Of a stretch of 64,000 bases of DNA, positions 1 to 64,000 are shown piece by piece. Within the stretch, counting starts at the first letter, position 1, and each line of letters opens with the position of its first letter. This DNA is from Longimicrobiales bacterium. Lineage in GTDB: Bacteria > Gemmatimonadota > Gemmatimonadetes > Longimicrobiales > Gaopeijiaceae. The notes beneath the pieces are model-generated. The model worked only from the letters and a program-made list of their open reading frames with translations, made no database searches and had not been told where the DNA came from. Position numbers and translations under genes: made by a program. The stretch covers positions 2,304,001 to 2,368,000 of the forward strand of contig OZ242008.1 of the NCBI GenBank assembly GCA_965204735.1. The letters run 5' to 3'.

Positions 1-1509
1 CCCCGACAGGATGCGGAACTCGTCGTGGCGCAGCAGGGGGTCGTCCCGGAGGTCCAGCCGCAGCCGGGTGCGGCGCGCCAAGTTGCGCACGAAGCGCGGC
101 TCGAACTCCATGACCTGAAGGGCCACTTGAGGGTGGACCCGGACGAGCAGCTGCTTCTCGCCGCCCAGGGCCGCGGCGCGACGGACGCAGCGCTCGATCT
201 CGCGGACCAGGGTGGGGGCGGTCCAGACCCGGCCCGTGCCGCCGCACGCCGCGCAGGGCTCGGTGAGGGAGTGGAGGAGGGACGGACGCACCCGCTGCCG
301 CGTCATCTCGATCAGCCCCAGCTCGGAGACTTCCCACGTCCGGGTGCGGGCTCGGTCCCGCCCCAGGCGGCTGCGGAGCTCGTGGAGCACGCGGTGACGG
401 CTCTCCGGCCGCTCCATGTCGATGAAGTCGATGACGACGATGCCCCCCACGTCCCGCAGCCGCAGCTGGTTCGCGATCTCCCGGGCCGCGTCCAGGTTGG
501 TCTCGAGGATCGTGTCCTCCGGGTCCTTCCTCTTGCCGGTGAAGCGTCCCGTGTTCACGTCCACCGAGACCAGCGCCTCGGTCTGCTCGATGATCACGTG
601 GCCTCCGGACGTCAGATCGACCCGGCGGCGGAAGGCGCGCTGAATCTCTTCTTCGATGCCGGCGTGGTCGAAGAGGGGCCGCTTGCCGTCGTAGAAGTGG
701 ACGCGGTCCGCCAACTCCGGATCGAAGGTCTTGACGTACTCGAGGACCTGCTGGTGGAGCCGCCGGTTGTCCAGCGTCACGGCGTCGAACTTGTCGGTGA
801 ACAAGTCCCGGACCACTCCCGACACCAGCTTCGCGTCCTCGTGCACCAAAGCGGGCGCCTGGGTCCTTTCGGCGCTCCGCTTCACGGCCTCCCAGAGGCG
901 GCGAAGCTCCCTGTGCTCGCGCTCCAGCTTCTCCTGCGTGAGCTCCTCGCCGGCGGTGCGCACGATCACGCCGCCCGGACCCTCGCCGACCACCGCCCGG
1001 GCCATCTCCCGAAGGCGCGCCCGTTCGCCCCGGTCGCCGATCTTGCGGCTCACGCCCACGTTGCCGGCGTGGGGCAGGTACACGAGAAACCGTCCCGGAA
1101 GGGATATCTGGGTCGTGACCCGAGGGCCCTTGGTGGAGATCGACTCCTTGGTGACCTGCACCAGCAGGGACTGGTCCCTCTTCAGCACGTCCTGGATCGG
1201 CCGGCCCTTGCGGCCTCCGCGCTCGCGCCGGGGTTCGGGTCCGCCTTCCCGCCCCCGGGCGCTCCGCTCCCTGCCCTGGTCCCCGTCGTCCACGTCCGAG
1301 GCGTGGAGGAACGCCGCCTTCTCCTCGCCGATGTCCACGAAGGCGGCCTGGATGCCGGGCAGGACCGCGTCCACCCGGCCCAGGAAGACGTCGCCCACCA
1401 TGCGGCCCCGGCCGGGCCGGTCGAACATGAGCTCGGCGAGCCTGCCGTCTTCCTTCAGCGCGACCCAGGACTCCTGTTCGGAGGCGCTGACGAGGATCTC
1501 CCGCGTCAA
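1..1509 (-). CDS. Rne/Rng family ribonuclease (3' end runs off the window)
   Basis: Manual minus-strand translation from TTG at 1509: MTREILVSASEQESWVALKEDGRLAELMFDRP..GDVFLGRVDAVLPGIQAAFVDIG..AFLHASD, later KGPRVT and DVNTG motifs. Not in the ORF track because it is open at the window edge. Confidence 0.92.
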   Translation of the reverse strand, partial: MTREILVSASEQESWVALKEDGRLAELMFDRPGRGRMVGDVFLGRVDAVLPGIQAAFVDIGEEKAAFLHASDVDDGDQGRERSARGREGGPEPRRERGGRKGRPIQDVLKRDQSLLVQVTKESISTKGPRVTTQISLPGRFLVYLPHAGNVGVSRKIGDRGERARLREMARAVVGEGPGGVIVRTAGEELTQEKLEREHRELRRLWEAVKRSAERTQAPALVHEDAKLVSGVVRDLFTDKFDAVTLDNRRLHQQVLEYVKTFDPELADRVHFYDGKRPLFDHAGIEEEIQRAFRRRVDLTSGGHVIIEQTEALVSVDVNTGRFTGKRKDPEDTILETNLDAAREIANQLRLRDVGGIVVIDFIDMERPESRHRVLHELRSRLGRDRARTRTWEVSELGLIEMTRQRVRPSLLHSLTEPCAACGGTGRVWTAPTLVREIERCVRRAAALGGEKQLLVRVHPQVALQVMEFEPRFVRNLARRTRLRLDLRDDPLLRHDEFRILSG

Positions 1510-1564
1510 CGAACCTCTTCCGCGGCGTCCCGCCGTGCCGGAGGCGCCGATCGCGCGCGGGCGC

Positions 1565-2776
1565 TCACGAGCCCAGCTCCTTCAGCAGGTGACGGCCGAT
1601 CACGATCTTCTGGATCTCGCTCGTTCCCTCCCCGATCTCGCAGGCCTTGGCGTCGCGAAGGATCCGTTCGACCGGATGCTCGCTCGTGTAGCCCGCGGCC
1701 CCCATGCACTGGACCGCGCTCCGCGCCGCCTTCGTGGCGAGCTCCGAAGCCAGGAGCTTGGACATTGCCGCCTCCTTGGCGAAGGGCCGTCCCGCGTCCT
1801 TCAGCCACGCCGCGTGGTAGGCCAGGCGCCGAGCGGCCTCGACCTCCGCCGCCAGCGCGGCCAGGGGGAAGCGCACGTCCTGGAACTCCCAGACGGGCCG
1901 ACCGAACTGGCGGCGACGGGCCGCGTACGCCACCGCGGCGTCCAGGGCGCCCTGGGCCAGCCCCAGCGACAGAGCGGCGATGGCGATCCGCCCCGCGTCG
2001 AGCGTCTTCATGAAGTTGGCGAACCCCTGCCCCTCCTCGCCGACGCGCTGGTCCTCGCTCACCCAGACGTCCTCCATGTGGAGCTCCCGGGTGTCGGAGG
2101 CGCGCCAGCCCAGCTTGTCTTCCTTCTCGCCCGCGCTCACGCCCTTGGCGTAGGGAAGATCGGGGCGGTGGCCCACGCCGGTTCGCCGGGCCTCCTCCAG
2201 GTCCACGGTGGGCTTGCACAGCACGAAGTTGGTGATTCCCTGGTGGCCCTTGGCCGGGTCCGTCACCGCCGTCACGGTGAAGACCTCGCCGACGCCGGCG
2301 TGGGTGATGAATATCTTGCTTCCGGTGATCGCGTAGCCGCCTTCGCGACGGACGGCGCGGGTGCGGGCGCCCGACGAGTCGGAGCCGGCGCCGGGCTCGG
2401 TGAGTCCGAAGCCGCCCAGCACTTGTCCGGTGGCCAGCAGGGGGACGAAGCGGGCCTTCTGCTCTTCGGTGCCGAAGGTCAGGATCGGCATGGTGCCCAG
2501 GGTGGTGTGGGCCGAGACGGTGATCGCGTGGCTGGCGTCGTGCCTGGCCAGCTCCTCGACCAGCAGGACGCAGCTGAGGTAGTCGCGGCCCATCCCGCCG
2601 AAGCGCTTCGGAACGGGAACGCCGAGCCAACCCCGTTCGCCCATCGCCTTGACGTTGTCCCAGGGGAAGCGGGCGGTCTCGTCCAGCTCCCGGGCCACGG
2701 GGGCGACCGACTCCCGCGCAAAGTCCCGAACCTGGGCTTGGAGGTCGCGGTGGTCCGGGTCCAGGTAGGGGTCCAT
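1565..2776 (-). CDS. Acyl-CoA dehydrogenase
   Basis: C-terminal part of ORF 1565..4576 from MDPYLDP; motifs [43 protein letters not shown]. Confidence 0.95.
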
Positions 2777-2814
2777 GGGCGGGCGACGGGCGGTCTGCGA
2801 CAAGGGGGCTCGGG

Positions 2815-4539
2815 CTACGGGGGCGCCGGGACCAAGCCGCGGCGTTCGCACAGGTCGCACGATCCGCAACGGCGCCGGGCGGGCGTTTCTCCAAGATAAC
2901 GCAGAAGCGAGGCGCGTCGGCACCCCAGGCGCCCGCAGTACTTGCGCATGGCGCGGAGGCGTTCCAGCGACTGGGCGCGAGCCGCCGAGAGAGAGGTCAG
3001 GTCGGGGGAAGCGCCGGTGACGACGGCGGCGGGACCCGGTTCGGCGGGAGGTCCGGCGGCCTCCCCGTCCGGCCAGCTCTCGACCCACTCGGCAAGCGCC
3101 GGGGCCAGCCGGAGGGCGCCGGAGCGGGCAAGCCACTTGACGTGGGGCACGTTGGCGCCGCCGGGGCCGGCAAGGTCGCGGGGGCCGAGGTCGGGGACGC
3201 GGGCGGCGGGGCCGGAGACCGAGGCGGCGAAGGCGGGGACGCCTTCCCGCGCGGTCCTGCCGGCGCGCCGGGCGGCCGACTTGACCTTGCGCAGGAGGTC
3301 CAGGACTTCCCGCTCCGGCGGGAACGAGCGGTCCAGGAAGGACTCGGGCACCCGCCAGTCGCTCCTTGCGACGAACCCCACGGCGATCGAGGGAGCGCCG
3401 TCGCGTCCTGCCCGCCCCGCTTCCTGATAGTAGCTCTCGAGCGAGCCGGGGAAGGCGTAGTGGAACACGGCGCAGACGTCGCCTCGGTCGATGCCCATCC
3501 CGAAGGCGCAGGTGGCCACGACCACGTTGGACTCGCCGGACATGAAGCGACGCTGGACGGCCTGCCGCTCTTCCCCTGGAAGGGCTGCGTGGTAGGCGTC
3601 TCCGACGACCCCGAGCCCGGCCAGCGCCCGACGCACGGCGACCACCTGCCGGCGGGTGGGAGCGTAGACGATCACCGCTCTTCCCCTCGAGTCGGGAGGC
3701 AGCCCGCGAACCGCCCGGACGATTGCGCGGACCCTCTCGGCGCCGGGGGCGCGCCGATCGACCAGCCAGCGGATGTTGGGGCGGTCGAAGGAGGTGACGA
3801 CGCGGAGGGGCTCCTTCATTCCAGCCACGCGCACGATGTCGTCGCGGACGGCGGGGGTGGCGGTGGCGGTCACGGCGAGCACGGGGGCGGGCGCGACGGC
3901 ACGCAGGGCCCGGACTCGGCGGAACGCCGGACGAAACTCGTGACCCCACTCGGAGATGCAGTGGGCCTCGTCGATGGTGATCAGCGAGACGCGGGCCCGG
4001 CCCAGCAGGGCTCGGAGCCTGGCCGCCTCGAGTCGCTCCGGGGAGCAGAAGAGGAGGTCGAGGCGGTTCTCCAGGACCGCCTTCTCGGCGCGGCGCTGAT
4101 CGGGCTCGGGGTCCTGGGAGGTGAGGGACGCGGCTCGGAGGCCGAGGCGACGGGCGCGGTCGACTTGGTCCTGCATCAGGGAGATGAGGGGACTGATCAC
4201 CACGACCACGCCGTCCAGGACGAAGGCGGGCAGCTGGAAGCAGAGCGTCTTTCCGCCGCCGGTGGGAAGGACGCCGAGGGCGTCGCGGCCCGACAGCACG
4301 GCGCACACCAGGCGCTCCTGGCCGGGACGAAAGCCGTCGAAGCCGAAGCGTCTGCGCAGCACGGCGCGGGCCCGCGCCTGCACCGACCCGCTGCCCGCCC
4401 CCGGAGCTTCCTCGCCGGCCGGCACCGGCTCCCTGCCCGCCCCCAGAGCTTCCATGCCCGCCTGCACCGGCTCCCTGCCCGCCCGCCGAGCTTCCTCGCC
4501 CGCCTGCACCGACTCCCTGCCCGCCCCCAGCGTTTCCAT
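2815..4539 (-). CDS. recQ: RecQ family ATP-dependent DNA helicase
   Basis: FRPGQE, LPTGGGKTLCFQLP, DEAHCISEWGHEFRP, ATCAFGMGID, YYQEAGRAGRDG and C-terminal Zn motif CRR..CGSCDLC. Start uncertain (ATG 4539 chosen). Confidence 0.93.
   Translation of the reverse strand: METLGAGRESVQAGEEARRAGREPVQAGMEALGAGREPVPAGEEAPGAGSGSVQARARAVLRRRFGFDGFRPGQERLVCAVLSGRDALGVLPTGGGKTLCFQLPAFVLDGVVVVISPLISLMQDQVDRARRLGLRAASLTSQDPEPDQRRAEKAVLENRLDLLFCSPERLEAARLRALLGRARVSLITIDEAHCISEWGHEFRPAFRRVRALRAVAPAPVLAVTATATPAVRDDIVRVAGMKEPLRVVTSFDRPNIRWLVDRRAPGAERVRAIVRAVRGLPPDSRGRAVIVYAPTRRQVVAVRRALAGLGVVGDAYHAALPGEERQAVQRRFMSGESNVVVATCAFGMGIDRGDVCAVFHYAFPGSLESYYQEAGRAGRDGAPSIAVGFVARSDWRVPESFLDRSFPPEREVLDLLRKVKSAARRAGRTAREGVPAFAASVSGPAARVPDLGPRDLAGPGGANVPHVKWLARSGALRLAPALAEWVESWPDGEAAGPPAEPGPAAVVTGASPDLTSLSAARAQSLERLRAMRKYCGRLGCRRASLLRYLGETPARRRCGSCDLCERRGLVPAPP
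4375..4539. repeat. Four imperfect 42-bp tandem repeats encoding the RecQ N-terminus
   Basis: METLGAGRESVQAG / EEARRAGREPVQAG / MEALGAGREPVPAG / EEAPGAGSGSVQAR. Confidence 0.85.
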
Positions 4540-4598
4540 GCCCACCAATAAGGGGCATCGCGCGGGACTCGGACATGGCGGAATGGGCGGGGGCGCGT

Positions 4599-4793
4599 CT
4601 ACTCCCCGGTGCGACCAGGCAGGAAGCGGAGAACGAGTCCGATTCCGAGGACGGCGACCCCCGCCCAGACGAGCCATCCGATCCCGATTCCCATCCCGGC
4701 GAGGGCGAGGGCCGCGCCTGCGCCGAAGAGGCGCACCTTCCAGTGGACGTGCGGGTCGTCCTTGCCCGAGCGGCTTCGCGACGGCCGGAACAC
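4599..4793 (-). CDS. Small two-TM membrane protein
   Basis: WKVRLFGAGAALALAGMGIGIGWLVWAGVAVLGIGLVLRFLP; fills the gap between the crotonase and recQ; GTG start at 4793. Confidence 0.6.
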   Translation of the reverse strand: MFRPSRSRSGKDDPHVHWKVRLFGAGAALALAGMGIGIGWLVWAGVAVLGIGLVLRFLPGRTGE

Positions 4794-4798
4794 GGCGC

Positions 4799-5578
4799 TC
4801 AGCCGCCGTCGTTGCGCGAGAGGAAGCGGTCCACGCCTTCCCGGCACTCCCGGGTCAAGCGGGCAATCGCGTTGACCTCCGCCCCGCGCGCCACCGCGTC
4901 CTCGAACGAGGCGCCCTCCATGCCGTAGAGAAGCCGCTTGGCGAGAGCGACGGCCGTCGGGGGGCGGTCGGCCAGCTCCGCCAAGTACTCGTCGACGGCG
5001 CCATCGAAGGCGGCCCCTTGAAGGACCCGGTTGACCAAGCCGATGCGCCGGGCCTCCGCCGCGTCGATTGCGCGGCCGCCCACGGCCAGCTCGAAGGCGG
5101 CGGCCTCGCCCACCTTCCTGCGCAGCACGGCCGTCACCAGCGCCGGGACGAACCCGATCCGCACCTCCGGGTAGGCGAAGCGAGCGTCTTCGTGGGCAAG
5201 CACCAGGTCGCACGCCGAAGCGAGTCCGCACCCGCCGCCCAGCGCCCGGCCCTCGACGACGGCCACGACCGGCTTCGGCAGCCTTCGGATCGCGACGAAG
5301 AGGTCCCCCAGCCGCTGGGCCTGGGCCAGTCCCTCTTCCGGCCCCTGGTCGCGGGACTCGGCCAGCTCGGCCAAGTCGGCGCCGGCGCAGAAGTCGCCCC
5401 CGGCGCCCCGGAGGGCGATCACTCGCGCGCTCGGGTCGTCGCCCAGCCGCGCCAGCCGACCGGCGAGCTCCGCGACCATCGCCGCGTTCAGCGCGTTCCG
5501 CTTCCCCGGCCGGTTCAGCGTGACCCGGGCCACGCCGTCGGCCACTTCCGCCAGAACGAGCCGTTCAGCCCCGGTCAC
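4799..5578 (-). CDS. Enoyl-CoA hydratase/isomerase (methylglutaconyl-CoA hydratase-like)
   Basis: LNRPGKRNALN, FCAGADL, ALGGGCGLASACD, YPEVRIG. Confidence 0.92.
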   Translation of the reverse strand: MTGAERLVLAEVADGVARVTLNRPGKRNALNAAMVAELAGRLARLGDDPSARVIALRGAGGDFCAGADLAELAESRDQGPEEGLAQAQRLGDLFVAIRRLPKPVVAVVEGRALGGGCGLASACDLVLAHEDARFAYPEVRIGFVPALVTAVLRRKVGEAAAFELAVGGRAIDAAEARRIGLVNRVLQGAAFDGAVDEYLAELADRPPTAVALAKRLLYGMEGASFEDAVARGAEVNAIARLTRECREGVDRFLSRNDGG

Positions 5579-5988
5579 GGGCGTCCCCGGCCTCGCACCC
5601 GTTCCGCAACTTCGGCGGGCGCCTCGATCCGCATCCGGAGCAGCGCCGTGCTGAAGACCTTCCCCTGGGCGTCGGTCATGAGGGAGACGGTGCCGCCTCC
5701 GTCCAGGGCCTCGTGGAGCAGGAAGTTGAGGGCGTGGAGGTTGGGAAGCTCGAAGCGCTCCACCGGACCCTTCACCAGGTCGCCGAAGTGCTCCTTGACC
5801 CTCTCCGCCGTGAGCTGCTCCACGAGAAGCGGGTAGTCCTCCTCGTCGTAGGCGATGACGCCCACGTTCGCCGTGTCTCCCTTGTCGCCCGAGCGGGCGT
5901 GAGCCAGCTCCAGCAGCTGCACGGCGGCCACCGCCCCGTCGGGGCGAAGCCCGGTCGCACCGGCGGCGCCCGTTGCGACGGTCGTCAA
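5575..5988 (-). CDS. AtuA-related small protein (AtuA C-terminal-like)
   Basis: LAHARSGDKGDTANVGVIA..VERFELPNLHALNFLL..LDGGGT.SL..DAQGK. Confidence 0.85.
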   Translation of the reverse strand: MTTVATGAAGATGLRPDGAVAAVQLLELAHARSGDKGDTANVGVIAYDEEDYPLLVEQLTAERVKEHFGDLVKGPVERFELPNLHALNFLLHEALDGGGTVSLMTDAQGKVFSTALLRMRIEAPAEVAERVRGRGRP

Positions 5989-5998
5989 GCGCAGGTCC

Positions 5999-7372
5999 TC
6001 ATGCGTCGATGAAGCGGACGGCCAGGGAGGGCTCCACGGCGGCGCGGTCGATCAGCGCCGGCCAGTACGCCACGACTTCCTGCACCGCCGGACGCCCGCC
6101 GGCGAAGCCGGTGACCGACGGCGGCCCGGTGAGCACCAGGGGCGCGACCTCCCGGGCGAAGCGCGCCACTGCAGCCCGCTCGCTCCCCCGCACGCCGACC
6201 CGAAGCTGGACTTCCGGCAGGTCCGGCGGCGGTTCGCCGGTCAAGTGGCCGTGGGTCGCGTCCCATCCCACAAGCTCCACCAGCACCTTGTCGAACGCCA
6301 GCCCCAGGCGGTCCAGCCGCTCCTTGAGGATGCGGGCCGCCGTCCGGGCCTTGGCCGCCGCGTCGGGCCAAGCGTAGACGAGGGAGCCCACCGCCTTGAA
6401 GCCGGCGGAGCAGGCGACGGACACCTTCAGAAAGGGGGTGGGAGGGCCGCCGCGGACCCCGTGAACGCGCACCCGGTCGCCGCCCTCGTCGGAGAGCCGA
6501 ACCGTGGTGAAGTCGGCGGTCGCGTCGGGGGTCACGTACTGCTTGGGGTCGCCCATCTCGTAGACGAGCTGCTCCTTGACCGTGCGCGCGGTGACCGCGC
6601 CCCCCGAACCCGGGTGCTTGGTGATCACGAAGGAGCCGTCGGGCTCGGCCTCGACGATGGGAAAGCCGACCCGGGCCATCTCCGGCAGCGTCCACCACTC
6701 CGCCGAGCAGTTGCCCCCCGTGGCCTGGGCGCCGCACTCGTTCACGTGTCCGGCCACCACGCCGGCGGCCAAGAGGTCGTGGGCGTCCCAAGGCCAGCCG
6801 AACTCGTGCACCATGGGACCGTAGGTGAGCGCCGTGTCGGTGGAGCGCCCGGTCACCACCACCTGGGCGCCGCCCGCCAGCGCCGCCACGATCGGCCGCG
6901 CGCCCATGTAGACGTTGGCGCTCCGGACCCGGTCCCGCACGGCGGCGAGCGGCTCGCCCGTCTCCATGTGCTCGAGGGCGTGGCCCGCGGCCAGCAGGTC
7001 GTCCAGCCTGTCCATGAGGTCGTCGCCGGCCACCACGCCGACCCTGGCGCGGCCCCCGACCCCCGCTCGCCGCGCAGCGTCGGCGACGGCCTGGGCGCAC
7101 GCCGCAGGGTTCACGCCGCCGGCGTTGGTGACGACCTTGACGTTCCTCGCCGCGCACGCCGGAAAGATGCGCTCCATCAGCGGCACGAAGTCCCGGGCGT
7201 AGCCGGCCGACGGGTCGCGAGCGCGCTGCTTCTGCATGATCGACATCGTCACTTCGGCCAAGTAGTCCAGCACCAGGTAGTCGATGGGCCCTCCCTCCAC
7301 CTGCCGGACCGGGGCGTCCAGGTCGTCGCCCCAGAAGCCCTGGCCGCTGGCGATGCGCACCGGCCCGGTCAC
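5999..7372 (-). CDS. Acyclic terpene utilization AtuA family protein (DUF1446)
   Basis: VRIASGQGFWGD, DYLAEVTMSI, TNAGGVNP, GHVNECGAQATGGN, EQLVYEMGDP..Y.TPD; GTG start overlaps the upstream stop (GTGA). Confidence 0.9.
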   Translation of the reverse strand: MTGPVRIASGQGFWGDDLDAPVRQVEGGPIDYLVLDYLAEVTMSIMQKQRARDPSAGYARDFVPLMERIFPACAARNVKVVTNAGGVNPAACAQAVADAARRAGVGGRARVGVVAGDDLMDRLDDLLAAGHALEHMETGEPLAAVRDRVRSANVYMGARPIVAALAGGAQVVVTGRSTDTALTYGPMVHEFGWPWDAHDLLAAGVVAGHVNECGAQATGGNCSAEWWTLPEMARVGFPIVEAEPDGSFVITKHPGSGGAVTARTVKEQLVYEMGDPKQYVTPDATADFTTVRLSDEGGDRVRVHGVRGGPPTPFLKVSVACSAGFKAVGSLVYAWPDAAAKARTAARILKERLDRLGLAFDKVLVELVGWDATHGHLTGEPPPDLPEVQLRVGVRGSERAAVARFAREVAPLVLTGPPSVTGFAGGRPAVQEVVAYWPALIDRAAVEPSLAVRFIDA

Positions 7373-9177
7373 GCCCCGCCGTCTCCCGCCGACCCCGCCA
7401 ACGGCTCCGACCGCGCCCCCCGGGTCCCTCGCGGCGGCGGCGCGTGCCGCGCCCCCGCTTCCGCCAGCCCCGGCGGCAGCACGAAGGCGCCCAGGTGCGG
7501 CCCCGCGTTGTTCAGCGCCGCCCGCAGCAGCAGCGTCAGCACGTCCCGAAGCTCCTCGGGGAGCACCACCGCGTCCACGAACCCCCGCGCGCCGGCGTAG
7601 ATCGCGCTCAGCTGCTCGTCGTACTCGGCGCGCACCTCCTCCATCCGGGCCGCCGTCTCGGCGTCGGGCGCCTTCCCCTCCGCCGCCAGCCGCTCGACCT
7701 GCGCGCCGAAGAGGGCCGTGGCCGCGCTCTCGCCTTCCATGACCCCCATCCGCCCCGTCGGCAGCGAGAGGACGAAGTCGGGGTCGAAGCCCTGCCCCGC
7801 CATGGCGTAGTAGCCGGCCCCCGAGGCGTGGTTGACGGTGAGGACCAGCTTGGGGACGACCGCCGTCGCCATCGCCTCCACGAAGCGGGCGCCCGCCCGG
7901 ATGATCCCGCTGTGCTCGGCCTCCGTTCCCACCATGAAGCCGGACACGTCCTGGACGAAGAGGAGGGGAGTCCCCTGTCGGCTCGCCGTCTCGATGAAGT
8001 ACGCCGCCTTCTCCGCCGACTCGGTGTAGAAGATGCCGCCCAGGCGGGGCGGACCCGGGCGCGCGTCCTTCACGATCCCCCGTCGGTTCGCCAGCACTGC
8101 GACGTTGACGCCGGCGACGGCGCCCGTGCCGCAGATCAACTCGGCCGCGTACTCGGGCTGGAACTCGGCCAGCGCCCCGCCGTCCAGCACCGCTTCCAGC
8201 ACCGCCTCCATCTCGTAAGGCTGGCGGTGGTCGTCGGGAACGATCTCGTACAGCTCCTCGGCGGCACGCGAAGGGGGCCGAAACGCCGTCGCCGGCGCGC
8301 CCGCGCCTCCCCCTCGGCCCGCTCCGCCCGCCTCCCTCGGTCCGGCCGTGCCCGTCGCCCGCCGCGCTCCGGTCTCCGGCAGCCCCGCCACCAGTTCCCG
8401 CAGCTTGGCGACGCACGCCTCGTCGTCCTTGGCCCGGTAGTGGGCCACGCCGCTCACCTGGGTGTGGACCGCCGCGCCCCCCAGCTCCTCCCGCCCCACC
8501 GTCCGCCCCGTGGCGCCCTTCACCAAGTTGGGACCGCCCAGCCCCATGAAGCTGGTCCCCTCCACCATCACGATCGCGTCCGAGAGCGCGGGCAGGTACG
8601 CGCCCCCTGCAATGCACGGACCCATCACCGCCGCGAACTGGGGCACCTTCAGGTAGCGGCGCATCATCGAGCAGTAGTAGAAGATCCGCGCGGCCCCGTA
8701 CTGCCCGGGAAAGACGCCGCCCTGGTACGGCAGGTTCACGCCCGCCGAGTCCACCAAGTACGCGATGGGCACTCGGCAGCGCATGGCGATCTCCTGCGCC
8801 CGAAGGATCTTCTTGATCGTCTCCGGCCACCACGACCCGGCCTTCACCGTGGCGTCGTTGGCGACCACCACCACCTCCCGGCCCGCCACCACGCCGACCC
8901 CCGTCACGACCCCGGCCGCGGGCGCCTTCCCCTCGTAGCGGTCGTGAGCCACCAGCAGGCCGACCTCGGCCCACGTGGTCCCCGGGTCGAGGAGCCGCTC
9001 CAGCCGCTCCCGCACCGCCAGCTTTCCCTTTGCGTGCTGTCGGCGGATACCTTTGACGCCGCCTCCGAGCCGCAGCCTTTCGCGAAGCTCCGACAGCTCC
9101 CGGCCCAGCTCCCCCATCCGACCCGACGGCCGGGCGGGCCGGCCGGCCGAGCCTCGGGCGCCGTCGCGGCCGCTCAC
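7369..9177 (-). CDS. Acyl-CoA carboxylase carboxyltransferase subunit (MCC/geranyl-CoA carboxylase beta-like)
   Basis: KGKLAVRERL, ANDATVKAGSW, YLVDSAGVNLP, GPCIAGGAYLP, QDVSGFMVG, GAGYYAMAG. Confidence 0.93.
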   Translation of the reverse strand: MSGRDGARGSAGRPARPSGRMGELGRELSELRERLRLGGGVKGIRRQHAKGKLAVRERLERLLDPGTTWAEVGLLVAHDRYEGKAPAAGVVTGVGVVAGREVVVVANDATVKAGSWWPETIKKILRAQEIAMRCRVPIAYLVDSAGVNLPYQGGVFPGQYGAARIFYYCSMMRRYLKVPQFAAVMGPCIAGGAYLPALSDAIVMVEGTSFMGLGGPNLVKGATGRTVGREELGGAAVHTQVSGVAHYRAKDDEACVAKLRELVAGLPETGARRATGTAGPREAGGAGRGGGAGAPATAFRPPSRAAEELYEIVPDDHRQPYEMEAVLEAVLDGGALAEFQPEYAAELICGTGAVAGVNVAVLANRRGIVKDARPGPPRLGGIFYTESAEKAAYFIETASRQGTPLLFVQDVSGFMVGTEAEHSGIIRAGARFVEAMATAVVPKLVLTVNHASGAGYYAMAGQGFDPDFVLSLPTGRMGVMEGESAATALFGAQVERLAAEGKAPDAETAARMEEVRAEYDEQLSAIYAGARGFVDAVVLPEELRDVLTLLLRAALNNAGPHLGAFVLPPGLAEAGARHAPPPRGTRGARSEPLAGSAGDGGA

Positions 9178-9597
9178 CTAGTACGGGTCCTCCCGCTGGG
9201 CGAACCACTCCCGCACGTACGCCACCGCTTCGGCAGTGGTGGCGCCCGGGCCGAAGAGCCGTCCCACCCCCTTCGCCGCCAGCTGCTCGGCGTCCTGGGT
9301 CGGGATGATTCCGCCGCCCGTGAGAAGGACGTGCTCCAGCCCTTCCTCGACCAGCAGCTCGCGCACCTTGGGGAAGAGGGTCATGTGGGCGCCGGAGAGA
9401 ACCGACATCGCCACCACGTCCACGTCCTCCTGCACCGCCGCCGCGACGATCATCTCGGGCGTCTGGTGGAGCCCGGTGTAGATCACCTCGAAGCCGGCGT
9501 CCCGGAACGCCGCGGCGATCACCTTGGCGCCCCGGTCGTGGCCGTCCAGGCCCGGCTTCGCCACCAGCACCCGGATCGCCCGGTCGTGCTCCGACAT
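9178..9597 (-). CDS. Stand-alone cobalamin-binding domain (acyl-CoA mutase small subunit)
   Basis: [14 protein letters not shown] (DxHxxG), SVLSGAH, GGGIIP, FGPG. Confidence 0.93.
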
Positions 9598-9770
9598 GAC
9601 GCTCCCGTGAAGAGAGGAAGTGCGGGACGAGACCCAGACCCCCGCAACCGCGACAATTTAGTCCGACACCGGCTGCTCTCGGAAGCTTGATTGTCGCCTG
9701 CTTCGACGTTCGTCGAGCGAAACCGCCAAACCGTCTATTGAGCAACAGCCGTCTGGGGCAACGCCCTCGC

Positions 9771-9799
9771 TTGGACGCGGGTACGGGAAGATGTACGAT
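9771..9799 (+). promoter_or_regulatory. Possible sigma70 promoter for murB
   Basis: TTGGAC (9771)-N17-TACGAT (9794). Confidence 0.35.
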
Positions 9800-9839
9800 T
9801 GAGCCTCGGTTCCCTCAACCCGCGTGCCCGCCAGCCGCC

Positions 9840-10790
9840 GTGCCCGTCCTCGACTCCTCCATCCTCGATCAGTACGTCTGCGCGGTCGGCCCGGAACGGG
9901 TCCGCCGAAACGTCCCCTTGGGACCCAGGACGACCTTCAAGATCGGCGGCCCGGCCGACCTCTACTGCAGCGCCCGCACCCCCGGCGAAGTGGCGTTGGC
10001 GGTGGCCGCGGCCCGGGAGCTCGGGGTCCCCTTCTTCGTGCTGGGGCGCGGCGCCAACATCCTGGTCGGCGACCGGGGGTTCCGGGGCGTCGTGATCCGC
10101 TGCGCCGTCGGCGGCGTCGATTTCCTTCCGGGCGGCCGCGTCGTGGCCGGGGCGGGAGTGGACACCTTCCCGGACCTGATCAACGCCGTGGTCGCTCGCG
10201 GCCTGGGCGGCATCCACCACTTCGTGGGGATCCCCAGCACCGTCGGCGGGGCGGTCTGGCAGAACCTCCACTTCCTCTCTCCCGCCCCGGAGCGCGAGCG
10301 GACGGTCTTCTGGGAAGAGGTCATGGAAGGCGCCACGATCCTGACGCCGGCAGGGACGGTTCGCCGGGTGGCCGCCGACTACTTCCGCTTCGGATACGAC
10401 TACAGCGCGATCCACGACACGGGCGACCTGGTGCTCGACGTGACCCTGAAGCTGGTCCCGACCCCCGTGGAGGAGCTGCGACGAGTGATCCGCGAGAACC
10501 TGGAGTGGCGCGACCGTCGCCACCCGGACCTTTGGCTCTACCCCTGCGCGGGGTCCATCTTCAAGAAGATCGAGGGGATCGGCGCCGGACGCCTCGTCGA
10601 CCAGTGCGGACTGAAGGGACGCGTCCACGGGGCGGCCCAGATCTTCCACAAGCACGCCAACATCATCGTCAACCTGGGCGGGGCCACCGCCGCGGAGGTG
10701 CGAAAGCTCATCGACCTTTCCCGCTCCACGGTGCTGAAGGAGACCGGCTACGACCTGGAGCCGGAGATCCGCTTCGTCGGCGAGTTCTGA
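9840..10790 (+). CDS. murB: UDP-N-acetylmuramate dehydrogenase (divergent)
   Basis: TTFKIGGPAD, LGRGANILVGD, GIPSTVGG, AGSIFK, HANIIVN, LEPEIRFVG. Start uncertain (GTG 9840; ORF open from 9687). Confidence 0.85.
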   Translation: MPVLDSSILDQYVCAVGPERVRRNVPLGPRTTFKIGGPADLYCSARTPGEVALAVAAARELGVPFFVLGRGANILVGDRGFRGVVIRCAVGGVDFLPGGRVVAGAGVDTFPDLINAVVARGLGGIHHFVGIPSTVGGAVWQNLHFLSPAPERERTVFWEEVMEGATILTPAGTVRRVAADYFRFGYDYSAIHDTGDLVLDVTLKLVPTPVEELRRVIRENLEWRDRRHPDLWLYPCAGSIFKKIEGIGAGRLVDQCGLKGRVHGAAQIFHKHANIIVNLGGATAAEVRKLIDLSRSTVLKETGYDLEPEIRFVGEF

Positions 10791-10883
10791 GCCGTCGGCG
10801 CACCGGGTTTCCAGGGCGCGGACCAGCCTCTGGGCGCAGGGAAGGCCCCGACGCCCGCCGTCCTCCAGGCGCCCCCGCCGGCT

Positions 10884-11531
10884 TCACTCCCCGAACGTCT
10901 CCGCCAGCGAACGGATCACCTCGCGGTCGACCCGGTGTCCGCCGGGGGCGGCGACCCGCCTGGGCTCGATCCCGGCCGCCGCCAGCCGCTCGTCCTGCTC
11001 GGACGCCAAGCCGGGATCGGCGGTGGGGTCCTCGTCCCCGAACACCAGGGTGAGCCGGGGCCTGCGCAGCCCCTCGCCCACCGCCAAGTCGCCCGGCAGG
11101 TAGGCGCCCCAGAGCACGAGCTCGTCGATCGCCGTGCTTCCCAGCGCCGCCCACCGGACCGCCGTGTGCACCCCCTGGGAGAACCCCAGCGCCACCGTCT
11201 TCGTCCGCGCGCCGGCGCCGACGAGAACCCGCGCCGCGAGCCCGTCCAGGTACCGCACGTAGTCCCCGATCTCGGCTTCCCGGTCCACGCGGGTCATCCA
11301 GCTCGCCCCCACTCGGTCCTCCGGCCCGTGGCGCCCCGGCGCCGGATCGATGTAGAAGCGGCTCAGGGCTTCGGGCGCCACCACGACCGCTCCCAGCTCG
11401 ACCAGCCCCGCGAAGGGGTGCACGAACCGGCTCGCCAGCTGCCGATAGCCGTGGCAGACGAACCACGCCTGGCGCGTGTCGCGCGACACCTCGCCCGCCT
11501 GGAAGTAGCGGGCCGTGCGAACGACCGGCAT
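10884..11531 (-). CDS. Alpha/beta hydrolase (phospholipase/carboxylesterase)
   Basis: CHGY, GASWMTR, GFSQG nucleophile elbow, GDED, GGH. Confidence 0.85.
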   Translation of the reverse strand: MPVVRTARYFQAGEVSRDTRQAWFVCHGYRQLASRFVHPFAGLVELGAVVVAPEALSRFYIDPAPGRHGPEDRVGASWMTRVDREAEIGDYVRYLDGLAARVLVGAGARTKTVALGFSQGVHTAVRWAALGSTAIDELVLWGAYLPGDLAVGEGLRRPRLTLVFGDEDPTADPGLASEQDERLAAAGIEPRRVAAPGGHRVDREVIRSLAETFGE

Positions 11532-11647
11532 CCGCCGCTCCACTGGCTCCGACGGCCTCGCTCGCGCCCCCGCCGGCCGACCGGCCTCCGCCCCCGACCG
11601 GCTCTCCGCAGGCCTTGCCCCCGGCCCCACCCCCTCCGCGCCGCCCC

Positions 11648-13054
11648 TCACGTCCCAGTCGCGAAGCGGGCCAGGGGGCGGCGAAACCGCCGCCACGTCC
11701 GCCCCAGCAGCAGAAGCGCCACGATGCCCAGCCCGACGGCCAGTCCCCACCACAGCCCGACCGGCCCCGTCCCCGCCGAGAAGCCCAGCCACAAGCTCAC
11801 CGGCAGGCCCACCAGCCAGAACGCCAGCAGGTTGTAGACGAGGGGCCGCAACGTGTCCGCCACACCCCGAAGCGCCCCTGCGCACACGACCTGGATGCCG
11901 TCGAACAGCTGGAAGACGCCCGCCACGGGAATGAGCGCCGCCGCGACCGCCACCACCTCCGGCTGATCGGCGAAGAGCCCGGCCAGCGCGTTGGGCAGCG
12001 AGAGGAAGACCGCCGCCGTGATCGTCATCAGCAGGCAGCACACCAGCACCGAGGCGCCGGCGAAGCGGCGAGCCCGATCCGGGTCGCCGGCCCCCACCGA
12101 GGCGCCGACCATCACGGCGGCCGCCTGGGCCGCTCCCACGGCCAGCATGAAGGTGAGGGCCGCCAGGTTCAGGGCGATCTGATGGCCCGCCAAGGCCACC
12201 GGCCCGAGCCATCCCATGAAGATCCCGATCGCCCCGAAGGCGCCGAACTCCAGCACGAAGTGGAGCCCGATCGGCGCCCCCAGCCGAACCATCCGCCACA
12301 GCGGTCCCCGGGCCAGCGCCTCCCGCCGCGCCGTGCGCAGGTAGGGCCGCAGCGTCGGCCACGCCATCGCCAGGACGGCCGCGAGCATGAACCAGCGGCA
12401 GATCGCGGTGGCCCAGCCGGAGCCCACGGCCCCCATCGCCGGCGCGCCCCACTTGCCGAACACCAGGACCCAGTTGGCCAAGGCGTTGAGGCCGTTGGCC
12501 AGCACCACCACGACCACGATCGCGGCCACCTTCCCCAGCGCCTGCAACGTCTGACGCAGCAGCACGAAGCCGTAGAAGGGAAGCATCCCCGCGATCAGGG
12601 CTCGGCTGTACGCCGCCGCGATCGGCGCCACGTCGTCCGGCTGTCCCAGGACGCGCAGAACCGGCCCCGCCGTAGCCAGCATCAGCGACGAGACGGCGGT
12701 CAGGACCAGGCCGAGGACGGCGCCTCGCTGAATCGCCAGCTCGATCCCCTTCCGGTCTTCCGCGCCGAAGGCCTGGGAGACGAGGGGGTCGAGGACCATG
12801 AGGACCCCCATGCCGAAGACCGACACGCCGAAGAAGTAGAGGTTCCCCAGCGCCACCGCGGCCAGGTCGGGGGCGGAGACCCGGCCCACCATCGCCGTGT
12901 CCACCAACCCCTGCATGACCATTCCCACCTGCACCACGGCCACCGGCGCCGCGAGGGAGAGGAGCCCGCGAAGCTCCGTTGCCGTGGGGCGGAAGGCGGC
13001 AAGTCCCTTGACGGGCGGGGCGCCCGCGACGCCGGCGGGACTACTCCCCCGCAT
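11648..13054 (-). CDS. MATE family efflux transporter (NorM-like)
   Basis: About 12 TM segments; VDTAMVGR, LAGHQIALN, FQLFDGIQVV..GALRG..DT. Confidence 0.93.
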   Translation of the reverse strand: MRGSSPAGVAGAPPVKGLAAFRPTATELRGLLSLAAPVAVVQVGMVMQGLVDTAMVGRVSAPDLAAVALGNLYFFGVSVFGMGVLMVLDPLVSQAFGAEDRKGIELAIQRGAVLGLVLTAVSSLMLATAGPVLRVLGQPDDVAPIAAAYSRALIAGMLPFYGFVLLRQTLQALGKVAAIVVVVVLANGLNALANWVLVFGKWGAPAMGAVGSGWATAICRWFMLAAVLAMAWPTLRPYLRTARREALARGPLWRMVRLGAPIGLHFVLEFGAFGAIGIFMGWLGPVALAGHQIALNLAALTFMLAVGAAQAAAVMVGASVGAGDPDRARRFAGASVLVCCLLMTITAAVFLSLPNALAGLFADQPEVVAVAAALIPVAGVFQLFDGIQVVCAGALRGVADTLRPLVYNLLAFWLVGLPVSLWLGFSAGTGPVGLWWGLAVGLGIVALLLLGRTWRRFRRPLARFATGT

Positions 13055-15242
13055 ACCTCCTGGGCACCGTCACCGTGAACTCGGTGAACTCGCCTTCCTT
13101 GGTCTCGACCCGGAGGCTCCCGCCGTGCTCCTGGATGATCTCGTGGGAGATCGACAACCCCAGTCCCGTGCCCTTGGTGCCGGACTTGGTGGTGAAGAAG
13201 GGGTCGAAGATCTTCTTCACCACCTTCTCGGGAATGCCCGTGCCGTTGTCCCGGATCGACACCAGCACGCGGTCCTCCTCGCCCTTGGTGCGGAGCACGA
13301 CCGTGGGCGAGTAGCCCTCTTCGCCGCTCTTGCGCCGGATCTCCGTCGCCTGGCAGGCGTTGGTGATGACGTTGAGGAAGACGCGGCTCAGGTCCCTGGC
13401 GATCGCGTGGACCTTGCCGGCGTCCTCGTCGAACTCCCGTTCGATCGTCACGTTGAACATCGAGTCGGAGGCCCGGAGCCCGTGGTAGGCCAGCTTGGCG
13501 TACTCGTCCAGCACCTGGTTCACGTCTACTTCCTCGGGCTGTCCCGCCTCCTCCCGGGAGTGGGCCAGCATCCCCTCCACGATCCGGTTGGCGCGCCCCC
13601 CGTGCTCGCGCACCTTGGTGACGTTCAGCTTCAGGTCCCCCAGGATCTCTTCCAGGTACTCGCGGTCGATCTCGCCGTTCTCGTCGTCCTCCATCTCCTC
13701 TCGGAGCTCGTCGATCAGCTCCTTCGAGAGGGCCGCGAAGTTGTTCACGAAGTTGAGCGGGTTGCGGATCTCGTGGGCGATCCCCGCGGTGAGGGCGCCC
13801 AGCGAGGCCAGCTTCTCCTGCTGGGCCACCTGCTGCTGGGTGCGCCGCAGGTTCTCCAGCGTCTCCTCCAGCGCCTCGTTCTTGGCCTGCACCTCGCTGG
13901 CCAGCTTCTCGACCAAGTTGAGGCGCTGCACCTCCAGGGCGTGCTTGCGGAAGACCTCCAGGTCCGCCGCCATGTCGGCCACTTCGTCGTCGCCAGTGAT
14001 CTCGACCTTCACCCTCAGGTCGCCCTGGGTCATGCGCCGCATGGCGTCCGAGAGGTGCTGGACCCTCGCCAGCAGCCGCTCGCCGAAGAACTTCCAGCCC
14101 ACGACGACGGCGGCGGCCACCGCCAGCACGTTGACGGTCAGGATCAGCCACCAGCCCAACCGCAGCAGCGCGCCCGAATCGGACGCGGCGGTTCGGGCCG
14201 CGCCCTCGGCGTTCCCCACCGCCTCGTTGACCTGCTCGACCAGCTCCGAACTCGTCTGGCGGTTCTGGACCAGCAACTCCTGGGAGCGCGCGATCTCCTC
14301 CAGCCACATTCGGCGGGTCGTCAGCACGCCGTCCGAGGCGCCGTCGTACAGCGCCCGCAACGCGTTCACTCGGGGCCGCAGCCGCTCGGCCAGCGCCGGG
14401 GGAACTTCGCCGAGCCCCGCCTCGAGCTGGCTGAACGCGGTGTTGAAGCGCTCCTGGTTGGCCCCCAGCTGGGTGACCAGGTCCTCCGACATCGCCTGGA
14501 ACATGACGGTGACGACCGCGCGCTGGGCGACGCGCAGGTCCACGAGCGCTCGGTGCCGGTCCAGCTCGACCTGGGCGGTCCGCGCCCCCCGGGAGGCCGG
14601 CTGGTCGGTCAGCTCCCGCAAGCCCGTGTCGATGAAGAACTCCTGGTCGTCGAGTTCGCCTTCGAGGAAGTTGGAGATGCTCAGGTCCACCGCCTCGATC
14701 TCGTCGTCGAGGGCCGCCAGCCGGGCGCCGTGCTCCAGCCTCCGGTCCACCGACGTCCTGATCTCCTCGGTCCGGGTCAAGAGGAGCCGAAGCATGGGCG
14801 CCGCGCCCTCGGTCATCCCCTCTTCCTGGGTGATGGCGGCCACCTGCTGCCCCAGGTCCTCCTCCACGGCCAGCACGGTCTGCCAGACGGTCTCCAGCGC
14901 CTCGGGCGTGTCGGCGGCGACCAGCTGGGGCGAGGCCTGGACGAGATCCGACGTGCTTCGAGCCACGGCGAAGGCGGCGACCAGGGCCGGCATGTGGCCG
15001 TCGGTGACCTCCTCCTGGCGGTTGCCCAGGATCGTCATCAGGCCCAGAGCCAGGAAGCTGGCGCACAGGGTCAGCACGACGCCGCCCCCCAGCCCCACCA
15101 CGACTTGGCTGCCGATGCCGAAGCGCCCGCCCGTGACCTTGCGCACGCGTTCGCTCACGCCTTCGGGGAGGATCGACAGAACCCACTCGAACGCCGCCTG
15201 GACGTGCTGGTCCAGTCCCTTCGGGGGACCCGCGGCCTTCAT
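13041..15242 (-). CDS. Membrane sensor histidine kinase (long helical periplasmic domain, HAMP, HisKA, HATPase)
   Basis: Two TMs around a ~270-aa helical region reminiscent of TorS sensors; EKLASLG.LTAGIAHEIRNPLNFVNNF, NVITNA, DNGTGIP, FDPFFTTK, GTGLGL. Confidence 0.93.
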   Translation of the reverse strand: MKAAGPPKGLDQHVQAAFEWVLSILPEGVSERVRKVTGGRFGIGSQVVVGLGGGVVLTLCASFLALGLMTILGNRQEEVTDGHMPALVAAFAVARSTSDLVQASPQLVAADTPEALETVWQTVLAVEEDLGQQVAAITQEEGMTEGAAPMLRLLLTRTEEIRTSVDRRLEHGARLAALDDEIEAVDLSISNFLEGELDDQEFFIDTGLRELTDQPASRGARTAQVELDRHRALVDLRVAQRAVVTVMFQAMSEDLVTQLGANQERFNTAFSQLEAGLGEVPPALAERLRPRVNALRALYDGASDGVLTTRRMWLEEIARSQELLVQNRQTSSELVEQVNEAVGNAEGAARTAASDSGALLRLGWWLILTVNVLAVAAAVVVGWKFFGERLLARVQHLSDAMRRMTQGDLRVKVEITGDDEVADMAADLEVFRKHALEVQRLNLVEKLASEVQAKNEALEETLENLRRTQQQVAQQEKLASLGALTAGIAHEIRNPLNFVNNFAALSKELIDELREEMEDDENGEIDREYLEEILGDLKLNVTKVREHGGRANRIVEGMLAHSREEAGQPEEVDVNQVLDEYAKLAYHGLRASDSMFNVTIEREFDEDAGKVHAIARDLSRVFLNVITNACQATEIRRKSGEEGYSPTVVLRTKGEEDRVLVSIRDNGTGIPEKVVKKIFDPFFTTKSGTKGTGLGLSISHEIIQEHGGSLRVETKEGEFTEFTVTVPRRYAGE

Positions 15243-16516
15243 CGGGAAAGACGCTCCACCGGCTGGAACCTGCCGCCTCGGATGACCGTCAGAAACACCT
15301 CGTCGGAGCCCTGGTTGTCGTTTTCCCCGTACTCCACGTGGAAGCCGTCCAGGTCGATGGGGCCGGCCTCGCGAAGCTCTTCGAGGAACCTAACCCGGGT
15401 GGGCTCCTCGTCGGGCTCCAGCCGCCGCAGGACTTCCGCCGCGAGGCGTCCGGCCAAGTACCCTTCCAGCGAGACGAAGCCGGGGACCGCGGCCGGCGCC
15501 ACGGCGCGGAGGGCGGCATGGTAGCTCGCCACCACGGGAACCGACAGGTCGGAGGGAAACGGCACCACCTGGGTCACCACCACCCCGTTGCCCGCGTCGC
15601 CCAGCTCGTTGAGCAAGGCGTTGCTGCCCACGAAGGAGATGTTGACGATCACCGCGTTCAACCCCAGGCGCCGCGCCCATCGGATGAAGACCGCCGTCGG
15701 TCGGTACGCCCCGATGACGATCACCGCCTGAGGGCGTCCCTCCCTGATGTCCAGAAGCGCTCGCTTCACGGCCGTGGTGTTCCGCATGTACGTGCCCTCG
15801 CTGACCAGGGACATGTTGCGCCGGCCCAGGGCGATCCGCACTCCGCTGAGGCCGGCGCGGCCGTAGCTGTCGTCCTGGTACAGGATCGCGATCCGATCGA
15901 AGCCCAGGTCGCCGTTCGCAGGGGAGCCGGTCAGGCGCGCCACCATCTCCTCGGTCTCCTGGTAGTAGGAAGCGCGCACGTTCACCACCGACGGGCGCTC
16001 GTCGGCGCGGAGGAACTCGGCCCCCGTGAACGGCGCGATGTAGGGCACCGACTGGGAGCTGGCCACCGGCTCGGCCGCCGTCGAGGTGGGGGTGCCCACC
16101 GCGCCGATCAGGCCGAAGACGCCCGATTCGATCAGCTCCGCCGTGTTGCGGGCGGCGGCCTCGGGCTCGTAGCCGTCGTCGCGGGCGATCAGCCGAAGCG
16201 CCCGGCCGTGCACGCCCCCGTCTCGGTTCGCCTCTTCGAACGCCGCCCGGATGCCCAGGTTCATGTTGGCGCCCAGCGCCATGGCGTCGCCCGACAGCGC
16301 CGCCGACTGGCCGAAGACGATCGAATCGGGGAACACTCCCTGCGACGGCTCCTGGGACGGCTCCTGGGCCGCGACGCCCCGCCCGAGCACGCCCGCCGCC
16401 GCCAGCCCGGCAACACCGCCCGCTTTGGCGAAGCCGCCCAGCCAGAGCGCGACGCCCCGCCCGAAGCCGCGTCCGCCCGGCCCCGGGCCCCTCGCCCTCC
16501 CGGCTCGCCGGCTCAC
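15239..16516 (-). CDS. Periplasmic substrate-binding protein (LivJ-like/Peripla_BP_6), no ABC permease nearby
   Basis: IVFGQSAALSG, GGVHGR, DDGYEP, GAVGTPT, VRASYYQE, YQDDSYG; GTG start overlaps the upstream stop. Confidence 0.88.
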   Translation of the reverse strand: MSRRAGRARGPGPGGRGFGRGVALWLGGFAKAGGVAGLAAAGVLGRGVAAQEPSQEPSQGVFPDSIVFGQSAALSGDAMALGANMNLGIRAAFEEANRDGGVHGRALRLIARDDGYEPEAAARNTAELIESGVFGLIGAVGTPTSTAAEPVASSQSVPYIAPFTGAEFLRADERPSVVNVRASYYQETEEMVARLTGSPANGDLGFDRIAILYQDDSYGRAGLSGVRIALGRRNMSLVSEGTYMRNTTAVKRALLDIREGRPQAVIVIGAYRPTAVFIRWARRLGLNAVIVNISFVGSNALLNELGDAGNGVVVTQVVPFPSDLSVPVVASYHAALRAVAPAAVPGFVSLEGYLAGRLAAEVLRRLEPDEEPTRVRFLEELREAGPIDLDGFHVEYGENDNQGSDEVFLTVIRGGRFQPVERLSR

Positions 16517-17667
16517 TCGGGCCCCACGTACTTGAGAGCCAAGCAGGTGATGTCGTCGGACTGGGGAGCGTCGCCGGCGTGAGCCTTCACGGCCTTCACC
16601 ACATGGCGCCTCACGTCTTCGGCGCTGGCGCCGGCGCACTCGCCCAGCGAGTTGGCCAGGGCGTCCTCGCCGAACTCCTCGCCGTCCTCGTTCATCGCCT
16701 CGGTGACGCCGTCGGTGTAGAGGAAGAAGGTGTCGCCCGGCTCCAGCTCGATGCTGCCGCCCGGAAACTCGAAGTCGGGGATCACACCCAGCACCAGCCC
16801 CGACTCGCTCTCCACCTGCCTCACCTCGCCCGACGCCTTCACCACGTACGGCAGGTTGTGGCCTCCGTTGGCGTACTCCAGCAGCCCGCTGGACGGGTTG
16901 AAGTTGGTGTAGAAGACGGTCACGAACATCGACTCCTCGTTGGACTCGGCCAGCAGGTCGTTCACCTCGGCCATGCACTTGGCCGGATCGGGGTTTCCGA
17001 TCGCCGTTCCCTTCACCAAGGTCCGGCTGACCATCATGAAGAGAGCCGCCGGCACGCCCTTCCCGGACACGTCGGCGACCACCATCGCCAGCCGGTCGTT
17101 CTCCAGCTTGAAGAAGTCGTAGAAGTCGCCCCCCACCTCCTGGGCCGGCGTCATCCACGCGTGCAGGTCGTAGCGGGGGTCGTCGGGGAAGTCGGTGGGC
17201 AGGATCGACTCCTGCATCTTGGCGGCCACCCCCAACTCCCGGCGCAGAGCCACCAGCTCGTCCCTGGACCGAAGCGCGTCGCGCATGACCTGAAGGTGGG
17301 CCAAGGTCTTGGAGATGGTGGTGTCCAAGTCGTCAAAGTCGATCGGCTTGGTCACGAAGTCGAAGGCGCCGCGGTTCATCGCGGTGCGGATGTTCTTCAT
17401 GTCCCCGTAGGCCGTGACGATCACCGCCCGAAGGTCCAGGTGGAGGCTGTTGAGCTGGTGGAGCAGGGTGAGGCCGTCCATCTCGGGCATGTTGATGTCC
17501 GACAGGACCATGTCCACGTCGCTGTGGGCCCGAAGCTTCTCCAGGGCTTGGACGCCGTTCTGGGCGAAGACCAGGTCGATCTCGCCCTTCCGTATTCTGC
17601 GGCGGAACTTCTGGGTCAGGAGTATCTCGAGATCGGGTTCGTCGTCGACGACCAGGATCTTCGCCAT
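16513..17667 (-). CDS. Response regulator fused to SpoIIE/PP2C phosphatase (RsbU/RsbP-like)
   Basis: MAKILVVDDE..LSDINMPEMDG..AFDFVTKP; VGGDFYDF, ADVSGKG, LYTDGVTEA, DDIT. Confidence 0.94.
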   Translation of the reverse strand: MAKILVVDDEPDLEILLTQKFRRRIRKGEIDLVFAQNGVQALEKLRAHSDVDMVLSDINMPEMDGLTLLHQLNSLHLDLRAVIVTAYGDMKNIRTAMNRGAFDFVTKPIDFDDLDTTISKTLAHLQVMRDALRSRDELVALRRELGVAAKMQESILPTDFPDDPRYDLHAWMTPAQEVGGDFYDFFKLENDRLAMVVADVSGKGVPAALFMMVSRTLVKGTAIGNPDPAKCMAEVNDLLAESNEESMFVTVFYTNFNPSSGLLEYANGGHNLPYVVKASGEVRQVESESGLVLGVIPDFEFPGGSIELEPGDTFFLYTDGVTEAMNEDGEEFGEDALANSLGECAGASAEDVRRHVVKAVKAHAGDAPQSDDITCLALKYVGPE

Positions 17668-17827
17668 TCGGAATCGCTCCGCGTCCCCCCGACGGGCCTT
17701 CTTCGTCCGCCGGGGGCCGGCTTGGGGATGAAGGAGGGCGGCCGCCCCGGGTGGACGACCCCATGCAACAAATGTAGCGCCCCGTCCATCGAACCGCTTG
17801 CGGACTCCGGACGCCTCGCCGTGCCGC

Positions 17828-17914
17828 GGACGGCCCCTGCGCGAGGTGGACAGCTTGGAGCCTCCCGGCGTCTCCCGAGCCTCCCGGCGGACGACCCCTG
17901 CGCAAGGTGGACAG
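17828..17914. repeat. 26-bp direct repeat in the divergent phosphatase/glnA intergenic region
   Basis: GGACGGCCCCTGCGCGAGGTGGACAG (17828) and GGACGACCCCTGCGCAAGGTGGACAG (17889), 2 mismatches. Confidence 0.8.
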
Positions 17915-17936
17915 TCCCCGTCGAATCTTGTACAAT
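17908..17936 (+). promoter_or_regulatory. Sigma70-type promoter of glnA
   Basis: TGGACA (17908)-N17-TACAAT (17931), each 5/6 match to consensus. Confidence 0.6.
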
Positions 17937-18010
17937 GTTGCCGCGCGGACGGGCGGACCCGACCGGCGCGACCTAATCCCTTCAGCCCCATGAGGAGACC
18001 ACTCCGCAAG

Positions 18011-19420
18011 ATGGCAGACATCGACGCAGTGCTCGGAACGATCCGAGACCGGGACGTGGAGTTCGTGGACCTGCGGTTCACGGATCCCCGCGGCCGCTGG
18101 CACCACGTGACCCTGACGACGGACGCCTTCGACGAGGACGCCTTCGAGGACGGAATCATGTTCGACGGTTCCTCCATCGCAGGCTGGAAGAGCATCGACA
18201 AGTCCGACATGGCTCTCTTTCCGGACCCCGGGACCGCCGCCATGGACCCCTTCATGGCCGACAGGACGCTCTATCTGATCTGCGACGTCCACGAGCCCAC
18301 GACCGGCGAGCGCTACTCCCGCTGTCCCCGCTCCACCGCCAAGGACGCCGAGGCGTACCTGGCCTTCTCGGGAGTCGGCGACACGGCCTACTTCGGCCCA
18401 GAGCCGGAGTTCTTCCTCTTCGACGACGTGCGCTTCGGCGTCGACCCGAACCACTCCTTCTTCCGGCTGAACGACGTGGAGGGCCCCTACAACACGGGCA
18501 GCGCGCTGGAAGGCGGGAACAAGGGCCACCGGCCGCGCACCAAGGGCGGCTACTTCCCCCTCCCGCCGGTGGACTCGGTGCAGGACGTCCGCAGCGACAT
18601 GCTCAAGGCGCTCAACCACGCCGGCGTCGCCGTGGAGAAGCACCACCACGAGGTCGCGGCCAGCCAGCACGAGCTGGGGATCGTCTTCGCCCCCATGACG
18701 ATGATGGGCGACAAGCTCCAGGTGTACCGCTACGTGGTGCTGAACGTGGCGGCGCGTCACGGCAAGACGGCGACCTTCATGCCGAAGCCGGTCGTCGGCG
18801 ACAACGGCTCCGGGATGCACTGCAACCAGTCCGTCTGGAAGGAAGGCGAGAACCAGTTCTCGGGAACGGGCTACTCCGACCTTTCGGAGACCGCCCTCCA
18901 CTACATCGGCGGGATCATGAAGCACGCCCGGGCGATCAACGCCTTCTCCAACCCCAGCACGAACAGCTACAAGCGCCTCGTGCCGGGCTTCGAGGCGCCG
19001 GTGCTCCTGGCCTACTCGGCCCGCAACCGCTCCGCCTCCTGCCGCATCCCCCACGTCACGTCGGCGAAGGCCCGACGGGTCGAAGTCCGCTTCCCGGACC
19101 CCACGGCCAACCCCTACCTGGCGTTCTCGGCCATGCTGATGGCCGGGCTGGACGGCATCGAGAACCGGATCGACCCCGGCCCGCCGATGGACAAGGATCT
19201 CTACGCTCTGCCGCCGGAGGAGCTGAAGGACATCCCCACCGTCTCCCACTCGCTGCGGGACGCCTTGGACGCCCTCGAGTCGGACCACGAGTTCCTGACC
19301 CGGGGCGATGTGTTCACCAAGGACCAGATCGACGCCTACGTCGAGCTCAAGATGGACGAGGTGGTGCGGTTCGAGCAGGCGCCCCACCCGGTCGAGTACG
19401 ACATGTACTTCTCGCCGTGA
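18011..19420 (+). CDS. glnA: Glutamine synthetase type I (adenylylatable)
   Basis: [49 protein letters not shown], adenylylation loop [11 protein letters not shown]. Confidence 0.98.
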
Positions 19421-19475
19421 CCGCTGGGGAAGACGCGAACCGCAACGAACAGCGAGAACCACGGCCGAGCACGGC

Positions 19476-22433
19476 GTGACGACCGACGGCGTGCTTGCCG
19501 TTGCGGCAGGCGTTCCCGGGTTCGGAAGCCTTCGGGGACACAGGGAGGAAGCCGCGGCGGCAGGGCTGTCCCGGTTGCGCGACGCGGCCGAGCGAACGGG
19601 AAGGACGGCTCTCGGGGAGGCCTTGGGGTCCCCCGAGGGCCGGGTCTTCTTCTCGTTTCTGCTGGGCAACAGCCCCTACCTGACTCGACTGCTCCTCCGG
19701 GACCTGGAGTTCTCCCAGAGCCTGGTGGAGGATTCGCCGGACGCCGTGGTCGGCAGGATTCGGAACGAGCTGGCGGAGGCCGATCCGACGATGGGCCGGG
19801 ACGAGCTCATGAAGTTCCTGCGCTTCCAGCGGAGCCGGGTGGCCGTGGTCGCGGCGGCGTGGGACTGCTTCGGCGTCGCCGACGTCATGGAGTGCTGCGC
19901 GCTCCTCTCGGACATGGCCGACCACGCCGTCCGCCTGGCCGTCTCCCACCTGCTGCTGGACCGGGTGCGGCGCGGCGAGATGAAGCTGCCCGAGGAGGAG
20001 TCGCCCGGAGGCAGCAGGCGCTGGGGGTACTTCGCGCTGGCCATGGGCAAGCACGGCTCCCGCGAGCTCAACTACTCCTCCGACGTCGACTTGGTGGTGC
20101 TCTACGACCCCGATGCCGTGGAGTACACCGGCTCGCGGAGCCTGCGGGACTGCTTCGTCCGGGTCACCCGCGACCTGGCCCGCATCCTCCAGGCGCGCAC
20201 CGCCGACGGATACGTCTTCCGCACGGACCTGCGCCTCCGTCCCGACGCGTCGTCCACCCCTCCGGCGATCGAGGTGGAGTTCGCGCTGAACTACTACAAC
20301 ACCTTCGGGCGCACCTGGGAGCGGGCCGCCCTGATCAAGGCGCGCCCCGTGGGCGGGGACCTGGAGGCGGGCGCGGCGTTCCTGTCGCGGCTGTCGCCCT
20401 TCATCTGGGACGAGGGACTCGATTTCACTTCGGTGGAGGAGATCCGCTCGATGAGTCAGCAGATCCACGACTTCCACGGCCACGGCGCCGTCTCGGCGGC
20501 AGGTCACGACGTGAAGCTGGGACGCGGCGGCATACGCGAGATCGAGTTCTTCGTCCACATGCACCAGCTGGCCTACGGAGGGCGCAACCGCAGGCTGCGG
20601 GGGGCCGGGCTGCTGGCGATGCTGGAGACGCTGGAGGAGGAGAACCACGTCCTGCCCCGGGAGACGGCCACGCTGCGCAAGAGCTACCTGCTGCTGCGGC
20701 GGGTCGAGCACCGCCTCCAGATGATCAACGACGACCAGACCCAGAAGCTCCCCGAGACGGCGGACGGGCTGGAGCACGTGGCCGCGTTCATGGGGCTTTC
20801 GTCCGCCGAAGAGCTGTCGGGGATGGTCGAGCGCTCGGCCGATCAGGTCCACGACCTCTACCGCACCCGCTTCAACGTCCCCGAGAGCGAGCAGGACATC
20901 ACCGCCACGATCCTGGAGGGTCCCGAGGGCTCCTCCGACGCCGTGGCGAAGCTGGAGGCCGCCGGATTCGTCCGGGCCCTCACCGCCGTGGAGATATTCC
21001 GGGGCTGGGCCGAGGGCCGCTACGAGGCCACGAGCACGGAGCGCGCGCGGACGATCGTCCGGGAGATCCTCCACGAGATCATCGCCGCGCTGGGCAAGAC
21101 CCCCGACCCGGACCGGGCGCTCGCCCGGATGGACAAGTTCCTGGACGCCCTCCCCGAAGACGTCTCCTTCTTCTCCATGCTTCGGGCCAACACCTGGCTC
21201 CTCAACCTCATCGCCGTCGTGATGGGAAGCGCCCCCCGGATCGCGGACACGCTGGGCGCCCACCCTCGTCTGCTGAAGGCGGTGCTGGACCCGTCGTTCT
21301 TCCTGCCGCTTCCCGACCGGGCATCCCTCGTCGCGGAGCTGGAGGAGCAGCTGGAGGAAGTGGCGGGCGCCGAGGAGCGGAGCGCCCGAACGGCGGCGTG
21401 GGCGGACGACCGCCGCTTCCAGGTCGGCGTCCAGACGTTGCAGAACCTGGTCACCGTGGACGAGGCGTCCACGTCCCTCTCCCACATCGCCGAGGTGTCG
21501 ATAGAGGTTCTGCTGCGGGACGTGCTGGCCGAGCTTCGGGAGCGCCACGGCGAGGTGCCGGGAAGCTCGTGCGCCGTGGTGGCGATGGGCAAGCTGGGCG
21601 CCCTCGAGATGACCTTCGAGTCGGACCTGGACCTCCTCTTCGTCGCCGACGTGGAGGACGAGTCGCGGGAGAGCCTGGGACCCAAGCCCGTCGAGGCCCG
21701 GCGCTTCTACGCCCGGGCGGCGCAGCGGCTGATCGCCGCCCTCCAGACCCGGTCGGCGGCCGGCAAGCTCTACGAGGTGGACATGCGGCTGCGGCCTTCG
21801 GGCGAGAGCGGACCGCTGGTGACCACGCTTCGCGCCTTCCGCGAGTACCACGCAGGAGCTGCCTGGACGTGGGAGCACATGTCGCTCACCCGGGCCCGGG
21901 TCGTGGCGGGGGACCCTGCGGCGGTAGCGGCTGCGGAGGCCGAGATCCGGAGGGTCCTGACCCGCGACCGCGACCCGGACGAGCTGCTCCGGGACGTGGC
22001 GCAGATGCGTCGGCGGGTCGCCGCCGAGTACCCGTCCACCGAGCCCTTCGAGCTCAAGTACGTGCGGGGCGGACTTGTGGACTTGGAGTTCGTCGCCCAG
22101 TATCTTCAGTTGCTCCATGCGAAGCACGACCCCCAGGTGTTGGCCGGGGGAACCGTTGCATGCTTGCGGGCCCTTGCAGGCGCGGGATTCCTGGACGCCG
22201 AAGAAGCCGAGTTCTTGGCCGACGCGGTTGGAATGCAGCGTGCCATCCAAGCGATCTTGAGGCTCGCATGGAGCGGAAGCGACTCGGTGCGTTCGGCCCC
22301 GAAGGCACTTCGCAGCAAGCTGGCCAACGCCCTCGAATGCGACGACTTCGACGAGCTGGAGTCGAAGCTGCGGGGCACGCAGGAGAAGGTGCACGAAGCC
22401 TTCCGTCGCCACCTCGGCCGGGAGGTCGAATGA
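19476..22433 (+). CDS. glnE: Bifunctional glutamine synthetase adenylyltransferase/adenylyl-removing enzyme
   Basis: Two NT domains: MGKHGSRELNYSSDVDL..DLRLRPD..WERAA..KLGRGGIREIEF and MGKLGALEMTFESDLDL..DMRLRPSG..GGLVDLEF. Start approximate. Confidence 0.96.
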   Translation: MTTDGVLAVAAGVPGFGSLRGHREEAAAAGLSRLRDAAERTGRTALGEALGSPEGRVFFSFLLGNSPYLTRLLLRDLEFSQSLVEDSPDAVVGRIRNELAEADPTMGRDELMKFLRFQRSRVAVVAAAWDCFGVADVMECCALLSDMADHAVRLAVSHLLLDRVRRGEMKLPEEESPGGSRRWGYFALAMGKHGSRELNYSSDVDLVVLYDPDAVEYTGSRSLRDCFVRVTRDLARILQARTADGYVFRTDLRLRPDASSTPPAIEVEFALNYYNTFGRTWERAALIKARPVGGDLEAGAAFLSRLSPFIWDEGLDFTSVEEIRSMSQQIHDFHGHGAVSAAGHDVKLGRGGIREIEFFVHMHQLAYGGRNRRLRGAGLLAMLETLEEENHVLPRETATLRKSYLLLRRVEHRLQMINDDQTQKLPETADGLEHVAAFMGLSSAEELSGMVERSADQVHDLYRTRFNVPESEQDITATILEGPEGSSDAVAKLEAAGFVRALTAVEIFRGWAEGRYEATSTERARTIVREILHEIIAALGKTPDPDRALARMDKFLDALPEDVSFFSMLRANTWLLNLIAVVMGSAPRIADTLGAHPRLLKAVLDPSFFLPLPDRASLVAELEEQLEEVAGAEERSARTAAWADDRRFQVGVQTLQNLVTVDEASTSLSHIAEVSIEVLLRDVLAELRERHGEVPGSSCAVVAMGKLGALEMTFESDLDLLFVADVEDESRESLGPKPVEARRFYARAAQRLIAALQTRSAAGKLYEVDMRLRPSGESGPLVTTLRAFREYHAGAAWTWEHMSLTRARVVAGDPAAVAAAEAEIRRVLTRDRDPDELLRDVAQMRRRVAAEYPSTEPFELKYVRGGLVDLEFVAQYLQLLHAKHDPQVLAGGTVACLRALAGAGFLDAEEAEFLADAVGMQRAIQAILRLAWSGSDSVRSAPKALRSKLANALECDDFDELESKLRGTQEKVHEAFRRHLGREVE

Positions 22434-22909
22434 GGGAAGGCCGAGCCGGGAGAAGCAGCTGCGTGGGTCCCAAGGTGAAGACGGACGTCAAGCTGGACGA
22501 GGCCGAACCGAGGCGCGTGGTCAAGCTCTTCGAGCACTTCGCAGCCGAGCACGGATTGCCCGTCGAGATGGTGCAGCGCTTCGAGCTGGCTCTGGACGAG
22601 GTCTTGACCAACGTGGTGAGCTACGCCTTTCCCGACGGCGCCGAAGACCCCAGCGTCAGGGTGACGATGCAGATGGACGACGCGTGGCTGAAGGTTCGGG
22701 TCCAGGACAACGGACCCGAGTTCGACCCGCTCCACGATGCTCAGGAGCCCGATCTTTCCCTCGACGCCGAAGAGCGCCCCATTGGGGGCCTCGGCATCTT
22801 CCTCGCCAAGACGTTCGTCCATACGCTCACCTACGAGCGAGTGGACGGATGCAACCGCCTTACCCTCTCACAGCCCCTGGAGGCTCCCTCGGAGAACGCC
22901 AATCCATGA
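22430..22909 (+). CDS. Anti-sigma factor/serine kinase (RsbW/SpoIIAB-like HATPase_c_2)
   Basis: LALDEVLTNVVSYA, QDNGPEFDP, RPIGGLGIFL, YERVDGCNRLTL; ATG overlaps the glnE stop (ATGA). Confidence 0.92.
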   Translation: MREGRAGRSSCVGPKVKTDVKLDEAEPRRVVKLFEHFAAEHGLPVEMVQRFELALDEVLTNVVSYAFPDGAEDPSVRVTMQMDDAWLKVRVQDNGPEFDPLHDAQEPDLSLDAEERPIGGLGIFLAKTFVHTLTYERVDGCNRLTLSQPLEAPSENANP

Positions 22910-23238
22910 AAGTGACCACGACGCATTCCGGGAACACGGCGGTGGCCGCCGTGAACGGCCGGGTCGACTCCGCCAACGCGAAGGACCTGGACCAGGAACT
23001 CAGCACCATCATCGAAGGGGGCGTCAACCACCTGGTGGTCGACTGCTCCGAGCTGAGCTACATCAGCAGCGCCGGCCTCCGCGCGCTCCTCGTCGCCATC
23101 AAGAAGACCAACGCGGCCGGCGGAGGCGTGGCGATGTGCCAAGTCCCGCCGCACATCCGCGAGGTGCTGGAGGTCAGCGGCTTCACGCGCCTGACCAAGG
23201 TCTTCGACACCTCGGCGGAAGCCGAAGCCAGCTTCTAG
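22906..23238 (+). CDS. STAS-domain anti-anti-sigma factor (RsbV/SpoIIAA-like)
   Basis: GRVDSANA, VDCSELSYISSAGLR (phosphoacceptor Ser motif), EVLEVSGF; ATGA overlap. Confidence 0.93.
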   Translation: MKVTTTHSGNTAVAAVNGRVDSANAKDLDQELSTIIEGGVNHLVVDCSELSYISSAGLRALLVAIKKTNAAGGGVAMCQVPPHIREVLEVSGFTRLTKVFDTSAEAEASF

Positions 23239-23269
23239 CCTAGCCTGGCTCCGGCGCGCCAGCAGCTTT

Positions 23270-23420
23270 CTAGCTCCGGCGCCCCCCGGCTGGCGCCCCT
23301 TTGCGGCGGGCAGCTTGCGGGCGCCGGCCCCCCGGCTGGCCCCTTTGCGGCGGGCGGCTTTCTGGCTCCGGCCCCCCGGCTGGCACCCCTTTGCGGCGGG
23401 CAACTTGCGGGCGACCGCCC
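23270..23420. repeat. Three imperfect ~46-bp tandem repeats between convergent genes
   Basis: Core CCCCGGCTGGC(N)CCCCTTTGCGGCGGGC(RR)CTT at about 23284, 23330 and 23374. Confidence 0.85.
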
Positions 23421-23463
23421 CTGGGAGATGGAGCCGGGGGACCCGGAAGAAGCCAGGGGACCC

Positions 23464-24531
23464 CTAGAAGAAGGTGAACGCCTGCACCTTGAAGGACCAC
23501 TCGGTCTGGTTCTCTATCGTCCGATAGAAGTCCAGGTTGGCCGAGATGCCGTTCCTGCCCGCGGCGTACAGCATGACCCCTGGCGTGACCACCAGACCGC
23601 TCACGTTCGCGCCTTCGTCGTTCTCGGTGCGGGCCCAGCTCAGCCGGAAGAGGGGCTCGACTCCCGCGAAGGCCCGGTCCTCCGCCAGGGGCACGTACCA
23701 CAGCCCCATGACCTGGAAGGCCGAGAAGCCCGCCTCGTCGTTCACCTTCCAGTTCCGGCCGGTTGTGCCGTTCACGAGGAGGTGGGGGCCGTCGCGCCAC
23801 GTGCCGACCTCCAGCTCCATGCCGTAGGCGGGAACCCGCAGCGTCTGGTCCTCGGAGCCCAGCGTCTCGTCCATGGCCGCGTACGCGGACAGCCGACCGC
23901 GGTCGCCGAAGAAGTAGGAAAGCCGGCCTGACGCGGACTTGGCGTTGTTCACGTCCTTCTTGCTGATGCCCTGGCCGTTGGTCAGGGTGAAGCGGTATCC
24001 CAAGCGGCGGTTCGCGAACCGCCCGGTGGCGAGGATGCCGGGTTCGTAGCCGTCCAGGCCCAGGCTGAAGGTCAGCTTGCCGAACGAGCACACGCCCCCC
24101 ACGCCGGGACACTCGTCGATGCCGGTGACCCGACCGTCCCGCTCGATCAGGGGCAGGTCGGAGTTGGCCGCGAGCCAGAAGTAGGAGACGGCCCGCTTGA
24201 ACTGGCCGATCTGCAGCTGGAAGGATTCGGAAGGCGTCAGGGCGAGATACGCCTCCAGCGTGGTGGACCCTTGGGCGTCGAACTGGAGGCGTCCCCCCAC
24301 CAGGTCGTTGAGGGAGCCGTCGATGGTGACCCAGGCTCGGCGGATGAAGAAGCTGGACGGCGCGGCGCTGGGGCCCGGCATCTCGTACTGGGCCTGGATT
24401 CGCGCGCCCAGTGTGACACTGGACCCGCTGCGGGCAGTGAAGGTCTGGGCGGCGGAGGGCGCCGCCGCGCCGGCGGCCAGGACCATCGCTGCCAGAACGC
24501 CGGCCGAGTGTCGAAGGGCACGGTGGGTCAT
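23464..24531 (-). CDS. Outer-membrane porin (OprO/OprP-like)
   Basis: Signal peptide ending PSAA-Q; FFIRRAWV, IGQFKR; amphipathic strands; C-terminal Phe. Confidence 0.75.
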   Translation of the reverse strand: MTHRALRHSAGVLAAMVLAAGAAAPSAAQTFTARSGSSVTLGARIQAQYEMPGPSAAPSSFFIRRAWVTIDGSLNDLVGGRLQFDAQGSTTLEAYLALTPSESFQLQIGQFKRAVSYFWLAANSDLPLIERDGRVTGIDECPGVGGVCSFGKLTFSLGLDGYEPGILATGRFANRRLGYRFTLTNGQGISKKDVNNAKSASGRLSYFFGDRGRLSAYAAMDETLGSEDQTLRVPAYGMELEVGTWRDGPHLLVNGTTGRNWKVNDEAGFSAFQVMGLWYVPLAEDRAFAGVEPLFRLSWARTENDEGANVSGLVVTPGVMLYAAGRNGISANLDFYRTIENQTEWSFKVQAFTFF

Positions 24532-24630
24532 GGGGGATTCGTCGTCCTTGGGTTGGTCGGGGCGAAGTTGGTGCAGTACCAATCTAGCCCCCGACCTCTC
24601 GCCGGGGCGAATCCGCGGTCAAGCGCGCGC

Positions 24631-27600
24631 CTACTTGAAGGTGATCGTGCCGACGACTCCGACGCGGCGTTCCGGGGGCTGGAAGCCGTCGGCCGCCTGC
24701 TCGCCGAAGAAGTCCATCACCAGGCGGAGGCCGGGGTCCTGCTCGGCGGTTTGGCCGCCCAGAGTGGCCCATTGCGTCCCCACATTCAGGCGGTAGCCGG
24801 CCGCGCCCTCGCGGCTCCAGCGGCCGAACGGCTTGATCCGACCGCCGCCGGGCAGCACCAACCCGTAGCCGACCTCCATCGCCAGGCGGGACGGGGCCCA
24901 GCCCCGGGCGTCCTGGGTCGCTCCGAAGCCGTGGGCGGACGGGAAGCCGTGGGCCGGCCCGACGCCGTGGCTCGGGGGACCGCCGTGGCCAGTGGGGCCG
25001 CCGTGGCCGGTGGGGTCGTGGCCGGTGGGGCTGCCGTGGCCGGTGGAACCTCCCTGACCGGTGGGGCTGCCGTGGCCGGCTTGGTCGCCGGCGGCGGGCA
25101 CGGTGCTGCCGGGCTGCACCGCCGGACCCGGCGCGCCCAGGCCCGGCACGCCCGCGCTGCGCCACACGTCGCCGCCGCCCTGCCACAGCGTCTGCGCGCC
25201 CCCCGAAGCATTGCCCCACGACGGCTCCAGCGAGAACGACAGCCCGCCGTCTTCGCGGCCGGGCTGGACCCGCAGCGCCACCGCCGCGCCCCACTCCTTG
25301 AAGTTCCGGTCCTGGTGGATCAGCAGCATCCGGCCTCGCGCGTCCAGGCTCAAACCGCTGCCCGCGTGCACCAACCCCAGCTCGGCGCCCGCTTCGGCCC
25401 CCATCCCCGTCTCCGCGTCGCCACCGTCGTAGCGACCGCCCACCTCGATGCGCGTGCGCATGGCGACGCTGCCGCTCGTCCACTGCCCGCCCAGCTCGGG
25501 CGCCAGCCGCACCCGCTGCGCGCCAGCCGTCACCGCCGCCACGTGCACGTCCGACGCGTCCGTCATCATGCGCACCGCGAAGGCGTCGGCCTTCAGCGCC
25601 AAGCCGCCCACCAGCCGCTGGCGCACGCCCAGCGCGCCCATCCGCATCCGCAGGTCGGCGTCGTAGGTGGGAGGACCCATCTCGCCCACGTTGGCGGCGC
25701 CCCGCCCCGCGCCGGCCAAGCCCCAGATGCCGAAGCCGCCCTGGGACGACCAGCTGGCGTAGGGGTAGAGGCTGTTCAGGTGGGCCTTCGTCTTGCCCAC
25801 GCCGTTGATCCCGCTCTCGTAGTTCGCCGCCATGTCGCTGCGCGAGCCGGCCAAGCCCATCAGGAAGCCCGAGCCGAAGCGGTAGTCCAGGCCCAGGTAG
25901 GCCGAGCGGGTGCGGCCGTCCATGGCGAAGTCGTCTTCGGGGCGGCCCTCGAACTCGCCCATGTTGGCCTGGCCCCACAGCGTCCAGCCCGTCTGGGAGG
26001 CCGTCTGCGCCGGGGACGCGCCGGGCGAGGCACTGGCGGAGCTGGCGGCATCGGCGTCGGCGCCGCCCTGGCCGTCGGGCGAGCCGCCGCCGAAGGAGAG
26101 CTGGAACGAGCTCCGGGAGCGGAGGTCGCGGCCTGTCAGCGGGCTGAAGGCGATGCCGCCGTGCGTGCGCTCGGCACGGCCCGCGTCCTCTTCCCGCTGG
26201 CCCTGGTACGAGCCGCCCTGGCCGAGGGCGCCGCTCGGGGCGCCGCCCAAGCCCGCTGCGCCGTCGCCGAAGAAGATGGCGGCCAAGTCCAGCGTTCCGC
26301 CCGGGGTGCCGCCGGGTCCCGACCCGGCGGTGCCCGGATGGGTGACCTGGAGGCCCAGCAGCCCGGTTGCGTCCCGCACCAGCGACTCGAGTCCGCAACG
26401 ACCGCCCGAAACGCCCCCACCCCAGCCCGCACCGGCGTGGGACGAGGCCGTGCCGTCGAACGCGACGCCCGCGCCACGGCCGCCACCGAACGCGACGCAG
26501 CTCAGCGAGCGCCCGCCCAGCTGCACGTGCGAACGGCCCCGCGAACCCGACGACTCCAGACCCAACCGACCGCCGATCGCGTCGACCGTCTCCGTTCCCA
26601 GCGATCGTCCGAACGCCGCCAGCGTCAGCTTCAACGCCCGCGCCCGATCCGCACGCGACGCCGACACCGTCACGCTCGCCTGTTGCGTCGCCGTCAGCCC
26701 GCCCGCATCCGTCGCCGTCACCGTCACCACCGTCGCGCCGATCTCCCGCGGCGCCACCGACAGCCGTCCCGCGCCCGACACCGACGCGGCCGCCACGCTC
26801 GGCGACGACGACACCACCACGTAGCTCAGCGCGTCGCCGTCCGGGTCCCGGAAGTACTCGCCCAGACCTACCTCCCACGGCGCACCGCCCACCTCCAGCA
26901 CCGGCGGCGACAGCGAGCCCACCGCCTCCGGCCCCTCGTTCACGTTCAGCAGCGTCACCACGACCGCAGCCTCGGCCGTTAGACCGCCGCCGTCCGTCAC
27001 CCGCACCACCAGCGCGAACTCCGGTGGACCGTCCTCGTAGTTCTCGCCGGCACCCACGTAGCGCACACGCCCGCTGGCCCCGTCCACCTGGAAGCGGCCC
27101 GCGTCGCCCTGCGCCAAGCTGTACGTCAGCACGTCGCCGCGGTCCGGGTCCGTCGCCTCGACCCGTCCCAGCTCCCGAGGCCCGCGCACGTTCTCCGCCA
27201 GATCGAAGGCGTACGCAGAGTCCACGAACGCGGGCGCCTCGTTCACGTCCAGCAGCAGCACCCTCACCTTCGCCACCGCCGCCAACCCCGCCCGGTCCGT
27301 CGCCACCACCTCGAACTCCCAGCCCTCAGGACCCGTCTCCGCGTCCTCGCCAGCGCCCACGTACCGCACCACCCCGCTCGACTCGCCCACGTCGAACAGC
27401 GCCGCGCTCGCGCCGCTCAAGCTGTAGCGCAGCGTGTCGCCCGCGTCCACGTCCGTTGCCTCGACCGCGCCGAGCTCCACCGGGCCCGCCACGTGCTCCG
27501 CCAGCTCCCACTCCCAGATCGACTCCACGAACACCGGGCCCTCGTTCCGGTCCTCGAGCGTCACCACCACTCGGGTCCGCGCTGTCAGGCCGCCTCGGTC

Positions 27601-30600
27601 CGTCGCCGTCACCTCCAGCTCCCAGCTGCCCGGGCCCGTCTCCGCATCCTCGCCTGCGCCCACGTACTGCACCGCACCGCTCGTCGCGTTCACCTTGAAC
27701 CGCTCGGCGTCGCCCGCCGTCAGCGCGTACGACAGCCAGTCGCCAGCGTCCGGGTCCGTCGCCCGAACCTCGCCCAGCAGCAGCGGACCGCGAGCGTTCT
27801 CCGCCAGATCGAAGGCGTACGCAGAGTCGGCGAACGCTGGCCCCTCGTTCACGTTCGTCAACTTCACCGCGACGACCGCCCGCGCGCTCGAACCCGCCAG
27901 GTCCGTCGCCGCCACCTCCAGCTCCCACGACTTCGGTCCCGCGCCCTCGTAGTCCTCGCCCGAGCCCACGTACCGCACCGCGCCCGTCGCGCCGTCCACC
28001 TCGAAGCGGTCCGCGTCGCCCGCCACCAGCCGGTACGTCAGCGTGTCGCCCTCGTCCAGGTCCACCGCCTCCGCCACGCCCAGCGCCAGCGGCCCCGCAA
28101 CGTTCTCCGCCATGGCGAAGGCGTACCGCTCCGCCGTGAACACCGGCGCGTCGTTCACGTTCACCAGCCGCACCGTCACCGTCGCATCGCCCGTCCGCTC
28201 CCCGTCGTCCGCCGTTGCGCGCACGATCATCACGAACTCCGAACGCGACTCCGCGTCCTCGCCCGTCCCCACGTACCGCACCTCGCCGGTGCGAGCGTCC
28301 ACCTCGAAGAGACCTTCGTCGCCCGCCGCCAGCGAGTACGCCACCTCGCCGCCGAAGGGGTCCGTCGCACTCACCGTCCCCACCACCACCGGCCCCGACT
28401 CGTCCTCCGTCAGCTCGAACTCGTACTCCGCACGACCGAACACCGGGTCCGTGCCCCCGGCCCCGTTCACTTGGTGCTCCTCCAGGTTCTCCACCGCGTA
28501 GCTGCCCAGGTCCAGCGCCGCCGCCGTCGTCCCGCCCGCGATCCGCAGTGCGCCGCCTGCCGCAGTCAGCGCGTCGGCCGGGATGCTGATCCCGTCCTCG
28601 TCCCGGTCCGCAGGCTGCACCACGTACTCGAACACCAGCACCGGCGTGCCCGAGCCCGACACGTAGCTCGCATGACGCACGGCCGTCCCGATCTCGATCG
28701 CCAGCCGCACCGGAGCCGTCGCAGCCGACATGTGGCCCGCCTGCTGCGGCGCCCCCGCCACCTCCACCGGCCTGCTGAACGTCACCGCCACCCGGATCAC
28801 GCTGCGCGGACCGTACAGTCCGCTCGCGCCCGGCGTGCTCGTCACCGCCAACCCCACCACCACGGGCACCGCCTCCACCGTGCCGTTCACCTTGTCGTTC
28901 GCCGCCGCCGCGATCGCGTGGCTGCCCAACGCCAGAACCGCCGGACGAACCCCGTCCGCCGTGTTCACGATCGTCGCGCCGTTCAGCGTCAGCGCGGCAG
29001 CCGCCACGCCCACGCCGTCCGCGTCAGCGTCCACGCCGCCCGTCCCGCTGCCGCCACTGCCCGCGCCCTGCACGCGGTACGCGAACGACAGCGTCGCCGT
29101 GCCGCTGCCGCCCACGTAGCTCGCCTGACGCGTCGCCGTGCCCACCGTCAGCGCCAGCTGCGGCGCGCCCGTCACCGTCACCGCACGGTCGAACGTCACC
29201 TGCACCTCGATCCGCTCGCCCAGGCCGTAGGTGTCGCCGCTCTCCGGCGTGCTCGACACCGCGACGCCCGTCACCGACGCGCCCGCCAGCGTGCCGTCCA
29301 CCTTGTGGCCCGCAGCCGCGCTCAACGCATGGCTGCCCAGTCCCAACGCCGCTGCCGTCGAGCCGTCCCGGGCGTCGTTGATCGCCCCGCTGTTCAGCGC
29401 CAGCGCGCTCGCGCCGACTTCGATCCCGTCCGTGTCCGCGTCCGCAGCCACCACCGTGTAGTGGAACGTCAGCGTGTACGTGCCCGTCCCGCTCGCGTAG
29501 TCCGCCTGCCGCGTCTGCGCGCCCACCGTCAGCGCCACCTGGGGCGTGCCCGTCACCGCCACCCGACGGTTGAACGTCACCTGAACCTCGATCTGCTCGC
29601 CCCGACCGTACGTCGTCGCCACCGCCGGCGAACTCGTCAGCGACACGCCCGACACCGACGCCGCCGTGAACGTCCCGCCCGCGACCTTGTGGCCCGCGCT
29701 GTTCGTCACCGCGTGCGCGCCCAGCCCCAGAACCGCGTCCACCGCCCCGCCCGCCACGTCGATCATTCCGCCGTTCAGCGCCAGCGCGCTCGCGCCGATG
29801 CTCAACCCGTCCGCGTCCACGTCCGCCGTCACCACCACGTACCGGAACACCAACGACGCCGTGCCCGTCCCCGATGCGTAACCCGCCTGCCGGGTCTGCG
29901 TCCCGACCGTCAGCGCCAGCTGCGGCGTGCCCGTCACGTCCACACCCTTGTTGAACGTCACCGTCGCAACCACCGTGTCGCCCCGCTCGAAGGTGTCGCC
30001 GATCGGCGGCGACGCGATCGACACACCGCTCACCCCCGGCGGGCCCTGGGCACCGTCCACACGGTGGCCCGTGCTGTTCGATATCGCGTGGCTGCCCAGC
30101 CCCAGGCTCGCAGCCGTCGAACCGTCGCGCGCGTCCGAGATCGTCCCGCCGTTCAGCGCCAGCGCGCTCGCGCCGATGCTGATGCCGTCGGTGTCCGCGT
30201 CCGCAGCCGCCACCGTGTAGCGGAACGTCAGCACGCCGCCGCCCGCCGCCACGCTCGTCGCCGAATCGTACGCCGCCTGCCGCGTCTGGCTCCCGATTGT
30301 CAGTGCCAGCTGGGGCGCGCCCGTCACCGTCACGTTGCGGTCGAACGTCACCTCCACCTCAATCTCCTCGCTCAACCCGTACGTGCTCGCGCCCGCCGGG
30401 CTGCTCGTGATCGTCACGCCGCTCACCGACGCCGCCGTGAACGTCCCGCCCGCAACTCGCAACGCGCCGTCGTTGCTGATCGCATGATGCGCCAAGCTCA
30501 GCAAGGCGTCCGTCGTACCGCCCGCCACGTCGATCGTACCCCCGTTCAGCGCCAGCGCGCTCGCGCCGATGCTCAACCCGTCGGTGTCCGTGTCCGCCGT

Positions 30601-33600
30601 CACCACTACGTACCGGAACACCAGCGCCGCCGTCCCCGTCCCCGATGCGTAGCCCGCCTGCCGCGTCTGCCCGCCGATCCCCAGCGCCAGCTGCGGCGTC
30701 CCCGTCACGTCCACCGCCTTGTTGAACGTCACCGTCGCAACCACCGTGTCGCCGCGCTCGAACGTGCCGCCCGGCGGCGCCGCCACCGACAAGCCCGCGA
30801 CCCCCGGCGGCCCTTGGCTGCCGTCCACCTTGTGCGCCGCAGCGTTCGTCACCGTATTCGACCCCAAGCTCAGCGCAGCAGCAACAGTGCCCGGACGCAC
30901 GTCCGCAATCGACCCGCCGTTCAGCGTCAACGCGCTCGCACCTATGCTGATCCCGACCGTGTCCATGTCCACAGGACGAACCGCGTACGCGAACACCAGC
31001 GTGTCCACCTTGCTCGAAGCCGAATCGTAGCTCGCCTGACGAGTCTGCGTCCCAATCGTCAGCGCCAGTCGCGGCGTGCCCGTCACCGCCACCGGACGGC
31101 TGAACGCCACCTTCACTTCGATCTGCTCGCTCAGCTTGTACGTGCTGTCCGCCGCAGGCGCGCTCGAGATCGTCACCGCGCTCACCGCCGGCGTCGTGAA
31201 CGTCCCGCCCGCAACCTTGTGCCCCGTGCTGTTCGTCACCGCGCTCGCGCCCAGCCCCAGCACAGCGTCCAACGTCCCACCCGCAACCTTGATCGTCCCG
31301 CCGTTCAGCGCCAAAGCGCTCGCCCCGATGCTCAACCCGTCCGCGTCCGCGTCGCCGCTCGCCACCACGTACCGGAACACCAACGTGTCCGTGCCCGTCC
31401 CGCTCGCGTAGCTCGCCTGCCTAGTCGCGCTCCCGATCGTCAGCGCCAGCTGCGGCGTCCCCGTCACGTCCACCGCCGGCGTGAACGCCAACGCCACCTC
31501 GATCGTCTCGCCCCGCTCGAAGGTGTCGCCCACCGTCGGAGAACTGATCGACAGCGCCGTCACCCCCGGCGGACCAATGCTCCCGTCCACCTTGTGCAAA
31601 GCAGCGTTCGCAACCGCACTCGAACCCAGACCCAAGCTCGCCGCCGCCGTGCCGCCCGCGAGCACGATCGCACCCCCGTTCAGCGCCAACGCGCTCGCGC
31701 CGATGCTGATCCCGTCCGAATCGCTGTTCGCCGTCACCACCACGTAGCGGAACGTCAGCGTCTGCGTCCCCGAACCGCTCGCGTAGCTCGCCTGCACAGT
31801 GTCGCTGCCGATCTCCAGCGCCAGCTGCGGCGTCCCCGTCACCGCCACCGAACGCTCGAACTCCACCTCCACCTCGATCGCCTCCGTCCGGCCGTACGTC
31901 GAGTCGGCGCCCGCGTCGCTCGATATCGTCACCCCGCTCACGCCCGGCGCCACCTCCTTCGTGCCGTCCACCTGGAACGCCGCCGCGTCCGCAAAGCTCC
32001 ACGGCGTCAAAGTCAGCCGCGCGTCCGTCGTCGTGCCCGTCCCACGGATCGTCGCACCGCCCGGCAGCGTCAGTGCGCTCGCCCCGATGCTGATCCCCGT
32101 CGAGTCGCTGTCCGCCCCAACCACCGTGTAGCAGAACACCAGGATGACGCCGCCCCCTGTCGTGCCGCACTGCGGAGCGCTCCGCGTCTGCGCACCGATC
32201 CCCAAAGCCAGACTCGGCGTCCCCGTCACCGTCACGCCCGTGTTGAACCCGACGCCCACGCGTATCGGGTCGCCGAGACCGTACACGCTGTCCGTGCTCG
32301 CGTACGACAGCCCACCGAGCGTCGCCGACAGGAAGAACGCGCTCGTCACGTAGGGAATGTCGCCCGCAACCTTGTGCGCCCCGGCGTTCGAGAACACGTG
32401 CGAGCCCAACGCCAAGTCCGCCGCGTCCGACCACAGCCGACCGTCCGCGATCGTGTCCGACGCGCTCACCGCCAGCGCGCCCGCACCCACGCTGATCCCG
32501 TCCGCGTCCGCGTCCGTCGCCTGAACCACGTATCGGAACGTCACCCGCGTGGACGTCGCGTCCCTGCGGTTGTACTCCGCCTGTCGAGTCGAGTCGCCGA
32601 CCTCCAACGCCAGACGCGGCGTCCCCGCCACGTACACGCCCCGCACGAACTCCACCTCCACCTCGATCGCCTCGCCCGCCAAGTACGTGTCCCCAACCAC
32701 AGGACTGCTCGTTATCCTCACGCCCTTCACCACCGGCGTCGTCCGCGTGTTGCCCGCAACCTTGTGCGCAGCGCTGTTCGAAATCGCGTGAATGCCCAAA
32801 CCCAACACCGCGTCCGTCGTCGTGCCCATCCGCCGGATCGTGCCCCCGGACGGAGTCTCCAAAGCGCTCGCCCCGATGCTGATCCCGTCCGCGTCCGCGT
32901 CCGTCTGGAACACCGTGTACTCGAACTCCAACGACGTCGTCCCCGAACCCCTCACGTACAGCGCGTTCCGCAAACTCGATCCGATCCCGAGCCGAACCCG
33001 CGGCCTGTTTGCGCCCGTGCCTGTCACTGTCACCGCAACGTCGAACTCCACCGTCACGACCACCACGTCGCTCAACTCGAACGTGCTGTCCGTCGGAGCA
33101 TCGCCAATCGACACCCCCGTCACCACCGGACGGTCGCCCGCAACCTTGTGCGCCCCAGCGTTCGCGATCGCATGAGAACCCAGTCCCAGCTCCGCCGTCA
33201 CCGTCGCGCCCGCCTTGTTGATCGTCCCGCTGTTCAACCCCAACGCGCTCGCGCCAATGCTCAACCCGTCCGCGTCCGCGTCCGTCGCCGCCACCGTGTA
33301 ACGGAACGTCAGCGAATCCGTCCCCGTCCCGCCCGCGTAGCCCGCCTGCCGCGTCGCCGCCCCGATCCCCAACGCCACCTGCGGCGTTCCCGTCACGTCC
33401 ACCGCCTCGCTGAACTTCACCCACACCTCGATCCGCTGGCCCACCCCGTACGTGCTGTCCGAGCCCGTCACGCTCGCCAACCCCGCGCCCGCCACCACCG
33501 GCACGCCCTGCAAGCCGTTCACCTTGTGCGCAGCAGCGTTCGCCACCGCGTGCGCGCCCAGCGACAAGTCCGCCCGCGCCGTGCCCCCCACGCGCGTGAT

Positions 33601-35142
33601 CGGCGCCGCGAAGTTGCTGAAAGCGTTCGCCGGGATGCTGATCCCGTCCGCGTCCAAGTCCGCCCGCGTCACCGTGTACCGGAAGAACACGTCGTCCGCG
33701 TCCTTCGAGTACCAGCCCGCCGCCCGAACGTTGTCCCCGATCTCCAGGTTCAGCGTCATGTTGCCCACGAAGTTCGGCGTCACCACCGCACGGTCGAACT
33801 GAACCCGCACGTTGATGTTGTCGCCCGCAGCGTACGTCGAGTCCGTCCCCGCGCCGCTCAAGAACGTCACCGCCGATATCCTCGGCACGATCAGCGCGCC
33901 GTTCACCTTGTGCGCACCAGCGTTGGTGACCGCGTTGGCGCCGAGGGACAGCGTCGCGTCCACCGTCGTGCCCGCGTTCCTGATCGTCGCGCCGGACGGG
34001 GCCGCCAGCGCGCTCGCGCCGATGCTGATCCCGTCCGCGTCCGTGTCCGCCGCCACCACAGCGTACTCGAACACCAGCGTGTCCGTGCCTGTCCCGCTCG
34101 CGTAGCCCGCCTGCCTGGTCTGCGTGCCGATCCCCAAAGCCAGCTGCGGCGTCCCCGTCACGTCCACGTTCCCGCTGAACGCCACCGCCACCCGAATCCG
34201 CTCCGCCCGACCGTACGTGCTGTCCGCAGCGACCGGCGTGCTCGCCACCACCACGCCGGTCACCGTGACCGGTTGAACACCCACCTTGTGGGCCGCCGCG
34301 TTCGTGATCGCGTGGCTGCCCAAACTCAGGATCGCGTTCTTCGTCCCCAACCGGATCGTCCCGCTGTTCAGCGACAAGGCGCTCGCGCCGATGCTGATCC
34401 CGTCCGTGTCCGAGTCCGCCGCCACCACCACGTACCGGAACACCAGCGACGTCGAACCCGTCCCGCTCGCGTAGTTCGCCTGCCGCGTCGAGTCGCCCAC
34501 CGCCAAAGCCAGCTGCGGCGTGCCGGTCACCGCCACCGTCGAGTCGAACGCCACCGTCACCGCAATCGTGTCCCCAGTATCATACGTGTTGTCCGAACCC
34601 GCGCTGCTGCTGATCGTCACCCCCGTCACCTTGGGATACCCCAGGGTGCCGTCCACCTTGTGCGCAGCTGCGTTCGTGATCGCGTGGCTGCCCAAGCTCA
34701 GGTTGGCGAAGTCGCCTGATGCGGTGGTTTCCACGGAATTGGCGTGAAACGAGTGGGTGGAGATTCCGTCCGCGTCCATGTCCGACGTCTGCACAAGGTA
34801 CCACATCTCAAACCAGCTTACCCCTCCGTCCGGGGTTACGGCGGAGGAGGGGGCAGCCGAGCCAAAGCCGCTAATGATGCCATGCACCGCATCTCTGTTG
34901 ACCGACCCGATCGTAATCCTCAAGGGGATACCTTGATTGTCGGTGTAGACGTTTACGGAGAGCGACCAGTACGCCCTGATCTTTATGGTGTCGCCCGCCG
35001 CGTACGTGCTGTCCGAACCCGCAGAACTGACGATCTTCAGACTGTCCAGGTTCGCGGCCTGGGCACTCAGCGGCGCCGGCGCCGTGGTCCCGAACGCCGC
35101 CAGCAGGCCGAGGGCCGCGAGCGCGGCTCTCGCTACCGGCAT
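24631..35142 (-). CDS. Giant autotransporter adhesin (3503 aa): 17 ~125-aa beta-rich repeats, 5 cadherin-like repeats, an Ig-like domain and a C-terminal beta-barrel
   Basis: Signal peptide ..APAPLSA-Q; repeats VTGTPQLAL..YASGTGT..DxDxDGISI..HKV; cadherin motifs LxEN..ATDxD..NVNExP; barrel WTLWGQ..YLGLDY..GGRYDGGDAETGMG..GTITFK. Confidence 0.9.
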   Translation of the reverse strand: MPVARAALAALGLLAAFGTTAPAPLSAQAANLDSLKIVSSAGSDSTYAAGDTIKIRAYWSLSVNVYTDNQGIPLRITIGSVNRDAVHGIISGFGSAAPSSAVTPDGGVSWFEMWYLVQTSDMDADGISTHSFHANSVETTASGDFANLSLGSHAITNAAAHKVDGTLGYPKVTGVTISSSAGSDNTYDTGDTIAVTVAFDSTVAVTGTPQLALAVGDSTRQANYASGTGSTSLVFRYVVVAADSDTDGISIGASALSLNSGTIRLGTKNAILSLGSHAITNAAAHKVGVQPVTVTGVVVASTPVAADSTYGRAERIRVAVAFSGNVDVTGTPQLALGIGTQTRQAGYASGTGTDTLVFEYAVVAADTDADGISIGASALAAPSGATIRNAGTTVDATLSLGANAVTNAGAHKVNGALIVPRISAVTFLSGAGTDSTYAAGDNINVRVQFDRAVVTPNFVGNMTLNLEIGDNVRAAGWYSKDADDVFFRYTVTRADLDADGISIPANAFSNFAAPITRVGGTARADLSLGAHAVANAAAHKVNGLQGVPVVAGAGLASVTGSDSTYGVGQRIEVWVKFSEAVDVTGTPQVALGIGAATRQAGYAGGTGTDSLTFRYTVAATDADADGLSIGASALGLNSGTINKAGATVTAELGLGSHAIANAGAHKVAGDRPVVTGVSIGDAPTDSTFELSDVVVVTVEFDVAVTVTGTGANRPRVRLGIGSSLRNALYVRGSGTTSLEFEYTVFQTDADADGISIGASALETPSGGTIRRMGTTTDAVLGLGIHAISNSAAHKVAGNTRTTPVVKGVRITSSPVVGDTYLAGEAIEVEVEFVRGVYVAGTPRLALEVGDSTRQAEYNRRDATSTRVTFRYVVQATDADADGISVGAGALAVSASDTIADGRLWSDAADLALGSHVFSNAGAHKVAGDIPYVTSAFFLSATLGGLSYASTDSVYGLGDPIRVGVGFNTGVTVTGTPSLALGIGAQTRSAPQCGTTGGGVILVFCYTVVGADSDSTGISIGASALTLPGGATIRGTGTTTDARLTLTPWSFADAAAFQVDGTKEVAPGVSGVTISSDAGADSTYGRTEAIEVEVEFERSVAVTGTPQLALEIGSDTVQASYASGSGTQTLTFRYVVVTANSDSDGISIGASALALNGGAIVLAGGTAAASLGLGSSAVANAALHKVDGSIGPPGVTALSISSPTVGDTFERGETIEVALAFTPAVDVTGTPQLALTIGSATRQASYASGTGTDTLVFRYVVASGDADADGLSIGASALALNGGTIKVAGGTLDAVLGLGASAVTNSTGHKVAGGTFTTPAVSAVTISSAPAADSTYKLSEQIEVKVAFSRPVAVTGTPRLALTIGTQTRQASYDSASSKVDTLVFAYAVRPVDMDTVGISIGASALTLNGGSIADVRPGTVAAALSLGSNTVTNAAAHKVDGSQGPPGVAGLSVAAPPGGTFERGDTVVATVTFNKAVDVTGTPQLALGIGGQTRQAGYASGTGTAALVFRYVVVTADTDTDGLSIGASALALNGGTIDVAGGTTDALLSLAHHAISNDGALRVAGGTFTAASVSGVTITSSPAGASTYGLSEEIEVEVTFDRNVTVTGAPQLALTIGSQTRQAAYDSATSVAAGGGVLTFRYTVAAADADTDGISIGASALALNGGTISDARDGSTAASLGLGSHAISNSTGHRVDGAQGPPGVSGVSIASPPIGDTFERGDTVVATVTFNKGVDVTGTPQLALTVGTQTRQAGYASGTGTASLVFRYVVVTADVDADGLSIGASALALNGGMIDVAGGAVDAVLGLGAHAVTNSAGHKVAGGTFTAASVSGVSLTSSPAVATTYGRGEQIEVQVTFNRRVAVTGTPQVALTVGAQTRQADYASGTGTYTLTFHYTVVAADADTDGIEVGASALALNSGAINDARDGSTAAALGLGSHALSAAAGHKVDGTLAGASVTGVAVSSTPESGDTYGLGERIEVQVTFDRAVTVTGAPQLALTVGTATRQASYVGGSGTATLSFAYRVQGAGSGGSGTGGVDADADGVGVAAAALTLNGATIVNTADGVRPAVLALGSHAIAAAANDKVNGTVEAVPVVVGLAVTSTPGASGLYGPRSVIRVAVTFSRPVEVAGAPQQAGHMSAATAPVRLAIEIGTAVRHASYVSGSGTPVLVFEYVVQPADRDEDGISIPADALTAAGGALRIAGGTTAAALDLGSYAVENLEEHQVNGAGGTDPVFGRAEYEFELTEDESGPVVVGTVSATDPFGGEVAYSLAAGDEGLFEVDARTGEVRYVGTGEDAESRSEFVMIVRATADDGERTGDATVTVRLVNVNDAPVFTAERYAFAMAENVAGPLALGVAEAVDLDEGDTLTYRLVAGDADRFEVDGATGAVRYVGSGEDYEGAGPKSWELEVAATDLAGSSARAVVAVKLTNVNEGPAFADSAYAFDLAENARGPLLLGEVRATDPDAGDWLSYALTAGDAERFKVNATSGAVQYVGAGEDAETGPGSWELEVTATDRGGLTARTRVVVTLEDRNEGPVFVESIWEWELAEHVAGPVELGAVEATDVDAGDTLRYSLSGASAALFDVGESSGVVRYVGAGEDAETGPEGWEFEVVATDRAGLAAVAKVRVLLLDVNEAPAFVDSAYAFDLAENVRGPRELGRVEATDPDRGDVLTYSLAQGDAGRFQVDGASGRVRYVGAGENYEDGPPEFALVVRVTDGGGLTAEAAVVVTLLNVNEGPEAVGSLSPPVLEVGGAPWEVGLGEYFRDPDGDALSYVVVSSSPSVAAASVSGAGRLSVAPREIGATVVTVTATDAGGLTATQQASVTVSASRADRARALKLTLAAFGRSLGTETVDAIGGRLGLESSGSRGRSHVQLGGRSLSCVAFGGGRGAGVAFDGTASSHAGAGWGGGVSGGRCGLESLVRDATGLLGLQVTHPGTAGSGPGGTPGGTLDLAAIFFGDGAAGLGGAPSGALGQGGSYQGQREEDAGRAERTHGGIAFSPLTGRDLRSRSSFQLSFGGGSPDGQGGADADAASSASASPGASPAQTASQTGWTLWGQANMGEFEGRPEDDFAMDGRTRSAYLGLDYRFGSGFLMGLAGSRSDMAANYESGINGVGKTKAHLNSLYPYASWSSQGGFGIWGLAGAGRGAANVGEMGPPTYDADLRMRMGALGVRQRLVGGLALKADAFAVRMMTDASDVHVAAVTAGAQRVRLAPELGGQWTSGSVAMRTRIEVGGRYDGGDAETGMGAEAGAELGLVHAGSGLSLDARGRMLLIHQDRNFKEWGAAVALRVQPGREDGGLSFSLEPSWGNASGGAQTLWQGGGDVWRSAGVPGLGAPGPAVQPGSTVPAAGDQAGHGSPTGQGGSTGHGSPTGHDPTGHGGPTGHGGPPSHGVGPAHGFPSAHGFGATQDARGWAPSRLAMEVGYGLVLPGGGRIKPFGRWSREGAAGYRLNVGTQWATLGGQTAEQDPGLRLVMDFFGEQAADGFQPPERRVGVVGTITFK
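24915..25085 (-). repeat. 18-bp His/Gly tandem repeat inside the autotransporter barrel region
   Basis: GHGSPT GQGGST GHGSPT GHDPT GHGGPT GHGGPP SHGVGP AHGFPS AHGFG. Confidence 0.85.
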
Positions 35143-35178
35143 CGCGTGCGTCCAGAACGCGCGCGCCGGCCGGTCGCA

Positions 35179-35211
<33 letters not shown>

Positions 35212-35472
35212 AGAGTGCTCGTCATGGCAGACTCGGCGAAGAGCGAATTCATGGGGACGGCGTTGTTCGTGGCCTCGGTCACGTCAGTCAAGTGCCCGAA
35301 ACTGCCATACTACCATACCATCTCGCCATGCGCCACCATACTGCCATGCGCCGACTCACTGGCCGCCGCAGGCGCCGGCGCCAGCGTATCCGGCCCGAGA
35401 TCCAAGGTGGCCCGGGGAAGCCCACTTCGGGACGGACCGGGGCGAGAGTCCATGGCCGGCGGCTCCCCCGCC

Positions 35473-35500
35473 TTGCGGCGGCGGCCCGAAGTCCTATCAT
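35473..35500 (+). promoter_or_regulatory. Possible sigma70 promoter of the amtB operon
   Basis: TTGCGG (35473)-N16-TATCAT (35495). Confidence 0.45.
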
Positions 35501-35584
35501 GACTTCGTTCCCTTGCCCCCTTGCTTGGGCGCGCCACTCATACCCCGCTCCTCGACGGAGACGGGAACGGAGAAAGATCATCAC

Positions 35585-37006
35585 ATGAACGGAACCGAAG
35601 CAGGAATCCTTGGCCGCGGCAGGCTCGCCCGGCGCGCCGCCCTCGCCGGAGCCGCCCTGGCCGCCCTCGGGCTTCTGCTGGCCCCCGCGGTCGCCGTCGC
35701 CCAGACCACCGAGACCCAGTTCGTCCTCAACACGTTCTCCTTCCTGGTCTGGGGAGCGCTGGTCATGTGGATGTGCGCCGGCTTCACGATGCTGGAGTCG
35801 GGCTCGGTGCGTTCCAAGAACGCTTCCGTGATCTGCCTCAAGAACATCGGCCTCTACTCCGTCGCCGGGCTGGCCTTCTACACGCTCGGGTACAACCTGA
35901 TGTACGGGGGCGAGGCCGGGGGCTGGATCGGGTCGTTCGAGTTCTTCTACGGACCGTCCGAGGCGGAGCAGGCCCTCCTGGACGGCGACGCCGGGGCAAC
36001 CGCGACGGTCGTGGAGAACGGCTACGCGGTCATGTCCGACTGGTTCTTCCAGATGGTCTTCGTCGCCACCACGGCGTCGATCGTGTCGGGGGCGCTGGCG
36101 GAGCGGGTGAAGCTTTGGTCGTTCTTCGCCTTCACGGCGATCCTGACCATGGCGATCTACCCCGTCGTGGGCTCTTGGACGTGGGGCGCGGGCTGGCTCG
36201 CCGAGATGGGGTTCGCCGACTTCGCCGGTTCGACGATCGTCCACTCCACCGGCGGCTGGGCCGCACTGGCGGGGATCCTGGTGGTCGGCCCGCGGTGGGG
36301 CAAGTTCCGGGCCGACGGAACGGTCAAGGCCACGCCTCCGTGCAACATTCCCACGGTCACGCTGGGAGTCTTCATCTTGTGGCTGGGCTGGTTCGCCTTC
36401 AACGGGGGCTCCGTGCTGGCCCTGGGCGACGCGAGCAGCGCCGTCACCATGAGCAACGTGATCGTGGACACCAACCTGGCGGCGGCCGCGGGCGTCCTGG
36501 CGGCGCTGGCCGTGTCCCGTCCGATCCTGGGGCGCATCGACCTCTTCGCCGCCCTGAACGGGGCGATCGCGGGCCTGGTGTCGATCACCGCAGGCCCCGA
36601 CGTGATCGGCAGCGGCCACGCGATCCTGGTGGGCGCCGTGGGCGCCGTGATCTGCACGGCGGGCCTCAGGCTGCTGGAGTCCTTCCGGCTGGACGACGTG
36701 GTGGGGGCCGTTCCCGCCCACCTCTTCGCCGGCATCTGGGGAACGCTGGCCGTCGGCATCTTCGGCGGCGCGAACATTGGCGTCCAGGCAGTCGGCGTGC
36801 TGTCGGTGGGCGTCTTCGTCTTCTCGGTGTCGTGGGTCGTGTGGATGGCGCTGGACAAGACGATCGGCGTGCGCGTGAGCCGGCAGGTCGAGGAGCTGGG
36901 ACAGGACGCCGCCGAGCTGGGAATCGACGCCTACCCCGAGTTCGTGCTGATGGTGGACCCGGACGACGGGGCGGACTACAGGGAGCCCGACCGAGCAAGC
37001 ATCTAG
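35585..37006 (+). CDS. amtB: Ammonium transporter
   Basis: AGFTMLESG.VRSKN, FFQMVF..T..SIVSGA.AER, DFAGSTIVH, LWLGWFAFNGGS, DDVVGAVPAH. Confidence 0.97.
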   Translation: MNGTEAGILGRGRLARRAALAGAALAALGLLLAPAVAVAQTTETQFVLNTFSFLVWGALVMWMCAGFTMLESGSVRSKNASVICLKNIGLYSVAGLAFYTLGYNLMYGGEAGGWIGSFEFFYGPSEAEQALLDGDAGATATVVENGYAVMSDWFFQMVFVATTASIVSGALAERVKLWSFFAFTAILTMAIYPVVGSWTWGAGWLAEMGFADFAGSTIVHSTGGWAALAGILVVGPRWGKFRADGTVKATPPCNIPTVTLGVFILWLGWFAFNGGSVLALGDASSAVTMSNVIVDTNLAAAAGVLAALAVSRPILGRIDLFAALNGAIAGLVSITAGPDVIGSGHAILVGAVGAVICTAGLRLLESFRLDDVVGAVPAHLFAGIWGTLAVGIFGGANIGVQAVGVLSVGVFVFSVSWVVWMALDKTIGVRVSRQVEELGQDAAELGIDAYPEFVLMVDPDDGADYREPDRASI

Positions 37007-37019
37007 GCGCCGAGCGCAA

Positions 37020-38504
37020 ATGGGGAAGCACCTGGCGGCCCCGGATCCCGCGAGCCAGAGAGCGGGGTCCGGGGCCTTCGGGCACTACGAGCTGGACCCG
37101 GCCTTCCACGACGAGATGTTCGGGGAGGACGGGAAGCCTCGGGCTGCCTGCCGGCGGCTGGCCGGGGCGTTGGCGGCGACGCCGCCGGAGGAGCTGGCCA
37201 AGCTGCAGGCGGGGGTCGCCCGCCGCTTCCTCCACGAAGGGATCACGTTCACGGTCCTGGGCAAGCAAGAGGTCTCGGAGCAGATCATCCCCATCGACTG
37301 CGTGCCGAGGCTGATCACCGCCGCCGAGTGGGACCACGTCGAGCGGGGGCTGAAGCAGCGCCTTCGCGCCCTCAACCTCTTCGTCAAGGACGTGTACCAC
37401 GACGCGCGGTGCGTGCGTGCCGGCGTGGTGCCGGCCGACCTGGTGTTCGGGTGCCCTCAGTACCGCGCGCAGATGCGGAGGCTGAAGGTCCCCCACGACA
37501 TCTACGTGGCGGTGTGCGGAACCGACGTGGTGCGCACCCGAGACGGCTTCGCGGTGCTGGAGGACAACCTGCGGGTGCCCTCCGGGGTGTCGTACATGCT
37601 GGCGTGCAGAGCCGCCATGAAGGGGGCCTTCCCCACCCTCTACCGGGAGCACGGAGTGCGCGAGGTGTCCGGCTACGCTCGCCGCCTCTACGCCACGCTG
37701 GCGTCGCTGGGGACGGGCGGCGACGAGCCTCGGGTGGCGCTTCTCACGCCGGGACGATACAACTCGGCCTACTACGAGCACGCCTTCCTGGCCGGCGAGA
37801 TGGGAGCGGAGCTGGTCGAGGGCCGGGACCTGGTGGTGCGAGACGCGGTCCTCTACGCCCGCACCGCCGCCGGCCTGCGGCGCATCGACATTCTCTACCG
37901 GCGCGTGGACGACGACTTCTTGGATCCGGTCTCCTTCCGCAGCGACTCGATGCTGGGCGCGGCAGGGCTCTTCCACGTCTACCGGGCGGGCAACCTGGTC
38001 CTGGCCAACGCTCCTGGAACGGGCGTGGCCGACGACAAGGGCCTGTACGCCTACGTGCCCAGGATCATCCGCTGGTTCCTGGACGAAGAGCCGATCCTGG
38101 CCAACGTGGACACGCGGCTCTGCCGGGAGCCGGAGGGACTGTCGTACACGCTGGAGCACCTGCACGAGGTGGTGGTGAAGGAGGTGGCGGGCTCCGGCGG
38201 CTACGGCATGCTGATCGGCCCCCACGCCTCGGCCGGGGAGCGCGCCGACTTCGCCGAGCGGATCAAGGCGAACCCGGCCAACTACGTCTCCCAGCCGGTG
38301 CTGGCGCTCTCCCGGGCCGGGTGCTTCGTGGACGGGAGGCTCGAGCCCCGCCACGTGGACCTGCGTCCCTTCGTCCTCCAGGGCCGCAACGAGCAGCACG
38401 TGGTGCCCGGCGGTCTGTGCCGGGTGGCGCTGCCCCGGGGCAGCCTGGTGGTGAATTCGAGCCAGGGGGGCGGCTGCAAGGACCTCTGGGTCCTGAAGGC
38501 CTGA
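37020..38504 (+). CDS. Circularly permuted type 2 ATP-grasp protein (DUF404/DUF407)
   Basis: GITF, LEDNLRVPSGVSY, LTPGRYNSAYYEH, YRRVDDDFLDP, GVADDK, GSGGYG, PRHVDLRPF, VVNSSQGGG.KD.W. Confidence 0.95.
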   Translation: MGKHLAAPDPASQRAGSGAFGHYELDPAFHDEMFGEDGKPRAACRRLAGALAATPPEELAKLQAGVARRFLHEGITFTVLGKQEVSEQIIPIDCVPRLITAAEWDHVERGLKQRLRALNLFVKDVYHDARCVRAGVVPADLVFGCPQYRAQMRRLKVPHDIYVAVCGTDVVRTRDGFAVLEDNLRVPSGVSYMLACRAAMKGAFPTLYREHGVREVSGYARRLYATLASLGTGGDEPRVALLTPGRYNSAYYEHAFLAGEMGAELVEGRDLVVRDAVLYARTAAGLRRIDILYRRVDDDFLDPVSFRSDSMLGAAGLFHVYRAGNLVLANAPGTGVADDKGLYAYVPRIIRWFLDEEPILANVDTRLCREPEGLSYTLEHLHEVVVKEVAGSGGYGMLIGPHASAGERADFAERIKANPANYVSQPVLALSRAGCFVDGRLEPRHVDLRPFVLQGRNEQHVVPGGLCRVALPRGSLVVNSSQGGGCKDLWVLKA

Positions 38505-38528
38505 CGCCCGCGGGGAACGGAGAAGCCG

Positions 38529-39506
38529 ATGCTGGCAAGGGTCGCCGGAGAGTTCTACTGGATGGGCCGCTACTTGGAGCGGACGGAGCACACGTCCCGG
38601 CTGCTGGTGCGCCAGCTGGCGCGCCTGGTCGATTCTCCGGCGGACGAGCTGGCGGCGGGGTGGAGCGCGCTCTACCGGGCGCTTCGCCAGCCGGTGCCCG
38701 ACGTTTCGGAGGACGCCGACGAGGCCGAGGTCTTCCTGGTCGCCGACGCCTACACGCTGGCCGGCAGCTTGGTGGAGGCGAGGGCGAACCAGGACTCGGT
38801 CCTGTCGTGCTGGGCGGCGGCCCGGGAGAACGCCCGGCAAGTACGGCCCCAGCTGCCGCTGAAGGTCTGGACGTGCCTCAACCAGGGCTTCCTGTGGCTG
38901 CGGGAGAACGACTTCGCCGAAGCTTGGGCGGTGGGCCCCGCCAGTCTGGTGGGCGAGGTCGTCGACCGGATGCGCCTCCTGGCGGGGGTGGTGGACGCCC
39001 GAATGCCCCGGGACGACGCGTGGCGGTTCATGGAGCTCGGCCGGTTCGTGGAGCGGACCAGCCAGCAGGCGGTTCTGCTGGAGACGTGGAACGACCGCGG
39101 CCGTCGAGACGGGAGCGGGCCAGCCGCTCCGGCTTGGTCGGACCTGCTGCGGATCTGCGACGCCTACGAGCTCTACTGTCGAACCCACTCGATGGCGGTG
39201 CGCCGGGAGAAGGTCCTGGACCTGCTGATCCGCAACCCGGAAGTTCCGCGCTCGCTGCGCTTCTGCGTTCAGCGCGCCGGCGACCTGCTGGCCGGGATCG
39301 ACCCGAAGGGCGCGCGCTACCCCCTGGCCCCGCCCCATCGAGCGGCGCTGCGGCTGGCGGCCGCCGTCGAGATCGAGGCGCCGGACCGCGCCGCCGAGCC
39401 GGGAGGCGTCAGCTTCTTCGCGGCCCTGGAGCGGGACGGGGCCGCGCTTCACGACCTGATCCTGGGAAGCTACGTGGACTACCCGGCGCTGGGCGCGGCC
39501 TCGTGA
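38529..39506 (+). CDS. Alpha-E domain protein (DUF403)
   Basis: MLARVA..YWMGRYLERTE, ARENAR..R, LGRFVER, PRSL.F. Confidence 0.93.
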   Translation: MLARVAGEFYWMGRYLERTEHTSRLLVRQLARLVDSPADELAAGWSALYRALRQPVPDVSEDADEAEVFLVADAYTLAGSLVEARANQDSVLSCWAAARENARQVRPQLPLKVWTCLNQGFLWLRENDFAEAWAVGPASLVGEVVDRMRLLAGVVDARMPRDDAWRFMELGRFVERTSQQAVLLETWNDRGRRDGSGPAAPAWSDLLRICDAYELYCRTHSMAVRREKVLDLLIRNPEVPRSLRFCVQRAGDLLAGIDPKGARYPLAPPHRAALRLAAAVEIEAPDRAAEPGGVSFFAALERDGAALHDLILGSYVDYPALGAAS

Positions 39507-40411
39507 CCCCCTTCCCCGCCCCAACCTGCCGCTACGCGGTCGAGCACCGGATCGACTTCCGGTACGAAGCACCGGTGCGCCTCTCGGTCGCCACCCTCTA
39601 CCTGCATCCGATCCAGGACCGGGGGCAGGCGGTCCGGGAGTTCTCGCTCGTCACCGACCCTCCGGGCACGCTCTTCGAGTTCGTCGACGCCTTCGGCAAC
39701 CGGGGACACTTCATGGACCGGCCCGCCCCCCACCGCCGCATGACGATCCACGCCCGGTCCGAGGTCGAGGTGGGCCTTCCGGCGGCCGTGCCCGACCGCC
39801 TGGGCTCCGACGCTTGGGCGGCGCTGCGGCGCGTCGCGGACGCCCCCGAGTTCTGGGTAATGACTCATGCCAGCCGCTTCGTCCGGCCCCACGCCCCCGC
39901 GCTGGACGACTTCATCTCGGCCCACGGGATGTCCCCCGGGGACGACCCCGCGGCCACGGTGCAGGCGCTTCGGGCCAAGCTGCACGAGACGTTCCGCTAC
40001 GTTCCCGGCGCCACGGAGGTGGACTCGCCGATCGAGCGGATCCTGGAGACGGGCGAAGGAGTGTGCCAGGACTACGCCCACGTGATGGCGTCGATCCTCC
40101 GGAGGTGGGGCATTCCGTGCCGGTACGCGTCGGGCTACCTGGGTCCCGACGACGGCGAGGCCGCCACCGGCCAGAGCCATGCGTGGGTCGAGTGCTGGCT
40201 GCCGCAGGCGGGCTGGATCGGCTTCGATCCGACCAACGACACGGAGAGGGACGGGCGCCACGTGAGGGTGGCCGTGGGCAGGGACTACGCCGACGTTCCT
40301 CCGACCCGGGGCGTCTACCAGGGCTCCGCCGCGTCCACCCTGGACACGACGGTGGCCGTGACCCGCCGCCCCCCTTGCCCGGAGACGGGAGGCGGCACTT
40401 GCTTTGATTGA
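39503..40411 (+). CDS. Transglutaminase-like protein (Bact_transglu_N + core)
   Basis: DAFGN, GVCQDYAH, RYASGYL, SHAWVE, GFDPTN, GRDYADVPPTRG; GTGA overlap. Confidence 0.93.
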   Translation: MTPFPAPTCRYAVEHRIDFRYEAPVRLSVATLYLHPIQDRGQAVREFSLVTDPPGTLFEFVDAFGNRGHFMDRPAPHRRMTIHARSEVEVGLPAAVPDRLGSDAWAALRRVADAPEFWVMTHASRFVRPHAPALDDFISAHGMSPGDDPAATVQALRAKLHETFRYVPGATEVDSPIERILETGEGVCQDYAHVMASILRRWGIPCRYASGYLGPDDGEAATGQSHAWVECWLPQAGWIGFDPTNDTERDGRHVRVAVGRDYADVPPTRGVYQGSAASTLDTTVAVTRRPPCPETGGGTCFD

Positions 40412-40444
40412 CGGCCTGATGAATTTGATTGACGGTCTGATGAA
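40403..40444. repeat. 21-bp AT-rich tandem direct repeat
   Basis: TTTGATTGACGGCCTGATGAA / TTTGATTGACGGTCTGATGAA. Confidence 0.9.
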
Positions 40445-40505
40445 CCTTCCCAACCCTCTCGACCCCCAAGAAGGGCAACCTTCGCAAGATCAGGAGACCT
40501 GCAGA

Positions 40506-41231
40506 ATGAAGAGGATATCCGTCGTCGGCCTGCGCTGCCTTTTCCTCGCCGGCGCGCTCGGCGCTTCGGTCCTGGGCGCGACGCCGGCCCGCGGCCAGTC
40601 CTTCGGGATCGGCGCCGACATCGTGAGCCGCTACGTCTGGCGTGGCGCCGACTTCGGCGAGTCCATGTCCATCCAGCCCTCTCTCTCGTTCACCCATGGC
40701 GGGTTCGAGGTCGGGGCTTGGGGATCGTGGTCGGTGGCCGCCGACGGCGCCGGCTCCAACGAGAGCGACCTGTGGGTCGCCTACAGCTTCGGCGCCGTGA
40801 CGATCGGCTTCACCGACTACTACTTTCCCGCACCGGATCCCGACTGGCCGAGCGGCTACGGCTTCCTGAACCGGCGGGCCCACACCTTCGAGCCGTACGT
40901 CTCCTACTCGGGCAAGGTGGACCTTCTCGCCGGCTTGGCGTTCTCCCCCGACACGGAGGATCAGGACGCCAGCCGGGAGAGCTCCCTGTACGTCGAGGCC
41001 GGGGTCCCCTTCGAGGTGGAGAGCTTCGAGGTGCGGATCCACGCGGGCGTGGTGGGAGGCGAGAGCGGATTCTACGGAACCGACGGCGCCGCCTTGGTGA
41101 ACATGGGAATCACGGTGGCCAAGCCCATCGAGATCACCGAGTCGTTCTCCCTGCCGGTGAACGTGGCCTACATCGTGAACCCGGACGCGGAACGGTCGTT
41201 CCTGGTCTTCGGCCTCAGCCTTTCGCCCTAA
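40506..41231 (+). CDS. TorF-like outer-membrane beta-barrel protein
   Basis: Signal peptide; DIVSRYVWRG..SIQP..GAWGS..ESDL..TDYYF; C-terminal FGLSL. Confidence 0.75.
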   Translation: MKRISVVGLRCLFLAGALGASVLGATPARGQSFGIGADIVSRYVWRGADFGESMSIQPSLSFTHGGFEVGAWGSWSVAADGAGSNESDLWVAYSFGAVTIGFTDYYFPAPDPDWPSGYGFLNRRAHTFEPYVSYSGKVDLLAGLAFSPDTEDQDASRESSLYVEAGVPFEVESFEVRIHAGVVGGESGFYGTDGAALVNMGITVAKPIEITESFSLPVNVAYIVNPDAERSFLVFGLSLSP

Positions 41232-41363
41232 GCCCAGCGGGCAACCTCTGGCGACGCGTCCCCGAGCAGCTCCGACACCTCCGCGGGCAGCTCCAGGACG
41301 CGGCGCCGGAGGCAGGTCCGCGGCCGGGCCGGGAAAGTCCGCGGACCGCCTGCGGCTCGGCAG

Positions 41364-41437
41364 TCGGGGCGCCCGGATTCGAACCGGGGACCTCCTGCTC
41401 CCAAAGCAGGCGCGCTGCCGGGCTGCGCCACGCCCCG
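41364..41437 (-). tRNA. tRNA-Pro(TGG)
   Basis: CGGGGCGTGGCGCAGCCCGGCAGCGCGCCTGCTTTGGGAGCAGGAGGTCCCCGGTTCGAATCCGGGCGCCCCGA; CCA not encoded. Confidence 0.96.
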
Positions 41438-41448
41438 CCACTCGCTTC

Positions 41449-42759
41449 GTGGTGTCGAAACGTCGCGGATCGGGCGCCGTTGCGGTAGGCGGGGCCCTTG
41501 CGGTTGCCCTGGCGGGAGGCTTGTCGGCGCAGCCGGCCGGGGCTCGCGAGTCCCCCGCGCAGGCGGCGGACTCCGCGGCGGGTTCGGTCGCCGGGGCTTC
41601 CCTTTCGGTCCACCTCCTCACCGTGGGTCCCGGCGACCGGCTCTGGGAGCTCTTCGGCCACAACGCGCTGGTGATCCGGGACTCGACGAGCGGATACGAA
41701 GCCGCGTTCAACTACGGGATATTCGACTTCAACGCGCCCGGCTACGCCTGGCGGTTCGTTCAGGGGCGCATGACCTACTGGGTCGACGCCAGGCCGCTGG
41801 AGTCCACCTTGGCCGGCGCCCGGGCCGCGAACCGAGAGGTGTGGGCCCAGGAGCTGGCGCTGGGCGCGGAGCAGAAGGCGGAGCTGCTGCGGATGCTCCT
41901 GCTGGCGACGCGCCCCGAGAACCGGGAGTACCGCTACCACTACTACCTCGAGAACTGCTCCACCAAGCTCCGGGACGCCCTGGACGCGGTTCTCGACGGA
42001 CAGCTTCGGGCCGCCACCCAGGAGGCGCCTTCGGGAGCCACGTGGCGGGACCATACTCGGCGGCTGACCGCCCCCAGCGCCGTGGCCTACCTGGGGCTGC
42101 AGCTGCTCGTCGGTCCGCGGGGCGACGAGGCGACGAGCCGCTGGGAGGAGATGTGGGTCCCGGCGAAGTTGCGCGACGCGCTGACGGAGACGTGGATCCG
42201 GCACGCCGACGGAAGCCGGACCCCGGTGGTGCGCGCGCAGGAGCTCTGGGTGGAGTCGACGCGGGCGCCGGAGCTGGAAGATCCTCCGCCCTTCAACGTG
42301 CTCTTCCCCATGTTCGGGGCGGCGTTCGCGATCGTCGTCGCCATGGCGGGGTACTCGGCCGGCGGCGGGAGCGCGACGGGACGGGTGGCCCTGGCTGCGG
42401 CGGGGGCGGCGTGGTCCACCTTCTGTGCGGTGGTGTCGCTGGCGCTGCTGTGCATGCACTGGACCGACCACGAGTTCCTCTACTGGAACTGGAACATCGT
42501 CGTCTTCACTCCCCTCGCGCTGGGGCTGGCGTTCCTGCTCCCCCGAGCGTCTCGGGAGATGGAGACGGGCCCCTGGACGCGAAGGCTGGCCGCGACGACG
42601 ACGGCGCTCGCGCTGGGGGCGCTGCTGCTGTCCTTGGTCCCGGGGCTGACGCAGGACAACCGCGAATGGGCGGCGTTCGCGCTGCCGGTCCACTTCGCGT
42701 TCTACTGGGTGGCGGCCCGGATCCTGCCTGCTCGGGGAAGGCTCGTCTTCGTGCAGTGA
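41449..42759 (+). CDS. DUF4105/Lnb-like membrane protein (lipoprotein N-acyltransferase-like)
   Basis: LLTVGPG..LFGHNA, FNYGIFDF, Y.Y.Y..ENCST; four C-terminal TMs. Confidence 0.8.
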   Translation: MVSKRRGSGAVAVGGALAVALAGGLSAQPAGARESPAQAADSAAGSVAGASLSVHLLTVGPGDRLWELFGHNALVIRDSTSGYEAAFNYGIFDFNAPGYAWRFVQGRMTYWVDARPLESTLAGARAANREVWAQELALGAEQKAELLRMLLLATRPENREYRYHYYLENCSTKLRDALDAVLDGQLRAATQEAPSGATWRDHTRRLTAPSAVAYLGLQLLVGPRGDEATSRWEEMWVPAKLRDALTETWIRHADGSRTPVVRAQELWVESTRAPELEDPPPFNVLFPMFGAAFAIVVAMAGYSAGGGSATGRVALAAAGAAWSTFCAVVSLALLCMHWTDHEFLYWNWNIVVFTPLALGLAFLLPRASREMETGPWTRRLAATTTALALGALLLSLVPGLTQDNREWAAFALPVHFAFYWVAARILPARGRLVFVQ

Positions 42760-43424
42760 CCCGCTCGGGCCAGGTGCGCGGCCAGGGCGCGGAAGGCGCG
42801 GCCTCGGTGGCTGCGCCGGTCCTTCTCCTCGGGGGCCAGCTCGGCGTAGGTGCGGCTCGCGGACGGGGCGAGGACGATGGGATCGTAGCCGAAGCCGCCG
42901 GCGCCGCGCGGGCTCTCCACGATCAGCCCCGGGGCTTCGCCGCGGAAGGTGGCGGGCGGGTCGGCGGCGCCGGGCAGCGCCAAGGCGGCCACGCACACGT
43001 ACCGGGCGCCGCGACGTGCCCGGGGAACGCCCCTCAGCAGACGCAGAAGATGGCGGTTGTTCGCCTCGTCCCGGGAGAGGCCCGGGTAGTCTTCCATGGG
43101 GGCGAAGCGCTTCGTGCGGACGCCCGGCCGGCCGGCCAGCGCCTCCACTTCCAGGCCCGAGTCGTCGGCGACCGTGGGAAGGCCGGAAAGGCGGGCGAAC
43201 CACTCCGCCTTGGCCACGGCGTTCTCCTCGAAGGTGTCGAACCGCTCCAGCCCATCCTCCTCGGGAGACTCGGGGACGCCTGCCTCGTCCAACCCGACCA
43301 AGCGCAGGCGCCGGGCGCCCCCGTCCGCGCCGGCGGCGGTCGCGAGGGCGTGGTTCGCGGCAGCCACGATCCGCCGGACCTCCGCCGCCTTGTGGGCGCT
43401 TCGAGTCGCCAGGACGAGCTTCAA
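42702..43424 (-). CDS. rdgB: Non-canonical purine NTP pyrophosphatase (Ham1/RdgB)
   Basis: LVLATRSAHKAAE, TFEENAVAKA, ADDSGLEVEAL.G.PGV, GFGYDP, SHRGRA; TTG start. Confidence 0.93.
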   Translation of the reverse strand: MKLVLATRSAHKAAEVRRIVAAANHALATAAGADGGARRLRLVGLDEAGVPESPEEDGLERFDTFEENAVAKAEWFARLSGLPTVADDSGLEVEALAGRPGVRTKRFAPMEDYPGLSRDEANNRHLLRLLRGVPRARRGARYVCVAALALPGAADPPATFRGEAPGLIVESPRGAGGFGYDPIVLAPSASRTYAELAPEEKDRRSHRGRAFRALAAHLARAGHCTKTSLPRAGRIRAATQ

Positions 43425-43924
43425 CCGCTCTCCCTGATCCTCTCGACCAGCGCCGTGCTCGAACGGCCTTCCACCAGCGGGACCGTGGCCACCACGCCTC
43501 CCCACGCCTTCACGAGGGCGCCGCCGGCCACCGCGCCGGCCGTGTAGTCGCCGCCCTTGACCAGCACGTCGGGACGCAGCTCGGCGACCAGGGCTTCCGG
43601 GGTGTCTTCGTCGAAGAGCGTCACGCCGTCCACCGACTCCAGCGCCGCGACGACCGTCGCCCGGTCCCGCTCTGGGACGAACGGCCTGTCGGCGCCCTTC
43701 CTCAACCGCCGGGCCGAAGCGTCGGTGTTGACGGCCACCAGCAGGGCGTGGCCCATCCGCCGGGATCGATCCAGGTACTCGACGTGGCCTCGGTGAAGGA
43801 GGTCGAAGCACCCGTTGGTGAAGACGAGGCGGAAGGCGCGGCGAGGGCCGAAGCGCGCCACGGCTTCGGCGCGGGAGAGGAGCTTGGCGTCGGGGGCGCG
43901 GGGGAAGTCTTCCGGCTCGGTCAC
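43421..43924 (-). CDS. rfaE2: D-glycero-beta-D-manno-heptose 1-phosphate adenylyltransferase (HldE domain II)
   Basis: VFTNGCFDLLHRGHV, VNTDAS..LRKG..RP, FDEDTP, LVKGGDY, SST. Confidence 0.93.
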   Translation of the reverse strand: MTEPEDFPRAPDAKLLSRAEAVARFGPRRAFRLVFTNGCFDLLHRGHVEYLDRSRRMGHALLVAVNTDASARRLRKGADRPFVPERDRATVVAALESVDGVTLFDEDTPEALVAELRPDVLVKGGDYTAGAVAGGALVKAWGGVVATVPLVEGRSSTALVERIRESG

Positions 43925-43928
43925 GGCA

Positions 43929-44143
43929 GGTCGGTCACTGCGCGGGCGGGGCGGGGCTGGCCGTCAACGCCGCACCCGCCCACCTGGCCGGGTCGGTCAC
44001 TGCGCGGGCGGGACCGGGGGCGCGGCGCCGTGGTTCGGCGCGAACGGGGCGTCGTCGGCCGGCGCGGGCCGGCGGCCCGCGGGCAGGGCGTCGTGGACCG
44101 TCACCGCACAGGCGGGGCGTCGTCGGCCGGCGCGGGCCGGCGG
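43929..44143. repeat. Two pairs of exact local duplications
   Basis: 22 bp GGTCGGTCACTGCGCGGGCGGG at 43929 and 43991; 31 bp CGGGGCGTCGTCGGCCGGCGCGGGCCGGCGG at 44045 and 44113. Confidence 0.85.
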
Positions 44144-45021
44144 TGCGCGGGCAGCCCGTTGGCGTCCAGCTCGGCGCCTCGCCGGCGCAACGCCTCGGCG
44201 AGTCGCGCCGCCGGGTTGGGCACGCCGTCTTCGGTCGCCGTGACCGCTGCTCGAACGAGCCGGCGGCCGTCCGCGCTCACGACGATTCCCCTTAGGCGCA
44301 GGCCCCCCTGGAACGACAGGCCGGCAACGCCCAGGCCGGAGTCGGCGGGCAACCGCAGGGCGCGGGCCACCGCCACTTCGGCGCGAACCGCCCGCGTGAT
44401 GTGGCGGTTGACCAGCCGCCCGCCGGCTTCGATCGTCCCGGCTTCGCCCCGGCGAGCCAAGATGGCCAGCGCCGCCTGCCCCGGGGCGGGAACCCAGTAC
44501 TCTGGCGAAAGGACCTCGCCGACCCGCCGCTCGTCCGACGTTCCGGCAACCCGGTTCAGCGAGGTCGTCACCGCAGCCAGGCGGCCGTCGTCCAGCAGGG
44601 CCAGGTCGCTGGCCAGCTCGGTCGCCGGGACCGGCCTGAGATCGGGACGGCGGGCCCGGAGCAGACCCGCGGCCCGGAGGTCCGCCACCGCCACCGCGGC
44701 CCCGTCGGGAAGAGCGTCCAGCGCCGGCCGCGGCTCGCCGGCAGCCCCCAGCAGCGCGTCGCGGAAGTCGCCGCGCTCGGGAACGCCCACGATCTCGATC
44801 CGCTCGTCCAGGGTGTCCCGAACTGCTTCCAGGGGGCAGAGCGCCAAGTCCACGTCTCCCTGCACCAGCACCTGGAGCCATTCGGGCGTGCCGCTCGGAA
44901 AGTCCTCCGACGGGCCGCCGGAGCCCAGGGAGCGGAAGTCGGCCCGGGCGTCGTCCCCCAGGACGCCCTCCAGCCTGGTCCCCTTGGCCGGCCCGTAGAC
45001 GCCGATCGTCAGGCGCGCCAC
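44101..45021 (-). CDS. HemC (hydroxymethylbilane synthase)-fold protein lacking catalytic residues
   Basis: Keeps PERGDFRDAL, LPDGAAV, RPDL, PAPGQAALAI, VRAE; lacks the HSxKD, RGNV..R and GGC motifs. Confidence 0.75.
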   Translation of the reverse strand: MARLTIGVYGPAKGTRLEGVLGDDARADFRSLGSGGPSEDFPSGTPEWLQVLVQGDVDLALCPLEAVRDTLDERIEIVGVPERGDFRDALLGAAGEPRPALDALPDGAAVAVADLRAAGLLRARRPDLRPVPATELASDLALLDDGRLAAVTTSLNRVAGTSDERRVGEVLSPEYWVPAPGQAALAILARRGEAGTIEAGGRLVNRHITRAVRAEVAVARALRLPADSGLGVAGLSFQGGLRLRGIVVSADGRRLVRAAVTATEDGVPNPAARLAEALRRRGAELDANGLPAHRRPAPADDAPPVR

Positions 45022-45093
45022 GCCGCCCTCCGGTGGCCGGGCGCCCGCCGGCGGACAGCCCTGGGCGACGGCTTCAGGCGAACCTCGCCGGCG

Positions 45094-46797
45094 TCACAGG
45101 AAGTGGAAGAGGAGGAACGCGGCCAGCAAGATCGCCACCCACAGGACCATGTTCCCCGCGGGCCGACTTCGGGCCAGCGACCCCAACGGACCGTGGACTC
45201 GGTACGCGGCCCGGAGCGCGCTGCGCATGCCGCCCGTCGCCGCCCGCCTGAACGCCGCGTCCGACGACGACGCGGCGCCGCCCACCCGTCGCACCAGCCA
45301 CGGCGCCGCCCGACGGTAGCTCCAGTCCGCGTCCAGGTTCACCGACGGTATCTCGGCCGGGTAGAGCTTCCACAGCTGGAAGGCCGCCACCGCCCCGATC
45401 GCGAAGGCCAGCAGCTGAAGCTGGGTGAGGACGTGTCCCCAGGTGTAGGGCTGGTAGTCCACCGAGTGGGGCAGCAGGTCGTAGAGGACTCCGGGGCTGA
45501 CGCCGATCCAGACGCACGCGGCCGCCGCGAGCGCCATGGCGGCGAGCATGTTGCGAGGGGGCTCCTTGGCGCGGATCCCCGAGTCGTGGGCAAAGAAGGC
45601 GAAGAACGGGATCTTGATCCCCGCGTGCTCGACCACGCCCGCCGACGCGAAGAGCATGACCGGCCATATCCACAGGTGCCCCTCGTGGACGAGGGCCGAC
45701 ATGATCATGGACTTGGAGACGAAGGCGTTGAAGAGGGGGACTGCGGAGATCGACGCCGCCCCGACGATGCACAGCGTGGCCGTGATCGGCATCGTCTTGT
45801 ACAGACCGCCCAGCTCCGACGCCTTCGTCTTCCCCGTCACGTGCAGGACCGCTCCCATGGCCATGAAGAGGAGGCCCTTGAAGAGCACGTCGTTGAAGGC
45901 GTGGGCCACGGCGCCGTTGATCGCCAGGGCGCTTCCCACCCCGATGCCGCACACCATGAAGCCGATCTGGTTGATCATCGAGTAGCCCAGCGTCCGCCTC
46001 AGGTCGTTCTCGATCACGGCGTAGAAGATCGGGAAGCACGCCATCGCCGCGCCGACGTAGACGAGGACTTCGGTGCCCGGGAAGCCCCGGGCCAGGGCGT
46101 ACACGGCCACCTTGGTGGTGAAGGCGCTCAGGAAGACGGTGCCGGTGGCCGTCCCCTCCGGGTAGGCGTCGATGAGCCAGCTGTGGGCCAGGGGGAAGGC
46201 CGCCTTGACGCCCAGGGCGAGGAAGATCAGCCAGCCGGCCGGGCCGTCCAGTCCCACGAAGCCGAAGGAGAGGTCGCCGCTTTCGTGGGCCAGGACCATG
46301 GCGCCGGCCAGGAGGGTCACGCCCGACACCACGTGGACCAGCAGGTAGCGCATCCCGGCTCGGAGGGACGCGGGAGTCCGGCGGGTCCAGACGAGGAAGA
46401 CGGAGCTGATCGCCAGCAGCTCCCAGAACACGAAGAGGGTGAGGAAGTCGCCGGCGAAGACCGCCCCCAGAGCGCTCCCCGCGTAGACCAGCCCCGCCGT
46501 GTGCTGCACCGTGTCGTGGTCCTTCTTCCCCAGATGGAGGGAGTAGACCACGGCGATGAACGCCGCCAAGTGGAAGAGGTAGCCGAAGAGGAGGCTCAGG
46601 CGGTCGGCCCGCACCGCCAGCAGGTCGTAGCCGAAGAGTTGGTAGGGCACTTCGTGGCCCGCCGGAACTCCCCACACGTTCAGCGCGCCGACGACGGGAA
46701 CCAGCAGGAGGAGCGCCTTCCGCGCAGGTCCTCGGACAAGGGGAACCAGCGCCGCCCCGGCGAAGAAGACGAGGAACGGGGGAAGGCTGCTAGGCAC
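45094..46797 (-). CDS. Mrp Na+/H+ antiporter subunit D family
   Basis: FVFWE, HSWLIDAYPE, SAFTTKVA, AHAFN..LFKGLLF, PLFNAFVSK. Confidence 0.92.
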   Translation of the reverse strand: MPSSLPPFLVFFAGAALVPLVRGPARKALLLLVPVVGALNVWGVPAGHEVPYQLFGYDLLAVRADRLSLLFGYLFHLAAFIAVVYSLHLGKKDHDTVQHTAGLVYAGSALGAVFAGDFLTLFVFWELLAISSVFLVWTRRTPASLRAGMRYLLVHVVSGVTLLAGAMVLAHESGDLSFGFVGLDGPAGWLIFLALGVKAAFPLAHSWLIDAYPEGTATGTVFLSAFTTKVAVYALARGFPGTEVLVYVGAAMACFPIFYAVIENDLRRTLGYSMINQIGFMVCGIGVGSALAINGAVAHAFNDVLFKGLLFMAMGAVLHVTGKTKASELGGLYKTMPITATLCIVGAASISAVPLFNAFVSKSMIMSALVHEGHLWIWPVMLFASAGVVEHAGIKIPFFAFFAHDSGIRAKEPPRNMLAAMALAAAACVWIGVSPGVLYDLLPHSVDYQPYTWGHVLTQLQLLAFAIGAVAAFQLWKLYPAEIPSVNLDADWSYRRAAPWLVRRVGGAASSSDAAFRRAATGGMRSALRAAYRVHGPLGSLARSRPAGNMVLWVAILLAAFLLFHFL

Positions 46798-47320
46798 GGC
46801 TCGCGTCTCCGCCGGCGCCGTCCGCGCCTTCGGCTTCGGGGGCGTCGGCTCCGGCGTTTCCGGATCCGGCGTCGTAGGCTTCGGCGTAGGCTTCGGCTTC
46901 GGGGGCGTCGGCGTAGGCTCCGGCGTCGTAGGCTGCGGCGTCGTCGGCCCGAGCGTCCCCGCCCCCGGCGCCCCTGCCCTCGTAGTAGTGCTCCGGCCGC
47001 ATCACCAGGCGCCGGAGTCCCTTGGAGAGCAGGATCAGGACGGATATGCCCGCGAAGCCCCACAGAGGGTAGAGCATCGGCAACGCTTCCCACGGGTGCT
47101 CCTCGTGGCGCCAGTGGCGGATCAGGGCCGGAACGTCCAGCAGGGCCAGGGCCGCGCAGAGGACGAAGAGGCCCCAGAGGATCCGCTTGGCCCAGGGGGC
47201 GGGCACGCTGTTGGGCCCGTGGCCGTGGCTTGCTGCGCGGTCGTGGCCCTTCTCGCGCGCCACGGCGCGGTCGGCGTCGCGGCCGACGGCGGGGGACGGG
47301 GGTCCGCCTTGGCCCGTCAC
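46790..47320 (-). CDS. Small Mrp-associated two-TM protein with acidic low-complexity tail
   Basis: ..YPLWGFAG...LVMRPEHYYE then DAPEAE/AYDAG repeats; GTGA overlap. Confidence 0.75.
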   Translation of the reverse strand: MTGQGGPPSPAVGRDADRAVAREKGHDRAASHGHGPNSVPAPWAKRILWGLFVLCAALALLDVPALIRHWRHEEHPWEALPMLYPLWGFAGISVLILLSKGLRRLVMRPEHYYEGRGAGGGDARADDAAAYDAGAYADAPEAEAYAEAYDAGSGNAGADAPEAEGADGAGGDASRA

Positions 47321-48768
47321 TGTCCGGTCACCATGGTCATGAGGCGGTAGAAGGGCTCCGGCCAGGCGAAGAGCAGCAGGCACGCCACGGCCGTCGCCGC
47401 GATGGCGGCCACCGACGGCGCCGGCGCCTCGCGGATCCCCGGCGCCGGCGGCGGCCCGGAAGGCGGGCGGAAGAAGCCCCGCACGGGAATCTCCACCAAG
47501 TAGGCCAACGAGAGCAGCGAGCTGAGCATGAGCACCGCCACCAGCCCCGCCTGCCCCGCCTCCAGGGCGCCGATGCCCAGGAACCACTTGCTCCACGAGC
47601 CGCCGGCCGGAGGCAGGCCGACGATGGAGAGGGCGCCCACCAGGAACGCAAGGAAGGTGACGGGCATGGCGCGCCCCAGCCCGTCCAGGTGGCTGATCTC
47701 GGTCTTGTGGGCGGCCACCATGATCGCGCCGGCGCAGAAGAAGAGGGTGATCTTGCCGAAGGCGTGCATGACGATGTGCATCCCGCTCCCCACGACGCCC
47801 CAGCTGTTCGCCAGCATCGCCCCCAGAACCACGTAGGAGAGCTGGCTCACGGTGGAGTAGGCCAGCCGCGCCTTCAGGTTGTCCTTGGTGAACGCCACCA
47901 GGGAGCCCAGGACGATCGTCGCCGCCGCGACCCACATGAGCCAGACGGAGGCGCCCGTCGCGGCCACGAAGTCGATCCCGAAGACGTAGACCGTCACCTT
48001 GAGGATCGCGAAGACGCCGGCCTTCACGACCGCCACGGCGTGAAGGAGGGCGCTGACCGGGGTGGGCGCCACCATCGCCGCGGGCAACCACCTGTGGAAG
48101 GGCATCACGGCCGCCTTGCCGATCCCGAAGACGAAGAGTCCCAGCAGCACCGGAACCGCCCCCGCCGCCACCCGACCGTCGAGGATGCCCCCGGCCCGGA
48201 ACTCCAGCGTGCCGGCGGCGTGGTAGGTCCAGGCGATCGCCAGCAGCTGAAAGACGATCGACGTGGAGAAGAGGATCCCCAGGTACGTCCGCCCCGCCCG
48301 CTTGGCCGCCTCCGTTCCGGCGTGGGTCACCAGGGGGAAGGTGGTCAGGGAGAGCACTTCGTAGAAGACGAAGAGGGTGAAGAGGTTGCCGGCGAAGGCG
48401 ACCCCCATCACCGAGGCGATGGCGTAGGCGAAGAAGACGTAGAAGCGCGTCTGGTTCTTCTCGTGGTGGCCCCGCATGTAGCCGATGGAGTAGAGCGTCG
48501 TGACGATCCACAGGAACGACGCCACCAGGGCGAAGAGGACTCCCAGGGGTTCCGCCTCCAGAACGAGGGGGATGCCCGGGAAGGGTTCCGCCAGCACGAG
48601 GCTCGGCCGGGCGCCCTCGGCCACGGCGCCGTGGATGCGGAGCACGATCCCGAAGAGGACCGCCGCCGCCGCCAGGCTGGCGCCCTCGCGCAGGTTCGGC
48701 CGGGCGCGCAGGAGAACGATCAGCCCCGCCGCCAGGGCGGGCACGAGAAGGGAGAGGACGAGGATCAC
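47317..48768 (-). CDS. Mrp Na+/H+ antiporter subunit D family
   Basis: FVFYEVL, HRWLPAAMVAPTPVSALLHAVAVVKAG, RLAYSTVSQL. Confidence 0.92.
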   Translation of the reverse strand: MILVLSLLVPALAAGLIVLLRARPNLREGASLAAAAVLFGIVLRIHGAVAEGARPSLVLAEPFPGIPLVLEAEPLGVLFALVASFLWIVTTLYSIGYMRGHHEKNQTRFYVFFAYAIASVMGVAFAGNLFTLFVFYEVLSLTTFPLVTHAGTEAAKRAGRTYLGILFSTSIVFQLLAIAWTYHAAGTLEFRAGGILDGRVAAGAVPVLLGLFVFGIGKAAVMPFHRWLPAAMVAPTPVSALLHAVAVVKAGVFAILKVTVYVFGIDFVAATGASVWLMWVAAATIVLGSLVAFTKDNLKARLAYSTVSQLSYVVLGAMLANSWGVVGSGMHIVMHAFGKITLFFCAGAIMVAAHKTEISHLDGLGRAMPVTFLAFLVGALSIVGLPPAGGSWSKWFLGIGALEAGQAGLVAVLMLSSLLSLAYLVEIPVRGFFRPPSGPPPAPGIREAPAPSVAAIAATAVACLLLFAWPEPFYRLMTMVTGQ

Positions 48769-50249
48769 GGCGTCGTCCCCAGCAGGGCTCGGGCAGCCTC
48801 TTGGGCCACCCCGACGGTGCGCCCGGCGTCGATGCCGAAGTAGACGTTCATCGCCACCAGCGCCCACGTCGGGGCGAGGAGGCTCCAGGGCGCCTCGCCT
48901 TCCGCCAGGGCTTCTTCGGAGGACGGAGAACGGAAGTAGGCGACCTCAACCACCCGCCACACGTACGCCAGCGCCATCACCGACGCGATCAGCACGACGA
49001 CCGCCACCGGCCACCACCCCCGCTCCAGGGCGCCCAGGATCAGGTACCACTTGCTCACGAAGCCGACGGTCAGGGGCACCCCCACCAGGCTCAGCCCTCC
49101 GACCACGAAGGCCGCCGTCGTGAGCGGCATCCGTCGGCCCAGTCCGGCCATGGCTTCGATCCGGACCGACCCGATCCGATAGACGACGCAGCCCAGCGCC
49201 ATGAAGAGCGCGGCCTTCATGAGGGCGTGGTTGAAGAGATGCAGGAGCGTTGCGGTCAGGCCGGTCACGGAGGCGAAGGAGAGCCCCAGGATCATGTAGC
49301 CGATCTGGGCCACCGAGGAGTAGGCCAGCAGCCGCTTCACGTTGGTCTGGAAGATCGCCACGAGGGACATGGCGACGATCGCGGCCAGCGCCAGCAGGAG
49401 GAGGAGCCGGTCCAGCTCCATGACGTCGAAGGAGAAGGCGGGGCCGAAGATCGTCAGGAAGAACCGCAGCAGCATGTAGACCGCCACCTTCGTGGCCGTG
49501 GCCGCCATGAAGGCGGTGACCGCCGAGGGGGCGTAGGCGTAGGCGTTGGGCAACCAGAGGTGGAGGGGGAAGAGGGCCAGCTTGAGGCAGAACCCGACCG
49601 CCAGGAAGCCGTAGGCCACCTTGACCGTGCGGGCGTCCCACACCTGGGGAAGTATCTCCGACAGGTCCGCCATGTTCAGCGTCCCCGTCGTCGCGTAGAG
49701 GAGCCCGATCCCGATGACGATGAAGGTGGCGCCGACGGAACCCATGATCAGGTAGCGGAACGCCGACGTGAGGGCGCGGCGGTCCCGTCCCAGGGAGATG
49801 AGGGCGTAGGCCGAGAGCGACGAGATCTCGAGGAAGACGAAGACGTTGAAGACGTCGCCGGTGGCGGCGATGCCCAGCAGCCCCGACAGGCAGAGGAGGT
49901 AGGCGGCGTAGAAGAGGGGGATGCGGCGTTCGTCCACTTCCCTTTCCACGCTGGCCCGGGCGAAGGACGCCACCGCGACCGCGATCGTGGAGACGACGAC
50001 CAGGACCCAGGCGTTGACCACGTCGATCCGGTACTCGATTCCCCAGGGCGGGGCCCAGTCGCCGATGGCGTAGGAGAGAGGACCCGAAGCCGCGGTCGTC
50101 GACAGGAGGCGCAGGCTGATTCCCAGGGCCGCCAAGCTTCCGAGGGCGGCCGCGCCCCAGGCGATCCGCCGGTCGCGCAAGAGGGCGCACACCGGGGCCA
50201 GCAGGAGGGGAACGACGACCTGAAGGATCGGAAGGTGGTCCGCCATCAC
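48765..50249 (-). CDS. mrpD: Mrp Na+/H+ antiporter subunit D
   Basis: FNVFVFLEI, LFPLHLWLPNAY, KRLLAYSSVAQIG, NHALMKAALF. Confidence 0.93.
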   Translation of the reverse strand: MMADHLPILQVVVPLLLAPVCALLRDRRIAWGAAALGSLAALGISLRLLSTTAASGPLSYAIGDWAPPWGIEYRIDVVNAWVLVVVSTIAVAVASFARASVEREVDERRIPLFYAAYLLCLSGLLGIAATGDVFNVFVFLEISSLSAYALISLGRDRRALTSAFRYLIMGSVGATFIVIGIGLLYATTGTLNMADLSEILPQVWDARTVKVAYGFLAVGFCLKLALFPLHLWLPNAYAYAPSAVTAFMAATATKVAVYMLLRFFLTIFGPAFSFDVMELDRLLLLLALAAIVAMSLVAIFQTNVKRLLAYSSVAQIGYMILGLSFASVTGLTATLLHLFNHALMKAALFMALGCVVYRIGSVRIEAMAGLGRRMPLTTAAFVVGGLSLVGVPLTVGFVSKWYLILGALERGWWPVAVVVLIASVMALAYVWRVVEVAYFRSPSSEEALAEGEAPWSLLAPTWALVAMNVYFGIDAGRTVGVAQEAARALLGTTP

Positions 50250-50623
50250 TCGGCCATGCCGGCTTCGATCTCGTTGATCTCGTCTTCCTCGACCGTCCCG
50301 TAGGCCTCCTTGATCCGCACGGCCAGGGCCAGGCCCACCGAGGTGGTGGCGATGCCCACGACGATGGCGGTGAGGATCAGCACGTGGGGAAGCGGGTTGG
50401 AGTAGACGGCCTCCGGGTCGTCCACGAGGATCGGCGCGGTGCCGCCGGCGACCTTGCCCAAGCTGATGTAGAGCATGAACACGGACGTCTGGAAGACGCC
50501 CAGCCCGATCAGCTTCTTGATCAGGTTGCCCCGGGAGATCAGGACGTAGAAGCCCGTCATCATGAGGAAGACCACGATCCAGTAGTTGTAGCTGGCGACG
50601 ATGTGGGACCAGAGCTCGCTCAC
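50246..50623 (-). CDS. mrpC: Mrp subunit C
   Basis: NLIKKLIGL, NPLPHVLILTAIVVG. Confidence 0.93.
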   Translation of the reverse strand: MSELWSHIVASYNYWIVVFLMMTGFYVLISRGNLIKKLIGLGVFQTSVFMLYISLGKVAGGTAPILVDDPEAVYSNPLPHVLILTAIVVGIATTSVGLALAVRIKEAYGTVEEDEINEIEAGMAE

Positions 50624-51156
50624 GCGTCCGCCTCCTCGCCCCCGGGCGCGCCGGACGCGCCAGGCGCGCGGTGTTCGTCGGCCGCCTTCCGCTCGCCGGC
50701 CGGCTTCCGCTTGCTGGGCGCAGTCCGGTCGCCGGGCGCGGCCCCGTCTCGGCCCGCGAAGAGGTAGAAGACCGTCGCCATGACCCCGAAGACGGTGACC
50801 AGGACGCCGGCTTCCACCAGGAGGATGCCGTAGTGCTGGCCGTGCTCCGGGTCGTGGGCCAGGACCCCGTAGCCCAGGTATGCGCCGCCGAGCATCATCG
50901 TGACCACGCCGGTGCCGGCGTACAGGAGGACGCCCAGCGCCGCGCACGCCTGCACGAAGCGCGGCGGCAGGACGCGCTGCACGGCCTCCACTCCGTACAC
51001 CAGGGTCAGGAGAACGAAGGCGGCCGCCAGGATCACCCCGGCCTGGAACCCGCCGCCGGGGCTGTAGTCGCCGTGAAAGTGGACGTACAGCGCGAACGCG
51101 ACGATGAACGGCGCCAGCGCCTTGGCGCTCACCCGGAGGACCAGCTCCTCCCTCAT
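50620..51156 (-). CDS. mrpB: Mrp subunit B (MnhB domain)
   Basis: HGDYSPGGGFQAG. Confidence 0.92.
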   Translation of the reverse strand: MREELVLRVSAKALAPFIVAFALYVHFHGDYSPGGGFQAGVILAAAFVLLTLVYGVEAVQRVLPPRFVQACAALGVLLYAGTGVVTMMLGGAYLGYGVLAHDPEHGQHYGILLVEAGVLVTVFGVMATVFYLFAGRDGAAPGDRTAPSKRKPAGERKAADEHRAPGASGAPGGEEADA

Positions 51157-51725
51157 TCGGTCCCCTCGCCCGACGGCGCCGGCCTCTCGCGCCGGCGCGC
51201 GCCTCCCATCAGCAGGAGCATCGCTCCCACGGCGGCGGCGAACACCACCGTCGTCTCGCCCATGGTGTCGTAGCCCCGGTAGGACGCAAGCACGGCGGTC
51301 ACCACGTTGGGAATCCCGATCTCGTGGTAGGTCTCTTCCAGGTAGTGGTCGGCCACGTGATGGTGGACCGGGTTGGAGGGGTCGCCGAAGGGCGGCAGGT
51401 CCATCGTCCCGTAGATCAGCGCCGCGCCCGTCGTCAGGACCACGGCCAGCGGCACGGCCCGGAGGCGTCCCGGTCGCGCCGGTTCCTTCTCCCGCCGCCC
51501 GACCCGCGCCAGCGCGCCCAGGAAGAGGACGGTGGAGATGCCCGCGCCCACCGCCGCCTCGGTGAAGGCCACGTCCACCGCGTCCATCACGGTGAAGAGG
51601 CCCGCCGAGAGAAGCGAGTAGATCCCCGCCAGCATCACCGCCGCGAGGAGGTTGCGGACCTTGACGAGGCCCAGGGCGGTGGCCGCCAGCAGAGTCAGCA
51701 GGACGACATCGGCCGCGGTCTCTAT
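51153..51725 (-). CDS. Mrp DUF4040/MrpA C-terminal-like subunit (probable ATA start)
   Basis: DAVDVAFTEAAVGAG, IPNVVTAVLASYRGYDTMGE. Confidence 0.88.
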   Translation of the reverse strand: METAADVVLLTLLAATALGLVKVRNLLAAVMLAGIYSLLSAGLFTVMDAVDVAFTEAAVGAGISTVLFLGALARVGRREKEPARPGRLRAVPLAVVLTTGAALIYGTMDLPPFGDPSNPVHHHVADHYLEETYHEIGIPNVVTAVLASYRGYDTMGETTVVFAAAVGAMLLLMGGARRRERPAPSGEGTE

Positions 51726-52087
51726 GGCGAGCCTCCCTCCGGGTCGGCCTGGGGGCGGGCGCGCGGCGCCGGGCCGCGCCGGGCCGCGCTGCCTGCCAGG
51801 GGCCGGAGACCTCCTTGGAGGGCGGCCCGGGCCAGGGCGTGGGTGGAGACGGGGCTGGTGAACCACAGGAACGCAAGGATCAGCAGGAGGCGCACCGCCG
51901 TCAGGCCGCTACCCTGGAAGCACAGTCCCGCCAGGATCAGCCCGGCGCCCATCGTGTCGGTCATCCCCGCGGCGTGCATCCGGGCGAAGACGTCGGGAAG
52001 CCGGAGGAGCCCCACGGTCCCCACGAGGGTGAAGAAGGCGCCTCCCAGGACGAAGGCCCAGCTGAGCAGGTTCAGCGCCGCTTCCAT
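51722..52087 (-). CDS. mrpG: Mrp subunit G
   Basis: GLLRLPDVFARMHAAG..DTMG, SPVSTHALARAA. Confidence 0.93.
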   Translation of the reverse strand: MEAALNLLSWAFVLGGAFFTLVGTVGLLRLPDVFARMHAAGMTDTMGAGLILAGLCFQGSGLTAVRLLLILAFLWFTSPVSTHALARAALQGGLRPLAGSAARRGPAPRARPQADPEGGSP

Positions 52088-52089
52088 CG

Positions 52090-52413
52090 TCAGACTTCGT
52101 CCGCCTTCAGGGCGCGTCGATCGTCGGGGACCGGCGCGACCGTCGGCGGGCGCGTCGCCGCTCCCAGGTTGCCGTACTCGACGTACTTCAGCACCGCCAC
52201 CGTCCCGATGAAGTTGATCAGCGCGTAGACGAGAGCCAGGTCCAGGAAGTCCGGCCTGCCCGCCAGGAAGCCGAGCACCGCGATGAGCACCACCGTCTTG
52301 GTGCCCATGTTGTTCAGCGCGAGGACGCGGTCGTACGCCGTCGGTCCAAGGAGGGCCCGGACCACGGCCAGCGCCATTGCGGCGAGGAGTGCCGCGGCGG
52401 CGACGGCGAACAC
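52090..52413 (-). CDS. mrpF: Mrp subunit F
   Basis: GPTAYDRVLALN, DLALVYALINFIGT. Start GTG 52413 or CTG 52419. Confidence 0.9.
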   Translation of the reverse strand: MFAVAAAALLAAMALAVVRALLGPTAYDRVLALNNMGTKTVVLIAVLGFLAGRPDFLDLALVYALINFIGTVAVLKYVEYGNLGAATRPPTVAPVPDDRRALKADEV

Positions 52414-52415
52414 CG

Positions 52416-52907
52416 TCAGGAATCCGCCCCTTCGAGGGCGGCGACGCGGCGGTTCATCTCGTTCTCCTCGGAGCCGTCGACCATGTCCCGCGACAAGGCG
52501 TGGACCTCGAAGTCTTCGCCCACGACGCCCGTGGTGACCGTGCCGGGAGTCAGGGTGATCGAGTTGGCGTAGACGAACCTGCCCAGGTCGGTCCGCTGCG
52601 ACGCCCGGAAGTGGACGATCGCAGGATCGATGGGAAGCCGGGGCGACAGAACGATGCGCGCCACCTGGACGTTGCACCGCAGGATGTCCCAGATCAGCCA
52701 CGGGACGTAGGCGAGCGCGCGCCAAGCCAAGCGGAAGGGGGCCGATTCTTCGTCCAGCGTGCCCATGCGAAGGGCGACGAAGACGGCCAGGGTGCACGTG
52801 CCGACCCCGAAGGCGAGCATCAGGGGCTTGTAGACGCCGGAAAGGAGCAGCCAGAGAGCGAAGAGGACGACCCACACTCCGGCCGCTCTAGTCACGTGTG
52901 AACGCAT
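52416..52907 (-). CDS. mrpE: Mrp subunit E
   Basis: LWLLLSG, YANSITLTPGT, VHAL. Confidence 0.93.
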   Translation of the reverse strand: MRSHVTRAAGVWVVLFALWLLLSGVYKPLMLAFGVGTCTLAVFVALRMGTLDEESAPFRLAWRALAYVPWLIWDILRCNVQVARIVLSPRLPIDPAIVHFRASQRTDLGRFVYANSITLTPGTVTTGVVGEDFEVHALSRDMVDGSEENEMNRRVAALEGADS

Positions 52908-52995
52908 CCGGGAGTTCTTGAGGGGGAGTTGGGAAGGCCGGCCGCTCCGGCCCTGGACGGCGGGAGGCGGCCTGTCCGTTTCGCTCGGGGCGAAT

Positions 52996-53634
52996 CTACC
53001 AGTTGGACTGTGCCCCGTCCACTATCTCCTGCACGAGGAGCTCGATCGCCTCCAGCCGTCCGTCGTCCTCGGTCTCGGTCGCGTCGAGGTACTGTCCCTG
53101 GACGCGAAGCGACGACTGGTCCCACAGGATCAGGTTCTCCGCCCTGTCCAGCAGCTCCACCTCGACCACGAGGACCACTTGGCGCTGAAGGACCTGGACG
53201 CTGCCGGCCTGGCCGCCCTGGTTGTAGAGAGGCGCAGAGAGGTCGTAGCTGCGGATCGTGCCGCTGATCACCGCGTCGGCCGCCTCCTCGCCCGCGGGGG
53301 TCAGGCCCAGCGCCCGGGGAAGCTGCCGCAGGAGGGCGTCGTGGACTTCCTGGACGAGCTCGAAGCGGTTCGTGTCGTTCTCGAAGGGCAGGACGGCCAG
53401 AGTGCGGACGTGCTCCGGAAGCCCGGCGCCGCTTCGGAAGGAGTAGTTGCAGCCCGCCAGGAGGGCGACGGCGGCCAGCACGGGAGCGAGGCGGCCCCTG
53501 GAGGCCGGGCGGCCGATCGGGTCCCCCTGGGCGCGGTCGCCCGAGTCGCGGGCGCTGCCCCTCGAGCCGCGGCGGTCCCGGCAGCGGTCAGGAACCGGAG
53601 GGACTCCAGATGTCGGGCGGAAACGGGTCCACAT
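52996..53634 (-). CDS. LptE-like LPS assembly lipoprotein
   Basis: Lipobox LLAGC, NYSFR..LPEHVRTLAVLPFENDT, C-terminal ..QSNW; true start may be downstream. Confidence 0.75.
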   Translation of the reverse strand: MWTRFRPTSGVPPVPDRCRDRRGSRGSARDSGDRAQGDPIGRPASRGRLAPVLAAVALLAGCNYSFRSGAGLPEHVRTLAVLPFENDTNRFELVQEVHDALLRQLPRALGLTPAGEEAADAVISGTIRSYDLSAPLYNQGGQAGSVQVLQRQVVLVVEVELLDRAENLILWDQSSLRVQGQYLDATETEDDGRLEAIELLVQEIVDGAQSNW

Positions 53635-54409
53635 ATTCGAATGATTCCAGTTCGAGCTTCACTTCGCGGTAGGCGGGCAAGTTGCGGTAGGCGGCTTCGG
53701 CGGGGTAGGAGCCGTCGTGCCGGTCGGACGTTTCGACGCGCTCCACGACGCGCCCGTTCTCGACGAGCTCGGCCTCCCGGACGGTTCCGCCTTCCACGCG
53801 GAAGCGCACGCGGCCTGCGGCGGGCAGGGCGTACTCCGCCGTCAGCGTCCCATCGGCGACGGCGCCGTCCACGAACGCCGCGTCGAGGCCGGGGCGGAAG
53901 ACGCCGAAGACCGCCCAGAGGAGGGGCGGCGGCGGGATCAGGTCGTCGGAGACGGCCGTGGGGATGCGCAGCTCGTCCCCCACGAGGACGGCGACGCCGG
54001 CCGTCTCGCCGTTGTCGAGGAAGAGGTCGAGGCGGGCTCGGTCGGGGGGCTCGACCCGGGCCACGCCGGCGCCGGCGCCGCGGAAGTCGGGCTCGCGGAC
54101 GCTCCACGAGAAGAGAAGCCGGCTGGGCTGGCGGGGGCGACTGGAAGCCTGCGCGACGAGGAGCGGGTCGCGGAGGCTCGCGACGGTCGGCGCTGGGGGC
54201 TCTGGAAGGGACCGGGCGCCGCCGCCGCATCCCGTGGCGGCGAACGCGCCCAGCGACGCGGCCGTTGCCGCGGTCGCCGCCGTCCGGCGAACTCCGTCCC
54301 GGCGCCGCCGCCCTGGCGGCTGGGGACGGCGCCGATCTGGAACGCGTAGCCGGCGCCGCCCTGCCCCGCCGGGACGTCGGTCCGGCCGGGCGAGCCGGTG
54401 GGCCGGCAA
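53588..54409 (-). CDS. Hypothetical lipoprotein
   Basis: AGAGGA RBS before TTG 54409; LGAFAATGC lipobox; ARVEPPDRARLDLF. Confidence 0.65.
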   Translation of the reverse strand: MPAHRLARPDRRPGGAGRRRLRVPDRRRPQPPGRRRRDGVRRTAATAATAASLGAFAATGCGGGARSLPEPPAPTVASLRDPLLVAQASSRPRQPSRLLFSWSVREPDFRGAGAGVARVEPPDRARLDLFLDNGETAGVAVLVGDELRIPTAVSDDLIPPPPLLWAVFGVFRPGLDAAFVDGAVADGTLTAEYALPAAGRVRFRVEGGTVREAELVENGRVVERVETSDRHDGSYPAEAAYRNLPAYREVKLELESFEYVDPFPPDIWSPSGS

Positions 54410-54475
54410 GGCTGTATCCTCTCTTGATCCGTCTCCATCGCCGGGACGTCGGTCCGGCCGGGCAAGCCCGTGGGC
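54367..54475. repeat. Imperfect ~36-bp direct repeat
   Basis: CGCCGGGACGTCGGTCCGGCCGGGC(G/A)AGCC(G/C)GTGGG at about 54367 and 54439. Confidence 0.8.
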
Positions 54476-54521
54476 GCTCCGGCCTGTCCCCCTTCGCCCT
54501 CTCCGTCTAGCTTCGGCGGTC

Positions 54522-55259
54522 ATGCCGTCCAAGCCCGTCTTCATGGTGTCGGACGTCCATCTGGGCGCCGTGCCTCCCGCGACCGAGGCGGCCTTCCGAC
54601 GCTGGCTCCTCCACGTGAAGGAATCGGCAAGCGGGCTGGTCGTCAACGGCGACCTCTTCGACTTCTGGTTCGAGTACCGGAGCGTGGTCCCCGGCGAGCA
54701 CGTCCGGGTCCTGGCGCTCCTGGCCGAGCTGGTGGACGCGGGCGTTCCGGTCGTTCTCATGGGCGGCAACCACGACTGGTGGGGCGGCGACTTCCTGCGG
54801 ACCCGGATCGGAGTCGAGTTCCACCAGGACCCATTGCGGCTCCGGCTGGCGGGTCGGCGCGTCCTCCTGGCCCACGGCGACGGGCTGGGCCGGGGCGACT
54901 TGGGCTACCGCCTCGTCCGGCTGGTCCTGCGCGGGCGCGCGACCCGCCTGCTCTTTCGTTGGCTTCACCCCGACGTGGGCGCTTGGGTCGCCCGTCGGGT
55001 CTCCGGCACGCGGCGCCAACTGGAAGGGGCCGGCGAGCCAAGCGAGGGCCGGGCCGCTTTCCTGGCGGGGTGGGCGGCGTCGCGGCTCGCGGAGGACCCG
55101 AGCCTGGAGATCGTCGCGCTGGGCCACTGCCACATGCCCGCGGTGCACGAGGCCGCGCCCGGCCGCTACTACGTGAACTCGGGAGACTGGGTGGCTCACC
55201 GCTCCTACGTCGTGGTCTCCGAGTCGGGGGCGCCCGAACTTCGCGAGTGGCGGCAGTAG
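54522..55259 (+). CDS. lpxH: UDP-2,3-diacylglucosamine diphosphatase-like metallophosphoesterase
   Basis: SDVHLG, GDLFDFW, GNHD, HGDG, GHCH, NSGDW. Confidence 0.85.
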   Translation: MPSKPVFMVSDVHLGAVPPATEAAFRRWLLHVKESASGLVVNGDLFDFWFEYRSVVPGEHVRVLALLAELVDAGVPVVLMGGNHDWWGGDFLRTRIGVEFHQDPLRLRLAGRRVLLAHGDGLGRGDLGYRLVRLVLRGRATRLLFRWLHPDVGAWVARRVSGTRRQLEGAGEPSEGRAAFLAGWAASRLAEDPSLEIVALGHCHMPAVHEAAPGRYYVNSGDWVAHRSYVVVSESGAPELREWRQ

Positions 55260-55289
55260 GCGTCGGTTCGGCGTTCTCGGCTCCACCGC

Positions 55290-56105
55290 TTACCGCCCCA
55301 CGGGCACCCGGACGCCCACCTCCACGCGGCCCGTGGACGGATCGCCCTCGACCGTCAACGGCTGGGGAAAGTCCTGGAGGTGAGCCGACACCAGGGCGTC
55401 CACGCCGGACACCAGCATGACGAAGATCACAGGAGCGAGCCAGTCCTCCCTCTGGTCCTCCCGGGCGGCTACGAGTCCCCGCAACCGGCCCACCTCCTCG
55501 TCGCTCTCCAGCGCCTGTTCGATCTCCTCCAAGTCCGTCACGCCCCGGGCCTCCAATTCGGCGGTGATCCGGCGCTCCAGAAGGCCTGCCTGCTCCCGCG
55601 CGGCCTCCAGCCGTCGCCAAGTCTTGAAGAGCATCCACGCCGCCAGCGACTCGGCGCCGAAGTAGAAGGCGCCGCGCCCCGTCGCGCCCGACACCGTGTG
55701 GCCCCATCCGGGAAGGACGACGCCCCGTATGAAGGCGCCGCGGGTGTTGGGGCCCTGGGACGAGGCGGAGTCGAGATCGGAGGGGGACGCGACAGAGGCA
55801 AGGGTGTCGCCGGCGGCCAGCGAGTCGGCGCGGGCGGCGGCCAGCGAGTCCGGGGGCGCCTGGGCGCGGGCGGGCGGCCCGACCAGCACGCCGAGCGCGA
55901 CAGCCGCCAGTGGGACAACCGGGTGTGCGCGACCGGCAAGAACGCGGGCGGCCAGGAGCGGCCGGCGAAGGTCGGTCGGGACTTGGCGCCAAGCCAGCAG
56001 CGGTCCGCGGAGGCCGGCCACGGCGCGGCACCACGACGGGAGCGGTCGGCCAACGTCGGCCACGGCGCGGCGCCAGCACGGGAGCGGTCGGCGAACGTCA
56101 GCCAC
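55290..56105 (-). CDS. Hypothetical exported/membrane protein (DUF5683-like)
   Basis: AFIRGVVLPGWGH, REDW, DALVSAHLQDF; start uncertain. Confidence 0.65.
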   Translation of the reverse strand: MADVRRPLPCWRRAVADVGRPLPSWCRAVAGLRGPLLAWRQVPTDLRRPLLAARVLAGRAHPVVPLAAVALGVLVGPPARAQAPPDSLAAARADSLAAGDTLASVASPSDLDSASSQGPNTRGAFIRGVVLPGWGHTVSGATGRGAFYFGAESLAAWMLFKTWRRLEAAREQAGLLERRITAELEARGVTDLEEIEQALESDEEVGRLRGLVAAREDQREDWLAPVIFVMLVSGVDALVSAHLQDFPQPLTVEGDPSTGRVEVGVRVPVGR

Positions 56106-56125
56106 GGCGCGGCACCAGCACGGGC
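55950..56125. repeat. Four imperfect 42-bp tandem repeats at the gene junction
   Basis: CRAVADVRRPLPCW / RRAVADVGRPLPSW / CRAVAGLRGPLLAW / RQVPTDLRRPLLAA. Confidence 0.8.
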
Positions 56126-57042
56126 AGGGCGCAGGGCAACACGTCCACGCGGAGCTCCTGGGCGGTCCCCGGGACGAGCTCGCCGTCAAGCTCGAAGCGG
56201 AAGGGCTTCCCTCCGGCGGCGCGGATGGAGGCGGAGCTGATCCGGCGCATCGTGACGTGGCGGGACCCGGCGTGGCGTCCCCGGACCACCTTGGGGACCA
56301 AGCTGGCGACTTGCCGCCAGCCCAGGGCGTGGACCCGGCAGAGGTCGAGCTGGCCGTCGGCGGGGGCAGCCTCCGGGTTGATCATGAAGCCGCCTCCGAT
56401 CGAGGGGCCGACGGTGACTGCCAAGAGAGTCGTGCGCCCCGAAAGGAGTTCGCCGCGACCCGAACGGAGCTCGGCGCTCCTCGACGGGCCCTCGGTCTCG
56501 ATCCGCAGCTCCGGGGGTTCGAACGACGACGCGGCGTCGAGGAACGCGGCCAAGTACTGGGCCAGCCCTCGAAGCCGGGAGTACTTGGCCCGTCGCCGCA
56601 GGACCTCCACGTCCACGCCCACGCCCAGCAGGTTCACGAACACCCTCTCGCCGTTCTCCCATCGCACTCGGCCCACGTCGAAGCGCTCCACGATGCCGTC
56701 CTTCAGGAGCGCCGCGGCGTCCTGGGGACCCGTCCCTTCGCCGTTGGGACGGACCATTCTAAAGAAGTCGTTGCCTGTCCCCACGGGGAAGACCGCCAGC
56801 GGCGGCATGTGAGCAGGCGAGCCGGCCAGCAGTCCGCCGGCAACCTCGTGGACGGTTCCGTCTCCGCCGACGACCATGATCCGTTCCGCCCCTTCCGCCG
56901 TCGCTTCCGTCGCCAGCCGAGCCGCGTGGCCGGGCGCCTCGGTGTAGCGCACCTGTCGGGGCACGGCCGCCTCGTCGAGGGCCGCGACGAGCCGGCGAGC
57001 GGCCTTCCGACCCCGCCCTCCCGACGAAGCGGGGTTCACCAC
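56098..57042 (-). CDS. Diacylglycerol kinase family lipid kinase (YegS/DagK)
   Basis: VNPASSGG, GGDGTVHEV, PVGTGNDF, IGGG, DGQLD, ELDGE; start uncertain. Confidence 0.9.
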   Translation of the reverse strand: MVNPASSGGRGRKAARRLVAALDEAAVPRQVRYTEAPGHAARLATEATAEGAERIMVVGGDGTVHEVAGGLLAGSPAHMPPLAVFPVGTGNDFFRMVRPNGEGTGPQDAAALLKDGIVERFDVGRVRWENGERVFVNLLGVGVDVEVLRRRAKYSRLRGLAQYLAAFLDAASSFEPPELRIETEGPSRSAELRSGRGELLSGRTTLLAVTVGPSIGGGFMINPEAAPADGQLDLCRVHALGWRQVASLVPKVVRGRHAGSRHVTMRRISSASIRAAGGKPFRFELDGELVPGTAQELRVDVLPCALPVLVPRRG

Positions 57043-57072
57043 GACGTGGACCGTCCCAGGGGACGGGGACGA

Positions 57073-57169
57073 TGGCGGGGGCGTGTGGGAATCGAACCCA
57101 CCCGCCCGGGTTTTAGCCGGACGCACTGGTTTTGAAGACCAGACGGAACACCAGTCCCGATCCGCCCCC
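57073..57169 (-). tRNA. selC: tRNA-Sec(TCA)
   Basis: 97 nt, CTGGT-CTTCAAA-ACCAG anticodon arm, long variable arm, GGTTCGATTCC T-loop, extended acceptor stem, encoded CCA. Confidence 0.93.
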
Positions 57170-57177
57170 GCTTTTCG

Positions 57178-58641
57178 TCACGCCACTCCTGCCTCTCGTT
57201 CGCCACCGGCCTGGGCAGACGAAGTCATGTCGCCGTGGGCCAGGGCGGACGAAGTCACGTTGCCGCGATCCTGGGCCGACATCAAGCGCCGCTCCACCTG
57301 ATGGAACGACGCGGCGAGCTCCCTTCGCATGCGGGCGAACTGCCGGCGGACCTCGGGGCGGCCGTGAAGGCGGAGGAAGAGGGTCGCGTCCTCCCGCACT
57401 TCCTTGGCGAGCTCGAGCCACTGGACCGTCGCGTACCCGCAGACCGGAACGGCCGCAGCGACGAGGGCCGCGGCGACCGTGCCTCCCGCGACGTAGCCCG
57501 CCGCCGCCCAGACGGCCCACGCCAGCGCTCCGCCGAAGAGGAGCGTCGCCAGCTTGTAGGTGGCCTCGACCTCGAAGTCGGGCTTGACCCGGGCGACCAC
57601 GAACGCCGGAAGTCGGACCACCGGCGCCCAGACGAGCAAGCCGGCCACAGCCGCGGGAAGCGTCAGCAGCAGGACGCTCCCCCGCACCGCGATGTAGCGG
57701 GCCACCGGAGTCAGGCCGTAGCGCGGGGGCACGTCCCCCTTCCCGGCCCCGACGCCCGCGTGAAGGGCCGCGTAGCGCTCCACCCTCGCCACCAGGGCGT
57801 CGTGCTCCTCCGGGGACTCGCGGCGGATCCACTCCAGCCCGGCGGCGAAGCGCTGAAGACGGGGGAAGCGGGTCCCCAGCCGCTCGCGGGCGCGCCACGG
57901 CACCCACCGGGATTCCCGCACGTACATCTGCTCGGCGATCTCGACCAGCTTCCGGTCGCGAGGGTCGACGAAGTTCAGGGTGAGGGCGCGGACGGCGGCC
58001 TCGATCCGCCGGGTGAGCATCCGCGCCGCCAGCATCGGGTCGTGGCGGTAGGCGTTGCTCAAGTCCGCGCAGGAGAAGGGGCTGCCGAAGCGCACGGCGA
58101 CGGAGGTGCGCGCCCGTTCCTTGCGCGAGTACGTGATCCCGACCGGCACGATCGAGAGTCCCAGGCCCCAGCCGGCAGCGTCCTCGGCGCGCAGCGCGAT
58201 GCGGGCGGCGCCGGTGCGGAACTCGGCCAAGCTGGACTGGGAGTGGCTGCGCCCCTCGGGGAATATCTGGATCGCGCCGCCGTCGAGCAGAACCTTGGTC
58301 GCGTCGCGGAACATCCCCTCGTTGAGGTGCATCTTCTCCGGATCGTCTTCCCGGCGGTGGACCGGGATCGCGCCCAGAGCGCGGATGATCGTCCCCAGCA
58401 GCGCCTTGTCGAAGAGCGGCGCGCGGGCGAGGGGGCGGGTGGCGCGCTCGCTGCAACGGAAGACGAGAACGGGGTCGAGGAGGCTGTTGGGATGGTTCGC
58501 CGCTACCAGGAGCGGGCCGTCCGGGAGCGGCGGTCCGTGGCGGTCCACCTTGTAGAACGCGGCCGCGGCCGCCCCGACGACCTTGACGACGAGCTGCGGA
58601 AAGCGGCTCGGGGGGCCGTTGGGCCCGCGGCGCTCCGGCAT
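57178..58641 (-). CDS. Lysophospholipid/glycerol acyltransferase family membrane protein
   Basis: ANHPNSLLDP (HxxxxD), IFPEGRSH, FRTGAARI; C-terminal TMs. Confidence 0.9.
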   Translation of the reverse strand: MPERRGPNGPPSRFPQLVVKVVGAAAAAFYKVDRHGPPLPDGPLLVAANHPNSLLDPVLVFRCSERATRPLARAPLFDKALLGTIIRALGAIPVHRREDDPEKMHLNEGMFRDATKVLLDGGAIQIFPEGRSHSQSSLAEFRTGAARIALRAEDAAGWGLGLSIVPVGITYSRKERARTSVAVRFGSPFSCADLSNAYRHDPMLAARMLTRRIEAAVRALTLNFVDPRDRKLVEIAEQMYVRESRWVPWRARERLGTRFPRLQRFAAGLEWIRRESPEEHDALVARVERYAALHAGVGAGKGDVPPRYGLTPVARYIAVRGSVLLLTLPAAVAGLLVWAPVVRLPAFVVARVKPDFEVEATYKLATLLFGGALAWAVWAAAGYVAGGTVAAALVAAAVPVCGYATVQWLELAKEVREDATLFLRLHGRPEVRRQFARMRRELAASFHQVERRLMSAQDRGNVTSSALAHGDMTSSAQAGGEREAGVA

Positions 58642-58687
58642 TGGGCGTCCTCTTGCGGTGGGCGATGCGGGGCGGCGTCGGCTTGGC

Positions 58688-58760
58688 CGAGGCCGGGGGA
58701 GCCGCTCGGGCGAGGCCGGGGGAGCCGCTCGGGCGAGGCCGGGGGAAGTCGCTCGGGCGA
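58688..58760. repeat. Three 23-bp tandem repeats in a divergent intergenic region
   Basis: CGAGGCCGGGGGAGCCGCTCGGG twice, plus one variant. Confidence 0.85.
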
Positions 58761-58855
58761 CACGTTATCTTCGCTTGCGGGAGCCTTCCTGCGCTACCCG
58801 TCCCCCCTTCCCCTTCCTCGACGTTCCCCCATGGCACGCTGGAGACCGCGCCTTC

Positions 58856-59842
58856 GTGAACCCGCATCCGCCCGCCGCTGCCGCCGTTCACGCCGGCGTC
58901 CGCAACCCGGGGACGCCCTTGGACCTGGACCTCGTGCGCCGGGTCCGGGCCAACCGGAGCGCGGCGGAGCGGCGGACCGCGAGCCTGGCGGGGCGACGGT
59001 CGGTCAAGAAGGACGCGCAAGCCGGGTGGCTCTTGCGGGCGATCGCGACGACCGACCTCACGACGCTGGCCGGAGACGACACGCCGGGACGGGTGCGGCG
59101 GCTGTGCGGGAAGGCCCGACGGCCCGTGCGTGGGGACCTGCTGGCGGCGCTGGGAGTCGACCCCGACGAGCTTCGGGCGGCCGCGGTGTGCGTGTATCAT
59201 CGGCTGGTGCCGGCGGCCTTGAGCGCGTTGGAGGGCAGCGGCGTGCCGGTGGCGGCGGTGTCGACAGGCTTTCCGGCGGGTCTTTCGCCGCTGGCGACGC
59301 GGATCGCCGAGATCCGGGAGTCCGTGGAGGCCGGGGCCGCAGAAGTGGACGTGGTGATCACCCGAGGGCTGGCGCTTCGGGGCGACTGGCAGGGGCTCCA
59401 CGCCGAGGTGGCGGCGTTCCGGGAGGCGTGCGGCGACGCCCACGTCAAAGTCATCCTGGGCACTGGCGAGCTGGGGACGCTGGGCAACGTCGGGAAGGCG
59501 GCGATCGTCGCGATGATGGCTGGGGCCGACTTCGTGAAAACCTCCACCGGCAAGGAGACGGTGAACGCCACGCTGCCGGTGGGCCTCGTGCTGGCGCGGG
59601 CGGTCAGGGCGTACCATCGGGCGACGGGCTTCCGAGTCGGCCTCAAGGCGGCGGGGGGGATCGGGACGGCCAAGGAGGCGTTGTCGTGGCTGGTCCTCGT
59701 GAAGGAGGAGCTCGGCGGCGAGTGGCTGGACCCGGCGCTCTTTCGGATCGGCGCCAGCTCCCTCCTGGCCGACATCGAGCGGCAACTCGAGCACCACGTC
59801 ACCGGCCGGTACTCGGCCTTCCACCGCCACTCGCTGGGGTAG
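58856..59842 (+). CDS. deoC: Deoxyribose-phosphate aldolase
   Basis: DLTTLAGDDT, AAVCVY, STGFPAG, GAAEVDVVI, ADFVKTSTGK, KAAGGI, RIGASSLL. Confidence 0.95.
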   Translation: MNPHPPAAAAVHAGVRNPGTPLDLDLVRRVRANRSAAERRTASLAGRRSVKKDAQAGWLLRAIATTDLTTLAGDDTPGRVRRLCGKARRPVRGDLLAALGVDPDELRAAAVCVYHRLVPAALSALEGSGVPVAAVSTGFPAGLSPLATRIAEIRESVEAGAAEVDVVITRGLALRGDWQGLHAEVAAFREACGDAHVKVILGTGELGTLGNVGKAAIVAMMAGADFVKTSTGKETVNATLPVGLVLARAVRAYHRATGFRVGLKAAGGIGTAKEALSWLVLVKEELGGEWLDPALFRIGASSLLADIERQLEHHVTGRYSAFHRHSLG

Positions 59843-59903
59843 AGCCCATGGTGACGACCGAGACGACCGTTTGCCGACGCGGCCTGGGCAGGGGCGGACG
59901 GTC

Positions 59904-62324
59904 GTGACTGGCGTCCGCGAAGCGTTCCTGGACCCTGAGTACGGCCCGGCCCCGGAGAGCGACGAGGCGGCGACCGAGTGGCTGGAGGGCGGAGAGCGGG
60001 TCTTCGGGCACTACGTCGGCGGCGAGTGGACCGCGGGCGACGGGCCGCTGCACGAGACCCGATGCCCCGCGGACGGGAGGCTGCTGGCCCGGTTCCGGTA
60101 CGGCACGGCGGAAGACGTGGCCCGGGCGGTGGCGGCCGCTCGCGCGGCGCTGGCTTCGTGGCGGAACACGGACGGCCACGCGCGGGCTCGCTTCCTGTAC
60201 TCGATCGCCCGGCAGCTCCAGAGGCGCTCGCGGCTCTTCGCCGTGGTCGAGTCGCTGGACAACGGCAAAGCCTTGCGGGAGTCCCGGGACATGGACGTGC
60301 CCCTGGCGGTTCGCCACTTCTACCATCATGCGGGCTGGGCGCAGCTGGCGGAGGCCGAGTTCGAGGGGTGGGAGGCCGCCGGGGTCGCGGGTCAGATCGT
60401 CCCGTGGAACTTCCCGCTGCTGATGCTGGCGTGGAAGGTCGCTCCGGCGCTGGCCGCCGGGTGCACGGTGGTCCTCAAGCCCGCCGAGCACACTCCGCTG
60501 ACGGCGCTTCTCTTCGCGGAGGCGGCGGATCGGGCGGGGCTGCCGCCGGGCGTGCTCAACATCGTGACGGGAGACGGGGCTGCGGGCGCCGCGCTGGTGC
60601 GTCACCCCGGGGTGGACAAGGTCGCGTTCACCGGCTCCACCGAGGTGGGGCGGGAGATCCGTCGGGCGACGGCCGGGACGGGCAAGGGGCTGTCGCTGGA
60701 GCTGGGCGGCAAGTCCCCCTTCGTGGTCTTCGACAACGCCGACCTGGACGCGGCCGTGGAGGGGGTGGTGGACGGGATTTGGCTGAACCAGGGTCAGGTG
60801 TGCTGCGCCGGGTCGCGGCTCCTCGTCCAGGAGAGCGTGGAGGACGACGTCCTGGGTCGCCTGCGGGCGCGGATGGAGCGGTTGCGGGTTGGGCATCCCC
60901 TGGACAAGTCCACGGACATGGGGGCGGTGGTGGACGCCAGCCAGCTCGACCGGATCGAGGGCTACCTGGCGGGTGGGCGGGCGGACGGCGCGGAGGTCTG
61001 GCAACCTTCCGTGCCGATGCCGGAGCGCGGGCTCTTTCTTCCGCCCACCCTGTGCACGGGCGCGCCCCCGTCCAGCGCAATCGCGACGGAGGAGGTGTTC
61101 GGGCCGGTGGTGGTGAGTCTGACCTTCCGCACGCCGGCCGAGGCCGTCTCGCTGGCCAACGACACCCGCTACGGGCTGGCGGCCAGCGTGTGGACCGAGG
61201 ACGTGAACCTGGCCTTGGACGTGGCGCCGGCGATCAAGGCCGGGACGGTGTGGATCAACTGCACCAACCTGTTCGACGCGGCGTCCGGCTTCGGCGGCTA
61301 CCGCGAGTCGGGCTTCGGGCGCGAGGGCGGCCGCGAGGGGATGTGGGAGTACCTGAAGCCGGTGGTGGCGCAGCGGGGGCGGGCGCTGGCCGGCGGCGTT
61401 GGCGTCTCGGAGGGCGGCGACCGGGCGCCCGACGGCGCTGCCGCTGGCGTTGGCTTCGGCGACGATGCCGTCGATCGGACCCGGAAGCTGTGGATCGGGG
61501 GGAAGCAGGCGCGCCCCGACGGCGGCTACTCGCTGTTGGTCCGGGACGGGGACGGCCGGCCCTTCGCGGAGGTGCCTCGGGGGAACCGGAAGGACGTTCG
61601 CAACGCCGTGGAGGCGGCTCGAAGGGCTCGTGAAGCGTGGGCGGCGGCCAGCGGGCACGTCCGCGCCCAAATCCTCTACTACCTGGCGGAGAACTTGGCG
61701 GCGCGGGCCGAGGGCTTCGCGGCGACGCTGGAGCGGGCAGCGGGCGGCTCCGACGGGGACTCGTCCAAGGCCGCCGGCGAGGTGGAGGCGGCGGTGCGCG
61801 CGATCTTCACCTTCGCGGCGTGGGCCGACAAGCACGACGGGCGGGTGCACTCGACCCCTTTCCGCAACGTGGTCCTGGCGATGAACGAGCCGGTGGGCGC
61901 CGTGGCGATCCGTTGCGGAGACGAGGCGCCGTTGGCGGGCGTCGCCGGCCCGTTGGCCGCCGCGCTTTCGCAGGGCAACGCCGTCGTGCTGCTGGCGCCG
62001 GCCCGGTTCCCAGTGGCCGCGCTGGACTTGGTGCAGGTGCTGGAGACCTCCGACATACCCCCAGGCGTCGTCAACATCCTGTCGGGTCTGCACGGGGAGA
62101 TCGTCCCCGCGCTGGCGGCCCACGACGACGTGGATCAGCTCTGGGAGCTGGCCGGCGACGACTTGGCCGCCGAAGCCGAGCGTCTTTCCGCCGGCAACCT
62201 GAAGCGGGTGTGGGCGGACCAGGACGGCGTGGTAGACTGGACGGCGCTTTCCGGCCGCGACTGCGAGTTCGTCCTGCGACACGCCACTCGCGTCAAGAAC
62301 GTCTGGGTGCCCTACGGCGCGTGA
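59904..62324 (+). CDS. Two-domain aldehyde dehydrogenase (ALDH16-like)
   Basis: PWNFPL, KPAE, FTGSTEVG, LELGGK, GQVCCAG, EEVFGP, followed by a second partial ALDH domain. Confidence 0.93.
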   Translation: MTGVREAFLDPEYGPAPESDEAATEWLEGGERVFGHYVGGEWTAGDGPLHETRCPADGRLLARFRYGTAEDVARAVAAARAALASWRNTDGHARARFLYSIARQLQRRSRLFAVVESLDNGKALRESRDMDVPLAVRHFYHHAGWAQLAEAEFEGWEAAGVAGQIVPWNFPLLMLAWKVAPALAAGCTVVLKPAEHTPLTALLFAEAADRAGLPPGVLNIVTGDGAAGAALVRHPGVDKVAFTGSTEVGREIRRATAGTGKGLSLELGGKSPFVVFDNADLDAAVEGVVDGIWLNQGQVCCAGSRLLVQESVEDDVLGRLRARMERLRVGHPLDKSTDMGAVVDASQLDRIEGYLAGGRADGAEVWQPSVPMPERGLFLPPTLCTGAPPSSAIATEEVFGPVVVSLTFRTPAEAVSLANDTRYGLAASVWTEDVNLALDVAPAIKAGTVWINCTNLFDAASGFGGYRESGFGREGGREGMWEYLKPVVAQRGRALAGGVGVSEGGDRAPDGAAAGVGFGDDAVDRTRKLWIGGKQARPDGGYSLLVRDGDGRPFAEVPRGNRKDVRNAVEAARRAREAWAAASGHVRAQILYYLAENLAARAEGFAATLERAAGGSDGDSSKAAGEVEAAVRAIFTFAAWADKHDGRVHSTPFRNVVLAMNEPVGAVAIRCGDEAPLAGVAGPLAAALSQGNAVVLLAPARFPVAALDLVQVLETSDIPPGVVNILSGLHGEIVPALAAHDDVDQLWELAGDDLAAEAERLSAGNLKRVWADQDGVVDWTALSGRDCEFVLRHATRVKNVWVPYGA

Positions 62325-62382
62325 GGCGGCGCCCGGCGCGCTGCGCGACTCGGCTCTTGGCGTGCTGCGTGCGCGGTGTTGG

Positions 62383-62874
62383 CTAAAGCTGGAATATGTT
62401 CGCCAGGCGTTCGCCGCACCGGAGCAATCGCACGGGCCGTTTTTTTCCTCCCCACTCGACGGGGCGGAGCCTCAGTTGTCTATACTGGTCCCTGCGATGG
62501 ATCAATCCCTTCTCGACGACGACGACCGGCACGACTTTCGACACGCACTGGTGCTCCGCCAGTTTCCGCTCCGTCCAGCGCGCGCCCGCGGCCAACTGCC
62601 GTACAGCCTTGGCGTACCGCACGTTGGCCCCACCCTTGAATTCCATCAGAACGACCCATCCGTTGTCCTTACTCTCGCCTACAAAGACGTAATCGCATCG
62701 TTCGCCGTCCATCCCCTTCAGTTCCGAGTCAACCGCAGCGCACCGGTCAATGTCTATCAGCACGTAAGGCGATGGCGCATTGGCCAGATCGACAGTACAG
62801 CCCCGTCTTGAGCATGTATTGACCATACATCTCTCGTGCATTTGGGCTGTCATGATCGAAACCGCCGATTTCAA
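62383..62874 (-). CDS. Hypothetical protein with PD-(D/E)XK-like motif
   Basis: ERCDYVFV..VLMEFKGG..RQL; TTG start overlaps the ATPase stop; lower GC. Confidence 0.65.
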   Translation of the reverse strand: MKSAVSIMTAQMHERCMVNTCSRRGCTVDLANAPSPYVLIDIDRCAAVDSELKGMDGERCDYVFVGESKDNGWVVLMEFKGGANVRYAKAVRQLAAGARWTERKLAEHQCVSKVVPVVVVEKGLIHRRDQYRQLRLRPVEWGGKKRPVRLLRCGERLANIFQL

Positions 62875-64000
62875 CGCGACCGAACCCTTTCTCGCCGGTC
62901 GAGAATGTCGGCCCAATCGTTGTACAGTGCCTCGTTCACTTTGTCATACCCCACAGGGTATGTCCCACCACCTTCGTCGAGACCGATCTCCTGTACCGTC
63001 GAGCCACCTTCTGTCTCGTCCAATGTAAACAGCCAAACCCCAACATCCCCGGGCGACAGCGCAGTCTCCGACGCAGGCAATCCTTGCCGGGCATCTTCCG
63101 GCAACTGCCCGACGGCGGTCACGTTGGCCAGGGTTTCCAGCACAACTTCACTGTGCGTCGTAACGATCACTCGGACGCCGTGTTGCACCGTCTTGGCCAA
63201 GAAGCGAGCTAGTTGCACCTGCATGGCAGGATGCAGATGCGACTCCGGCTCTTCGATGATCAGCACTTGGTTCTTCCGAACGACATGCTTCACAAAAAGG
63301 ACAAGTGGCGCCAGCTCCGACACCATTGAAGACGCCGTCATCAGAGGCAAGCTTTTCTGCCACCCCCGCGGGCGATAGTGGTACGAGGGATAGTTGACTT
63401 CCGACTTCTCGCTGACAACTTCACCGCTTAGCATGCTACTCTCCAGCTCGCCGGCGAGTGCCTCAAGAGAAGCGTGGGAGCCTCGGCGTGGCAGATCAAT
63501 CAGTTGTGCCAGAAAGTCTGCCAGCACGCCAGAGAACATCGGCAGGCTCTCGGGCTGTCTAATTCCTGCATGGGATGCCTGGTCGATCAGTGACCGTACA
63601 ACCACGGTGTGAGCGTGCATGATGCCTGAACGGTCCGCCGGAAGGTAGTGCGCGGGACGACCAAGGGGCCCAAGGCTTGATCGAAACACAGAGTCGGTCA
63701 GGTTGTCAAGCATGACCCGTGCACGCTCTTGTTGAACTTCCTCGGGCGGCTTGAGATCCTCGATCATTGCTGTAGTCTCGGACGCGGCAAAGTAGAACCA
63801 ATTCAGTGCTGAGTGATCTACTCCAGACTGCAAACTCATTGGAATGTCGGCCATGACCGATCCCTCCCCTGGGCCCAATGTATACTGATAGCTGTACCCT
63901 AAAGGAGACTCATGGCGCAACGGCACTCTCGTGTTCAACGTCACACTGGCCCATCTGTCTCCGTTGCGACGACTCAGTGTAGCGGTGTCGCGCAACCCAA
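62871..64000 (-). CDS. ABC-type AAA_15/AAA_21 ATPase (5' end outside the window)
   Basis: YLPADRSG, ASSMVSELAPL, IIEEPESHLHP, VIVTTHS; Walker A not in view. Confidence 0.88.
   Translation of the reverse strand, partial: GLRDTATLSRRNGDRWASVTLNTRVPLRHESPLGYSYQYTLGPGEGSVMADIPMSLQSGVDHSALNWFYFAASETTAMIEDLKPPEEVQQERARVMLDNLTDSVFRSSLGPLGRPAHYLPADRSGIMHAHTVVVRSLIDQASHAGIRQPESLPMFSGVLADFLAQLIDLPRRGSHASLEALAGELESSMLSGEVVSEKSEVNYPSYHYRPRGWQKSLPLMTASSMVSELAPLVLFVKHVVRKNQVLIIEEPESHLHPAMQVQLARFLAKTVQHGVRVIVTTHSEVVLETLANVTAVGQLPEDARQGLPASETALSPGDVGVWLFTLDETEGGSTVQEIGLDEGGGTYPVGYDKVNEALYNDWADILDRRERVRSR

Follow-up and report, generated by a model that had tools for sequence, protein, structure and literature searches.

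Partner switches are among the closest described systems to the locus reported here. With RsbU/RsbV/RsbW-sigmaB and SpoIIE/SpoIIAA/SpoIIAB-sigmaF it shares a PP2C phosphatase, a GHKL serine kinase, and a single-domain STAS protein with a conserved serine, as these are set out in a review (PMC8256260). It differs from both in that the module holds no sigma gene and the genome no SigB/F-type sigma factor, and in having a periplasmic binding protein and a possibly TorS-like kinase as its input and nitrogen genes as its neighbors. A receiver-PP2C protein with a histidine kinase placed before it in the pathway is also the arrangement of the RsbK-RsbY variant in Bacillus cereus. Sigma-less switches in which STAS or RsbW acts on a non-canonical, partly unknown target, as we propose here, include SypA/SypE of Vibrio fischeri, BtrU/V/W of Bordetella, and chlamydial Rsb, but those govern biofilm, type III secretion, and growth rather than nitrogen; the words nitrogen, ammonium, and glutamine are absent from the same review (PMC8256260).

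PII is the textbook regulator of Amt and GlnE. Both of our predicted targets are those of the PII (GlnB/GlnK)-GlnD-GlnE-AmtB cascade, whose regulator is a uridylylated PII trimer, whereas here a phosphorylated STAS protein with an extracellular input is proposed (PMC6490700). Of that cascade the host has a bifunctional GlnE and a type I glutamine synthetase (GS); PII and GlnD are absent, and in other phyla they coexist with the module. The small regulator gene glnK lies beside amtB, and at module loci it can be a STAS gene that lies beside amt. The input side recalls TorT-TorS, in which an orphan binding protein likewise stands beside a kinase; the helical sensor domain of TorS may have a counterpart in the present kinase, and TorT belongs to Peripla_BP_1 and the present protein to Peripla_BP_6 (PMC8050422). 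Unlike the kinase of TorT-TorS-TorR, the one here is non-hybrid, with neither receiver nor Hpt domain, and the response regulator is a phosphatase rather than a DNA-binding protein.

How bacteria that lack PII control nitrogen is an open question. Candidatus Pelagibacter, like our host a marine bacterium without PII, GlnD, and NtrBC, has a PII-independent nitrogen response for which control by NtrY/X and RNA elements was proposed (PMC3870248). SAR11 Amt-GI5, a phosphatase fused to a sensing Amt, resembles the module in tying an Amt to a PP2C-family domain, and no target is proposed for it (PMC11796062). Neither paper uses the terms GlnE or anti-sigma in its main text. Anabaena NfsR/NfsS is, as here, a partner switch connected with nitrogen physiology; it is canonical, binds SigC/SigE, and governs heterocyst development (PMC13712970). 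The preliminary description of this DNA knew of no account of its architecture, and we too found none, nor any of a partner switch acting on Amt or GlnE, in a literature search covering mainly the main texts of papers outside subscription.

The block and its host genome

The window, by which we mean the whole stretch of 64,000 nucleotides analyzed, belongs to a Longimicrobiales genome that forms one contig (4.1 Mb, 98% complete). The seven genes from kinase to STAS first described are all present in the sequence, with the strands and overlapping starts and stops claimed for them (Table 1); we read four-base overlaps at PP2C/binding protein (GTGA), binding protein/kinase, glnE/RsbW, and RsbW/STAS (ATGA). 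The overlap with the PP2C stop suggests that the binding protein starts at a GTG, and the real start of the RsbW-like kinase may lie some codons downstream of the called one. The block is larger than was first recognized: amt, the circularly permuted (CP) ATP-grasp gene, and the alpha-E gene, which had been overlooked, sit 12 kb downstream, past an inserted adhesin gene, and are part of it. The block is the same in all three congeners. Its amt is the sole match in the genome and has no glnK. In many Longimicrobiales loci a porin O/P-like gene separates STAS from amt.

Table 1. Features of the block, by position in the window
Feature	Position	Strand	Basis
Membrane sensor histidine kinase	13041..15242	-	HAMP, HisKA, HATPase; Pfam and NCBIfam
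Orphan LivJ-type periplasmic binding protein	15239..16516	-	Peripla_BP_6
Receiver-PP2C (SpoIIE-type) phosphatase, 384 aa	16513..17667	-	PF07228, E 1e-50
Sigma70-like -35/-10 glnA promoter, 17-bp spacer	17908..17936	+	Consensus match only
glnA, type I glutamine synthetase	18011..19420	+	TIGR00653, above cutoff
glnE, bifunctional, both catalytic motifs intact	19476..22433	+	PRK14108, above cutoff
RsbW-like serine kinase	22430..22909	+	HATPase_c_2, PF13581
Single-domain STAS protein	22906..23238	+	PF01740 and TIGR00377, above cutoff
Porin O/P-like gene	23464..24582	-	Pfam profile search
amt, ammonium transporter, marine subtype	35585..37006	+	
CP-ATP-grasp protein, Anbu-operon type	37020..38504	+	
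Alpha-E domain protein	38529..39506	+	

The sensor kinase has two transmembrane peaks and an H-box in its sequence and no receiver domain; its residues 56-479 match the TorS model TIGR02956 (E 2e-39, below cutoff), and PF21689 matches related receptors and not this kinase. Sequence searches with the binding protein and a fold search with its model (pLDDT 93) returned the LivJ-type fold, the ligands of whose relatives are amino acids, oxo-acids, aromatics, pyroglutamate, or urea; the closest structure (4kv7, 39%) is uncharacterized, so we name no ligand, whether the amino acid or amide first proposed or another. The glnA product has the Tyr of the adenylylation motif known from the E. coli enzyme. 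Upstream of glnA a consensus match to the sigma70-type promoter first described is there, similar boxes are seen by eye in the congeners, and the glnA and amt promoters both look housekeeping in type. The glnA upstream intergenic region contains no strict sigma54 consensus. An Rfam search gave two tRNAs and no riboswitch, and unsupervised clustering of open reading frames, in which shadow frames were dominant, gave no additional nitrogen gene.

The absence of glnB/glnK, glnD, and ntrBC first noted for the window extends to the whole genome. PII has no match in the host or its three congeners, in a search positive in 13/14 reference genomes; GlnD has no match genome-wide and none over cutoff in 16 genomes of the host family; and NtrC has none above the cutoff of a strict model, one that just a single control genome in 14 clears. 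A search for RpoN, suggested at the same time, gave the opposite result, RpoN being encoded together with three sigma54 activators. The module holds no sigma gene, and none of the 20 sigma70 domains in the genome (by eye, three RpoD-like and 17 ECF-like) is of the SigB/F/FliA type. A linkage unique to this genome, a canonical PII system elsewhere in it, and a nitrogen-unrelated sigma factor as partner had all been named as findings that would speak against a nitrogen role, and none was found for the host.

Linkage of the switch to nitrogen genes

A nitrogen gene lies within about 10 kb of the phosphatase in 55 of the 80 best loci, themselves taken from about 1800 estimated stretches, although these loci are not independent counts, since the genomes are related and may share one exchanged ancestral cassette. 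They come from six phyla (Gemmatimonadota, Latescibacterota, Chloroflexota, Pseudomonadota, Acidobacteriota, and Binatota); at the other 25 the fetched DNA contains no nitrogen gene. The query, used also for counting modules in the host family, was the phosphatase without its final 21 residues. Across the 80 loci the linked genes are amt (44), ATP-grasp/alpha-E (32), glnE (8), glnK (4), and glnA (2), in about a dozen gene orders by eye. The conserved unit is therefore the switch with nitrogen genes, not glnA-glnE: the tie to nitrogen first seen here reaches far beyond the host genome, with amt as the commonest partner.

Of five fetched full-module loci four have amt, against one of 15 where the same binding protein occurs without the switch (a comparison over 300 genomes drawn evenly from the class of one alphaproteobacterial module carrier, with 20 of 24 matches fetched). 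At 67 loci examined, the immediate neighbor of STAS is amt, glnK, glnE, or ATP-grasp in 27; one gene intervenes in 11 more, and STAS adjoins none of them in 29. Strings of amt-glnK-STAS were found. STAS genes detached from the module still have amt next to them in four of five genomes of Gammaproteobacteria and in one genome of Latescibacterota. The Amt proteins tied to the module belong to two subfamilies, about 30% identical to each other, and the GlnE proteins to two lineages. A weak search of longer STAS proteins found no fusion to Amt or GlnE, only two STAS-phosphotransferase fusions.

Within the switch, Ser55 of STAS, the predicted phosphorylation site, is invariant in 50 sequences, and the best PDB matches of the window's STAS protein are anti-sigma antagonists. 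RsbW-like homologues have the N and G2 boxes in 75/75 and the G1 pattern in 63/75; the window's PP2C protein has the metal-binding aspartate motifs, strict patterns for which fit 39 to 69 of 76 homologues. When STAS was modeled together with two copies of Amt, the predicted complex scored 0.44 and the best control 0.00. At least 88% of contacts recur between its runs, partner pLDDT is at least 84, and no interface is given; it was built with an Amt dimer, the natural state being a trimer, and with unphosphorylated STAS. The mark for complexes was reached by 116 of 157 solved pairs and two of 215 mismatched ones, and those reaching it at 0.60 or under comprise only 18 solved pairs and both mismatched ones. 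The model weakly suggests that STAS may bind Amt.

The module was first proposed as a stand-in for PII. This agrees with the host genome and fails as a general rule: strict replacement is rejected because PII is matched in 31 of the 50 genomes that carry the module, and it holds in the host family only. There, PII is matched in six of 27 module genomes (all of one genus) and in 97 of the 124 genomes that lack the module, 65 of those 97 being at E<1e-14 by hand count and the genomes being related. Outside the family, GlnD is present in 17 of 24 module genomes tested.

A GlnE clade that travels with STAS

Trees and motifs place the window's GlnE in a distinct, module-linked clade. Among its 97 protein clusters, 51 keep both catalytic motifs, 32 fail the test for the adenylylating motif, and 14 fail both, the test being strict enough to score a G-K to G-R change as loss. 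Where a genome has no type I GS, copies that have lost both motifs are found immediately upstream of RsbW-STAS. One pair of them, with dS at 0.85, has a dN/dS of 0.22 overall and 0.15 over the N-terminal half, similar to the 0.16-0.22 of intact pairs, and from these ratios the branch without both catalytic motifs appears to be still under purifying selection. Ratios for one binding protein, whose gene had been called in the wrong frame, were left out. Many residues of the N-terminal half are conserved specifically in the clade. Decay is also seen: a third dead copy has a dN/dS of 0.47-0.49, one copy is frameshifted, and one locus holds just a remnant. In the sister genus only 12 of 53 module genomes keep glnE and 41 have no match, so GlnE cannot be the universal target.

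The survey of glnE neighborhoods that had been suggested gave a divided answer. At 80 glnE loci from metagenomes, of which 79 share 37-45% identity and one, on a short contig, 67%, we found one STAS match and neither RsbW nor the phosphatase, from which we conclude that canonical glnE is not linked to the module. STAS nevertheless travels with the window's GlnE clade even where the rest of the module does not. An extra GlnE belonging to this clade is encoded in six of the 201 genomes of one gammaproteobacterial family, with STAS directly after it in five; the phosphatase is encoded in all six, against 44 of 201 overall. The one neighboring STAS placed on the tree groups with the window's (support 95).

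Possible targets of the switch

We put at about even the chance that the STAS switch controls nitrogen uptake and assimilation post-translationally, through Amt and this clade of GlnE. Judged by their families, the binding protein and kinase would sense a solute outside the cell and activate the receiver-PP2C protein; this phosphatase and the RsbW-like kinase would together determine whether Ser55 of STAS is phosphorylated. STAS would in turn bind Amt and this GlnE clade in the manner of PII, a step to which gene order and one weak structural model point. In the host lineage GlnE and Amt would have no evident controller other than the switch, and in Proteobacteria and Latescibacterota it would operate beside PII. 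More tentatively, and with some doubt, we suggest that phospho-STAS is a second, unrelated answer to the job of PII, one that gates Amt and steers a rewired GlnE on an extracellular signal and has fully replaced PII/GlnD in the lineage, with dead GlnE a selected pseudo-enzyme that outlasted both its catalytic sites and its substrate. If so, a core metabolic enzyme and a channel would join sigma factors among the outputs of partner switching. The candidates (STAS, RsbW, PP2C, GlnE, GS, and Amt, in at least six phyla) are concrete, few, and purifiable, and the series of intact, half-dead, and dead GlnE would allow its catalytic and regulatory roles to be separated directly.

A nitrogen-responsive switch could instead have the transcriptional output canonical for its family, the RsbW-like protein binding a sigma factor, RpoD-like or ECF, or some other regulator, with amt, glnE, and ATP-grasp as co-regulated neighbors. 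The host has three RpoD-like and 17 ECF-like candidates. In chlamydiae RsbW reportedly targets the housekeeping sigma factor (PMC8256260), NfsS binds SigC/SigE under nitrogen control (PMC13712970), and the Anbu gene of the ATP-grasp/alpha-E operon is induced by nitrogen starvation (PMC6376114). We nonetheless think this unlikely: no sigma gene is among the recurrent neighbors of the module, by eye no shared operator, alternative promoter, or sigma54 site lies upstream of glnA, amt, and ATP-grasp, and where modules are split the part remaining beside amt or glnE is STAS rather than RsbW. Rather improbable, in our estimate, is a GlnE that serves as input or scaffold, relaying intracellular nitrogen status (e.g., glutamine or a nucleotide) to STAS/RsbW. 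Such a reporter would be kept after the loss of both catalysis and substrate, which fits the selected dead copies upstream of RsbW-STAS and the conserved N-terminal residues; yet the decay and the 41 sister-genus genomes without a match count against it, and the dead proteins might instead serve a different partner or keep some unrecognized residual activity. This arrangement is compatible with Amt as output.

Least of all do we expect the switch to have an unrelated job, in stress, surface, or host interaction, with the nitrogen genes passengers of one horizontally spread cassette. The patchy distribution across phyla (within the host family, glnE in 22 of 314 genomes and the module in 27 of 151) fits transfer, the same binding-protein/sensor pair elsewhere feeds chemoreceptors and an adenylate cyclase, and a GPP34-family gene is an alternative neighbor, standing beside STAS in five loci. 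Against this, with a single amt in the 4.1 Mb of the host genome, chance would bring it within 10 kb of the module in only about 0.5% of cases, and the linkage persists through inversions and splitting and takes in two Amt subfamilies, two GlnE lineages, and glnK.

A switch linked to nitrogen genes and its locus in the window

A scan with the phosphatase as query confirmed at least 591 stretches; among the 80 best of them, the five signalling genes (sensor kinase, LivJ-type binding protein, receiver-PP2C phosphatase, RsbW-like kinase and STAS) lie together in 56 loci, and a nitrogen gene stands within about 10 kb in 55: amt in 44, circularly permuted ATP-grasp and alpha-E genes in 32, glnE in 8, glnK in 4 and glnA in 2. 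When these 80 loci are grouped from record titles, the nitrogen gene is found in Gemmatimonadota (17 of 24), Latescibacterota (12/15), Dehalococcoidia (13/24), Gammaproteobacteria (6/8), Alphaproteobacteria (3/4), Acidobacteriota (2/3), Binatota (1/1) and an unclassified proteobacterium (1/1). The closest phosphatase relatives among the matches listed are Longimicrobiales/Gemmatimonadota records; many of the records carrying relatives are, to judge from their names, presumably sponge-associated. That the module is linked to nitrogen in some way seems to us highly probable.

Domain searches and inspection of the window bore out the seven genes and their orientations given in the preliminary description, and the four stop/start overlaps can be read in the sequence. 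The glnA promoter looks sigma70-type, as proposed, with -35 and -10 matches separated by 17 bp; its region contains no strict sigma54 site. What that description overlooked is that amt, ATP-grasp and alpha-E belong to the block. All three congeners share the arrangement kinase-binding protein-phosphatase / glnA-glnE-RsbW-STAS / porin / amt-ATP-grasp-alpha-E; in the window the link to amt is hidden because a cadherin/Ig-repeat surface protein gene, missing from that position in the three congeners, is inserted between porin and amt. This amt is the only one in the genome and has no glnK. ATP-grasp and alpha-E are genes one and two of the Anbu operon, and high expression of the Anbu gene has been reported under nitrogen starvation (PMC6376114). 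Two repeat regions of the window (see table) are not evident, by eye, in the congeners.

Coordinates of features in the window, its genome (G000) and fetched loci (L)
Feature	Sequence	Position (strand)	Remark
Phosphatase gene end	window	16513	overlaps start of binding-protein gene
20-bp direct repeat	window	17835-17916	phosphatase-glnA spacer; second copy overlaps -35 box
Imperfect GC-rich repeats	window	23240-23420	behind STAS
Cadherin/Ig-repeat gene	window	24631-35142 (-)	3503 residues
Long G run	window	~35180-35206	after cadherin/Ig-repeat gene
tRNA-Sec	window	57077-57169 (-)	Rfam
Further tRNA	window	41364-41437 (-)	Rfam
Second STAS-RsbW-PP2C cluster	G000	C1:570454-572857	L009
Long GS frame	G000	C1:3485601	besides glnA
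GPP34 gene beside STAS	L054	8778-9434	
GPP34 gene beside STAS	L233	5998-6654	
GPP34 gene beside STAS	L298	5858-6523	
GPP34 gene beside STAS	L301	6241-6897	
GPP34 gene beside STAS	L305	7242-7892	

Relation to PII

The absence of PII, GlnD and NtrC noted for the window extends to its whole genome (single contig, 4.14 Mb, 98% complete), which gave 0 matches to PII, 0 to GlnD and none to NtrC above cutoff. The idea that the switch stands in for PII survives at most in narrower form. For 50 of the 80 best loci, selected by assembly quality and spread, the genomes were searched for PII. It occurs in 31 of them, among these every one of the 8 Latescibacterota and 11 Proteobacteria tested; 13 of 15 Gemmatimonadota lack it. 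Of 24 genomes from outside the window's family, 17 have a GlnD match over cutoff; of 16 from inside it, none does. A PII match occurs in 6 of that family's 27 module genomes versus 97 of 124 others. The module therefore replaces PII at most in the window's lineage and elsewhere works beside it; some module loci contain amt-glnK-STAS strings. A linked glnE is missing from the majority of module genomes. The module's predicted targets are those of the PII system, to which it does not itself belong.

STAS, Amt and GlnE

STAS likely marks the output of the module. In 67 of the 80 best loci, its immediate neighbour is amt, glnK, glnE or ATP-grasp in 27 cases; in another 11 a single gene intervenes, and 29 show neither arrangement. 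This STAS family was sought in 33 genomes, and 20 copies outside the known loci were fetched. In four Gammaproteobacteria with a module that has no STAS, a detached STAS immediately follows amt, and one Latescibacterota genome has a detached string RsbW-STAS-amt-ATP-grasp-alpha-E; the remaining copies neighbour ATP-grasp operons, GPP34 genes, duplicate modules or unrelated genes. The linked Amt proteins form two subfamilies, about 30% identical. In a predicted complex with two copies of Amt, STAS scored 0.44 (best control 0.00); at least 88% of contacts agreed between runs, and partner pLDDT was no lower than 84. The mark for such scores was reached by 116 of 157 solved and 2 of 215 mismatched pairs, a calibration that is only rough for this job, and at 0.60 or below by only 18 solved pairs plus both mismatches; the score thus lends weak support to binding. 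In five loci spread over three phyla, a STAS of this family has as its neighbour a bacterial gene for GPP34 (Golgi phosphoprotein 3-like), possibly a further target.

GlnE is rare in the window's family (22 of 314 genomes). Trees place the window-type protein in a long-stemmed clade with copies from a Latescibacterota genome and Gammaproteobacteria. By a strict three-residue test, 51 of the clade's 97 clusters keep both catalytic motifs, 32 fail in the adenylylating motif and 14 in both; all intact copies that were checked come from genomes with type I glnA. One gammaproteobacterial family has an extra, adenylylation-dead GlnE in 6 of 201 genomes, with STAS following it in five; all six have their own type I GS and the phosphatase, the latter found in 44 of 201 overall. 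The sister genus g66 retains glnE in 12 of 53 genomes, and type I GS is absent from all 12. Seven g66 copies inspected lie upstream of RsbW-STAS with the N-terminal motif broken, one being frameshifted. Two g66 copies compared with each other give a dN/dS of 0.22 (Nei-Gojobori; dS 0.85), the same as for intact pairs, and comparisons with a third give 0.47-0.49. In a family search, GS appeared in three g66 genomes (G062, G068, G070) only as a weak match in a 730-820 codon frame, which from its length we read as putative type III; the window's genome also has such a frame. Two Alphaproteobacteria carry a second GlnE copy of separate lineage, motifs intact, that precedes STAS. Together these GlnE data are the strongest sign that GlnE may sit physically in the switch, as target or input. 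Partial GlnE-like matches of about 400 residues, apparently single-domain, occur in Dehalococcoidia and Latescibacterota (L196, L197, L199, L200, L206).

Signal path and alternatives

The components, their motifs, their gene linkage and the absences described above are direct observations. From what is known of these families, the binding protein would signal through the kinase to the receiver-PP2C and on to STAS Ser55, the predicted phosphorylation site, where the RsbW-like kinase would oppose the phosphatase. STAS might then act on Amt and GlnE, a step suggested by gene order and the weak complex model, to which we give even chances. Our literature search, main texts being its scope, found no description of this nitrogen-linked partner switch.

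The module has three of four testable features of partner switches but differs in having no cognate sigma factor. Output through a sigma factor or transcription we consider rather unlikely. The window's genome encodes RpoN and 20 sigma70 domains (by eye, three RpoD-like and 17 ECF-like). At about 570 kb it carries a further STAS-RsbW-PP2C cluster, unrelated to the first (26-30% identity), that lies among housekeeping genes and likewise has no sigma factor; there may be cross-talk between this cluster and the nitrogen-linked module. GlnE could instead be a sensor or scaffold of the switch, which is compatible with Amt as output; we judge this unlikely. That the nitrogen genes are passengers is less probable still.

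In a separate sample, the class of an alphaproteobacterial carrier, the binding protein occurs in 22 of 301 genomes, and 20 of 24 matches were fetched. Five of these loci have the full switch, four of them with amt (two near-identical), versus amt in 1 of the 15 without it; the nitrogen link therefore goes with the switch, not the sensor. Where the switch is missing, the gene next to the binding protein is mostly a chemoreceptor, a cyclase or a hybrid kinase, and three of these neighbours have a TorS sensor-domain match. Pairings with chemoreceptors or adenylate cyclase, some with the TorS sensor domain (L232, L239, L240, L242, L244, L247-L251), represent a reusable, apparently uncharacterised sensing pair. 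Cleft residues of the module's binding protein are common to chemoreceptor-linked copies, which suggests one small attractant molecule as the putative ligand.
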